Shown: positions 1 through 60,026, numbered from the whole stretch's first letter. The stretch is 60,026 nucleotides of DNA, filler included, from Sphacelaria rigidula (GCA_964200075.2; 8 parts of 8 records of this genome joined end to end with filler, not necessarily neighbours in it), one strand, 5' to 3'. Notes: generated by a model not told the origin, from the letters alone. Translations and numbers: made by a program.

Positions 1-153
1 TGAAGTTGATGCCGATTCAACAGAAGACTAACCTCGCGGTCTAAGGGTTAACCCTTGGACCGCGAAGTTAGTCTTCTGCTGAATCGGCATCAATTTCAGG
101 TGAACAAAAGTATGCATTGTCCAGAAAGACTAATCTCGCGGTCTAAGGGGTAA
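1..153. mobile_element. Two abutting piggyBac-type MITEs in opposite orientation (partial unit 1-47, TTAA 48-51, unit 52-149)
   Basis: ...CCTCGCGGTCTAAGGG-TTAA-CCCTTGGACCGCGAAG... forms a ~98-bp near-perfect palindrome centred on TTAA. CCC...GGG termini with TTAA flanks are piggyBac hallmarks. Confidence 0.7.
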
Positions 154-1620
154 GACAGGCCCTTAGTGTTGGTGTTATAGCTTGTTCGAAGTTATAAGTT
201 TCTGAGAAATTTATCACCATCCCAAGTGGTAAATAGACCTCGGGGTAACCCGCCCAGGTGCTGAAACGGTTGATTGACCTTTCCACCACCAGGGTGACCT
301 GTCTTTTGAATCGGCATCATTTTCACTCCAAGAACGACCGTACAGACCCAGATTATCCGCCCTGGCGGCCGAAGGGTCAAGGATACGCTCTTAGCGTCTC
401 TTCGTAAACTAAACTGTTGCACGCCCACCGTTGTCCGTGACTTGAAAACACTACTATTAATACGAGGATCGATGCTCTTTATTGATGTTTGCTGATCACG
501 ACAGGCGAAGGTTGTCGTAGGGATACAGTCCAGTAAAGTTCAGTACAGTCAACCTCTGCTATCAAAGGGTCAATAAACAAAATCAATCGCTTCACTGCTC
601 GGGTGGATCATCATTGAAATCGGCATCACTGATACGTGACAGACGACGAATGCAGAGACCCGCAGATTCTCCACCCTGGCGAGCTGGTGGTTGAAGGGTC
701 AAAGAACAGTTTTTTTTGTTTCATATCGTCCCGTCGGAAACGAACTTCAGCGCCTATCTTACTGTCCCGCACGCTTCTCTGTTTTCTGTATGTAGCCCAG
801 CACAATTCCATGGCTCGGTTCTGTCCTCGTGTCGGGAGTACGAAGCTAAGCTTCCTTCCGGGATGGTTAGGGTTCGATGGTTAGCGCCACTGTTGTAGTT
901 TGTTAAAAAAAAAGTCGACCATAGTTATACGACCAAAAAACTCTAGGTCGCCTCACGGGATGTTGTCACACAGACTGTGTATCGCACCTCTACTAGATTA
1001 ACGTCCCCTTTCCCTTCCTCATGCAGTTTTTCCCGCGAAGACATCTTCGGCGAAAGTTTGGAAAAACAGCCGAATTCCATGGTTGAGCACAAAATGCCTG
1101 CTCCTGATTGACGCGGCGATTCGGAAAAAATATCATCACAATTTTTTTTTCAAACGGTTAGGTTCATCGTCGGGGGTACAGCAGTAGCAGGGTCATGAGC
1201 GTTCATGTACCGGGCATTGGCTTTGAACCTATGCCTTAAACAGCCAGCATTCCGGAAGGAACGACCCAATTTTTTCCGATGCTGAGTTGAGAGCGGTGCG
1301 TTTACGCTTTGGTCGAGAAAAATGGTCTACAGAACGTTCTCGCAAACTTACGATTCTGAACTATAACCCGGAAATAATGATGAAAAATAATAGCCCGAAC
1401 CCTAAATCCCCGACCGAAGGCACACGAGAACCTTTGGCCAAGGGGGGTGCAAGAGTTCCTCTTGGGAAACTTAGCCTCGTTGTTCACTGTAAAATCAATT
1501 AAGAATCCCTTCAACCCTTTTCCCTCCAACACGTGAGCTCCATCGTGCTGTGTCGCACTAGTATATGCCAAACAGATCATGTGCCGTTTTTTTCCAGGGA
1601 ACACAACTTCTTCTTTTTTT

Positions 1621-1937
1621 TTAACCCTTAGACCGCGAGGGTAGTCCATGTGAATCATGCACACTTTTTTCAAGTGAGATTGATGCCGATTCAGCAAATG
1701 ACCCAACTCTCGCCCGTGAGGGTTAAAATTCGATTTAACCCTTGAACCGCGAGGTAAGTCTTTCTGGATCATGCATACCTTTTTTCACTTGAAATTGATA
1801 CCGATTCAACAGAAGACTAACCTCGCGGTCTAGGGTTAACCCTTTGACCGCGAGGGTAGTCTATCTGGATCATGCATACTTTTTTCAAGTGAATTGATGG
1901 CGATTCAACAGATGACCTCTCGCCGTCCAAGGGTAAA
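1621..1937. mobile_element. Three tandem ~95-98 bp piggyBac-type MITEs (1625-1722, 1739-1835, 1840-1933)
   Basis: Each unit starts TTAA|CCCTT.(G/A)ACCGCGAGG and ends CTCGC....GGG|TTAA (last one TAAA). Same family as 1-153. Confidence 0.75.
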
Positions 1938-2150
1938 CGGTCGACGAGGAAAAGGGACTGCTGAAATCCCTCTCGCGATTAAAAAGAAAGGCGAGCACCG
2001 CAGAAGGAAGGTGGGGTACTAAAAACAAATAAAAATAAATAAAAAAGCTCCTGTGTTGACCTTCCTACTGTGTGACCCCGACTGATGCGCCCACATATAC
2101 CGAACGGTGTAGCTCGTCGTCTAGAATAGATGGGATGACAACACAACACA
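1938..2150 (+). repeat. 3' part of the SINE-like repeat also at 5077-5445
   Basis: GGTCGACGAGG..AAGGGAC...GTTGACCTTCCT...GATGACAAC.CAACACA aligns by eye to 5229-5441. Confidence 0.7.
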
Positions 2151-2540
2151 CTTTTATGCCGCTCTCGCATTGTCCTCCTACAAACGGCATATAATCAACA
2201 TCTATGCCGAATCGGCATACTATCGGACCGCTTTCATGCCAACGCGGGGTATTTTTGGGTCATCTTTTGTGCCTAGAGATCAGCTTGACATGCGAGCTTG
2301 CCGCGAGTGAAGCACGAACACGGCAGAGCACTCGAAGCTGTAAGCCATGCCATGTGCAGCAGGACAACGTTAGAAGGCGCGAGAGCTAACGCCAGGCCCT
2401 CCTCACTACACACAACATGAGTGCCCCAAGTTTGGCAAGTACGTCCATGCCATGAGCGGTGTGCAAGGCCCGGAGAGCAGCAACGAGAGCCAAAATAACG
2501 TGGATTGCCGGTCAAAGGGTGTTACGTAGTGCATAATTGT

Positions 2541-3791
2541 TGGGGCTGTGAACTGGCTGCTCTGGCCAGTCAAGTTTAGACTGGCCGTGCCAGCGCCCCC
2601 CCCCGGCTGATCAAGGGAGCCCGCGGGAGCACCGCCGGAGGCGAGGAAAAATGCGTGACATGGCTTGTTCTTCCTTCAAAAATGTGGAAAAATGTGGAAA
2701 ATTGTAGAAAATGTCACCCCTCACATTGAGCAGCTGAAAGTCTAAGGTGAAACAAGAGTGCTCGAAAAAATCCTCCGAGACCCCATGTACCCCCCCCTCC
2801 CCCCCGCCCCTCCGGCGGTCGTAGGATTTTTTTTTGTCACATGAAGGAACACTCAATAAATAGGCATTGTGGGGCGACTTGGGTGAGGTAGCGCATATGA
2901 TTGTTGGCCTTATCTGCCACTACAAGATGCGACGCACATTGGACGCAAATTGACGGTGCAGATAGATGCGTTTAGCTTGATTGAGCAAGCATTGTAGAGC
3001 ATTGTGGTATCTGCCTGCTCTTGTTCTTGTTCTCGTCGTGGGAGTGCGATGTGCAATGTATTCCCGAAGTCCATGAATATAACTTGGCCTTACTTGGCTC
3101 CGAAGGTTTGCGAAGAATTGAAGCTTCATTATCACGAGTTTTAATTCATCATATACTTTTCAGTTCATTTCTTTATTCTTGATTTTTTTCATGTACGGGA
3201 TTTAGTACCCCCCCCCCCCGAAAAACTCCACGATTCAAAAAAGGGGCATAGGGTCCCGGATTGTTTTTTTGGGCACTCTTGGATGACGTTCAAATCCCAT
3301 TCAATGCGGTGAGCGATTCGAAAACCATTCATCTGTACATGCCGCAGCAGACTCTCCGTGAGGAGAGGAGGATGCAAACAAGCCAAGGCTGGCAGCACGC
3401 GGGGATAAGAGCGCAATTTGATTCACGTCCTGAACCACACGCACGCATGCAGTTGAACTGCAAGCCATGGTGTATTTTTTATTTTGTAATCACGGATCAC
3501 CGTTCGTTTGAGACGACAAACCTGGCATATATCCGCAATATCACTTTGAGGTGTAGTGACCAGGAAACCTGTACTGTACTGTCTCTACCTGTACTGTTGT
3601 CAGGTGCAGACCCTCGTCCTATTGCCATTTTGTTCGGAATCATGTAAGAATCCTTGTTAGAAACTCACCATACTAGAAATGGGATAAACATAGCCGGTAA
3701 CGGCAAACTTCAACCAAACTGGATAAACTGGAGTCCTCATCACCAGTTCCAGTTCAAGTGCCAGTACAAACTGGCCCAGTTCACAGCCTCA
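2541..3791. mobile_element. Possible non-autonomous DNA transposon remnant
   Basis: TGGGGCTGTGAACTGG (2541) and CCAGTTCACAGCCTCA (3776-3791) are inverted, with AACTGG/CCAGT subterminal motifs at both ends. No clear TSD. Confidence 0.4.
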
Positions 3792-4299
3792 TATTTTTGT
3801 GACGAAAACTCTGCTTGCTCCTCCTCCTTCATGACCATTAGACTTATGCAGTAAGGCGTTTTGGAAATATGAAAAGAGAAGAAAAAAAACGGCAAGTAGT
3901 AGATTCATAGGCAAAAATACTCCTACGCACGTGGTTCCATGATCTGCATCGACGAACGCCCTTCAGGGAAACGCGGATCTGCGAAGCCGGCAAATTGCGG
4001 TTGTCATCATTCGCAGCAGGGAGGGTTGCTTGATTATGAATTGCTCCCCACACATGCGCTGGAAAAAAAAAATGGTATCCTTACAACGGCCACCATATCA
4101 CTTGTCCACCGCGCCGCCCCGGATGGATTATTACTCAATCTTGTTCGAAGGATATTCCTTCTTTTTGTTGTTGTAAGGAAATAGATCATGTCAATTCGCC
4201 GACAGAGTGTGGTTGCCCTGTGCATTGTATGATACTGCGTGCACACACAAACATACCATCGGTACAGTTCAGGCTGTAGACTAGTCGTATGCGGGGTCA

Positions 4300-4771
4300 G
4301 ACCGACTCTAATGGGAGCCGTTCAAAGTTCCTGTTCAACACTGCCATTCTGGCCCTCCTCCGTCGTTTTACGCCTGAAAAGAGGGCTAGGCGGCTGTTGA
4401 CGCCTTGGAATGACTTGCTGTACTCATTGAGGCCGTCCCAGGACAACTTTGCATTTCCCGCTGGCCGCACTTTTATTTTTGGCCGAACACGGGTTTTCAG
4501 CAGATCACGGTCAAGCGATCGAAAAACAGGGGGGAAATTTTGATCACCTGGCCGTTTTTTACTGAAGATCCGTGCTTGGCCTCATTTCGCCTAAAACGAA
4601 AGTGCCGCCAGCGGGAAATGCAAAGTTGCCCTGGAAGCGTCTCAACGAGCAGAGCAAGCCATTCCAAGGCGTCAACATCCGCCTAGCCCTCTTTTCGGGC
4701 GTAAATCAACGGAGAAGGGCCCAAAAGGCTGTTTCGACAAGAATTTTGAACGGCTGCCATTACAGTTGGCC
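4300..4771. mobile_element. Fold-back MITE, PIF/Harbinger-like
   Basis: ~470-bp imperfect palindrome with flanks TCA / TTA. Internal arms are shared with 9896-10370. Confidence 0.7.
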
Positions 4772-5076
4772 TTAGAGTGGCCTTTCGTCATCTTCAGTTT
4801 TTCCAGTAGATTTCTTGACAACGGACTATGAAGTAATAAAACTATGAGAGATTACAGTTCGCATTATAGCTTTTTCGCTATATCCCGGGCACGACGGGAA
4901 AGCATGTCCCCACCTGTCGATGAAGACCCCAGAGCCGTCCTCTAGTGAAGTGGGAAGGAGAAGACGAATGCATGTATGGACGGAAAAGTGAGGCAATCAG
5001 GCCGCCACATCGTAGTATGCGCAACGACTGCTGAGCACTGGAGAAAATGATCACGCACGGTCGATGTTAACCGGTC

Positions 5077-5445
5077 GCCCCGGTGGCTCAGTTGGTAAAC
5101 TCGAACCCTTCTGACGGTTGGGACGTGAGCTTGAACCTAGGCGGAGTCAAATTAACTGGGATTTTTTCTCACACCATGTCCAACCATGGAGAGGGACTTC
5201 GACGTGGGTACACAAAGTTTGCCTTCATGGTCGACGAGGGAAAGGGACCGCCGAACCCTTTTCACGATGAAAAGAAAGGCAAGCACCGCGGAAAGGAGGT
5301 GGTACAACATGTATCTTTTTTCAAGTGAAGGAAAAAAAACTCATGAGTTGACCTTCCTCTTGTTTGACCCCGGCTGATGAGCCCGCATACTCCGAAATGT
5401 GTAGACTGGCGTCCAGAATAGACGCGATGACAACGCAACACAGTC
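5077..5445 (+). mobile_element. tRNA-derived SINE-like element
   Basis: Head GCCCCGG-TGGCTCAGTTGG (A box 5084-5095) and a degenerate B box GCTTGAACC (5129-5137), followed by a non-tRNA body that recurs at 1938-2150. Confidence 0.6.
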
Positions 5446-7417
5446 GACGGATAGGCTATATCGTACGACATGTGGCAAGTTGCGGAGGAAGACCGTAACA
5501 CTCATGCGGGGAGAGTTTTAATTGTCAACACGACACCCAGGTTCGACCAAGTGCATGGCCCAGGTGAAATGTATTGCCAAAATCATATTTTCCTTTTGGT
5601 TTCTAGTATGTTCCACAGGTGTTCTGCTGTCTATTTGACCACTCGTGCGTAATTAAATGTGGGACGTTTATGTTGTAAACAAAACGAGGTTTTTTGCTGC
5701 ATACACAATCTACATACAGTCAACTTGCAGTTGCTGTCTTTTGCGCTCTGAGTCATGCTGGTTCCCACTGCCCGGCGTGGGCGACGAAGACAAAAACTGC
5801 TTCGAGATTATCGTGAATCATGGAATGTACCATGACGGTCAAGATGGGGGACGAAAGAGAGAGGTCTGCGTTGAAGCAAGCCCTTGGCGAGGTACCTAGT
5901 ACTGTACTGCACTCTACGCGCGCAATACAACAGGATGTTGCCACATCATCATTGCAAACGTGTTCGGCAACGCATGTCTTTCAATAGTGTCGCGCAATTG
6001 TGCAGTCAACGTTTTGGCGCACGCATACAAATGCAGTAATGGACCCGCACTGATACTACATAGCCACAAGCCAAAAAAAACATCTACCCTAGTCGCAATT
6101 TCGCCTTACTCCGCATAGGGTGGGTACCCGCCGTACAGTAGTAGTATGTAAAAAGGTGGGAAATCGCTTCATGGCGGGATGAGGGCACCACCTGCGAATA
6201 TCGACAATGATAGTCACCCGACACTAGGGGCTTTGGTGCGCATGTGTGTGTGTGATTGCACGTACGGCTCGCTCTATGCCGCCGGTAGCACACGCCCTTA
6301 TGTTCAGTTGACGTCGTTTCAGCCTTTACCATTTCAAGTCACACCATAAGCTTGTTTGAACATTTCCCCATCCCGGGTGTGTGAGAGCACTATGCTCCAA
6401 CGGCGAAGACTGGCTGAAGTGGTGCGGGCGCTGTGTCGGTGCTCTCTATCTGCCGTCTTAGGTTCATATGGATGCAGTGTGGAGCACAACACAGATTACT
6501 TCAAGTTGAGAGCCGTTTCTCGTTGGGACCGGGTCCCCTGCAGCAAAACTGCCCGATAAATGGGGAACAACCCCATCGTAGGAATTGCTTAGGGGATCAG
6601 AGTTGTACAACTCCAGGAACATTTTCAGCACATGCGGAGAGAGGAAGAAAATATGTCGAGTCCGCACACCCTGGACAATAGATCCTACTGTCAAAACGTG
6701 TACTGCGTATAGTATGGAATCTGTTGTCTGTTGCAATGGCTCTCTGGGCCTTGTACTACACGTATGATGTACGGTGTTGCATCTACGTCAAAACTGAATG
6801 TGGGCATCACATCATTTCGTGTACTTGTTTCGAATTCAAATTTTATCCACCCTTCTCTCGTCGTTGAAAGCCAACAGGAACACTTCCAGGCCCTTGCACT
6901 AAAGCCGCGTCAAGTATATTTTGACGCCGCGCCAGCCAGTCGTGAGGTTGTCAACCTTCTGTGTCGTTTTTGTTCGCGGCATGGATGAAATCCGTCAAGC
7001 CTTCCGCGAAGGATGTCACATGGTCTCTTATGAATCACGTAAACATTTTGCTTGTTCCAACAGACTGCGTGGCGCAGGAGATTTTAGTATTTGGACATCA
7101 GCATAGTGGTATCCGGGAGGTAACAAGCTGCCTATGCACTTGCTCAAGCCACGTCAACCGGACTGTTTGAGCCATTTTCCCCGACAAGTTCTCGGACTCC
7201 GACCAGGGTATTCGGTTGACGAGAATTGTGTAACCCCGCCAAACTATTACAATAGGACACTGATAATCTTGAAGTAGCTCGCGTTACCTTTGAGGCGTGG
7301 GAAACGATGTATTACGAGAGAAGGAGCCTCTCGGTGTAACAACGTGGAGCTGGCCCATGCGCGGGGGGGGGGGGGGGGGGGCACATCTTTTTTTTTTGCC
7401 AATATAGGAAAAGAACA

Positions 7418-7517
7418 NNNNNNNNNNNNNNNNNNNNNNNNNNNNNNNNNNNNNNNNNNNNTTAATTAATTAANNNNNNNNNNNNNNNNNNNNNNNNNNN
7501 NNNNNNNNNNNNNNNNN
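7418..7517. other. Artificial contig linker
   Basis: 100 bp: N-run + TTAATTAATTAA + N-run. Confidence 0.98.
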
Positions 7518-7518
7518 T

Positions 7519-7632
7519 GGAGCAAACGGACCCGTAACGGATGAGATACATGCATGATGCATGGTGGCATGCCACAAGAGTGCTCACTCTGCCATAAGAA
7601 TGTATCTCATCCGTCACGAGTCCGTTTGCTCC
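7519..7632. repeat. Inverted repeat, probably the core of a fold-back MITE
   Basis: GGAGCAAACGGACCCGTAACGGATGAGATACAT ... ATGTATCTCATCCGTCACGAGTCCGTTTGCTCC: 33-bp arms with 2 mismatches. Confidence 0.75.
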
Positions 7633-8572
7633 GTGCGATGGCTTGAACGATAGCTAGAGACTGTGAGTGTTTTTCATGTGTTGCTGTGTCCATGCGGGGC
7701 TTGTGGGACGGATGCTGAACGTTGACGGATGTAACACATTACGTCAACGCTGACGTAAGTAGCAAGACCCTTTTATTTCAAGGGTAGGAAGAGAAGAGAG
7801 CGACACAAGAGGCGTACACCTGCTTCTTGGGGTGACAGGTGCTGATGCTTGGATGCATACCTGAGAGGCAGCGCAGACAGACAACCTCCCTGTTTTGTTT
7901 GAAAATCGTGTGCTTGTTGTCGTGGGGTTTCCCCGTCCCCACCCCGCCGGGTTCGAACCCACACGGACGGGTGGCCGCTTGTGCACGTGTTCTGCATTTT
8001 GGAGCGTCCCCAGGTTATCGATGAGTTGAATAGCATGCCTATGATGTGAAGCGGGTTAGACAACACATGTCCCTAGGTATATAGGTGGGTTGACAATAGT
8101 CACACGAGCGACAACGCTTGTGATCACGACCCAATTCATGCTGTGCGTACGTCTTCGAAGTGGTAACACTCCAGAATGCTGACATGTACCAGCGGCCGCC
8201 TGCTAGTGATACGCGTCTCAGTACGGCAGCTTTGTTGCACTCTCACGTTCCTGCATTCGAGTCAGAGTGAGGGTGGGGAGTCATATTTTTCCCGGTTTGG
8301 GCAATTTCCGGAAGACTCTTTTTCACCGAACAACAATCGAGCCCGAGGCTTTCGTGAAGAAATGTTTAGGCGCGCATAGAGCAGAGATCAGCTCTTCAAA
8401 GTTCATAATTCGAAGCAGTTATGTCGAGAAACGATGTAAAATGACGGCATCGTTCAGCCCATCTGAAAAATTCCAATGAGTTCTAAATAGTAATATCTCG
8501 CAGCTTTCTCTTCTTACTAGAAAACGACAGCGCTGCTACTGTACTGCGGAGGAGAAGGGGGTTAGGGAAGAA

Positions 8573-8920
8573 GAGTAGTACCGCGATAGCACCCCCCCTT
8601 CCTCTCCCTCCCCCCCCCCGCCTCGAAAGGGATGCGTGGTCAATGGTCAAACGACTAAGGTAAGCGACAAATAAATACGCCCCCCCCCCCAAACCAGTCC
8701 CAAAACTGTCACGAAAAAAATCCCATACAGCTGTGGTGCTGACTTCAGACTGCATTAACCCCCCTTACACCATGGGCGACAATGGCGAAAACGGTCCAAA
8801 GCTTGGGAGTTCTCAGCTGCCCGATTTGCTTAGCTCTTGTCATTGCGATTGGCATATTATGGAGTTTGCCTCCTCAAATGAGCCACTATTCTAGTGGGAG
8901 GAGCTATCGCGGCATCACTT
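8573..8920. mobile_element. Sola2-type MITE interrupted by a LINE 3' fragment
   Basis: Ends GAGTAGTACCGCGATAGC / GCTATCGCGGCATCACTT. Body is similar to 33294-33550. Confidence 0.55.
8620..8690 (+). mobile_element. 5'-truncated LINE 3' end with oligo(C)
   Basis: CTCGAAAGGGATGCGTGGTCAATGGTCAAACGACTAAGG...TACG-C11 matches 31185-31254. Flanked on both sides by C runs. Confidence 0.85.
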
Positions 8921-9122
8921 GGAGCTCTACCATGAAAAGTCCAAAAGCAAAGAGATCGTATACATCGAGTATGCATGATTTTTAGGTAGAACATATACGC
9001 GTCCGCTACCTTTGGCGATTAATCCAACTGACTAGATTGTGAAACAAGTATACAAGAAGCACGTGAAGAGATCGCTGGCAGCCAACTTATACCCGTCAAC
9101 GCGGAGCCATCTGTGCATACCG

Positions 9123-9359
9123 GAGTCATGCTACAGTACGAAAGGGGGGGGGTATTTTGGGCCGTTTTCTTCCACGAAATAGCAGCAACGGTTGTTCAAA
9201 CGCGCTTGCTTCCGATAAAAAACGCTCACTCATACTTCTTGACACCGGTTTTACCAAAGTACAAGCGCACCGCGAGTGTGTTAAGTCGTGTGAAGCAGTC
9301 ATGAGCCCATATTTTCGTGGAATCAAACACCCCCCTGCCTTTCTATGGTAGCATGGTTT
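9123..9359. mobile_element. Sola2-type MITE (diverged)
   Basis: Left end GAGTCATGCTAC...AAGGGGGGGGTATTTTGGGCC matches 37432-37467. Imperfect inverted right end near 9330-9359. Confidence 0.45.
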
Positions 9360-9895
9360 ACCGCTCAAATACGTCGCGAACTGCATTCAAAGCGGGAGGG
9401 GGGCTACACGTCGGATGTAGACAACATTATTGCTGATTGTATTGTTCTGCGTGCGTCCTTTTCCCGTTTACAACTTTTCCTCCGAAAACATTTCACTTGC
9501 AAGCTTTCGATTGTTGCATTTTATCCAAGACAACCTCAACTCCTCACGGTCACTCCCAATACCGTATTGGGAAAAAATCGGAGGCAGGCACTTTTGTGTA
9601 GAACGAGCTCACGTCACCGGCTCCTTGTCTGGATTTGTGCTTCTTGTGGAGAAATAACCCACGAGGGTTCTCCCCCACATGCCAGACTTCGTTTTGTCAA
9701 GACCTAAGGTAACCACTGACAACGTAAACTCCGACTCAAGGCATATCGGCAACGGTGGGGCACGAGGGATACATGGGTGCCCCAGGCAGTGTGCGTCGGC
9801 AGAGCATGTGTGCATTTGGGCTGAAACTCGTGCTGAGCAGGCTGGATTTGTCCGTGGGACTGCGAGCCCTGTGATTATCCGAATATTATTATTCA

Positions 9896-10370
9896 GGCCG
9901 CTCCGTATAACAGACGAAAATAAAAATCTGGACAAGTGCCGTTTTATAGCTTCGACGTCATTTTACGCTCCAAAAGAGAGCTAGGCGGAGGTTGATACCT
10001 TGGAATGACATGCTCTACTAGTTGAGACGGTTCCAGGACATCTTCCCGTTTTCCGGTGGCCGCAGTTTTTATTTTGGCCAAACAAGATTTTTTGTCCAAG
10101 AACGGTCAAAAACAGTCAAATCTAGAAAAAATCGCCACTTTTCTCTGGACCCGAGTGTTTTTTACCGTTCTTGGACAAAAATTCTTGTTCGGCCAAAAAA
10201 AACTGCGGCAATCGGAAAACCGGAATATGCCCTGGAACCGCCTCAACTACTACAGCGAGTCACTCCAAGGTGTCAAACTCCGCCTAGCTCTCTTTTGGGG
10301 CGTAAAACGACGTAGAAGCTCCAAAAAGGCACTTTTCCAGATTTGTATTTATCTGTTACAAGGAGCGGCC
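9896..10370. mobile_element. Fold-back MITE, PIF/Harbinger-like, 475 bp
   Basis: TCA|GGCCGCTCC...GGAGCGGCC|TCA: exact 3-bp TSD and palindromic over almost its whole length. Confidence 0.85.
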
Positions 10371-10398
10371 TCAGTCCAGAATTTTCAACCGCGGATTT

Positions 10399-10450
10399 TT
10401 TTTGGGGGGGGCGTACTCATTTGTTGCTTGCCTTAGTCGTTTGACCATTG
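10399..10450 (-). mobile_element. 52-bp LINE 3' fragment with TSD
   Basis: Minus strand reads CAATGGTCAAACGACTAAGGCAAGCAACAAATGAGTACG-C8-A5. Direct repeat ACCGCGGATTT at 10388-10398 and 10451-10461. Confidence 0.85.
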
Positions 10451-12114
10451 ACCGCGGATTTAGGGACCCGGTTTGGCGAGTTGGGGAGAGCTCTACTGAA
10501 AATATATACTTCGCCGTATACGGTATATACATAAATATATACTCGTCATTTTTTCAACCCCTCCCCTTCCTCGGGACGAGTCCTTGGTCCCAAGGGATCA
10601 ACCCATCCCTCATCCCGTTGACGCCTCGATCCTGGTAACGCAGCTTGGATCAGCACTCCGCGTGAGCGTCGACTCTCGTCAACTTAACTCTCTTTGTTAC
10701 TCACGTCCGACCGGACTGCTGTCGGCTGTACGAACCAGACCACCGGGGCGCAGCGGCAGACTTTATGCGTCTAGTTATCGTGCCGTCAACAGAAAGTGAG
10801 GCTTCTCAAGCTCAAACCTGTTTCAGAGTACCCCGATGGACTACCGCGAATATTTCTTCCGCTGGTTTTCCCCGCCTCACGACCCCACCTGTATCTGCCG
10901 GAAGTTTCGCAGCACTCATGACATGCTACCCTTTGTCTTGAATTATCGATCGTGCCAAGATAGTGCTCCTTCTCGAGGACATCGAGGATTGTAAAACCCC
11001 ACCACCGGGGGGCATTCGTCATCCGCAACCTACACCAGGAGCTCCGAATGGTACACCCGTTCCCCCTCGTGCGCCATTTAATAATCCCTCATGTAAAAAA
11101 CGTGTATTTCTGTTATTTACGATACCACTGGCGTTTACCGCGCTACAACGAAATGTCCCCGGATTTAGTGATCTCATCGTCGTTGGCCAAAAGCCCATCC
11201 ATCACAATCCGTCCTGAATAACGGGGTATGCCACCGAGGTAAGACCACAGGGTGACGACGGCCATCAACCTCGAGTTTGATGCCAGCAAGGGCCGTGTGC
11301 TACGAAGAGGCCCATCCACGCGCAGCTCTCCCCAACACAGACCTCCACCGAACCTTCCCAACAGCACAGCTTCGGCATCAGTAAGCACCGTAGCCTAGTG
11401 GGCAAATGAAGCTGACAGTCCACAATCGGCTGGTGTTATCCGCCGTGATGTAAAGCATGCCAACGCGTCGCTTTGCAGTCCGGTTCTCGGGGGAAAGTAC
11501 TCCTCCGGCGGTACAAGATATCCTAAAATGCTTCGCAGTCTCACGGAGTTACTCTAGCGGGGAAGGGACGGCGAAGAGAGAGGACACGGCACGAGCGCGG
11601 AGCCGATGAATTTGTTGGTGCAGTTGCTATCCACGTATGCAGTTGTCATGCCCCGTCGTCTACAGGTTATGTCTCGTAATCTACAGGTCGTGTTACGTCA
11701 TGTGAACGTCATGTTCTGTAACATACGTGTGAAAATACAGGGGGCAATTAGTACAAGATGTGACCATGGACATTATTCTCAACCATTCTACTGAGCGAAG
11801 CATTCTTTAAATGCTGGTGAAGTTTTTCCGACAACGATAACAATCGCCATCGAAACACAAGTACATGAACGGCCCGCTAATTTCCACGTCTGTACAAATT
11901 ATTTATAGAAAAATAGAGCGAGACGACAGACTACACGTAAGGCCCGGCGCGAACACTTCGCCGCTACTGTTTACTGCTACCCCGAAACAAACCTTTACTG
12001 TGCACACTGCAGAGCATGAACCATCCGGAGCCCTTACGGTGCTGCACCGCTACGATCTTAGCACACTCGCAGAAAACTGGATGTACCTCAGAGCGCCCAC
12101 AAACGGGCCTACCC

Positions 12115-14892
12115 TTAAATGTCTTGAAAACGCTGCATGGCCAACAAGTTTCGGACATCGCGACCCTTACCTTGTGCAACATCCCGCAAGTCATCGGCAA
12201 GCGTGCCAACGGGCGCCTCTTCGATCAGCTTCGCAGCAACATCATCCTGCCCCGCCTGCCGACACGCATCGATCGCCGACGAATAACACGCGCGGTCAGC
12301 GGTCAAACCAACCGTGCTCATCTCCCGCACAAGCTCCACGGCCTGCTCCCACGCCCCGGCGTTCCCGCAGGCCGCGATCACATCGTTGTAGGTGACCGCT
12401 GTGGGATCGACACCGCCCGCCACCATCTCTCGCAACAGAGAAACCGCCTCCGTTCTAGATTCTCGACAAGCGTGTATGGCCGCATTGTACGCCGGTAATT
12501 CAAGAGGGATGCCGACCGCTTCCATTTCCCTCAGCACTGAAATGGCACGCTCCCACTGTCCTCCGTTACCACAGGCTTCCATGGCGGCGCAGTAGGTGGC
12601 CGCTGCGGGCTCGACGCCCGCGCTCTCCATCTCCCGCAAAATATCCAAGGCTTGGTCTGCCTCTCCGCAGTTTCCTAGGGCGGAAATAATTGCGGTGTAG
12701 CTAAAAACGACAGGAGGCACGCCGGCGGACTGCATCCCCCGGAACACAGATAGAGCCTTTTCCCACTGACCCGCGATTCCGCAAGCGTTCACGGCCGCGT
12801 TGTAACAGAAGCTGTTCGGCGGGAGATCATTCTCGGCCATTTGTGTCAGCATATCCACAGCCTCCTCCCAGCGGCCGCTCTTGCCCAACGCCGTGATTAC
12901 GTTTCTGTAGGAGAGATAATTGGGCGTTACTCCCGCCGTTGGCATTTCTTTCAGGAGCGCAAGAGCCTCGTCTGACTCTCCTGCGCTGGCTAGAGCGCTG
13001 AGAGTGGCCGTGTAAGCGATTACGGTAGGAGGGACCCCCGCCCCGGACATCTCCCTCAGAAGCCTCAACGCTTGCTGCCAGTCCCCCCAAACCGCGCAAG
13101 CACACATCACGGACACAAAGCTGAATTCATCCGGGGGCTTTCCTACAGCCCGCATCTGCCTCAGAAGAGCCAAGGCCTGCTCCAAATCTCCGCTGTTCCC
13201 GCAAGCTGAAATAGCCGTGTTGTAGCTAATCACATCCGGCTCGATTCCCACGGCTGGCATCTCTCTGAGAAGGGCAACAGCACTGTCCCCCTGCCCGCAA
13301 CTACCGAATGCCATCATCATCGAGTTGTACGTGATCACGTCGGGTGTTAGTCCGACCGTAGGCATTTCCCGCAGAAGCGAGACAGCTTCTTCCCACTGGA
13401 GCCCTCGGCCGCACGCCTTGATGGCGGAATTGTACGATGTCACATCGGGTGCAGCGCCGGGAGTTGAAGGCATCTCTTTCAAGAGCTCGAGCGCGGATTG
13501 CCACCGGCGCCCCTCCGCCAGTGCCGACATCACGCTGTTGTAGCTGATTGTGTTCGGTCTGATTCCCACAGTCGGCATTTTTCGGAGCAAGGTGATCGCT
13601 TGCTCCCACTTTCCCGATTTAGCGCAGGCCGCGATGGCAGAGGAGTAGGACACCACGTCAGGCGTCAGAAACTTGCCCGGTTTTCCCATCTCTTCCAAGA
13701 GCTCCATTGCCGTTTCCCACGCCGAGTTTTTCGCGCACGAGTCGATGACACAGTTGTACGAAATGACGTCGGGGGGAACTCCGGATTTTGGCATGTTTCT
13801 CAAAAGTTCGAGTGCCTTCTCGTGCTGCCCGCACTGAGCGCAGGTTGAAATGACCATGTTGTAATTGATCACGTTGGGCTCGTTCTCCCAACTGTGCGCT
13901 TTTTCAAGCAAATTTACGGCCACTTGCCACTGCATGGCGGTCCGGCACGCCGAGAGAACCACCGAATAATGACCGGTAGTCGGCGCGATGCCTTCGTCCC
14001 GCATCGTGTCCAGCAGCGACAATGCCTGTTCCCACTTTCCACCCTTCGAGCACGCCATCACAACCCCCCCGTACGTCCATGCATCAGGCTTCAGCCCCGC
14101 GGTCGACTCCATTTCTTTCAGCAAGTCTAACGCTTCCGACCAATTCCGGCCGGCCACACATGCCTGGATCGCCGCGTTGTAGCTAGGAACATTGGTGATC
14201 AGACCGCGCGTCCTCGCAAGGTGCATGAAGTCTACAGCCTCGGCCCCACGGTCGTTCTTCGCGCAAGCGGTCATCACGGCGGTGACAAAATACTGGTTCA
14301 GCTCTCCACCCAGCGCTTGAACTCTGTCCAGAATCCCAATCGCCTCTTGCCAGCGGCCAAACTTCCCCAGCTTAATAATGGCAGCTGTGTAGACACCGAT
14401 GGGTGCTAACGCAGGTTCCGGCGTATGCGGCGGCGACAGCTCACCAGCGGTAGCGGTATTCGCCGTCGCCGCTTCCTTGCCGCCGCTTGCCGATTTTTTT
14501 GACGCGATGGCTTCTCCTTCCTGCTCCTCCGCCTTGTCCAGCTGTGCGAGTATCAACTCCCAGTCGTGACTTTGCGCGTTTTGTATTGACCGTAGAAGCT
14601 TGGCCCGTCTCGCGAGCTCCTGAGATCTTGCGCGGGTCACCCGCCTCCGGCTGCGCTGGTCATTGTGTTGGTGTGCCCCTGTTTTGTTCTTCGAGCTTCG
14701 CTGTTTTTTCCGAGGCTTGAAGCTTGTTCTAGTCAGGGCTTCTGTGGGGCGAGTGGGGGTATAGGCGGTTTCGTTTCCGGCATGTGGGTTCCAAATAAAC
14801 ATCGAAATTTTGGATACTTTGAGTTCAAGATTAAAATGTGAGGGGGGGGGGGGGGGGGGGGAAAAAGCAAGCATTTTGGGAGGTGGGTTCAC
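12115..14892 (-). CDS. P-type pentatricopeptide repeat protein (~21 repeats); true start uncertain
   Basis: Uninterrupted ORF with tandem 35-aa motifs such as VISYNTAISACGNSGDLEQALALLRQMRAVGKPPD. No E/DYW domain seen. The region above ~14780 is low-quality contig-end sequence. Confidence 0.95.
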   Translation of the reverse strand: MNPPPKMLAFSPPPPPPSHFNLELKVSKISMFIWNPHAGNETAYTPTRPTEALTRTSFKPRKKQRSSKNKTGAHQHNDQRSRRRVTRARSQELARRAKLLRSIQNAQSHDWELILAQLDKAEEQEGEAIASKKSASGGKEAATANTATAGELSPPHTPEPALAPIGVYTAAIIKLGKFGRWQEAIGILDRVQALGGELNQYFVTAVMTACAKNDRGAEAVDFMHLARTRGLITNVPSYNAAIQACVAGRNWSEALDLLKEMESTAGLKPDAWTYGGVVMACSKGGKWEQALSLLDTMRDEGIAPTTGHYSVVLSACRTAMQWQVAVNLLEKAHSWENEPNVINYNMVISTCAQCGQHEKALELLRNMPKSGVPPDVISYNCVIDSCAKNSAWETAMELLEEMGKPGKFLTPDVVSYSSAIAACAKSGKWEQAITLLRKMPTVGIRPNTISYNSVMSALAEGRRWQSALELLKEMPSTPGAAPDVTSYNSAIKACGRGLQWEEAVSLLREMPTVGLTPDVITYNSMMMAFGSCGQGDSAVALLREMPAVGIEPDVISYNTAISACGNSGDLEQALALLRQMRAVGKPPDEFSFVSVMCACAVWGDWQQALRLLREMSGAGVPPTVIAYTATLSALASAGESDEALALLKEMPTAGVTPNYLSYRNVITALGKSGRWEEAVDMLTQMAENDLPPNSFCYNAAVNACGIAGQWEKALSVFRGMQSAGVPPVVFSYTAIISALGNCGEADQALDILREMESAGVEPAAATYCAAMEACGNGGQWERAISVLREMEAVGIPLELPAYNAAIHACRESRTEAVSLLREMVAGGVDPTAVTYNDVIAACGNAGAWEQAVELVREMSTVGLTADRACYSSAIDACRQAGQDDVAAKLIEEAPVGTLADDLRDVAQGKGRDVRNLLAMQRFQDI

Positions 14893-14934
14893 CCCAAGTT
14901 TTGGTGTTTGAGCTTTTGCCGGGGGCTGTTTACG

Positions 14935-15034
14935 NNNNNNNNNNNNNNNNNNNNNNNNNNNNNNNNNNNNNNNNNNNNTTAATTAATTAANNNNNNNNNN
15001 NNNNNNNNNNNNNNNNNNNNNNNNNNNNNNNNNN
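14935..15034. other. Artificial contig linker
   Basis: N-run + TTAATTAATTAA + N-run. Confidence 0.98.
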
Positions 15035-15310
15035 GGGGGTGGAGGGTTTGTACTCATGATTTTGCATACCATAGTCATATAGCCATTGGCCTCGCATCCC
15101 TGCAAAGCCGGCATGGAGGACGCCGGGTTGTTGCTGGACTAGGCTCGCAACCACCAAGCGCGGGGCACCGTGACGTGTTCGGCGAGTCGCATGAACGGTG
15201 CGATGTGTCCTGCTAAGATTATTCGGCCCCAATCGTACTGATTATCTTGCACATGAATGTCGGCATCGACTGAGTTGCTACATATTCCGGTGTCACCACT
15301 TCTAGCCATT
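15035..15310 (-). mobile_element. 3' end of a second oligo(C)-tailed LINE-like family
   Basis: Minus strand GGGATGCGAGGCCAATGG...ATCATGAGTACAAACCCTCCACCCCC matches 52612-52674 and 39335-39630. Confidence 0.7.
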
Positions 15311-15843
15311 CCTTTTGCGAGGGGGTGAGGGTTTTCCCACTCGCAGAATATGATGCAACTCAATCACCGCCACGGTTACTACGACAAAACGCGAACAAAA
15401 AAAGAGGACCGGTAACCTGGTAGCCTAGCTTACGCATAGAGTGGAGTATTTTACAACGTCATTGCCACCGACGCCAACTCTCAAAGGAGGGGGGGCTAAG
15501 GGGGCGAAGGGGCATCGTCACTCCCCACAAGTTGACGATGCGATCTGATCGCCCGTATCGAAGTTCCCCTGAAATTCTGCGGCTATCGTGGGCGGCTGCT
15601 GTTCAGACTGAAGTAGTAGTGCGTTTAGAGTCACACTGTGTTCTAAATATGTACTCGCGATCATGCCGATGAAAAATGGCTCCTCGTACGGTACGGACTT
15701 ATGTGGGGGAGGGCAGTATGGCCTGAAGTGCAGAGTATTTCGCGAGCGTTACTCAACACGCCAGTAAGGGGCTGCGAATGATGACCTGGTTTGGAAACAA
15801 TCCACGACGGTTAATGGCGCTGGGTACCACCATTGCGGTTCAC

Positions 15844-15989
15844 CTTGATGCAACGATGGACGTCTCGAAGAGACACTGTCGCGCGCTCGCCCCCGTGAAT
15901 CGCACGCACACTCTCCTGCGCTGTACCCAAGCATTTGGCGAAAACGTTCTGTAGTTCGGCCGAATCACCCGTCTCCCAGGCCGCGGCTC
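15844..15989 (-). CDS. RNF213-like AAA+ protein, visible exon 9
   Basis: CACAG|...|GTGAAC. Encodes AELQNVFAKCLGTAQESVRAIHGGERATVSLRDVHRCIK (RNF213-type VSLRDVxRC). Phase 1 to 0. Confidence 0.85.
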
Positions 15990-16411
15990 CTGTGTGGGAG
16001 ATCGGTAAACCTTAGCTCCAGAATCCATACGTTCAGATCTAGCGTGTACTACAGCCGGATACCACTATCTTGAGTGATTTGGTACTGTTCTGCTGGTGTT
16101 CGCTATGACATAAATGTGGTCTCTGCTCCAGCAACAATTGGTACCATGACCTTCGTGCCGTTCATTGATATGCCCATAAAAAAATATTGGCTCACGTTGG
16201 CACTACTCACTTGCGCTTATGGGGGTCTAATTGAAGAAGTTGCTTGCATCCACAATCCCCCGTCCATCAACCCCAGCAAAAGTAACAAAAGACTGTTCAT
16301 GGATCAGTTCGTTACCCATATATCTTAACCCAGTTCTCTTGTTGATCTCCTTAAAAGAGGGCTATCTCAACCATGTCATATGCTATGTGCATTCGTCAGT
16401 CGACTGCATAC

Positions 16412-16547
16412 CGGCGGCTTCTTCCCTCATAAGGTTCTTGAGCATAGCCGAGATATACATTCCCTCCGTCTCAGGCGACAGGCTCCCGTAGTCCGCAACG
16501 TGATCCACTAGACTCTCGTGAAGTGGATTTACGCGGTACACCAGTTC
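16412..16547 (-). CDS. RNF213-like, visible exon 8
   Basis: GTCAG|...|GTATGC. Encodes ELVYRVNPLHESLVDHVADYGSLSPETEGMYI (LVYRV..LP.S...V.DFG.L). Phase 0 to 1. Confidence 0.9.
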
Positions 16548-17581
16548 CTGACATTCAAAGGTCCAGTTCGAGGGCAGAATATTATGCCGAGAATCGGCCT
16601 GGAGAGGTGATAAGCTCATGATGACTGATTTCTTGTTGATGGATTGTACGGTATCAGAGTGTGTGTGCGCGAAAAATAGAGATTCAGGGTGCAGGGACAC
16701 GACTTATATGTCATGGCTCCCCCTTTCGACCATTGCAAAACACACAAGGGGCTACATGAATAAAGTCGTCACCTGTCGCGGAACCGCTCAATGCCAAACT
16801 AGAGGAGTGAATTTGACAGGAATTCCGTACGAAATGAGGAGGCAGACCAAAACACCTCGCCCTGATATACCCGTTTTCACAGACACGGCTGAAATAGGCC
16901 GATGGGAACATCGAATGGACCTCTCGCCACGCCGCATTTCGGCATGATTGCGAAGATATGGATCATCACACACCTAAGAAGGGACTGATATCTACCATGT
17001 TTTCTGGGATAGAGCACAGAGTTGGAAGTGTCGCGCATCATCTACGCGATTCAGCAGACACACGACCAACGGACGTGTTGTACTGGTACAGTCGCACCTG
17101 CCTTTAATGGTGAGGTGAGTTTTGTCACTGTACAATATACAGGGCCAAGGAATGAATGCGTTGGCGGGTTGCGAGTCGGAAAGCAACGGTACGCAAGAGA
17201 GCATGTACTACGCCGAACCCCCCCCGCTCTTACGCACGTCATGAAGGCCAGCGATTCATCAGACATCAGACATCATCCAGAACGCTACAATCTACCATTA
17301 TACCATTCTTTGGTGACCAAGCGCCAGAATGGCAGCAGGAGTACCAAGCAAAGGGGTGTGCACACCAAGACGAGGTATAAACAGTTCACCGTGCAAAGCT
17401 TCCAGTGTTGGTGGAAGAAGACGTGCAACATAGACCTCCCTCGATGGCTGCTGGCCCAGCTCGTACTGTGTGCAAACTGACACGTCCATCCTACTGTGTG
17501 CTTAAGTACAGACTGTATTGTACTGTCTAGTGCTGTCTGATCACACAAACGCGCGATTAATGATAGTCTGCTACTCCTCAC

Positions 17582-17772
17582 CCGACGTGGGTCGCATATG
17601 CCGCTGGCTAGGCCAACCACACCCCCTCCCTTAACCCTGGCCTTTGCCTCGTCATGAGCGCCATGTACTCGTTTCCGCATGCGGTAGGGGTTGCACGCGG
17701 CCACAATACGAAGATTTCGCGGGAGTGGCTTCCCTGACACAGTGCCATCGCAGATAATTTCCTTGAAGAGAT
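17582..17772 (-). CDS. RNF213-like, visible exon 7
   Basis: TACAG|...|GTGAGG. Encodes DLFKEIICDGTVSGKPLPRNLRIVAACNPYR. Phase 1 to 0. Confidence 0.9.
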
Positions 17773-18354
17773 CTGTATCGACGGAGGTAGGTGGAGTAAT
17801 CACGAACGGTATGGAGGTGCTAAAACTTTGCCTCGGACCGAACCCATTGGGTGGGGAGCATCGGCATCACGAAACAGTAGATGCGACTTGATTATGTGGA
17901 CCAAACGTCAACGCCTACCCGTAAAAACCCATATCGTGAGGAGTACCGCATCCCACGCGCGCTTGAAAGCAAAACATGGGCTACCCATTCCCGCAGTCTA
18001 ACGCTAGCGTTCCAAAAAGCTATGTTGTGACTCAAGAGATCAATCTATCGCAAAAGTAGTCACACTGTGGTGGGGGTCGCGAAATATATCGAAACTGGCA
18101 TCTACGGTCACATCGTCTGAGCGAGGCGTGGATCATTTACCATTACCGGAATTTTCCAAATTTCTACAACATGATCGAGATCGGTGTTCAAACCCCACAA
18201 GATTCGCGGTTACGTTGGGATCGACGACTAGTCCGCGGCCTGCTGTGTGAGAATGATGTAAGCTTTTTATGTATCGTCCGATCCTGTTTTGTGCAAGTCA
18301 CCGCCACACACTCTTGCTAATGAGAACGTAAACCATCCACCGACTCGACCTCAC

Positions 18355-18595
18355 CGACGCTACTGCATGCGTTGATTTCATCGAGCAGAATGACGCTAAC
18401 ACGCCCGTCATCGTCCACGTCCCTTCCAGCGCAAGCCCTCGCGCGTCCCTCTACCCATGCCGCGATATCCGCGTAGGACAATCCACTGTGCACGTTGAGA
18501 ACGTTTAATGGCCATTCGAGAATGCCGCACATACAGGAAATCAAGCTAGACTTCCCGCAGCCGGTTTCCCCCGATATCACCACAGGCATCCGAGC
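18355..18595 (-). CDS. RNF213-like, visible exon 6 (Walker A/B)
   Basis: ATCAG|...|GTGAGG. Encodes PVVISGETGCGKS and VILLDEIN. Phase 0 to 1. Confidence 0.92.
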
Positions 18596-18969
18596 CTGAT
18601 GGGTTCAACAGGCAACAACGAGTTGAATTTGCGTTGCGGTCTCATTTTTGTTCTTCCTTTTCCTGCTTCCTTTTTTCTACTGCACGAGTGTCCTTTGTCG
18701 CCACTTTTGCTGTTTATATAATTTTGGCGCATTCATCTTCGAAACATAGATGAATTCGTTGTGGATCCCTTTGACGTCAGACAGCCGGACATCGCATTGA
18801 CAGTCCGGTGTAACCTACGGAAATGGCGAGTAGCTCCGGGGCCAGCGGGTGAGCATCTACTTGAAAATGTACCAGCCCTACTCCCTAGCGCTGTCGGTGT
18901 AGTTGCCACGACATGGTGTGAAATGACAAAATGGGAGGAAGAGTACTCTTTCCAATAAAGCGAGTGCTT

Positions 18970-19079
18970 CACGGGTGGCCACTGGGGTGCCTGTAACCTC
19001 AAATTTGGACGTTATAGACGTTTCACAAGATCTGTAACGTCCAAATTTGAGGTTACAGGCACCCCAGTGGCCACCCGTG
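18970..19079. mobile_element. 110-bp hairpin MITE (CAC...GTG termini) in an intron
   Basis: 49-bp arms with one mismatch and a 12-nt loop. TIR CACGGGTGGCCACTGGGG is shared with 36909-37201. Confidence 0.85.
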
Positions 19080-19239
19080 TCAGGCGCTTGATCCTCTACA
19101 ATGCAAATTAACGTAGTAGTATATCCATAACGTCGGAAAACGTGCATCACCCGGGGCGATATCTTCCGCAACCTTCAAGTACTATTGTGACCCGAAGACC
19201 TACTGAATGATTTTCAGCTATCTCCGGACATTGGCGTAC

Positions 19240-19373
19240 CTGTAGACGCAACGTGATGCCGAGCATCTTGACGAGGTTGTCCAGAGTGAACACGTAGTCC
19301 ATACCCTTGTGGGGATCAGGGATTGTATGCTGGTTGCCAGCTACGCCACCGATATCTCGCAATAAGCTGACGG
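19240..19373 (-). CDS. RNF213-like, visible exon 5
   Basis: Pyrimidine tract-AAAAG|...|GTACGC. Encodes DYVFTLDNLVKMLGITLRLQ (Y.LT.DN..K...I..R). Phase 1 to 0. Confidence 0.88.
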
Positions 19374-19775
19374 CTTTTCGGAGACAAAAGAAGAGAGGTA
19401 TTGTGTGCGCAATATCGACGAAGAATTGGAGCATTAGCCCGAAGAGTACTTTGCAAATACACGTATACTGCGCATAGGTACAACATGCGACAACACGCGA
19501 TATTTTCAACGAAAGGGCGGTGCTTCGGTAAATACAGACATATTACCTCACACCCGATACCGTAGACGGCTCAATGGATCGCGCAGGTTCAAATTCCTGA
19601 ACAAGACGCTTGCGCAGCTTCAGGCAAAAGTTCGGTATATACTGAACATGATGCTGCGATGGTCAGCGGAAGCAGCGGTAGCCTAACGGAGTTTACTGCA
19701 CGAGAGACACGAAAGCTCGAACCCGGTCTACCGTTGTACATTTCGCATATGGGCCGCAACCGTCAACTCTCGCAC

Positions 19776-19873
19776 CTTCACTCCCGGAGATAGCAGTCCA
19801 GTCTTTGCAAAGATCGATCCCATTAATCTGCAGGGTTTCCTTGAGGGGGCCATCGATAAACGTGTCCGCAAGT
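19776..19873 (-). CDS. RNF213-like, visible exon 4
   Basis: GCCAG|...|GTGCGA. Encodes LADTFIDGPLKETLQINGIDLCKDW. Phase 2 to 1. Confidence 0.78.
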
Positions 19874-20495
19874 CTGGCGACCACGATCAACAGCATACAT
19901 ATGTATGTAGTATTAGCCGCAGAGGGATGAAGCGTCCACCGTTGCAGTAGGAGAGTACCAGGGGAGTTGCACTTCCATCAATTCGCACTCAACAACAACT
20001 ATCGACAAGAGCGGTCGATATGTGCTTGCTGAAATCATTGTTGCTGCCACTTGTGCACCTAAATTTATGTAATTGCCTCCACTCGTTCTCCCCGGGGATT
20101 TGGACTGGTACGTCGACTGACCCACTACCACGATACCTACTTGATACATAATTATGGAACTTATTATGCTCCTTACTCACCACGCGCGTTTGAAGGACCT
20201 GCCCGCGTTTGAAATGCCTGCCCCAGATTGCCAGCACAAGCTTCATGTCCGAGCAGTGCTACGGTAGGGGTGCGCTTTTGGTTTATGGGGCTCTTTGTTG
20301 TTGGAGTCTCTCCATGAAAAATATGCGGGTCTTAGTGTGCAGCCTCAGAAACCTTTTGGACTGAAAAGCGCACCCCTACCGTGGCATTACTCGTCCATTG
20401 AAATTAATTCTTCCTCCAGGTTCAATGAAAAACAAACTGTCCACACAGTGCGAGCGTGTGAGCCACCCCGTCATGATACTGTGACAATGAAATAC

Positions 20496-20665
20496 CTTTG
20501 GTGGATGTTTAGGCTAAGGATGTCGATTCCCGAGATTTCGCGCACGCCGTTTCTTGGCTCGGCCTTGAAAACCACCACGGGGTGATCTGACATCCCCGCC
20601 ATCGCTTGAAACCGTGCGGCAAGCCGATAGCAATCCCTTGCAGCAGCTTCAACGTCCGGGGGTAC
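20496..20665 (-). CDS. RNF213-like, visible exon 3
   Basis: Encodes RFQAMAGMSDHPVVVFKAE. Donor AG|GTATTT; acceptor GAAG is weaker. Phase 0 to 2. Confidence 0.7.
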
Positions 20666-21356
20666 CTTCACGAGGTTGTAATTGCGCCGTCCACAACGTG
20701 TGCCGGTTCATCCATTAACACTCTGAATAGACAATGCTTTAAGGATAAACGGGCATCTCTCCTACAGTTTGACTGAACGAATACACGCTGGTTTCACGTA
20801 GTCATCGTTTTACTTTAATCATGAGTTGTACTCAACTCAAAATGCCAAATGTTCCACACGGAGGAAGGTATGATCCTGAAAATTGCACGAATTCCTCCTC
20901 ACACCCTGTGGAATCACTCAATGGTGTTACATTGCATGGTCCACACTGCAGGGTGGTTGATGTTGGCTCCGGGTGCAAGCGCTAAGTTGATCCCTGAAGT
21001 TGTCGAAGGGCGATCACAATGTTTGATGACTATGTGGGTGCGGAAGCCCTCGCGAAAATCCCTTGCTACAGCTTGCGCCACTCGAAAATGTATGCCAAGC
21101 ACGACACGATGTGTTGAACTGCAATCTCATTCCGATGTACGATCCAACCCGCAACCAACGGCCTGAAGGGAGCAAGATTCACAAGAGCAAAGTCCCACTT
21201 GGCATGTACCCAGTTGTCCGATATGTGGATAGATCTCGAGTCTGCCCGAAAGGTGAGGAGGGTATGGGAAGTTCGCAAACTTATCGTGGCCTTCTCATCT
21301 CAGCTCTCAAAGTCGTCTCGGTATTCTCTCGAACTTGTCTGGATATACACCCTCAC

Positions 21357-21462
21357 CTTGTTGTCCCGCTCGGATCCATCACAGGACACTAGAGACACCT
21401 GCGGGACCGAGCGCAGCGAGAAGTCTTTGGCGCACTCGATCAGTATCCTTACGAAGACATCC
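21357..21462 (-). CDS. RNF213-like, visible exon 2
   Basis: ATCAG|...|GTGAGG. Encodes RDVFVRILIECAKDFSLRSV (F....A.DF...S). Phase 2 to 0. Confidence 0.82.
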
Positions 21463-21944
21463 CTGATGCGGCAGCCAGAAGCAGCATGGGGGGCAAGATG
21501 AGGAGCAAAGTAAGATTTCGGGGGGATGGCGATTCAGTTGCTCTGACAGATGATCGTTCCATTCTTTCCTAAACTACCCAAGTCTACGGTGTTCTTCAAA
21601 CTTCACCTTGATCGTGAAGCGGGTCCTTCGTGAGGATCCGTTCAGGGAAAATATCAGTCAAGAGTAGGTCGATTTAGAAAGGGATAATCGTGCCGATATC
21701 CACGCTTTGAGGGGTGGTTCCAGCGACAGGACCCATCCTGGCTTGGTTCCAACCAGCAAGGCATGAATGGCACCCAAGGTATTTTAGTGTTGATGTATCA
21801 TAGCCACCATTTCCTAGCTTTCCGGGTTCAATACAGCGTAGCTTCAGCGTTTGATTTGCGGTGATGGGCCATCTCAGGTCAGTCAGGACTTGAATTCCCG
21901 AACAAACTGAAAGGAAAAACTGCAAGGGGTCAGCTTTGCCACAC

Positions 21945-22092
21945 CTGAAAGTCTCAAGTCCGTGCTCGTACTGACTTCTCTGGGCCACCTCCGCCGCCAG
22001 AACCGGGTATCGTTCCACATTCCCCAGTTGGTGCGAAAGAAGTCTCACAAAAGTGCGGAAGATCCCCCAAGTTGGTCGCTCAGATGGCCCAC
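21945..22092 (-). CDS. RNF213-like, visible exon 1 (gene continues beyond both contig ends)
   Basis: CTGCAG|...|GTGTGG. Encodes PTWGIFRTFVRLLSHQL (cf. PSW..LRNF..FL..QL). Ends in phase 2. Confidence 0.8.
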
Positions 22093-22239
22093 CTGCAGTT
22101 TAAGTAGAAAACGCGAGGGGAATCGCGCCGTTGCTTCGCCACGGTGAACGTAAAGGTCAAGTGGGGCGATCGACGGTGGCACGGGTTACCCGTCACGCAA
22201 AGTAATGAACAGACAATTCTAAAAATGAGATTGTACGAT

Positions 22240-22450
22240 GAAATGAGGTTCAAGCCCAAATCAGTGCTTCCCCCACACTTTCAGCGATGGTGCCCAATGA
22301 CGTTTTTTTCGGCCCAATGCCCCTCGATCGTGTAGATACTGTTTCAGCGCATTTTACCAACTCTGTGAGCTTACAGCGCCGACCGAAACCGTCGTTCCCC
22401 CTGACATCACCGGCCCCCTGTGAGGCAATGTATAAGCCGTGGCTGTCTCT
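22240..22450 (+). repeat. Dispersed repeat
   Basis: GA.ATGAGGTTCAAGCC...CCCCACACTTTCAGC also at 29920-29966. TGTATAAGCCGTGGCTGTCT also on the minus strand near 39595-39616 and 45172-45200. Confidence 0.7.
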
Positions 22451-22550
22451 NNNNNNNNNNNNNNNNNNNNNNNNNNNNNNNNNNNNNNNNNNNNTTAATT
22501 AATTAANNNNNNNNNNNNNNNNNNNNNNNNNNNNNNNNNNNNNNNNNNNN
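22451..22550. other. Artificial contig linker
   Basis: N-run + TTAATTAATTAA + N-run. Confidence 0.98.
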
Positions 22551-22656
22551 CTGCTCTCTTCCGTTCTTGAACCCGAGCATCAGGCGCTGTATGGCCATTT
22601 TTTCCGTGACACTTTTAGCTGCTTTTGGGGGGGGGGGCTATCGTAGAAAGTGTCTC
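22551..22656. mobile_element. Terminus of a Sola2-type MITE
   Basis: GGGGGCTATCGTAGAAAGTGTCTC; the reverse complement matches 33296-33382. Confidence 0.65.
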
Positions 22657-24600
22657 TGGGCATATATCGCCCCCGGCAGCGCTATGAATCACGCCTTTTA
22701 CCCGGTAGAGATACTTACGTGCGGTTTGATCAACGAACCTACCGCACACTACCACCATGATCACCACACTCCGAGCCTCGTGGAGAAATCAGCTTTGGAC
22801 ACGTCGGTACACATCACGGCGCCTTGGCCTACCAGGAAAATGATCAAGCTCCCGGAGCTACTTAACACCTACGATAAAACGACAGTGCTGGTGTCACCTT
22901 CTCCTATGATCCTCAACTGCTAGAGTTCGCCGAAATGACATGCCTGCCCTTACAAGACATCATCTCGCCGAAAGTATTCCTCGGGTTGGCGCGTCTGCCG
23001 GTACCGAGCATTTAATCTCAACAGGAAAACAATTCCTAACCCTCACGGGCCATGCTAAGTTAGAACCCGGTGGTGTTTTGGAAACCGCTGCTGCCCCCCT
23101 TATGCACACCCCGCTCGAGACATGTATAACTGATCTCCTGGCGCCGAACCTTGCACCTCCAATAGACTCCTTTGTCAATCGCGTCGATGAGCCTCGTGTC
23201 GACCTAGCCTCTTCCTCTCGATCACATGTTCACACGCTGTGGGCCCTGCTAGATCAACTTTCGATTCTCCTGATGAAGTGCTTCAACGCCGATCAAGAGA
23301 ATCTCGGAATAGGTTCTGCAAATGTGACACCAACTTCCACCCCATTTGCGTGACATTAACTGTGACCTTCACGGGCCTGGATGGGAACCCGCTGTCACCA
23401 CAATCGAGCGATGTCTTACTGGAGTACCGAGACCGATTTTCTCGAGCAAAGGCGGATCTTGGGCATTACAAAACACTGCCCTTTGAAATTACGGTTCAAC
23501 CTGTCGTCTCGCAAATTTCCTCTTGACCACACCGGACAAACTCAATCCTTGCCAAAAAAGTCAATGCCATCTTAGATGCTACTTAGGAGCTGGTTTAATC
23601 CAACTCTCCTCCTCTCCATGGGCTCCCCCACTCGTGGTCGTTCCCGAAAAGGACGGAAACATACGTACCATGGACAATAACGGCTGGATCGCGTCACGGC
23701 CATCGGGAAAATCCCGATCCCTCGCATCGACGACTCTTCTGTTCCTCAGGGGGAGGGAACATATTTAGCACCTTCGATCTCGCTTTTGGACTTTTACAGG
23801 ATGCCGTTCATCCTAGCACAGATCCATTGACAGCGTTCTGTACGTTTTCTGGGCTCTACGAATGACCCCGTATGCCACAAGGCACCGCCACTGCGCCAGG
23901 TTGCTTCTAACGCTTCAAGCAACGCATCACAGACAGCCTCGAACACGTCATCATGTACTTGGACGATGTAATCGCCTTTGATGCCTCACCTGTTGCTCAT
24001 ATACGCACCTTGCGAAAATTTCTTTCTCGCCTCCGGACGCATGATTCGAACATTTTCCCATCCGAAGCTCGTCTTGGCTCGACTGAATTGGATTTGGTGG
24101 CACATTCAATTTCCCTCGCAGGCCCGCACCCGGATAACAACCGGATACCAACAAAGTCAGGGCAACGGCTGAAATGTCGATGCCCACGAACATTTCTCAG
24201 CTTCGCTCACTGTTGGGTGGACTGTCTTACTATCGAAACGTTTTTGCCAAATCTGTCCGAACGGGTTCGCCCCCGTACAGACTTTCTCAAATAAGGCGCC
24301 GTGTTTGCCTTCACGACTGACATGGAGAGTATCGTTCGCGATTTGTTGAACACGCTTTCTGAAAGCTGCTTCTCTGTTTACCAGACTGGAATGCAGTACA
24401 AGATAGCTCTCGCCTCTTCCAACTGCACACCGACGCTAGCAACGACGAGTTCGGCGCGGTTCTCAACCAACCTCAACTTGATGGATCTGTCCGACCCATC
24501 TTTTATATCAGCCGCGCCACCCTGCCAAGCGAGACCAACAGGATTCTACTGGAGTTGGATGGTTGGGTAATCACTTGGGCTGTAAAGCGCCTTCGACCGT
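22657..24600 (+). mobile_element. Decayed Ty3/gypsy pol fragment (RT-RNase H)
   Basis: IQLSSSPWAPPLVVVPEKDGNIR, MYLDDVIAF (23953) and FQLHTDAS (~24420). Many stops and frameshifts. Confidence 0.9.
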
Positions 24601-27600
24601 ACAGCACCAACGCACCACCGTAACGGCAGTTCGAAACGCACCTCTCCTTCCTCCCGTTTTTCTACTAAGTCAAGGGCTTCTTCACATCGGCGTTCCCCAC
24701 GTAATAACGTTATTGTGCATGCTGAAGCCACTGGAGATATCTTTATAGATCCCCCTTCAGAACAGGAGTCGCCCTACGATTCACGCCGTCGCAGTCGACG
24801 AGCTCGACTCACCGACGATGTTTCTTCCCGCTCTGACGCTGCAGCCATCCGTTCCTCACGGCGACAACTTGCCGATTCACAGCGCATAGCACCACCAACA
24901 ACCGTGGACGACCCCAAATCTTCGCCACCCACCGCAGCCTCCGCCGCCGCAGTTGCTGCTGCCCCAGCCCCAGCTCCCGCTGCCGCCACCGCCCCTTTCA
25001 CCACCGTCGCCGACACTGACGCCGATAGTGGCAGTCGCGCTGGCTCCCGGGCCCCTTATGTACTCGCACTCTCTTCTAACCCCCCTGCATCCATTGTCGC
25101 GCCGTCTATCCCTGCACATTCGCCGCAGCAGGACCGCCCACAGTCGGATCCGGAACACTGCCCGCTCAGACTGCTCCCACGTATTTTCATGGCCCATCGT
25201 CGCGCTGCCCAAGAACAACTCATACACGAGTATGCTCCCCACACGCCAGCCATGATGTGTTGTTTCGTTAGTCGGCAACGCAATGCCGATGCAGCGGGGT
25301 CTACACTCCTCACCGAGGAATATCACGCTACACTCCGCAAAGTCGAGAAGGAGCGTTCACGAGTCGAAAACGAACGTACAGCTGCTCAACGTTTGCTGGC
25401 GGAAATCGACACGACGACGTAGGAGTGGAGTAATAAGGCCGCCAGTGAGAAGGCCCAGATCAAGCACACTACCGCGAGGCTGCAGGAAACTGACTCCTTG
25501 TTGAAGAAGCACCGAGCTTCTCACGCCGTAGCCGCTCGTCGCTCTCACATCAACCCATCCCCACCCCACCTACTCCAACCGTCCGCCCCGACACCGGAGC
25601 CACATCGCGCCGCTTTCCCATATACGTCGATGACATCCCTTGGCTCACGCTTTCTGGGGAGTCTTTCGGGCAAGGAAACCTTCACGAACCCTTCGCAAAG
25701 CTCTCGTGGGGCTTGTCTAGCGCTCGCTCGACCACTCCAGGGCGCAGTAACGTCCTATCTGGACCATGGCGGGGTCTGTCCTCCCGACGGTTCTTATTCG
25801 CTTATCATTGGCCAATTAGCCCGCCACATCCAACAAACCACCACTCCTTACGAACTGCCCATTGTCGAGCTTTTCGACGACGCGTGGCGCGCCGCCTTTA
25901 AGTCTGCCAAAACCCAAGGTGATGCCGGTTGAATCCCGGTGATCCCTCGTCGCTGACGCCACGGACATGGTGTTACCGACCATAACCGTAATCGCGGCAG
26001 TGGTTCTCGCAACCACCACGGAGGCGGAAGCCCCTCCTCTGGGAGGACCCAGCCACGCCGTGTGAAGCGTCCCACCACGAGTTTGCACAGGACACACCAG
26101 AATGGAGGCTCGTCGAGCTCTTCTTCGTCCAAGCCCAGGATTCGGTCTGCCACGAACTCGCCTCCGTCCATTTCTGCCGGCCTGAGTCGCGCTACATCGC
26201 GTCTAGCAGGCGTTTCGGGTCAGACTTTACGGCTTTCGGATGACCACAACTCAGGTAAACAATTATTTTCCACTTCGGCTGGCACTCTGGCTGCCGCTGC
26301 CGCCGACCGAGAGCAAGCCGCAGCTAGTGCAGCAGCGGCCGTCGCTCAAGCTGAATGCGCCCGCGTTGCCGCCATCCAGCGAGAATACATTCAGATGGAT
26401 GTGAAAAACATTTGGCATGTTAGAACCATGCCTGCAGCCGACAACGAAGACGCGGGGTAATTTACTTCTGCCCTCATCACATATATACGTCGTACTGTTT
26501 GAAACATCGTTCAGCTGGCAGACTCTACGAGTGCTCAACGCTTCGAAGATTCCGACTGGGTTGATGGTTGGCAGACTCCTCTTCATAATGCTGTGCACCG
26601 CTCAATCGATCGTCGGTCGCCCGGCACTGCCGCTGCTCTGACACAAGTCATTGATGTTTTCATGGCCGCTTTGGATCTGGACCGCGCCTCGGGGAAGCCA
26701 GGTCTGACTTTACTCCGTGATCTAGAGCGCAATTTGACCGTGTACTTCGATCGCAGCCCTCAAGGGAGTGCTATACAACGACCTAGTTATTTCGGTGTCG
26801 CAGAAGATGTCCCCTTTGCGGACTACCTTCGATCATTCAAGCTCCTCGTTTCCGATACTATGGGAGTAGGCGCCAGGCTGACCCGTCGGACGCAATATGT
26901 CAATCATACGTGAGGAATAACGTTTCCGAGCAGTTTCCAACACTGATGCCGTCGCTGTTTTCAGATGATTTAGCACACCACGAGGTGCCTTATTCCTCTG
27001 TGGATGCGATGTGGAGTGGGTTTGTACATCAAGAGAGTAGTTCGACGCCGGCCATTCGCGGCGAGAGGCATTCCCCTGCCCGGTCTCAGTCTACTTCTGT
27101 GGCTTCTTCTATCCTTTCGGGGTTCCATAGCCGGTCTCACACTTCGTCTCGTTCATCATGGGTGCCTGCCTCACTAGCTCCGTCATGAAAGTTGCAAACA
27201 AGAGAGACCCGTTCCGCGACAGCTTTGACCGCTGATCGTGCTTCGCTGAGACTTGGGATGGTGGTTTTACTGTCTCTATCTCAGCATTTACAACAGGTTA
27301 TTCACATTTGTAGAATCCACTCCTCTTGTCTGCTGATAGACAAGATGCTTTCTGTCGACACGCCAATAGTTGCATCAACTGTTACACCCAAGGTCATAGT
27401 TTGCGCGATTGTAATCGTTCTTGTATCACCGCGTTCGACCCCACGAACCCTGATCTGCAGTGAATCAGCGTGGCGCCGATAGCAGAAACGTTTGCTTGGT
27501 TACCGTACCCCCAACGCAATTGTCGCCATCTTTTCAACAACCGCGACAACACTCGCTCACATCGCGACCGTCGCCCCAACAACTACTATGACTACTCTGG

Positions 27601-29695
27601 TTGTCGGCGAAGAGAGGGTTCTTCTCACCGTCACCAGAATTCCGCTGATAGACAACAGCGCACGGGGCCGAACCACTATCGCTCGAACTCCAACACCAGA
27701 AACTCTGGTTCATTTATGACTGATCCACTAACCCATGACGTGTCGACGACGGCGTTTTTACGTCTATGGCGCCGCCGACAGCACATACAAAGACTACTTC
27801 AACACCACCCGCGGAACGGGTGACAAAAACGTCTCGCTGAGTCTCCCAGGCACTATGTAGGAGCACTAATGACGACTACGCATATCGACCCCCGTCTTCA
27901 CCTCTTCGCACACAGCGTGACAGTTCCGTTGACTCATAACTAGGCTCTACGCTCGGCTGTGGACTTGGTCCTTCAGAACTGAGTGTAAATCTGAGGTGTA
28001 GGAACACCAACCGCCCGTCACTGAGGCAAGGGCTTCCCTCAGCAATGGCACGTACAGGCAGTAGTGTACTTCACTCGACTTGTTCAAGTGTCGCTGGTCT
28101 AAATTTCACCACTTCGGGTCAAGTAACACCCACCCAGCTCGATCGAGTTCGTTCTTCGCGTTCATTGCACCGCGCGAAGCTACCCCTGAATGGTTCTCAC
28201 AACAGCCGCCCAAATTTACATCCGTCGATGTCTGCTCAGCCAACCTTGCCAGCGGAAAGTCCACAAGCTTCGCCCGAACATGCCCCGATGCTGACCCCAT
28301 CCACCCAACTACACGCAGTTGTGGTTTCCCCAACCACTTTGGAAATTCTCCGCCCCTTTTCACGGCAAGAGAGGAAGCCCCGTGAACATACCCCCACGGA
28401 AGCGCGCACATGAACGCTTGCACCTTCCTCGAGTGGAAAATCTCAACCTAACTGTCTCCAAAATGCGATGACTTTCTGCTCGATGACTTTATCAGGCATC
28501 ACAGAAGAATCTGCCTCTTCTATGGACGATCCTATCATCGAGCAGCATGGATTCACTTTAGACGTGGATCCCTGTCTTGGTTATCTATGAAATTGCTGAT
28601 GGCCAGGCGATTTGTGCTAAACCTAGGGATCACATACCATCCACCATACTTTCTGTTGGAAAATCCGACCTCCCGGCGGACCACCCGCCGTCGGTCTTCG
28701 CCGCCAGAACTGCTGACCCCGATCAATTACGGTGGCTGAACATGATCCGGATATTGTCGGAGGTAAAATGTTTATTGATCTTGCCACATTTACATCTCGC
28801 GTAGCGATCCGTCGCGGCCCTTACGCCACTACGCGTGCCAAATATGTCTTCTCGGTTGATAGTGGCAGCCCACATTTATCCGTGAATCGACGTGGGAACC
28901 TATGAAACGGATTGGCGCTGCTTTAGCAGCTTGTGAGATCTCCACCAAGCCTCGTGCATGGAGCGGCTTTGGTGACTCCACCGTACCTCTAACCACACGA
29001 AAATCAGCACGTCTCATTGTCATTATTTCTTTCACAGCACGACTCGTTCTGCCAACCTTGCAGTGTGGGCATGTGTTGTCTCCGACAGCACCATGGCTCA
29101 CCCCTTGCTACTGGGCAGAGATAGTTACATGCGGTTTGATCAACGCACCTACCGCACGCTACCACCACCATCATCACTATTACCATAGTCTGCCCATCGT
29201 GGAGAACTCAACCTTGAACACTTCGGTACTTTTCACAGCGCCTTGGCCTACCAAAAAAATGGATAAGCTGCCGGAGCTGCGTACCACTCACGATACGATG
29301 GTAGTACTGCTGTTACCCTCTTCGATGATCCTGAAATGCTAAAAGTGCGCCGTATTGGCATGCCTGCCCTTACGGGACATCACCTTGCCGAAATCCTTCC
29401 TCGGGTTAGTGTGCCTCCCGGCACGAAGCACTTTGTCGCAGTAAGAAAACAGCTCCAAGACCACGGATCATACTAACTTGAACTCCGGTGATGTTTTAGG
29501 CATGGTCGCTGCTCTCCTAGCTGATGGACATTGCAGTCGAGGCATGTGAAATTGTACCCTCGGCGCCCACTCCTGCGCCCCAGACAGACGGCTCTGTCAG
29601 TTGCATCGATGAGCCTTGTTCCGGCCTAAACCCTTTGTCTCCATCAGAGGTTCACACGGTGGACTCTGCTCGGTCGACTTCCGACCTTCCTGATA
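24601..29695 (+). mobile_element. Decayed Ty3/gypsy gag-protease region of a related element
   Basis: CCHC knuckle CINCYTQGHSLRDC (27371-27412) and protease DSGSP (~28858). 29090-29690 is homologous to 22680-23275. Confidence 0.75.
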
Positions 29696-29699
29696 AAAA

Positions 29700-29966
29700 C
29701 AGCGTTTTCGTGGGTTCTAGAGTAGAAGATACGATTGAGAGTAAAAAGCGGTCAATTAGTGAATGAATCGATTCAGTTCCGAGATGACCCTCCCCGAGGC
29801 CCAATATGCTTTCCGTAGTAGCTTGCCACTGAGGCCCCTGATATCCCTGAGTAAGATATCGACGTGTAGATGTAAGAACACGCCAGTAACAACAAATTGT
29901 GCGAATTGAGTTTTAACTCCGAGATGAGGTTCAAGCCTAGAACAGTGCTTTCCCCACACTTTCAGC
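29700..29966 (+). repeat. Dispersed repeat
   Basis: GAGTAGA.GATACGATTGAGAGT...AAGCGGTCAAT.AGTGA is shared with 59968-60026. The 3' part is shared with 22240-22286. Confidence 0.7.
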
Positions 29967-30066
29967 NNNNNNNNNNNNNNNNNNNNNNNNNNNNNNNNNN
30001 NNNNNNNNNNTTAATTAATTAANNNNNNNNNNNNNNNNNNNNNNNNNNNNNNNNNNNNNNNNNNNN
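29967..30066. other. Artificial contig linker
   Basis: N-run + TTAATTAATTAA + N-run. Confidence 0.98.
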
Positions 30067-31254
30067 CTCGTCTGTAACGAAGATAAGAAAAATCCGGGAG
30101 AGTTCAAATGGAAGTGGGGAGAAGAGGAACTGCCGATCGTGGACCAGTATACATAACTTGGCGTAGAGATCTCAAAACACTGTTCTTGGGATGCACACGT
30201 AAACAAAGTAATAGAAAAGGGTAAGGCACAGATAGGCAGGTTGGACGTGATCCTCAGAGATCCGCGCCTAGACACTAGGGTTAAGATATGTATGCATATA
30301 AACGTGATCGTATCAAAGCTGGAATATGCAGGAGAAGCATGGGAGGGGAACGTAAAGTTGTTGCAGAGGTTGGAAACAGTACAGATGGCAGCAGCTGAGA
30401 AGATACTTGGATGCTCGAAAACGACGAATGATACAGTTTTGAGAACAAGAGACATTAGGAAATTGCGATGACAATATAGCGTAAAGAACATGCAGAGAAA
30501 GTTATTTCCAGCTATAGTTGATAGGGCTGTATGGAGGAAAACTACGATAGGGAAGGCTGGAATAAGGTGGGATAAGGAAGTCGAGAAAGTATGGAAGGAG
30601 ATAGGAGAAAACCAAGACGAAATACTGTTCATAGATGAAGACACGGGGTACAAGGCAAAAATAGGAGGTAGGATAGAAATAAGGGGGAAAGGAGCGCTCA
30701 GACACAAAGTAGACGAGGAAGAACACCTGGAGATATACCGGTGATTGGGAGAGGGGATAGGGATGAAAGCAAATTTGCATAGCCCGATGGACGTTGCGAA
30801 AAATATGAAAGTGCGATTTCGGGTGAGGAACCTCGATCTTCGAGGAAGAAGAAATATATATAGCAGTCGTCGAAAGGAGGAGGAGGTACATGTACAGAAC
30901 TGCCTCTGTGCAAAGGAATAGAGAGCGTCAGTCATGTAGTTGCAGAATGTAAACTAAACAAGGAGGAACGGGACATGCTAAAGGGGGAAATGCGGAACGT
31001 AAACGAAGATACCATGAAATCGTTTGATGCATTTGACAGTGGGGAGAGAACGATGGCTATACTAGGAGATATATGGTGGCCAGAGACGGTGAAATAGGAC
31101 GGGGATAAGATACGTAAAAGGTTTTTGTGTAATATATGGAAAAAACGTAATGAGCGCCGGAATGTTGGAGGAACGATGCTCCCTCTCGAAAAGGATGCGT
31201 GGTCAATGGTCAAACGACTAAGGCAAGCAACAAATGAGTACGACCCCCCCCCCC
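30067..31254 (+). mobile_element. Decayed LINE, 3' part of ORF2 ending in oligo(C)
   Basis: RT-thumb-type LPIVDQY..LGVEI...SWDAHVNKV...KLEYAGEAW and a degenerate C-terminal Cys/His region. ORF ends GCVVNGQTTKASNK-TGA, followed by GTACGA-C11. Confidence 0.9.
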
Positions 31255-33293
31255 TTTTTTTGCTCGGCTAGTAAACACATATTACAGAACTGAATCAATG
31301 TCGACTGGCACAGGTTCAGGTTCGTGGTGCGTACACTGGGTTCGATCAGACTGTCATGATGGGTTCCATGGCAGCAGAATCCCGTGCATCGTTGCATGAC
31401 TCCCATTTGCGCAATGACCTTCGCCAGTGTTTTAACTCTCGAGCTGATCGCCTAGTTTTACCTCCAAGTGGTATTAATCATAGCCAGTTGGATCCTTTCT
31501 CCTCGCGGGATCGGCAGTCACGTAGCGTAATACCTCCCGCACCCGAATCACGATTATTTATTGGCGCGATAGCTGTTACCCCTGCGACCGTCCATCGTAG
31601 GATAATATACTCAAGGCCACACACCACCCCCCAAACAGGCGTAGGTGCCAAGCCGATCCTGGTTACACCCGCGAATGAAATGACGTCGGTGCCCGGTCCC
31701 CTTTTATTTGGTGAGCGTAATGTTGCGTGCATGGAGCACCACCGTGTCGAACCCTGGCTTTCCGTCGCTCAGTGGGTTGGGCAGGAACCCCAAGCAACAG
31801 CGCCGGTGGAGCGCCACGAGCGTGACCGAGGGCGGACTGTCATTGACCAATTCCCAATAGCCCCCGGACCATCCGAACCTTTGGTGCGCCATACGCGTCA
31901 CCCTCGGCGGGCTCCTCCGGATGACCCTGTAAATGTTCCTGATGACGCAGTTGCACCCGTCCACCGAGATCGTGAATGGGTGTGGGTTTCATTGGATGAA
32001 GGCGATACTGTCGACCAGGCCGGTGTTTCCCAGATTTCGAACAGATCTACACTGCTCCCTGTCGATCTCTCACAAAACATGTTAGAACCCACCACTAAAA
32101 TACCGTTGTCATATCTTGGGTCAGATACCTCGCTGCCGATTGGGCGTTCGTCTCCTTGTCATGAAACCCCACGTTTGAGTCTTCATCACAAGGAAAACAT
32201 AGCGTAGTGACCGACGAGCCGTCCGTGCTTCACCGCTCGTCCCCTGTTTTCCCAAAGTTGTCTCCAACTAGCACGGGTAGCGAATTGACGACTGTAGCCA
32301 AATTGCCCCCGCCTTTTGCCAAAATTTCCCCTTGCTTTCCCGTATTAGATGCTGTAACCTCGCCAGCTTCGCAAACTGACGCTTTGCTACTTGATGCGGC
32401 GGACCAAGGCATCTCAAACCAAATGCAACAGTTGTCACGGCCAGCCATGACAACTGCCCTTCTCAGGCATCGTCCATCCCTTACAGTGTACGAAATTCAA
32501 CACTTGACAGATTCCCCAACAAGTGAAAAAGACACTCCGTGCCACAACCCGCCCTCTAACAATGATCTTGCTTCGAAGGATCATCAGCGTGTGTATATCA
32601 GCGCAGCCGCTCACAATCACAAGCACGGTTTTTCCACAGATTTCTTGCCAGAATTTTTACCGGATCTAGTCAGCAGAACTGCAATCATGGATGATGCCTC
32701 CTTCACAACGAAAATAGGTGTACACCATGAAATGCATGCAACATGCTCTTTATTGGCTCTTGCATTGCCCGATTCAGGCTCGCCTCAAACGTTCATCACC
32801 GCCAGCTGCTGGCAACAAATGATCTACGCGGGGGCTGCGGACCCGCATTGCGTTTCTACGGTTTCCCCTCGTGTTTTTGGCGGGTTTGGTCACTCCACTG
32901 CTTTTACGGTTGATCGATCAGTGAGACCTAGTGTACAATCTTTCGATGACACCGGTCCGACTGCTCGATTATTCGTGTGGGCGCTCACAGTACCCGATGG
33001 CCCCATGTCGGTTGATGTTTTGTTAGGGCGTGATAGTTTGCTACGGTTTTCTACTCATACATACACGTCGGACACACCTGCTTTCCACCATCTCAACACT
33101 GGCAGATTGCAATTGGGATATGACGACACTGCTTCAGGGGCTCATGCCTATGTCGATGATCAAACACAAACAGGTAATGCTGTGCGACTGTACTGTGTTC
33201 GCGAAACCGTAGCCTCCTTGTCCCCTGAACCCCAACTCATACATGCGAAGCTTTTGAGACGGAACGAATCCTATGCCTCCACTGGACAATGCT

Positions 33294-33550
33294 TAACACT
33301 TTCTACGATAGCCCCCCCCCCCCAAACCATCCCAAAAGTGTCACGAAAGCAATGGTCATACAGCGCCTAATGTTTGGGTTCAGGCCGCATAAAGCGCCTC
33401 ATATGGGCGACATTGGCGAGAACGAACCCAAGCGTGGGAATTCCCAGCTGCTCGTTGTGCTCAGCGTTTTTCCATTTCGAGTCATGTAGGGATTTTGCGT
33501 CCCAAAACCAGGCACTTTTTTGGAGGGGGGGCTATCGTAGAACGTATCAT
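33294..33550. mobile_element. Sola2-type MITE inserted in gypsy pol
   Basis: TIRs ACACTTTCTACGATAGCCCCCCC / GGGGGGGCTATCGTAGAACGT. Outermost bases are decayed. Confidence 0.7.
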
Positions 33551-36380
33551 TTGGTCGAATTCATGAACCCCAATCAGTCGGCTGATGATGTCGGCGCCTT
33601 TGACCAGACCAGAGTACTCGTTCACGAAGGTAGACAATCCATCCCTCTCACGTCTTCTGCATGTTTCAATGTACTTCCCCGCCACTTGTTGGGCTTTGCT
33701 CAGGCGCCCCTCCTACGGGCAGACTTGTCAAACGCGTGTCTAGCGACCGAACCGCAAGCGTCACCAGGCACCTCGATCAACGTGAACTCTTCGCCGTTAG
33801 ACAAGACTCGCCCTATGGTAGAGGACGAAGCGTCCAAAGCACCCGACCCAAACCCCCCAACTACATCACTAGATAGGTTATCGCCAGAGCAACGTGTTAG
33901 TTTTCAACGTTTATGGGACGATATCTTCCCACATTTGCGACACATTGCTTTTGATTTATCTAGTGAGGGTTAAACTCGCACGGTGATCGATAGGCCGCGC
34001 TCCATTTTGATAAGATGTTTTGAACGGTTATCCAAGGCACACCCATATCTCGGCCGCTGCATCACTACACCATTCAAGATCAAAATTGCTGATGGCACGC
34101 CACCTATCGCTACGCGTCCGTACCGTACAAACCCCCTCTTAGCAGATTAAAGTAAGGTAATCCTCGACGAATACTTCTCCCCCGGTTTAATACGGCACTC
34201 CACGTCCCCGTGGGCCTCGCCGCTTGTTGCCGTCCGGAAGAAGAACGGTAAGATCAGACTGACAGTCAATTGCCAACGATTGAACACAGTCGCCAAAATC
34301 GTTCGTCCACCTCTTCCCCGGATAGATGAAATCATTGACTCTCTCGGCGGGGGTAAAGTTTTTTCGAACCTTGACATGCAGTCCGGCTCCCACCAACTTG
34401 TGATGGACCCGCAACCTATAGAATTGATGGCGTTTGATACACCATCAGGCCCGTATGAATAGTTGGTAACACCACAAGGTGTCGCCGGCGCCCCCGGGAC
34501 ATTTCAACGTGTGATGTTTCGTGTGATTGACGGATTGTCCAAGTGCCATATGTATCTCGTTGACGCGGTAATCCACGGAAGCACCCCTTCCGAGCACGTC
34601 GAGCCCTTGGCGTCTTTCTTCGCTCGCTTCAAACTACACAACTCGGAACTTGTCTCATCCAAATCCCGCGTTGGAGCGACGAGCATCGAATTTCTGGGCC
34701 ACTGTATCACTCCTGAAGGTCGTAGCGCAGTCCTCAACAAGGTTGCCGCACTTACAGATGTGCCCATGCCACGGGATACATCTCAACTGCGCTCCTTGCT
34801 CGGCGGTTTGAGCTACTACCGACAGTATTTGCCGAACCTAGCCCAAATCCTCAAACCTCTCACCTCCTTTCTAAAACAATGAGTGAAATTCGCGATTATG
34901 TCGGAAATGGAGAAATCATTACGTCAACTACTTGACACACTTTCGCGACCACCAATCTAGGTTTTCCCATACTGGTCCGCCGCTGAGAAAGGTTCACGTT
35001 CGTTCCGACTTCACACGAATTCCTCCAAAATTAGGTTTTGGCTGCACGTTAGAACAGGAGCAACCAGATGCTAATGTTCGCCCCATTGTACATTTTATCG
35101 AACCATCTACCCCAACGAACAAAACTAGTCGGTCATGGAGGGAAATGCCGGCGAAATTGTTTGTGGAGTGAGACGTCTCCGTCAGTACTTGTATGACAGT
35201 CCGTTCGTGATTTATACAGATCATAAGCCTTTGGGAAACTTCGCCAAAATGGCGGAATGCAACGCGCGGGCTCAACGCTGGTTCGAAATCTTGTCTTCTT
35301 ACAACTTTACGCTGAAGTATCGGACAGGACCTCGAAACGCAAACGCTGATTTTCTGTCTCGCTTGCCCATCCCGGCCTAACCCATCGACAGCTCCGCCTT
35401 GGGGCGCATCATGGATCCCACCGAAGACATTGTATATTTCATCAGCAGAAACGGTCATAGCGGAATCTACACGCCACTCTCACTGAACCACAACTCGGTA
35501 CTTAGCATCGATGGGCTGACGACTACAACTCACGCTTCTGTGCTAGGCAGTATGACACCACAGTCGTGGTGTTCAGTTCGGAGTAGAGCTAGTACAAACC
35601 GGAGCGGGAATGATCAATTCCGTGCAACTGGTCATCGAATAGCTTGTGCTGCAGATGTAGACCCGTCTTATACTGACTTCGTCTTCCCGGTTCAAGTTCG
35701 AGATTTCATCTCGAGTAAAACCCGGGGATGGCGGGCCGCCGATACGGCCGCCACCCTGGCGGCCTCTGGCCCGGACATTCCCATCCTGATCCCCATCCCG
35801 GTTCCCGATACTGTCTTTGCGCCCCCTCAACCACCGCGGCGCGAGGCCTCCGAAAGATCGATCCCATTCACGGCACCCATTCCTCCCATAGCCGAAGCCT
35901 CGGCTTTGCTCCCCTTCTCCGGTGATGGTGTCCCCACTGATGCCTCATCATTCGATGCCCTAGTTTACGTAGGAATCGAAGACAGCGTTCCGCTTGAAGA
36001 TACACGAACTGATCCCCCCACCCATATCCTCACTGAGCTATCGCCAAAAGGCTTGCTTTATACGGATAATGATGGCGTTGTTCTTATAGCTCGCTGGCCC
36101 ACAGCGCCCCTGCGTGTGGGAAAACCTACCAGTAAACATGCCTGTTCGTTAGGTGATAATCCCACACGAAATTATGTGCCGATGCTTCTGCATCCACGGG
36201 TTCTACATGAATGTCATTCGCAAGGATCGACACATCTGGGAGTCGCTAGGACCTCCCGGATGCTTGAACGTTTTTATCAGTCGATTTGTATATGTGTCAG
36301 GCGCCAAAAACTTCGCGCCAAACGGTTCAATGGCCAAATATTTCCATGCCACTCCCCAACGGGCCTGGTGAAGTAATCTC

Positions 36381-36638
36381 GAGTGATGCTGCGATAGGGT
36401 CAGCATTTTTGTGGCCAAAACCGGTCTGATCCAGCAGTTCCTCAAATTAGAAACTACACAAGAATATGGGTGAGGATATCCCCGTTTGCAAATTTATTAG
36501 GGGTATCCCTAGCAAATTGGAAGAAAAACCCGAGCGTACTCTCACCTATTTCGAAAGTCATGTTTTGGATGAGATAAAGGGTTCCTAACAATTCTTATCT
36601 CAGGCCGTAAAAGTGCTGACCTTATCGCAGCATCACTC
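36381..36638. mobile_element. Sola2-type MITE, 258 bp
   Basis: TCTC|GAGTGATGCTGCGATAGGGTCAGCA...TGCTGACCTTATCGCAGCATCACTC|TCTC. Removal with one TSD copy restores integrase GPGEVISWDYF. Confidence 0.88.
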
Positions 36639-36908
36639 TCTCATGGGATTATTTCCGTTCGTTTCCTCTCTCTGATAATGGTAACAAGTACATTTTGCTG
36701 TTCACGGATCGGTTTAGTCGACACGCGGTGATGCATGCTGTTTCGGAAGCCAACTATTGTGCGGCAGGCACAGCCAACGTTCTTGTGTACACGTGCATTC
36801 CGCAATGGGGTGCACCCAAATAATTCTTGTTCGATAACGGCCCATGATCAGTAACCTCCTAGGTGCCCATCGCATTTTTACTAGCTCATACCATCCGCCC
36901 ACAAACGG

Positions 36909-37201
36909 CACGGGTGGCCACTGGGGTCTGTAACCTGGCCGTTTTGGGACCTTATCCACATTTGGTAAGGTCCGCGGATTAGGTGGACAACTGAAGAGCA
37001 ATCGCACAGTATGGACAGGTTCGAAACAAAGCATGTTCCAGTCTACAGGGGAGTCACCCGCCTATAGGCTGGGACATGTTTTGTTTCGATCCTGTCCATG
37101 CTGTGCGAATGCTCTTGAGTTGTCTACCCAGCCCGCGGACCTTGCCAAAGGTGGATAAGGTCCCAAAATGGCCAGGTTACAGACCCCAGTGGCCACCCGT
37201 G
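36909..37201. mobile_element. Fold-back MITE with CAC...GTG ends (CMC/EnSpm-like), 293 bp
   Basis: GG|CACGGGTGGCCACTGGGGTCTGTAACC...CCACCCGTG|GG. Removing it with a 2-bp TSD restores HPPTNGRTERVN. Confidence 0.85.
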
Positions 37202-37431
37202 GGTAGGACTGAACGAGTCAACCGTACGATGGCTCAAATGCTTGCAACGGTGACTAACGAACGACAAACGGACTGGGACTTGTATTTTCCCCTTGTTCAG
37301 ATGAATTCCAACAATTCAGTCAATGCCGCAACGGGATTGACTCCCAATGAAGTTCATATTGGCCGTATGCCCAGGTTGTCACTGACGGTGTTCGAACGGA
37401 AACCTTTCGGAGGCCATCAAAATTTGAATCG

Positions 37432-37481
37432 GAGTCATCCTACGATAAGGGGGGGTATTTTGGGCCATTTGTTGCTCGATA
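37432..37481. mobile_element. Terminus of a Sola2-type MITE (contig end)
   Basis: GAGTCATCCTACGATAAGGGGGGGTATTTTGG. Confidence 0.6.
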
Positions 37482-37581
37482 NNNNNNNNNNNNNNNNNNN
37501 NNNNNNNNNNNNNNNNNNNNNNNNNTTAATTAATTAANNNNNNNNNNNNNNNNNNNNNNNNNNNNNNNNNNNNNNNNNNNN
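37482..37581. other. Artificial contig linker
   Basis: N-run + TTAATTAATTAA + N-run. Confidence 0.98.
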
Positions 37582-37717
37582 ATAACGCTCATCCATACTG
37601 CCTGATACCGTTTGGAACCAAATACAAGCGCGACGCAAGTGTGGAGAGATGTCTGACACACTTATGAGCCTCCTTTTTCGTGCAACCAAATACCCCCCCT
37701 CCATCGTAGGATGGCTC
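37582..37717. mobile_element. Terminus of a Sola2-type MITE (contig start)
   Basis: Ends CCAAATACCCCCCCTCCATCGTAGGATGGCTC (reverse complement GAGCCATCCTACGATGGAGGGGGGG). Confidence 0.6.
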
Positions 37718-38335
37718 AGTTGGTGATTATTCATCCCGGATGTAGTGCTGATGATGAATGTGCTCTCAAATCACCCCCCGCCCCCCCCCCCCCCCCACAG
37801 CTTGGCACACGCACAAAACCTCATCAGGTTTCAGAATGACGTCGGTGGACGGGAGGAGTCGTGCCGATCGTGTGTCCCAACACCAATCGCGCAGCAGCGG
37901 CAACGCTCCGACCACCGAAGGGTCCTAACCGTGAGGGATATTTCCCACGCACACACACGCCGATTCTTGACCAGCGGCGTAAATAGTGTAGCTATAAAAC
38001 ATATGAGGGTGTGGACCTACCGAGGCAGTGAAATGCTAAAATAGCGCCCTCCTTCGCTCGTACAAGCTCCTCGTTCATTCGATGAAAGCTTTCCCACCGT
38101 GACGTGCATCCTTCCGCACGCCGTGGCCCCCTTCCTTGAGCTCTCCACAGAGGGGTTTCACCACAGGGGAGCGCAGCTTCTATTTCCTGCCTGTGCATCC
38201 TAGGGTCCGCCTGTCGATGGGAGAGACACCCGGGTGTCTTTGTCGGCAGCCTCACAAGACTGTTGGCGTCAAAGGTGCGCCTCTGTGGCAGGGTTGCCGT
38301 CGCAGAGGGTTTGAGGGGAGGTGGGGTGGGTCTCG

Positions 38336-41300
38336 TTACCGGCGAACCAGCGTTAGGCGTTCAATGGCGCCCTCGTCCATCATAGCCGGAACGTCTGCCA
38401 GGGATAGCTCCCTTGGCGTACCCCCGCCCCATTCTACCTTGTACGAGTATCGGCGAGAAGTGTCATGAAATGATTGCCCGACGATACGTCCCTCAAATAA
38501 CTTGGCTCCTTCCCAAGCGGGCGTCGCACGGCGCCGTCCCTCGACGTATACGATGGGCGCGCGAATTCTCCGCTGGATTACCGTTCCCTCGGGAAACATG
38601 CCGTGCGCTCTCACCGGGGCTCTGGCGACGTCGGAAACATCGTGAGAGGTGTGAGGATGGTCAACGAACGCCGTCGATGGATTCAAGGACATCAACACAG
38701 CATTGCTGCGAGCATTCTTAATCGAAACCGTCGTCAGTTGCCACTCGGATGTATCCCATCTGCTTTGCGTCATGTACGCAGACATCGGCATGCCCAGAGC
38801 CGCAAAACTCGCAAGAGGGATAGCGCGTAGGTTCCGGTGGCTGACTGTCTGCGAGGTACCAAGAAACCACCGCCCTCCTCCGTCAGTGGCCTGCTGGATG
38901 TCGTGAATCCACATCATGATGTCTCCCGCATCGAACATTCCATCCGAGGAGAAGGCCCTGTCCCATGGGGATGGAGCTTGACGCGCGATCACGACAGGAA
39001 AAATATCCTGGCCCTTATTTTCGCTCGCGTTCACGCGGATAAGCGCCGTGGACCCATAAGGTAAGCCCTCTTGCATGCGTGTGAAGGTGGTGCCCATCTC
39101 CACCTCCCGGTCGCTGATGGGCTCATCTGGGTCGCGCCGCCGCGACCATTCCATCGGCGCCGAAATCACTCCACGCTGGATTAGTGGCCACAGATGCCCC
39201 TCTCCGGTGCGGCATCTCTGGCATCTTCGTAATTACAGACATAAGTGATCGGCACACGTCAAGTGACGGTGAGCATGGGCGGAAGTACAGTTGACTCTTT
39301 CCGGGGTCGACGACTCATCCTACGACGATGGGGAGGGGGTACTCATGATCCTCTATGTCGTAGTAATATAACCATAGACGTCGCGTCCCTACAAAGCCCG
39401 GGCGGAGCACGCTTGGTTCCGTCCGACCCGGCTCGCAATCAATCACCCGCCGCAAAGTGTCGCGGAGTGCTCGGTGGGTCGCATAAAGGGCGAGCGGCAT
39501 CCTGCTTACATTGTTCCGCTCGAAGTGTGCTGATTTCTTCTTCTGGATGACAGTCTCTCGTGAGTTGGTTCATGTTATGGTATCACGACATCTATAGACA
39601 GCCACGGCTTATACACTGCGTCATGGGAGACTTGCCATTTAAACACTAGGTAACATGATCATGTCTTCTGCGCCGATTTGAGGCTTTCCCATCCGCACAA
39701 TTTCATCCAGCCCGAGTACGATCGTGGTTACCGCGAAACACCCCACTAGTAGCAGGCGAACAAAAGTGGTAACCTGGTTGCCTACGTTGCGCATTGAGTG
39801 GCGTGTTTTGTATCGTGAGCGACAACAGACGCCAACCCCACCGGGGGGGGTCCGCCCCTGCTATGTCGGGACCGAGCACGCCGGGCTTTCGCCGGGCGAC
39901 CGTGTCGATGAAGGGGGGTGGGTGGGGGGTATTTCGGAGCATTCCTCTTCGGAAGTAGTCATGAATGCTTAGCTCAATGCGATGGTCATCGATATATATC
40001 GCTCATTCCTACCTCTGAACACCGCATTGATTGAGATACAATTGCACCGTGAGAGGTGTAGGTCGTGCGACACACCGACAAGCCTCTTACTGTCGAGTCA
40101 AGAATATCCCTGTACCGTAGGGTGGGCCCGATGGCTACATTTCCAGATGAACCTCCCTCGAGGGTAAGTGTGGCATCCATCTTCCATCCCGTCGATGAAG
40201 TGCCCGCGATCATTAGCAGAAAACACTTGCGTCCATGACTGTGAACTCCGATAATACCGCCTATCTCGATTGTGCAGTCGTTAGGCTTCGTACTCACCCG
40301 CAGGATAGCTGGTACGACGCCACCACTCCCGGCGTGGACGTTGCTGCGATTCGAAACAGAGACATGCAGCCGCTGACATGGATGGCCATCCGGGATGATG
40401 CAGCACTAGGACGTGTTGCAGCAACTTCCATCTTGTGGACGAATAACACCTTGCGTCCGAGAAGTGTGTTCTTCCGTTTCGTCAGTGCGAAGCATCTTGT
40501 CGCCTGGTTCGTGTCCTCTGCTCCGCACGCGTTTTACGGAGCAAAACCGGGTGCGCAAGCTCGTGAGAAACCTCTTCTTCGATCTATGTTGGCATTTTGG
40601 GGGTGTAACTCGGGTCATGGCTCTCACATGTCATGAATCATCATGCACGCTCGTCATATACATCCGTGCTCTCCTCCCATTGCCTCATGAACCCACCGGC
40701 GCTCGGCGGTGCCTGCCTCGAAACTTGACGCTACGGAACGAAACTCACCACATTTATCGTCGCCATCAGTACCTGACCACTGCCCATTGTGCCGAAGGAC
40801 TGATGTATCTCGGCGCCGTTGGCCTCGCGAAGCTCGAAGCGAAGCTCTGGCGCAATGTTTTCGTAAAGATCGAACGAACTCAGGATCCGCATCTTCCCCG
40901 TCACGACCTGGTGCCTTATAAAGGTCTTCACGACGCCACCCTTGCCGTCTAACACGCTCTTGCCGTGACATGCGGGGAAGTAGAAGGCTTGAATATGAAG
41001 GCGTCGGGCTGGGTCACCGACGACATACACTTTGCAGTCCCCGATGTATTTGAATGCCTTGGCGCATTTTAAGTGCTTCCCGCGCAGTTATCACTAGCGG
41101 TGGTAGCGCGTGTCATGGGTGCTGCACCTACTCTCTCAAGCATAGTCGGGATTTCCGTTCGAAGCAGTCTGTTGAATGTGTGCTGTACCCACGCATTGTC
41201 TTGTGAGCTGTCGTCGCTCAGTACGATAAACGAGTATACCCATACTTTGCCATGGAGCCTGAAGAAGACCGGAACGGGGAATAGAGTGGTGGAGTCGCGA

Positions 41301-43600
41301 TTCCAGTGCTGAAACTGCACCTCGTCCTGCTCATCGTGCGTATAGCGCTCTTGGAAGTCGGCGACGAGGATGACGTGCCCGTCTTCGAGGGTGGCAATCA
41401 TTTCATCGAACGCCACTCTCTGCATATATTTTTGTCGTCGATGAGGAAAGAGGCGGAGTGCAGTGGACCTCACATCCGCGAACAATTTATCCACAAAACC
41501 ACTTCACCAAACCGCCGCCTGTTCGATGTCGGGGGTTGTATAGGCGAGGGACACCACGAGGCCAGCAATCTTAGAACAACTATATCGAGCGTTGTTTCTC
41601 CGAAGTCGGTATAAGTGTATAGTCTGTGTATATTGTAAATCCGTCTCTGTTACCATAGTCGGCACGGCCAGGACATGTGAGGAGTGATGCTACGGTGGGG
41701 TCGCACGAACTTGTTATATGGGGAAAATTCTCAGAAGCTATTCATCTCGGCCCACACACGAGAATCATGGAGTATGTATGAGAGCGTCTGCCAGGGTGAC
41801 TACCTCAATAGGCTTTGTATATCCCGCTTGGATTTGCAAACGGGGGTGCCCTCACTCATGTTCCCATGCGTCTAGAAGTTGCACTAGGAGTCCCTGAGGC
41901 AGGTGAAGGCTTCCGCAAAAAAGTGCATCTGCACTGTAGCGTTGCTCTTTCGGGCTTCGGGCAATAGGTGGGAACGATAAGGTTGTAGTCGCGGGCGTTC
42001 AGTGCCTATGAGTGGACCGGTCGTGGCAAGGTTGTGAGACCTTAATTCCTTGTTTTTCAGTTTTCGTGTGTGTGCGGGCGGAGTGTCGCATGTGTGACCA
42101 TTTAAGGTGTGCGTGAGCCTAAACCTCAACGCCGCGGCGTGCCCTGTTGTTATCTTGCAGTATTGTCATCGATCAACATTACAACGCATCTTCCGAGGAG
42201 GTCAATCTCTGTTCACTCCTTGCGGCTCCCCCGAGTCGCCCCCGTCGTTGTTCACGTGTGTTGCACGCCGCTCCCCCCTCCGCGATGGCGGGATCTCTTT
42301 ACCCCTCTCGTCGATGGCGACGAAGACCTCCCATCAAAGTTCGCGTTGTTGACCGAGTCCCCCATCTTCAGCGGCATCCCGGTGGGCCTATCGATGGCGA
42401 GGGCAGTAGTAGAGGAATGTGCTTTGCCGCTTCTCGCATTCCGGGCAATGTCCCATGACGCACGCGTTTGTGTGTGCCGCGATATCATTCCCCCCTTCGG
42501 TCCGGTACAATCGGACCTTCTCGCAGAGGAGGCGATCACACAGCGAGCCCATACTGAAGACGTCCTTCACGCTTGACGATGGGAGGAATTTTTGACACCC
42601 ACCGTGTGCGTATAGGTCGCAATGGCAAGTGCACTGCGAGCCCGGTGTCTCCCCGCGATGAAGCTGTGGCCATAGACATACTAGCGACTTCATAATAAGC
42701 TTGCCCTTGTAGCAGTGTGGGCGTAGACAACATCGAAAAGACTGGCTGATGACGTTGAATGGCAGCAGCTTGTCGAACGTGCCTCTTGATACGCGGTCGG
42801 TCTCCGACTTTCCCTCTATGAACTGGGGCCACACAGCATGGACATGGCGGGAATGGAGCATCGGCGGTAGGTCGTGGGGTCTCAGTGTGGTAGTGTGCGT
42901 TAGGTGATCTACCAACCGTCCCGGGGGGGGTGACGTGTGTTCACAATCAGTCGGGCTGGCGGGGATACAGACTTTGTATCCGGTGTCCAACGACTGGGCC
43001 TACAGCCGAGAGGTTCATACATCATCTGTCACAAGGGGTGCAGGAACTACGCATCGTTGGTCAAAGCTGAATGTCAATCTGCCGTTAATGACGACAGGGG
43101 GGCACCCTGAAATACACACATATATATATATACATTTTCTTGGGTGTTCATGTCCATACGCGGGCGGCCTGCTCACCGCATCCGCAAATGACTTGCACAC
43201 AGTTTCATGCAAGTCCGTCACCGACCCAAGCATGTATCGTACGCTCCGGGCTGGGCACCTCTCCGGTTGGAGGCACTCCAGCGATCGGTCGACAGGAGAT
43301 CGGCGATGAAAACCGGGTCTGTAGTCGTGCTTCGTCTTAGTGTCGCTGGGAGAGGGCTGGGTATTGTCGTCGATGATGTCCCTCACCAAAGCGAGTGCTT
43401 GAGGGCAGCGAGTGTCGAAGCAGTCACTGCGCCTTGCACGTTTCCCGGTCCTGTCACGTGGGTTCGCCATTAAAAGTATTGGTCTGGTGAGAACTTGTTC
43501 TCTTTTGTGTTGCCGCCGCAGAGTTTCTAATTTTAGCATACCTTTTCACGGCCGTTCGACGCAATATTTTTCTGAACACACCTGTCCGTTCAGATTGTTT
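38336..43600 (-). pseudogene. Decayed Sola2-type (DDD) transposase with a C-terminal extension
   Basis: ADFQERY..DEQDEVQFQHW...TTLFP, FIVLSDDSSQDN, SDNCAG (frameshift) and YFPACHGKSVLDGKGGVVK at 40930-41400. Upstream SRGTFDKLLPFNV...CCLRPHC; downstream CQRCRTG leads into the 277-aa ORF 38336-39169. Confidence 0.75.
39335..39905 (-). mobile_element. Insertion carrying the second oligo(C)-tailed LINE-like 3' end, inside a MITE TIR
   Basis: Minus strand ...ATCATGAGTACCCCCTCCCC abuts GACTCATCCTACGA (39312). The rest of the TIR (GATGAAGGGGGG...GGGGGGTATTT) resumes at ~39907. Confidence 0.55.
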
Positions 43601-43740
43601 ATGCTATGGGGGATATCACAACCGTCTCCACAACAATAAACGCGCCACACACGTAAGTCGATTATTCCAGCGTGTACTTACAGTTCCGTGGCGTCCTCCG
43701 TGCTCAACCCTCGTTTCCATCTTTCTAAACAATCACGTTT

Positions 43741-44620
43741 CCTTGACTGTCATGGAGGATCTCATTCTCTGGCATGCCGGGCCTGGTTCAGAAACCAGCC
43801 CCAAACAAGCGCCTCAAGGGGGGGTTTTCGTAACCCAACACAAACGTAACTTGCTGTATGCAAAAGATTTACCGCCGGTATATGAAACCAGGCAGTCGGC
43901 ATTATGGCGGTCGTCAGTGGTGACACCTGTTGATGCGTACAGAAACGATAGGACACCGACTCGCTTACGCGAGGGCTGGTTTCAAAAACCACGAACAAAT
44001 GCACTTTGGCGATGATTTGAGCTCGGGTTCAAATCTGCGCGCGAAGCCTTGGCTGTCATGGAGGATCTTGTTCTTCGGCATGCCGTACCTGGTTTCAGAA
44101 ACAAGCCCCATACAAGCGCCTCAAGGAGGGGGTTCGTGACCCAAGACAGACATAACTTGCTGTATGCAAAAGATTTACCGCCGGTGTATGAAACCAGTCG
44201 GCATCATGGAGGGCGTCAGTGGTGACACACCTGATGATGCGTACAGAAACGATAGGACACCGAGTCACTGACGAGAGGGCTGGTTTCAAAAACCACGAAC
44301 AAATGCACTATGTACGACGGCTTGAGCTCGGGTTCAAATCTTCGCGCGAAGCCTTGGCTGTCATGGAGGATCTTGTTCCTCGGCATGCCGTACCTGGTTT
44401 CAGAAACAAGCCCCATACAAGCGCCTCAAGGAGGGGATTTCGTAACCCAGCACAAACGTAATTTGCTGTGCGCCAAAGAGTTACCTCCGGTGTACGAAAA
44501 TAGTCTTTCGGTATCACAGCGGTTGTCAGTGGTGACACACGTGTTGACGCGTACAGAAACGATAGCACACCGACTCACTTACGCGGGGTCTGGTTTCAGA
44601 AACCATGAACAAGTGCACTA
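43741..44620. repeat. Tandem repeat, ~305-bp unit x ~2.9
   Basis: CCTTG(A/G)CTGTCATGGAGGATCT recurs at 43741, 44047 and 44352, and units align throughout. Confidence 0.92.
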
Positions 44621-44996
44621 TCATCAAGGGGAGTGAAATTATGCTAGGCGCAAGCGCGGGCGGTCACGCGTCAGTATAGTTTACTCGGCTCATGCCACAA
44701 CGTGTGAACCATTACGTCAAGCACCTTCGGCGGCACATACGTATATCGTCACCAGTGTCATTTATCGCACTTGTGTCGAGTATGTTATTCACTGGGTTAC
44801 GAGACAGACGTCACGTGTGTGCATCCTGTAGGATGTACCGTCGTTGCAGTGCTGCCCCTGTCGTTGCACATGTGCAGAACCAAAGCACCTGGCTTACCAA
44901 CTCAGTCACGTGGCGCATCGAAGAACCATATATCACATGATTCCTTGTTGGATAGTCATGGCATCCCTGGATTGGACCCTTGGGTTATGGTATTGC

Positions 44997-45096
44997 NNNN
45001 NNNNNNNNNNNNNNNNNNNNNNNNNNNNNNNNNNNNNNNNTTAATTAATTAANNNNNNNNNNNNNNNNNNNNNNNNNNNNNNNNNNNNNNNNNNNN
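44997..45096. other. Artificial contig linker
   Basis: N-run + TTAATTAATTAA + N-run. Confidence 0.98.
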
Positions 45097-45215
45097 AAGC
45101 CTATTGATTTTCCTGCATTTGGATGACAGCCTACAATGAGTTGCTTTATTCTGTGGTAATGCCACTTCCAGAGACAGCCACGGCTTTTACACTGCCTCAT
45201 GGGTGTCTAACCATC
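45097..45215 (-). mobile_element. Fragment of the second LINE-like family
   Basis: Homologous by eye to 39530-39628 and 15240-15305. Its 5' junction abuts a G/C run at 45215-45235. Confidence 0.55.
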
Positions 45216-45598
45216 GGGGGGAAGGGGGGGGGGGGTCTACATCGGCACATTGTCAAATTCGACGAATCGCGGCACAAACCGCAAGTATTATAAGAGTGGT
45301 AACAAACAAACACAGTATAGAAGACGACAACATGTATCGAGTGTTGGGGTCTGATTAAGACCTACGGTATTGCCTTACGCCGCCACACCCCTCCCTTCCC
45401 CCATCCTGACGTAGGTACACTCTCACGGTGTACTCCGAGAGTATGAACGCGACACAGCCATAGTTGGCAACCGATCGGTCATTTCTCGCGTTGTTGTATC
45501 CGCGGGGAAGTAAGGGTTATGTGACCAAGGACACTCGCTGAGAGACACGTGCCGAAAAGATGCAATTCACCGGCGACTGTTTTCACACGAGGAAACGC

Positions 45599-45872
45599 TC
45601 AGCTGGATCTGCGATCTTCGCACCTTTGCTCTTCCATGGTGGCGCAGGCGAGCGGTCGGGGAACGCTTGCCTTCCTCGCTTTCTTCTCGCTATTCGACGT
45701 GACGCCGTCTCCGGCTGGATCCTGAGATTCTTTCCTCTTCCGGCGCTCTGGGTCGCCCTGACACGATATGCAAAGGCGCTTTTTTCGCTCGACCAGAGTC
45801 GCATCTTCTGAGATAGGGACGAGCAGGTCGTAGAACGTATGGTGTGCAACCCTGCAGTGCGTGCATCGGTAT
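45599..45872 (-). CDS. ParB-like/PHD-like gene, exon with the second half of the zinc finger
   Basis: Pyrimidine tract-CCGCAG|A (phase 2). Encodes (R)YRCTHCRVAHHTFYDLLVP...KRLCISCQGDPERRKRK. 3' boundary uncertain. Confidence 0.65.
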
Positions 45873-46011
45873 CTGCGGGAATGGGGAAAGAGGAATATAT
45901 GTCTGCGATGAATCGATCGACAGTCTCGCGAGCAATGCCTTTATCGATGGGTGTGTATCTCGGTGCCCGCCCTCCGACTAGATACTCTATGTGCGCTAAT
46001 TTCACTCTTAC

Positions 46012-46244
46012 CTGACGTGTAGGGTGGGTTTGCACGACTCGCACACTTTGCCCTCGCGACTACCCGCTGCTGGGCGGTCCCGGCCCTCCTCACCCTCGCC
46101 GTCGGCTTCCCCAACGGATGCGTCCTTCACATCTCCCTCGCCGCCGCTACCCACGAGTTTTAAACGCGCTGTCTTGTCGTTTATCGCGTTCCACTTTTCC
46201 CTCCACGTTTCGCTGAAAGACTTGAGGGTCCCTCTTTGTGTCAT
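46012..46244 (-). CDS. ParB-like/PHD-like gene, exon with the first CxxC
   Basis: TCGCAG|ATG...GTCAG|GTAAGA. Encodes MTQRGTLKSFSETWREKW...KVCESCKPTLHV. Phase 0 to 2. Confidence 0.7.
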
Positions 46245-46516
46245 CTGCGAACGACGGTGAGGGCAATATCTCTGGTATGTCAAGTATGAACTAAGATACA
46301 AAATAAGGGACGGCCGGCAGCAAGTCTCTGCTTTGTCTCTGGAGTGCAAATGCATGTGGGCGGTGGTGTTTCACACTCCTCGACCAGTACTACCGGGAAA
46401 GACACAGTTGACTTCCGTGCCTGAGCAGCGAGGCCGGTCACCGATCAGCTCGCGACAGCGAATATGTGTCTCAACACTCTTAGGATAAAGTCAACTACCG
46501 ACGGGGAGTAACGCAC

Positions 46517-47018
46517 CAACTCCAAGGGCCGTGGAATTCTTCCCTTGTAGACCGCCTCGAATTCCTTCATGGCTTCGCTTTCCTGTTCTTCAGCCGGCAG
46601 GCTTTCTCCTGTCTCTGATATTGTCTTGTCTACGGACGATACATAGTCCCCCACGAACGGCTGGAAATATTGCAACCCGTACGTACCGTTTACCATTTTG
46701 TGCTCGCCGCTGTTCGCAGAAATCGGAATCGAAAACATCAAACGTCGCACCAAATTCTGTGACAGGTCGACTAGTGTGCAGAGATACTCACGTACACGGC
46801 GGCGCATTCTCACGTGGCCTCGATATGGACAGAGCGCCTTACCTCGGGCGGCGGCTGGGCTACAGATTAACGGCACTGACTCCTTGAACCTGTCCGTCCA
46901 AGCAAGACGAGGCACCACGCTCTCGTTTCTCTCCACTTGGTTGTGCGCGATGCGGGCGTTTTTGGTGATCCGATCCCAGTCTTTCGGTGTGGATGTCATC
47001 TTGTTCGCCCTCGAATGT
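46517..47018 (-). CDS. ParB-like/PHD-like gene, internal exon(s)
   Basis: GCCAG|A (phase 2) to TTG|GTGCGT (phase 0). Frame is open throughout and may hide a small intron. Confidence 0.55.
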
Positions 47019-47567
47019 CTGGCGTGGCACGGTCGAAATCGAGGATGAATGTTGTTTGGGTACCGTCCTTGGGATCTTTCATAAGCATCGCGATATATTC
47101 GAAATAAAGACACACCTGCACTCTCCGCCTGTGATGTGTGGCCTCGCTCATCCTCGAAAACAGCCATCTACAATTCGTGACCTCTGGTGTTTATACGGGT
47201 CGATATCGTTCTCCAGTGATTCCGGTACAAAACACTGTTGATGTTATATTTTGTTTGCTACGATGAGTGAGGTCACACATCCCAAGCGGAAAATGCATTT
47301 GAATTTTATTTCGAAACCTTTTCGATGTTGATGAAGGTTCCCGACGTTCGTCCTCTACCAAAACTCTATCCTCAATTTTGAAAATAGACTGCTTCACGCG
47401 GAGGGGGGAGGTATGTGTAGTTATACCTTGGAAAAATTGGTTATGGCTGTCTATCAAACAGTACACATACCACATGACACACTCTCGGCATCCTTCGGTG
47501 CGGCGAATTAAAGGAAGATAACTCGAGATTATCACAACAAGCGACTGGATGTACCGGCGGTGCATAC

Positions 47568-47803
47568 CTTACGAGCGTATTGACGGCGATCGATTGCGCT
47601 GCGGGTTTGGCATGTAGATCGCTGTAAGCCTTGCTCTTCAGGTACGTCAGCGAAATACATTTCGCGTCGATACCGGGGTCCGACGTCTGGAACGCCCAGG
47701 CAATGACCTTCATTGCTTCCGGTGTAGTGGCGAAGCAGGCCTTTCGCCAGTGCCGCATTGTCACCAGCGACAGAAAATTCAAACCCAGGGGGCACCATCG
47801 GAC
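47568..47803 (-). CDS. ParB-like/PHD-like gene, probable internal exon (acceptor unresolved)
   Basis: LSLVTMRHWRKACFATTPEAMKVIAWAF...NTLV, ending AG|GTATGC in phase 2 matching the next exon. No canonical AG found at the 5' side. Confidence 0.45.
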
Positions 47804-48270
47804 CGTGCAGAAAAACATCAGCAGATGCGGTGAATCCGAGTCGGCCGTTTCAGCGTCCGTGGAAGTTCAAAATGATTCATATTACCGTACACAAATTATC
47901 CCGACTGAACAGAATATCGGTACCGGCCCCCACATCGAATCGTCGCCCCCCCGCTCCAGAGCGGAAACCTCACTGCGACCGTCGTGCGTGCTGCATTACA
48001 TACGTGGTCGACGTCTGTCGTGTTCGCTTCACACTGGATTGTTTCTCGGCGTACGAGCGGTGGGAGACGCAGTACACGCGTCGTAAATCGTCCGGCAACT
48101 AGTTTACAACAGTACAAGCGGACTTGACTCGGTTCCGAGATGTAACGTACATGACCCGCGGCGCACATATGATACAATACGACTTTAAACTTCACCCAAT
48201 GGCCACTATCGTCCCCGTGTAATGCAGATCCGGTTTTGTAGTACCCCGTATTCCACATTCCACTACTCAC

Positions 48271-48413
48271 GTTCGTGAACTCCTTTGCTATTTGTTCCCC
48301 CGTGACGGCATCGCTCCCTGTCCTCTCCTGGACCGAGGTTATGATCCCAACGTACATGCAAAGCTTGTCGTACGTGTTGCGGGGGGACAGAGTCTCGCCG
48401 ACATCGTTTAAAG
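48271..48413 (-). CDS. ParB-like/PHD-like gene, exon 2
   Basis: AACAG|CT...AAC|GTGAGT. Phase 1 matches exon 1 and gives RILGN-ALNDVGETLSPRNTYDKL. Confidence 0.7.
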
Positions 48414-48704
48414 CTGTTCGAAGGCATGCAGGCAGCAGCAACGGTTGACGCGGTTATTATTCTCCGATGTTCCAGACTTTTTATTCGAAAACATTTCCTC
48501 TCTGACACAGCTGATGCTGGTCAACAACAATATAAATCTATAAAGTCGTCTCTTTGGTCCTTCATATGTCTTTCTGTATTCGCTCGGACGATCCCAAGAC
48601 ACTTTGCGTTTGAAGGCGGACAGAGGTAAAACATTTGCCAGGCTCGTATGTTTGTCCGAGCACGGTCAGCCGGGAAACAAAAGGCCCCGTGTTTTATCCA
48701 ACAG

Positions 48705-48900
48705 ACTGTTCTTGGGCAAAAATGCAATTGTTGCAAAAATCACCTGCGGCCACCGGAAAACGCAAAGGTGTTTCTGAACTGTCTCAACGAGTGCAGCAAT
48801 ACAATCGCAGATGTCAACAATCGCGTACGAGGTCGTTCGTTCGGCCAAAATCAAAAACGGCCACCAGAAAAACGCGAAGGTGTCCTGCAATCATCTTAAC
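48705..48900. repeat. Two fragments of the Harbinger-like MITE arm in intron 1
   Basis: GCGGCCACCGGAAAACGCAAAGGTGT and CGGCCACCAGAAAACGCGAAGGTGTCCTG resemble the reverse complement of 10030-10085. Confidence 0.5.
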
Positions 48901-49192
48901 GGCTGAAGCACGACATTCGGAGGTGTCTGCGTATGGGCCGTAACCCGATGCATCTGGACCACATGGACAGTTCGTGTCACGTTATTCTCGCCTGCCATAA
49001 GAATCGGCATGATAAGTGGCGACAGCCGAGCTGCCGATTATGTCGACAGACCGCACGATGTAAGTCCGACTGCATGTTACTTCAGAACTGTGGCGTTGGA
49101 ATCTGCTATGTTTTGTTTTCGTTTGGAATCTGAGAATTGAACGAAAGGTCTGAAAAAAATGCGCCTAAACACGTCCCGTCGATGACGATCGG

Positions 49193-49244
<52 letters not shown>

Positions 49245-50352
49245 CGCCGCGGCCGCGGCGCGGGNNNNNNNNNNAAAAAAAGGCTAAAAAAAAAGCCCCA
49301 AACCCCCCCCCCCCCGGGACGGCGGGCCCCCCCCCCCCCCCCCCCCCCCTCGCCGCCAATTCTTCACACAGGGCTCCGAGAGAAGGGTGAAGATTATGAA
49401 TAGCAAAATGTTTGGACTAATCACAGCCTTGCCATGCACAAAAATGCGAGAAGGGCCCACCTCACCGGGACTAACAAAAGAAGCGAGAAACGGAACAGAT
49501 TTCTGCTTTTTGTCGGAGAAAAACGGCCGTAAAACATCATCGCAGAACAAATATAAAAAGTTGGTGACTTTCGGGAAAACATCGCAGATGTGTCGCAAGT
49601 CTTGCAGATATTTCCCGCAGGGACGACATTGGGTGTGTGAGACGTACACAATCTTGCTAACAAATATGTGTATGCAAAACAGCAACCAGAAACACCCAGG
49701 CGCCGCAGCAAAGGTATACGTGCCGGCACACTCGTGTATGCGAAGTGAAGGGCCATACTGTTTTTTAGAGCCCGAAAAAGAGAAAAGGCGCATGAAAAAA
49801 TTTGAGGCGCTGGTTCCCTCTTTTTAGGGACTGAAAAAGAAATAAGGCACACAAAAAAGAAAAAAGGCGCAAAAGAATAACAAAAATGTGCCGAAAACGA
49901 AAAAAAAAGAGGCGAAAAGCATGAAAACAGTACCCGAAAAACACGAGGAAAAGTAGTCAAGGATCCAAAGTCTACACCTCAGGCACACGCGAACCGCCGC
50001 TTGAATCATAGACCCGCGGACGAGCTGTGTGAGAGGCCGAGCCTCAATTTCTGGCGCTAACTAGTGTGCAGCCACAACAACCCCCCCACCCCCCCAACGA
50101 GACCAGTCGTGACATCCCTGGCCGGGACAGGCGGAGGGCGAGGTTCTCATCCTGATGCACAGCGTATACACGTAATCCCGACACGTTTTTTTGTACATAC
50201 TTGAGTCGGATGACCCAATCATTATGTTGGCATTTTTCAAACACTAGGCCGTGCGATAATGTTTTTTCTTGCATCAGATAGTTCGGTGCTCTCGAAACGA
50301 TTGCGGAGACGCGTGGCTACAGAAAATACCATCGGTCAATATCGTGACTCAC

Positions 50353-50764
50353 CGTTGCCGAGAATGCGCATGACCCCTGGCCCAAATTCGTGGTACACCC
50401 GACACGGCACGCAGTGATCTTGCTCGAAAATTGATCTCGCCGCGGATATCCGATGATTTCCGTCCAAGACGCGAAAATCACACGTCGAGAAAAACTCCGG
50501 CGTTATTCGTCCATCCTCCGGGACACCTTCATGCGGCATCACTATGGCTGGCGGATTGTGCGTGAGCCACCCCTTTGAGTTCAACGAAGTGATGACCTTC
50601 TCCACTCCACGAGGGTTCAGCTCGCGAGTGAGGGACGTCACGGTGATTCGAGATAACTTTATCGGAAACATACCTACGTATTGGCTGGTGAGAAGGCTTT
50701 CCGTGTTCCGCTGTACTGGCGCTACTGTCCCTAACGGCTGACTTCTGACATCAGGGGAATCCAT
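50353..50764 (-). CDS. ParB/Sulfiredoxin-like N-terminal domain, exon 1
   Basis: TRELNPRGVEKVITSLNSKGW...PAIV...FRVLDGNHRISAA...VPCRVY follows the ParB N-domain pattern. Donor G|GTGAGT. Confidence 0.8.
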
Positions 50765-51431
50765 TCGGCTGAAACAACGGTAGCCTGCTGCTTGAGTGTA
50801 GTGGTATGCAGGCAGCAGGCGGCAGTGCAGTGGGTTGTGTTATGGAGGGGGTTGGTGGGGCGGGGGGTGTAGAACGAGGGACGTCCAGAACATTCTAATA
50901 ACACGATTAGTTGCAGATCACGATCGGAACACGTTACCCACCTCACCCACGACACCACCTGCACTGGGAACGTGGCAACGTATCTGGGTTATGTCAGTAT
51001 CGCATGAGTACTAATAAGCCGTATTCTTCAATAATATCGTACTTGGTAACTAGTGCGACGGCGTGTTCCTTACAGGCTTCACTTTAGGTGGAATGGTGAC
51101 CCATTTGCAGCGCGTCAACTGACATACCATCGAAACAATCATACCAGTCAGGCAGGTGAAAAGACCTAATGATTCCGATATTTGTCGATATGTGTCCCAT
51201 TCTCTAATCGCGCTTCGGGTGCACATGGTCAGTTGCACACAGGACCACACGATATTTGTCCCGAGATTCTGGCGGTCAGGGCATGTTGATCTTAAATCCC
51301 GGAGAGATTGATCTAAACGTGGAACAGCGCCAACACCTTCGTTACTGTCCAAATATCACCGCCCCGCTCGTGCCGCCACAAACGTATCGGCATCGCCCAC
51401 TCTCAAACACCCACTCACCAGAGGAATTAGT

Positions 51432-51941
51432 GTGGAGCGTGCGTTTATGCCTATTACAGAGGCGGGTCGCCTCCTGTTCGCGACCTCGGTTGAACCCGCA
51501 GAGCGGAACCTCGAAGCATCATGTGGGCATACAGGCGGCTTGACTCCAAAAAGACGGCAATCCCCTCTCGAGTCGATCATTCCGGTGTCGGATGCAGCTC
51601 TCCCCACACAGCCGATGGCGCTGCAAGATATGCTTGCATCGAGTTTCGAGTGCTGCCGCAGTCTACGGTGTGTAGAGCAGTTCGTTGAAGGGACGCTTGA
51701 TGCTCGGAGGTTGGCGATGGAGCAAGAGGACCTCAGTCGTGTCGTAGCGCGCAAAGCAAGACTGGCTTGGGTTCGAGGGCACGTGCCGTATCAGAAACCC
51801 GGTAAGAACATGGGATCAAGGCATGCTTCCGACAGCGTGGTCTGCAATCGTTTCTTCGCTCGAGCCAATGGGGTGTTGAAGAACCTCGTTGAGAACGCCA
51901 AGAAGAACCCGGGTGCTCCATCGGTGTCGAGAACCACGTGA
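51432..51941 (+). CDS. Hypothetical ORF/exon divergent from the ParB-like gene
   Basis: 169-codon open frame with protein-like composition. No recognised motif. Confidence 0.25.
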   Translation: MERAFMPITEAGRLLFATSVEPAERNLEASCGHTGGLTPKRRQSPLESIIPVSDAALPTQPMALQDMLASSFECCRSLRCVEQFVEGTLDARRLAMEQEDLSRVVARKARLAWVRGHVPYQKPGKNMGSRHASDSVVCNRFFARANGVLKNLVENAKKNPGAPSVSRTT

Positions 51942-52443
51942 GTATGATCGCCAAGTTTGGGTAGATGTGTACAGCAGGATCCTTGTTCCCACCGTGACCT
52001 TTTATCATGACCGATTCCGCATTGTTCTTTTTAATTCAGGAGCCCAAATGTTTCGAACCGGCTGCCCGCTACGGATGTTTTCAAACAAGACGAAGCCTTC
52101 ACGCGTAGTACTGGAGTGCAGGCAGTAGTGCACAGCAGTAACACACGCACAGTAAACTAAGTTAAGCCTTCACGTGTAGTACCGTCGTGCAGGCAGTATT
52201 CAGTAGTCATATCCTCTGTTTCTGTATCCATTGCCATGGACGTGCATCTGCATGTGACCTCGAACCCTACAGTACAGTGAAAACGGTATACCGTAATTGT
52301 CGCGAGTCATAGCACACCCCCTCGACCAAATTTCAAAGCTCTACTCCACAACAAGAAGAGCATCAGTTCTGAAAAGGGTGACGCTGAAAAGATCTCGTCA
52401 ATAGCTGTCCGAAAACGCGTCATTTGGTATTGGCACCCTCTTC

Positions 52444-52511
52444 GAGTGATGCTGCGATAGGGTCTGCGCTTTTGCGGCCTGAGAGGAAATCGGGATTTAG
52501 GCATGTCGAAT
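52444..52511. mobile_element. Terminus of a Sola2-type MITE (family of 36381-36638)
   Basis: GAGTGATGCTGCGATAGGGTC.GC.CTTTT.CGGCCTGAGA matches the right end of 36381-36638. Confidence 0.75.
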
Positions 52512-52611
52512 NNNNNNNNNNNNNNNNNNNNNNNNNNNNNNNNNNNNNNNNNNNNTTAATTAATTAANNNNNNNNNNNNNNNNNNNNNNNNNNNNNNNNN
52601 NNNNNNNNNNN
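52512..52611. other. Artificial contig linker
   Basis: N-run + TTAATTAATTAA + N-run. Confidence 0.98.
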
Positions 52612-52674
52612 AGGGATGCGAGGTCAATGGTCTGATGACTATGGCATGCATGATCATGAGTACACCCCCCCCCC
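52612..52674 (+). mobile_element. 3' end of the second oligo(C)-tailed LINE-like family
   Basis: AGGGATGCGAGGTCAATGG...ATCATGAGTACA-C10. Confidence 0.75.
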
Positions 52675-53934
52675 TTGAGGCGCAACGATCGCATGTTGGA
52701 AACCTGCACCCGGGTTCCAACGACCACCAACGTGGAGTGAGATCAACGGAGTGTACAGAGCGTGACAGGTGTTGATGAAAACTCATACTTAGAGCGAGGC
52801 TCGGCATCTTATTTTCTTTCCGAATCCAGCAGAAATGCTTGAATCCAAATTCTTATTGTTCGAAGAGGTGCAAAACGGCGAATGCTCACTTTGGAAATTC
52901 TTATTTTGCACAGGCACAGGAGTAAGGGGAATCCAAGGTACCCCCCTACTCTTGTCCTCTGCCACAAGGAAGGGGCTGCAGATATAGTACTGTACCGTGC
53001 GCCAGCAGTAAGCAGTACGTTAACCAGTCTTGTTCCGAAAGACAACATCGGAACAAAATACAGTGCAGTACTGTACGAGTTTTGTACAGATTGTCATTAT
53101 TCATGGGGTGTCCCAGTAGAGATCAATCTTGTTTGCCAGTTTAAGAGAGGAGGCAGCTTCGTTGGGGGCCTGCTGTAGCCATGATGGCTGTGGAGGCAGT
53201 CTCTCACTACTCTGAGATGCAGTTCATTCTTGCAGATTGTTACCTGCCGACCCCCTTGCACTTTCCGATTTCTAATTATCCTCTTCCCCTTGCGTTTACC
53301 ACGAATGCTCACCTGTATCGTCTTAAGTTTACAAAAAAAAGCGAGCCTGAAATTATTAACCACGAACTTTCTAGCATCTGTCGCGCTCTGTAATTATACA
53401 TGAATTTCGAGTTGTGAAGTTGGACGTTACCACAATACGACACGATGATCGGATGCGGCGACCATGACAGATGATGGTGCAGCAAGAAAAACTCCGTTGT
53501 CGTTGGACCTCACAGCACGAGAACTGCAAGATTGGAGGCACTTGGGATCGAAAGCATTGACGTGCAATCTTACCCCACCCACCCCCCGGTACATTCGCTG
53601 ACCGTAGATGTGGAAGATCCCCAAGACTCAAAGTTGGGATGCAACGTCTGGAGCACTTCTCAGGCGCCGGCCGCGGCAGTCCGAACGTGAGATACGGCAC
53701 CGCAATCGATCTCGAGGTAAGAGCACCACAACGCCCTTGATGCAGTAATACCGCGGGAAGTATAGGTGCGAAAGATCGCGGGCACCTGAGGATCGTGGGT
53801 TTCGAACGGAATTGAGTATGCATACATCTCGGAATGACATCCTGTCCCATGTTCCGGCGCTCGCAAAAGTAAAATGATCACACAGCTAACACGGTGTGCC
53901 CATATATCGTTATTCCGTATCCTCCTAACAGGTT

Positions 53935-56900
53935 GTGAAGTGCCTACACCATTCCCAGCGCCATCCCGTCCGACACATGCCACCTCCGTGGTTGACAGCA
54001 GATCCCGACCGACACACTCCGAACGTACAACGCCGGGGGGAATCTGAGGGAGATTGCCGGGGGTCACGCGGTGAAGTGAGCGCAGTGCGAGAGTCGCTGA
54101 GCCCCTCATCACACGGAAAAGAGACGGCGATTGTACTGTTTTCTACCTCGAAGGCGTCAATAGCGTCTGCCGATGGCGCAGCTGTAGAAAACCAGGGGTT
54201 GGCGGAGGGGTGCAACAACCATTGGAGTGCAGAGCGCAACGATCTTGGATCTCGATCGGGCGGGGAACGCGCGACTCGTGAAATCTCGACTGCTACGGCG
54301 TCCGAAAACAACCTGCGGGAGCTATCGTGGAATCCGCCGGCAGTACCTCTCAAGGAAGCGAGTAAGATCCCCCGCAAAAATGAGGCAGCTGCCAGCGGTA
54401 GGCTGATCGAGGTGCAGAATTCAATTCCGTCTCCAAGGCGAAGAAAAGACGTACCCCGCCCAAGTCCGGTAAAGGCACACCCGCACATGCTCACAAACGT
54501 ACATCAAGACGAAAGACGAAGGCGACAAATCACCCGGACGTTGATAGCTCATGTAGAGCATGGGACGAACAACAGAAGGCTGCAGTGCAGCATAGTATTG
54601 AGGCGAAGGAAAGTCAACTGGTTGGACAACACTCTCCCGGGGAAACACCGACATCCGCATCCCCCGACAACGCAAAACGAGGTCCGGTTCCAGGGTCACC
54701 GGGAGGGTATTCCACTCCATCGGGACGAAGTAACAAGCGACCAGGCTAACCGCACTCGTCGACAACAAAACCTTCAGACGCATCGACGTCAAGATCGAAG
54801 CGGAAAAAGGAGAAGAAGGCTGATGTTGCTGCCACCCCCGGGGTCGATCCAGGGAAGATTGAAGGTGTCAACACCTCATCTGCGGCGGGTTCGGGACAAG
54901 AGAAAGTAGCGCCGGCGCCAAGGAACAGGGCTGCCACCGAGGTGATAAGAAATCGCAAGCGCCGGTCATCACGATCTGATGCTGATCGTGAAGAACATCG
55001 CGCGCGCGGTGCAAGAGGGAGGATACCAACGCGTCGTCGTAGCTGTCAAGGCCCCCCAGGAACCGTGATAGCTGCAGGAGGGATATTTCCGCGCACCGGC
55101 TAGATCCAATCCGGTTATTTGTAAAACTGGGCGTGCAAGATCTAAGCGGGGATGTGGTCGCGATGTGTGTGGCATACAGGTCACCCTCGTCGACGGCGGA
55201 TACAAGGATTGTTCTCCTTGCGGTCAGATACACGATCCGGTATCACGGCTGTGCTTCGCGTGCCATCGACAAGGTCCCGGCGAAGGCAACATCTGGCGTC
55301 ATCTAGGCGCAGCACGACTACCAGAGGCTCGGCTATTTCTGGGGTCATGTGCGGATGGTGATGATGTGCGCCCGGCTGCGCTTCTGCAGAACGATCACCC
55401 GAGTTCAGACTGATTATACAGTCGGCCTAATTGTTTGCTGCGCTCCCTTGAGCGACACAGGGTTAGGAGTGATAGACGGGAGGCAAAGTTCGCTCGTCTG
55501 CCTTACTCCACACCTCCGCCTGTCGGTTTCACCGCCCCCCCTACCCTTGCCGAGCCGAAGTTCATTGCAGAAGTATGCCGTAAAGTAATTGCGGGCCTTG
55601 ATGCGGGGCGCGTCGAGAGGCTGGACGATGTTCAATCGTGGTTGACAGAAGCCAGAACCGCAGGAAATGCCCGGGCTGTTCTCGACAAGCACACTAGGGA
55701 GCAAGGGGTGGAAATTTTCGATGCGGTGGCGGCGGATCGCACAGTCCACGAAAACATTGAGAGGGTAGGCTGGGTTGAGGGGATTGCGGGCGATGGACGA
55801 CGGAAGTCCATCTACCTTGTCCTTCGCACTGGGGCCCGAGGTTGCCGTGGCGGCCGACGTTGAACTTCGAGACATGCGTGCCAGAGTACAGGAACTGGAG
55901 CGTTCGGTCTGCCGTCTCAACGCCCAGCTCGAGAGTGGTCCGTCGCTTGAATCCGCGCTCAAGCGAGTGGTGGCTGCGGGTTCGGCGGAGGAGAAACGGG
56001 CCGCGGTCATAGCGGCCAGGTCTTTCGTCAGGATGGACATCGAGCGTGCGCAAGAGCTGCAAGACGTATCGGGGGATAGTAACGAGAAATACGCAGCTGA
56101 CGTCTCGAGAATTATTCGACCCATAGATCATTTTTTTACCCATGATACGTCGCCGGCACTGTTGGCACCCGTGATACGCCGCCGGCATTGTTGGCATTAT
56201 TGAGCAGTCTGTGCCATTTGAAGGTGCCTAGCACCGCCGCGGCCGATAATGTTGTCATGTCAGCGGCGCGGGGTGGGGGGACGCGGCTGGTGGGCACCGC
56301 GAACGGTACTGCACAACTGGAACAGGGGGGGGCAGCTGACGGGGAGTCGGCGGTGCCCCGCGCCAACGCAAGTGTGCATGGATCGACGCGACGGGAGAAG
56401 GCTTTGCGAAAGAAGATGAGGAGCAGGAATAAGCGGCTGGGGAGACTTCACATGCTGGCGCAAAACCTCGTGAAGACCATTTTAGGTCGGAGATTTAGAG
56501 CAATACATGAGTTCCATTTGGCGCAGGTGTTGAAAACGCGCGGGATGCCCGTGGCTGTCACCGATTTCGTCGCCGCGCACGGATTCTGCATGACAGAGTC
56601 GATGCGGTACAAGCGTGAGCAATACTTCGTGAAGTGGAGGTTAGACAAGCATGTGATGACTTTTGTGCTGAGGGTTCCTGCGACTGCTTGAGACGAGTGC
56701 GATTGTCGGCCCACGACGGCTGTTACTGGGGTCGGCGCACATGTCAGGACTATAGCTTCGACCTGCGTGGCTGTCGAAAACCTGCCAGGGCATCTGTTGC
56801 TCATGCGGGCGCACCGCCGGCAACGAAGCCTTGCGGCTGCGAACATGACGACGGGACCCACCTGGCACATGGATGGGGGGTAATGGGGTCGCTACCTCTC

Positions 56901-58640
56901 AGCCTTCGACGATGCCGCATTCCGATGCGCGGTGGCAAGGATCGTAGGCGAAGGTGGCGATATCTACACGTGCTTGGAGGTCGAACAAAGACAGATCAAC
57001 ACAGTTGTCCATTTTTGTAGACTCTTTGTCTTGACGCGTACGCGCACTTTTCGAAGCCTCCCTTTTCAATGTTGGTCCGTTTTTTTCGGTGAAAACGTGG
57101 CAACATGGCGCCTGTGTGCCTTTGGCCCGGCATAGTGTCTCGCATGAGATTATTTATTCTGCATTGGCGCTGTGTTCACATTAACTTGACGCCGTTCATA
57201 TATCGGTGAATCAGTTGCTCAATGACGACATATATCCCCACAGTCGTGGCGCCCCGGTGATCCGATTTGATTTATTCGCATGAAGTAGTTGGGAAAGTCG
57301 CGTTTTCGACATCCCTGATTTAGCCGTTCGTGTCTTGTCTGTCTAGTGTTTGATCTCCGTCGTGGGAACACAGGTACACTGGTAGAACCTTGGAAAACAT
57401 CCCAGGGGATGCAGGAGTGCTTCTCTCACTTGGGAATCGAAATTTGAAGTCGTGCGCAGTGGGAGAGGTGGGGTGATGCCGCAAGAGCACGTGCCCACCA
57501 TGTGAGAGGTTGGGCGATGAAGTGTGAGGGTAAATAAATATCTGACGGTGTGTAGCCCCCACATCACCCACTCTCGTTTCGTCTCCCAGTCGAATTATCC
57601 CCACACGGGATACCTGTGATGCAGCGGCAGTCGCAGGAGTTCAGGTACCTCTTCATGCAACTGGACACGACGAAGAGTTGGTCTGACTCGAAAGCCGCCA
57701 TCGATCGACTTGCTGAATATGCCGCGTGGATGAGAGGGGCGCCGCGGCGGCATGTATGGTCGCCGGCGATGAGGAGATATTTCGCTTCATGTATCACCTC
57801 ATACGGAGTAACCCCAGCCACCATCACTTGCTCAGAATATACGTGGGTGACTGGCACGTTCTCTACCATATGGTAAAGGCAACCATGGTACGGTATTGGG
57901 GGGTGGGGATAGAGTACATCGCAGAGGCACTTGGCTTGGACGGATCAAAAGCATCAGAGGCGAGCAACTATCGGGTGGCACACCATACCATCAGCGTGTT
58001 CTTCGAAGCAATGTCGGGTAAAATTGCCATGTATTACTCCGAGCATGGCGCCGACATGGACATCATTATCATTGGAGCCGCGGCGGGCGATGTCGATCCA
58101 GCACTGGGTGCTGCCACAGCACCAGCATCGAACATCGCGGAAACATCAGAGCGAGCACCGAGCGCTCCCACGACACCACCCGGGCCCCCAGACGCCGCCA
58201 GTAAAGTGGAACCTGCGGGAGCTGCGGCGGCATCGCATCTGCCCAAGGATGGACCTAACCTGTAGAGAAAGTTGAAGACGTGTATTGTGTAGATAGACTG
58301 CGCAGGTATATATGTGACCGTGGCTGTTGTTGTATCCTCCACTAGGTATTCATAGCCCGCGCCTTGTGTTGATAGAAAAGGTGTGTTGCGCTTGGTGTGA
58401 TGCGCCCTTGGGTGCACATGAATACGGCGAGTAGTCCGGCCATGCGCTCCTGCGAATCGCTCCACATTGCTTCCACAACTGAAGCACTCTTGAGCTTGAA
58501 GGAGGGATAGTAGCTAGTTGTACCACCCTGTAGAGTTTCAGCTTGCAGACATCCGTACAATATCAGTAACCTCCAATTGCGTGTCCGAGGGGCATGTTGG
58601 AAAATGACGTTTTCGCTTGTACAAATAGTAAGTACTTTTT
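53935..58640 (+). pseudogene. Decayed large transposase, DUF6589/KDZ(Zisupton-related)-like
   Basis: Chain of frameshifted ORFs: Cys-rich part (55165), HLAQVLKTRG...FVAAHGFCMT (56520), VAGDEEIF...YVGDWHVLYH...YWGVG..IAEALG...NYRVAH (57760-57985) and FACTN..Y (~58610). Confidence 0.55.
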
Positions 58641-59718
58641 TTAGGGGTATCAACCGCTGGTTTGTGAGCTGTACCGGGTGGAATTGAGCCAGACTTCGAT
58701 TAGAACGCAGCTTCGAATACATGCTACAGCTGTGTACCACTATCGTTGTGATCCTACCTTCTATACACTTCTTTGACTCCGTCGTGTCTTCGGTTTGGGG
58801 GTGTCGATGGGGAACGTGACACTATTTCCCGGCGCAACACCGACCGCCTGTGGCACAAGTACAAAATGCAAATGGTGAGCATTACTACCATCTGCACGCA
58901 GACTAGATGATGGCCTCGAGTGTACAAAGCCCCAAGATTTTTCCCATAGACTAAAAGGTGGGGTTCTGAAAACTGACTTCCTCTGAAAAAGTCAGAGAAA
59001 AGTCGTCCTGCCAAGGGTCTGTCAAAAATATATTTCGGGACACGTAGGCCCCAAGATCGAAAATTCGAGTTTTTGAGGGCGGGGGGGACACGCAGCCTGC
59101 TTACCCCTTGTTTATTGCCGAGGCGTTGGCGGATGCGGTCAGCTGTTGTGTACAGAGATCCTTGGCATGGAGACCGCTGAGATGACGGACACACGGCACC
59201 TCCAAGCTCATCACCTACCATGATTACATTTATGGGACAATGTTCCGTGTCGTGTGCCTCGACTACCGACCACTAGTGGTCCGGGAAAAATTGGCGAAGC
59301 GTGAGATAATGTCGCTACTTTGGCTACAGCCTGTCGCTACCGTGCGCTTGTGTATTGTGCAAAGATGTTTGTGAACGTTGACGGCATCCGAGGTCAACGG
59401 GACAGGGCGGGCAAGGAGCAGAAGCAAAAGTAAACAAACCTCGCAAAGCCCGCCAGATGTTAAGGTTTTGTTCAGTGTTTGTAAATCAATTTATTTCAAC
59501 AATTGCAACAAAAATTGAAAACATTCACGAAAATTCACAAGAAAAAACGCGAAAAATCATGACAATTTTCGAAAAAAAATCCCTCCGGGACGGAGTTGGG
59601 GGGGGGGGGGGGGGGTGTCGCCCCACAAAAAAATATGCTACCCACACCCCNNNNNNNNNNACAAAAACACAAAAAAAAAAAAAACACAAAAAAAAATCTA
59701 AGAATGGAACCAAACCGT

Positions 59719-59753
<35 letters not shown>

Positions 59754-59967
59754 CTCCGTGTCCGAAAAAATTGTCTTCACAGACCCTTCGTCCGCCCGAA
59801 GTTTTTCAGTGACTTTTTCCAGTCTGTAAGAAGCGGGCTAAGGGACAGCAGGGACGGTACTGAAGCGATAGCGTACGTCTATGACCACGGGTCCGGGAGA
59901 GGGACTAACGTGCGGAAATAAGAATAATAATACTTTCTCTCAAACTACTCGTACTGCATTTAACAGT

Positions 59968-60026
59968 GTTTTCGTGAGATTGAGAGTAGATGATACGATT
60001 GAGAGTGAGAAGCGGTCAATCAGTGA
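59968..60026 (+). repeat. Dispersed repeat (same as 29705-29762)
   Basis: GTTTTCGTG...GAGTAGATGATACGATTGAGAGTGAGAAGCGGTCAATCAGTGA. Confidence 0.75.

Follow-up and report, generated by a model that had tools for sequence, protein, structure and literature searches.

In the brown alga Ectocarpus, the 21.5-kb element Sola1-1_Ec32 carries an accessory gene of 1104 aa with ParB-like and DNA methyltransferase domains (PMC12477816). In red algae, Plavaka elements contain the ParB-like PAG3, and its authors propose that it binds to its own element (bioRxiv 10.1101/2025.02.11.637652). ParB modules have also been reported outside these transposons. In chlorophytes and chytrids, a ParB-type HTH forms the N-terminus of Dam-type methyltransferases, and phages have methyltransferases in the ParB-terminase locus (PMC4738411), while phage ParB homologues were shown experimentally to activate thymine dioxygenases (PMC13229309).

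The ParB-like zinc-finger gene of Sphacelaria rigidula studied here belongs to a high-copy family, transposon-like and of a type newly described from algae, and its closest analogues in print are the ParB-like accessory genes that giant transposons of algae carry. In our reading, the locus is one copy, in part degraded, of a multi-copy gene that multiplies as DNA and most likely serves as accessory (cargo) gene in a large brown-algal DNA transposon, and we give this joint reading a probability of roughly 0.7.

The Sola1-1_Ec32 gene is similar in that it belongs to a brown alga, begins with a ParB-like domain and lies on a repeated DNA element; moreover, the homologues of the window gene have a faint N6/N4-methyltransferase likeness at their C-terminal end. 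On the other hand, the methyltransferase domain of Sola1-1_Ec32 is recognisable, whereas Pfam finds none in the window homologues and the motif positions in their weak match are not conserved. The portion of the source available to us mentions no zinc finger in Sola1-1_Ec32, and the window copy ends before the C-terminal domain. The two were compared by their descriptions, and the likeness does not imply that they belong to the same family. PAG3 shares a ParB-like domain missed by standard profiles, a putative DNA-modifying partner and a position as transposon cargo. Its partner domain is another one and it comes from another lineage of algae, and the tandem inverted repeats beside its gene have no verified counterpart on the window contig. 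The fusions of PMC4738411 likewise combine, in eukaryotes, a ParB module with an amino-methyltransferase that derives from prokaryotes or phages; there, however, the ParB HTH accompanies an active-looking Dam, whereas the window family keeps ParB's N-terminal nucleotide-binding domain and its methyltransferase likeness is marginal. In the phage thymine-dioxygenase systems, a ParB nucleotide-binding domain is reused for base-modification control on a mobile genome, but that ParB is prokaryotic, separate from the enzyme and backed by experimental activation, whereas the window gene is known from sequence alone.

A spliced gene on a 7.4-kb contig

The window is the whole stretch of DNA analysed, 60,026 nucleotides with filler included. 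It consists of eight contigs of ~7.4 kb (~7416 bp) concatenated with linkers of the form N44-TTAATTAATTAA-N44 in between, and therefore apparent neighbours in the window are unlinked. Table 1 lists the features of the contig that carries the gene. Upstream, this contig has short direct repeats only.

The preliminary description placed six exons on the minus strand and reported that one acceptor could not be found; both points held, with all exons at the coordinates given. With exon 3 starting at ~47803, the joined exons comprise 1800 nt in frame, or 599 codons with no internal stop, and when its start is set to 47788, as in the other copies, the join is 1785 nt and 595 codons. There are five GT donors and four AG acceptors, and the acceptor of exon 3 alone is absent. 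For the later start, it was found that KEFTN is directly joined to LGLN in the S. rigidula protein P0001, whose tblastn match runs over 47788-47561; residues 210-283 of P0121 from Pylaiella match 47785-47564 (tblastn, E 1.5e-6). Exon 2 has 90% identity to P0001 by tblastn and also aligns with P0121 and P0032. In exon 4, splice motifs and an alignment gap suggest that a further in-frame intron of 171 nt may lie at 46710-46880, around which the homologues have no counterpart for ~55 residues.

Table 1. Coordinates of the gene and related features in the window.
Feature	Position	Strand	Description
Contig carrying the ParB-like zinc-finger gene	45097..52511	.	Flanking linkers at 44997-45096 and 52512-52611
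Exon 1	50353..50764	-	412 nt; ATG at 50764; donor GTGAGT; ParB/Srx-fold domain, residues 1-137
DGNHR codons	50450..50464	-	D101-G102-N103-H104-R105; GxxR-type motif; from alignment A1 and family counts
Intron 1	48414..50352	-	GT..AG, 1939 nt; 10-N gap and poly-G/C runs; diverged contigs cover it as they do the exons
Exon 2	48271..48413	-	143 nt, AG..GT; start of helical middle region; conserved Asn (..ALND..)
Acceptor-loss site	47788..47789	-	17 nt of other copies missing; their minus-strand ..CAG end is the intron 2 acceptor
Exon 3	47568..47788	-	221 nt; family start 47788 (LGLN..); earlier start 47803 adds 5 codons
Exon 4	46517..47018	-	502 nt, AG..GT
Exon 5	46012..46244	-	233 nt; acidic/Gly-rich linker and first CxxC of zinc finger; BLASTP match to P0134
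Exon 6 (earlier reading)	45599..45872	-	Remaining zinc finger, basic RRKRK / KKARK tail, stop TGA 45601-45599
TAC (Tyr) at sixth zinc-ligand position	45830..45832	-	Cys at the equivalent position in P0032 and P0134
Probable ancestral exon-exit region	45599..45629	-	Putative

A search of 1.84 billion representatives gave 103 relatives of exon 1 at E <= 1e-3, with 34 of them at E <= 1e-10. P0001, which is 86% identical, covers exons 1 to 4 with the order and junctions unchanged. When spliced residues 138-599 were aligned with P0032 from Cladosiphon, the score was 85 against 37.5 +/- 5 for shuffles, and 0 of 300 shuffles equalled it; residues 462-592 match P0134 from Pylaiella by BLASTP (E 8e-10), with the homology ending at ..MEEQR, residue 592. 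The P0032 gene model, which has three isoforms, unites the ParB domain with the middle region, the zinc motif and the C-terminal domain; P0134 contains the linker and the zinc motif as well as the basic tail and the C-terminal domain. The earlier proposal that a ParB-like domain and a zinc finger share one protein is thus borne out by the order in P0032, and by the finger and tail in P0134.

On the evidence of its sequence, the locus is a real, spliced brown-algal gene in which a zinc finger is fused to a ParB-like, putatively nucleotide-binding domain of bacterial style. The predicted exons can be assigned to one gene since the phases agree, there are no internal stops, P0001 spans exons 1-4 and P0032 has the whole architecture. 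The fusion is a family trait, because proteins of Pylaiella and Cladosiphon have the zinc motif at the same place and with its parts in the same order, and the architecture is conserved across brown algae. The family protein runs from an N-terminal ParB/sulfiredoxin-fold domain through a helical middle, an acidic linker and the zinc module to a basic NLS-like stretch, which in the full-length homologues is followed by a C-terminal domain. Many relatives are single-exon ORFs that continue a few residues beyond ..I(A/G)D into GE.., and since they end as if a GTGAG donor had been read through, this points to an intron at a conserved position after ..I(A/G)D.

The homologues continue into a C-terminal domain of ~260 residues, and the window frame stops at its expected start, ~500 bp from the contig end, so the earlier gene model probably lacks part of its 3' end. 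No DNA-modifying partner domain is present in the window's own frame. Two candidate donors may mark the former exon exit, namely CAAAG|GTGCGA with the exon end at 45621, and TCCAG|CTGAGC at 45603|45602, which is one base from a GT donor.

Copies of the gene and decay of the window copy

At an identity of at least 90%, the numbers of contigs placed on the gene are 2647, 2194, 1855 and 779 in four runs, with depth in 30 of 30 bins, introns included; what kind of runs they are is not recorded, and adding up contig depth does not give a copy number. These contigs are short, number hundreds to thousands and have identities of 90-99%. They cover exons and introns alike, and therefore the repeat appears to be copied as DNA. 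Nested intronic repeats could raise the intron counts; the exons are covered as well. At single exon positions, for example 48359, one alternative letter is carried by 8 to 27 distinct contigs per run. In other genomes, the Pylaiella relative falls in a cluster of 24 members at 90%, and a second cluster comprises 45 members that lie on long contigs. Together with the ParB-like accessory genes published for giant transposons of algae, the four-run coverage of exons and introns supports the earlier idea of transposon cargo, and we infer that the gene belongs to a particular transposon. On the 7.4-kb contig, no terminal inverted repeat, target-site duplication or transposase could be tied to the gene, and a self-comparison of the contig gave no flanking repeats.

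The copy had also been suspected of decaying, which is supported by two lesions: the 17 nt ending in AG before 47788 are missing, and Tyr stands at a zinc-ligand position where both homologues have Cys. In runs X1, X3 and X4, loose ends at 47788 have 17 additional letters before they return to the window sequence (read by eye). P0001 has a lesion of its own, DGNHE for DGNHR. Among the 40 best-supported letters that differ between other copies and the window, 17 are exonic, comprising 7 synonymous and 10 non-synonymous changes, and this ratio alone does not prove neutral decay.

The locus might instead be an ordinary host gene, or a member of a host family grown by segmental duplication, encoding a nuclear ParB-like regulator with no tie to a mobile element. 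This is in keeping with the one gene model and three isoforms of Cladosiphon, the window frame that is open across 595 codons and the lack of a transposase on the contig. Nevertheless, we consider it unlikely, as each of the four runs has hundreds to thousands of diverged short contigs over exons and introns, other genomes contain clusters of 24 and 45 near-identical members, and copies bear lesions (DGNHE in P0001 and the lost acceptor of the window copy). The short contig is also of a type that repeats tend to yield.

Domains of the family protein

The pattern previously reported for exon 1, ..TRELNPRGVEKVITSLNSKGW..PPAIV..FRVLDGNHR, is present, with the GxxR motif after the central strand (DGNHR). 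Alignment A1 shows no variation at D101 and G102 and almost none at H104 and R105; DG.HR is found in 85 of 103 family matches, and 72 of those 85 have DGNHR. The ParB/Srx fold is supported by fold matching, in which exon 1 matched PDB entries 6sdk, 8qa8, 7ol9, 6ryk, 6ky4, 5ujd and 5x0b with GxxR at the equivalent place and sequence identities of 9-21%. It thus shares its fold and the place of GxxR with the CTP switches ParB, KorB, Noc and PadC, and with sulfiredoxin, SbnI and serine kinase. Besides the low identity, it differs from them in having Asn for the Glu of GERR, in showing neither a ParA partner nor a parS site, and in belonging to a eukaryotic, spliced gene with a zinc finger.

The description of the domain as bacterial-type therefore stands for the fold but not for the sequence. 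Exon 1 has no Pfam match at E up to 1, including ParB_N (PF02195), none of the 53 members of A1 matches ParB_N at E up to 0.1, and PDB sequence searches returned no ParB protein. No part of the protein is recognised by profiles in Pfam, NCBIfam, PADLOC or PDB, and no close prokaryotic relative was found.

By a mapping of residues through their spacing, without structural superposition, onto the Myxococcus ParB residues listed in PMC13229309, the family keeps R47, S60, G65, R105 and an exon-2 Asn as equivalents of the residues that contact the phosphates and the base. By the same mapping, the two hydrolysis residues of the ParB CTPase clamp signature, the box I Gln and the catalytic Glu of GERR, are absent, with L45 and N103 in their places. 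Given the conserved contact counterparts, the exon-1 domain would be expected to bind a nucleotide. In the ESM Atlas model of P0001, 213-247 residues align with ParB/Spo0J-type clusters at TM 0.52-0.61, which bears on the question of an HTH.

The zinc motif reads CESC-x9-CTHC-x4-H-x2-Y-x19-CISC followed by RRKRK, in phase across the 46012|45872 junction. The ligand string, the junction, the Tyr codon TAC and the basic stretch are thus as previously given, but the last spacer is x19 and not x18. All eight candidate ligands, in the order C4-H-C3, occur in Pylaiella P0134, while in Cladosiphon P0032 the third ligand is Ser with an adjacent Cys-Cys pair, that is, a shifted ligand.

The consensus spacing of a PHD finger is C-x4/5-H-x2-C. 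The ligand order C-C-C-C-H-C-C-C of P0134 and the putative nuclear location of the protein recall such a finger, but the His conserved in three lineages is the first one, giving C-x3-H-x3/4-C, and neither P0032 (E up to 1) nor P0134 (E up to 5) has a Pfam PHD or RING match. With the shifted third ligand in Cladosiphon and Tyr at ligand six in the window, neither the earlier PHD label nor the histone reading that would go with it is supported, and by its spacing and the missing profile match the motif is not a canonical PHD finger. The AF2 model of P0134 has a pLDDT of 33.3 and is unusable for the fold of the zinc finger or the C-terminal domain.

In the C-terminal domain of P0032 and P0134, Pfam recognises no methyltransferase. 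One hhalign match to an alignment of phage and E. coli N6/N4 methyltransferases was obtained (E 0.0022, probability 12.9%, 48 columns), and in these 48 columns the positions of the SAM- and target-base-binding motifs are not conserved. This domain may represent a degenerate version of the N6/N4 DNA-methyltransferase fold, and through it the family might have a link to methylation.

The ParB/Srx domain could also be an enzyme, such as a nuclease or an ATP-dependent phosphotransferase like sulfiredoxin or the free serine kinase, and not a DNA-bound NTP switch, as its DGxHR is nearer to the sulfiredoxin/serine kinase-type motif than to the GERR of chromosomal ParB. We regard this as improbable: fold scores do not tell ParB/Srx subfamilies apart, and a DNA-associated protein is the better fit both to the helical region, zinc finger, basic tail and methyltransferase-like end and to the whole-protein neighbours, which in the ESM Atlas are of ParB type. 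It is highly improbable that the gene comes from a large DNA virus integrated as a phaeovirus-type provirus and not from a transposon. Brown algae carry integrated viruses, and giant viruses have ParB/Srx-fold proteins, with models from Orpheovirus, Cafeteria roenbergensis virus and Marseillevirus turning up in the viral fold matching. Nevertheless, phage ParB proteins rank best in that matching, five or six spliceosomal introns interrupt the gene, a viral-contig scan of 84 candidate stretches gave 1 weak phage relative (27% identity) and 0 eukaryotic-virus relatives, and the copy number is far beyond that expected of a provirus.

A possible role on element DNA

The family protein would enter the nucleus, where its ParB-like domain may act as an NTP-bound switch. 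This switch, the middle region and the zinc finger could together hold the protein on DNA, probably that of the element itself, and the bound protein might mark or protect the element DNA or recruit further factors there.

A bolder version, which we put forward as speculation with the odds well against it, is that this transposon-borne brown-algal family combines a ParB-type switch, a C4HC3 module that is not a PHD finger and a catalytically dead methyltransferase-like domain. With the binding residues kept and the hydrolysis residues lost, the protein would be an NTP-locked, long-lived clamp on element DNA, serving as a self-recognition or anti-silencing factor. If this is true, a family missed by every profile library tried would put the ParB clamp principle to work in a eukaryotic nucleus, and base modification would not be needed for it.

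Gene structure, contig and copies

The ParB gene, i.e. the minus-strand gene that encodes a ParB-like domain and a zinc finger, was originally laid out as six open segments. All six were found at their coordinates, and joined by these they give 1800 nt in a single open frame (599 codons, zero internal stops), with five GT donors and four AG acceptors in place. The exon-1 pattern, the DGNHR motif (codons 50464-50450), the TAC codon at 45832-45830 and the RRKRK stretch are also present as the preliminary description had them. Within exon 4, an in-frame segment of 171 nt (46710-46880) is without counterpart in the homologues and may be a further intron. The table below summarizes the features of the window.

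Features of the window discussed in the text
Feature	Position	Strand	Remark
Exon 1	50764-50353	-	coordinates of the preliminary description (exons 1 to 6)
Exon 2	48413-48271	-
Exon 3	~47803-47568	-
Exon 4	47018-46517	-
Exon 5	46244-46012	-
Exon 6	45872-45599	-
N44-TTAATTAATTAA-N44 linkers	7418-7517, 14935-15034, 22451-22550, 29967-30066, 37482-37581, 44997-45096, 52512-52611
Pentatricopeptide-repeat ORF	12118-14934	-	long; Pfam PPR_2, E 1e-127; runs into linker; contig other than the ParB gene's
Degraded retroelement	30067-37481	+	RVT_1 reverse-transcriptase fragment at 34463-34879, E 1.5e-9
Transposase-like ORF	41069-41503	-	by-eye resemblance
Transposase-like ORF	57717-58265	+	by-eye resemblance
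Tandem repeat	43741-44621		period 306, 2.9 copies, 86% matches; contig preceding the ParB gene's, unlinked to the gene
Possible first exon	51615-51938	+	ATG to GTGAGT donor, 108 codons, Cys-rich start
35-nt direct repeat	52093-52127, 52164-52198		upstream of the ParB gene; 89% identity, 71 nt apart
16-nt word GGCATGCAGGCAGCAG	48423, 50803, 52113		three copies, two of them just upstream of exon starts
Poly-C/G runs	49199-49360		intron 1; long runs with a 10-N gap
Poly-C/G run	59720-59753		similar run, another contig

The linkers are regularly spaced, one per ~7516 bases, and therefore the window consists of eight unrelated contigs of ~7416 bp set end to end, so that readings of gene neighbourhood across the linker points are void. 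The contig of the ParB gene covers 45097-52511, with about 500 bp left between the stop codon and the contig end. Neither the 41-43 kb region with its transposase-like ORFs, nor the tandem repeat of period 306, nor the ORFs of the 55-58 kb region count as context of the gene, as the linkers place them all on other contigs. A search for long terminal or inverted repeats flanking it found none.

Some further features were observed. The possible first exon lies on the same contig as the ParB gene and is transcribed divergently; it has no Pfam match, and for the divergent upstream ORF (51312-51938) the best score against the ESM Atlas was 0.79, which is uninformative. The two transposase-like ORFs (..ILVADFQERY..QFQHW..VLSDD.. 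and ..YVGDWHVLYH..), which by eye resemble parts of DNA-transposase genes, are without Pfam match and both lie off the ParB gene's contig. The long ORFs flanking the RVT_1 fragment have no Pfam match either. Both stretches of poly-C/G runs are likely assembly-prone low-complexity sequence.

The ParB gene is a repeat that exists in high copy number and was copied as DNA; the window copy is damaged. One study contributed four runs, whose short contigs, 779 to 2647 of them per run, match the gene region at 90-99% identity. They give depth in all 30 bins over 45400-50900, introns included, and at single exon positions an alternative letter is shared by as many as 27 different contigs of a run. These contigs behave as genomic and show no splicing at the exon borders. 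Since the introns are retained across copies, retroposition is disfavoured. For the damage, one acceptor had not been located at the outset and decay was suspected, and both points are now accounted for. At 47788 other copies carry 17 extra letters before they rejoin the window sequence, and these letters end in CAG on the coding strand, directly 5' of CTGGGT.., the exon-3 start in P0001 (a relative from Sphacelaria rigidula). Judged by eye, the intron-2 acceptor has therefore been deleted in the window; the copy also has Tyr for the Cys of its homologues. Among the 40 best-supported letters where other copies differ, 17 are exonic (7 synonymous and 10 non-synonymous), and several of the exonic ones restore the P0001 residue. 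P0001 itself carries DGNHE, not DGNHR.

Fold of exon 1

Exon 1 gave no match against Pfam, NCBIfam, PADLOC or PDB sequences, and the search of each exon against the first three libraries yielded nothing relevant. Searching the PDB by sequence also gave no true match, whether the query was exon 1, the profile of its aligned relatives, or the homologues P0032 (Cladosiphon g13236) and P0134 (Pylaiella); the phycocyanin matches around the DGN.R stretch and an RBBP6 RING match (E 0.6-0.7) were at chance level. At E <= 1e-3, exhaustive searching with HMMER identified 103 relatives of exon 1, including 34 at E <= 1e-10. With 52 of the 103 as input alignment, AlphaFold2 produced a model of exon 1 with pLDDT 87.3 and pTM 0.76. 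When this model was compared with the PDB by Foldseek, the 12 best rows were ParB, sulfiredoxin, PadC and Noc entries, the best being the ParB-CDP structure 6sdk (E 1.8e-5, TMq 0.53), and KorB, SbnI and serine kinase entries came in lower rows. Fold matches among viral models agree with the PDB picture. The ParB/Srx fold first proposed from the sequence pattern is thus upheld by the structural comparison.

In the family alignment, D101 and G102 do not vary and H104 and R105 hardly do, and 85 of the 103 relatives have the DG.HR motif. We matched the family by spacing to the Myxococcus ParB residues given in PMC13229309. On this mapping, the residues that contact phosphate and base (R47, S60, G65 and R105, together with an Asn of exon 2) appear to be retained, and both hydrolysis residues appear to be lost, with L45 and N103 at those places.

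The fusion and its zinc-binding motif

All exons are parts of a single gene, whose fusion of ParB-like domain and zinc finger is a trait of the family. P0001, with 86% identity, spans exons 1-4 with identical junctions, and Pylaiella P0121 matches exons 1 and 3. In P0032, which has three isoforms, the whole spliced product is aligned in matching order; its score of 85 against the part after exon 1, compared with 37.5 +/- 5 for shuffles, was reached by 0 of 300. P0134 matches spliced residues 462-592 at E 8e-10, a stretch that takes in the linker, the zinc finger and the basic tail. The order in P0032 and the finger alignment of P0134 thus back the earlier placing of both parts in one protein. 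All relatives with an organism name are brown-algal (Sphacelaria, Cladosiphon, Pylaiella, Ectocarpus and Choristocarpus), and most relatives are nameless. In a word-indexed protein search, P0032, whole and C-terminal region alike, matched only itself.

Spanning the 46012|45872 junction, the zinc motif is as described except that its last spacer has 19 residues rather than 18. The pattern is C-x2-C-x9-C-x2-C-x3-H-x3-Y-x19-C-x2-C in the window, C-x2-C-x9-C-x2-C-x3-H-x4-C-x22-C-x2-C in Pylaiella and C-x2-C-x11-C-C-x3-H-x3-C-x16-C-x2-C in Cladosiphon. The window Tyr occupies a position that is Cys in both homologues. All three lineages share one His, which in the window is the first of two, and so the PHD-like x4-H-x2 reading applies to the window copy alone. 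Neither P0032 nor P0134 has a PHD or RING domain according to Pfam. Therefore, the PHD label is not retained, and the module is a conserved eight-ligand putative zinc-binding motif rather than a demonstrated PHD finger. The window and Cladosiphon motifs alone align weakly, with a score reached by 38 of 2000 shuffles; the case is carried by the Pylaiella alignment.

The homologues continue into a C-terminal domain, where P0134 residues 130-387 match P0032 residues 541-817 (E 6e-17). Homology between the window and P0134 stops at ..MEEQR, seven codons upstream of the stop. Two candidate former donors are found there, one after 45621 and one at 45603|45602, with CT replacing GT, and it is possible that the frame once left the exon at one of them. 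By tblastn, no trace of the domain was found in the remaining 500 bp, nor elsewhere in the window. By eye, the end of the domain is similar to motif I of N6/N4 methyltransferases. Its hhalign match was weak both against E. coli YhdJ alone (E 0.2) and against eight phage and E. coli methyltransferases (E 0.0022, probability 12.9%, 48 columns), and we regard the latter as a possible lead, not a result. The glycine-rich and DPPY-type methyltransferase positions are not conserved in the domain. When given an alignment of 6 rows, AlphaFold2 modelled P0134, which holds the zinc finger and the C-terminal domain, at a pLDDT of only 33.3, too low for a fold search.

Origin and relation to known systems

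A viral origin of the ParB gene was rejected, as the only relative found in a scan of viral contigs is a weak phage one. A 166-aa ORF with ..VVIDGNHRLAAY.. on a 155-kb viral contig (L001, 9884-10384, plus strand), a weak exon-1 relative with 27% identity, is a phage-type small ParB-like protein. In prokaryotic genomes, 73 candidate stretches contained 0 relatives.

ParB-like genes are known as transposon cargo. For example, Sola1-1_Ec32, a 21.5 kb Ectocarpus transposon, bears a ParB-like accessory gene (PMC12477816), and in a preprint on Bostrychia the Plavaka accessory gene PAG3 combines a ParB-like domain with a 2OG-oxygenase, its authors proposing that the protein binds its own element (bioRxiv 10.1101/2025.02.11.637652). 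Also, in chlorophytes and chytrids a ParB-type HTH is fused to Dam methyltransferases (PMC4738411), and phage ParB homologues activate DNA dioxygenases (PMC13229309). Compared with the transposon accessory genes as described there, the window gene fits that kind, but adds a zinc finger and is without a recognisable modifying domain. A full-text search covering part of the literature found no paper on a brown-algal protein that combines a ParB-like domain with a zinc finger. The initial observation is confirmed, its interpretation is partly supported, and the window copy is decaying.

Proteins with the ParB fold are now regarded as DNA clamps driven by CTP and, in phages, as proteins that regulate the modification of DNA bases. 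That giant algal transposons carry such proteins as cargo was, to our knowledge, first described in 2025. The present family varies this theme by a zinc finger and a methyltransferase-like end that may be inactive; its members come from at least five genera of brown algae, and all profile libraries tried missed them. In annotating fragmented brown-alga assemblies, such genes should be treated as repeat-borne and often broken. The compact domain of 137 residues with its confident model offers a handle on nucleotide binding, and the family a route to asking whether eukaryotic transposons use ParB-type self-recognition.
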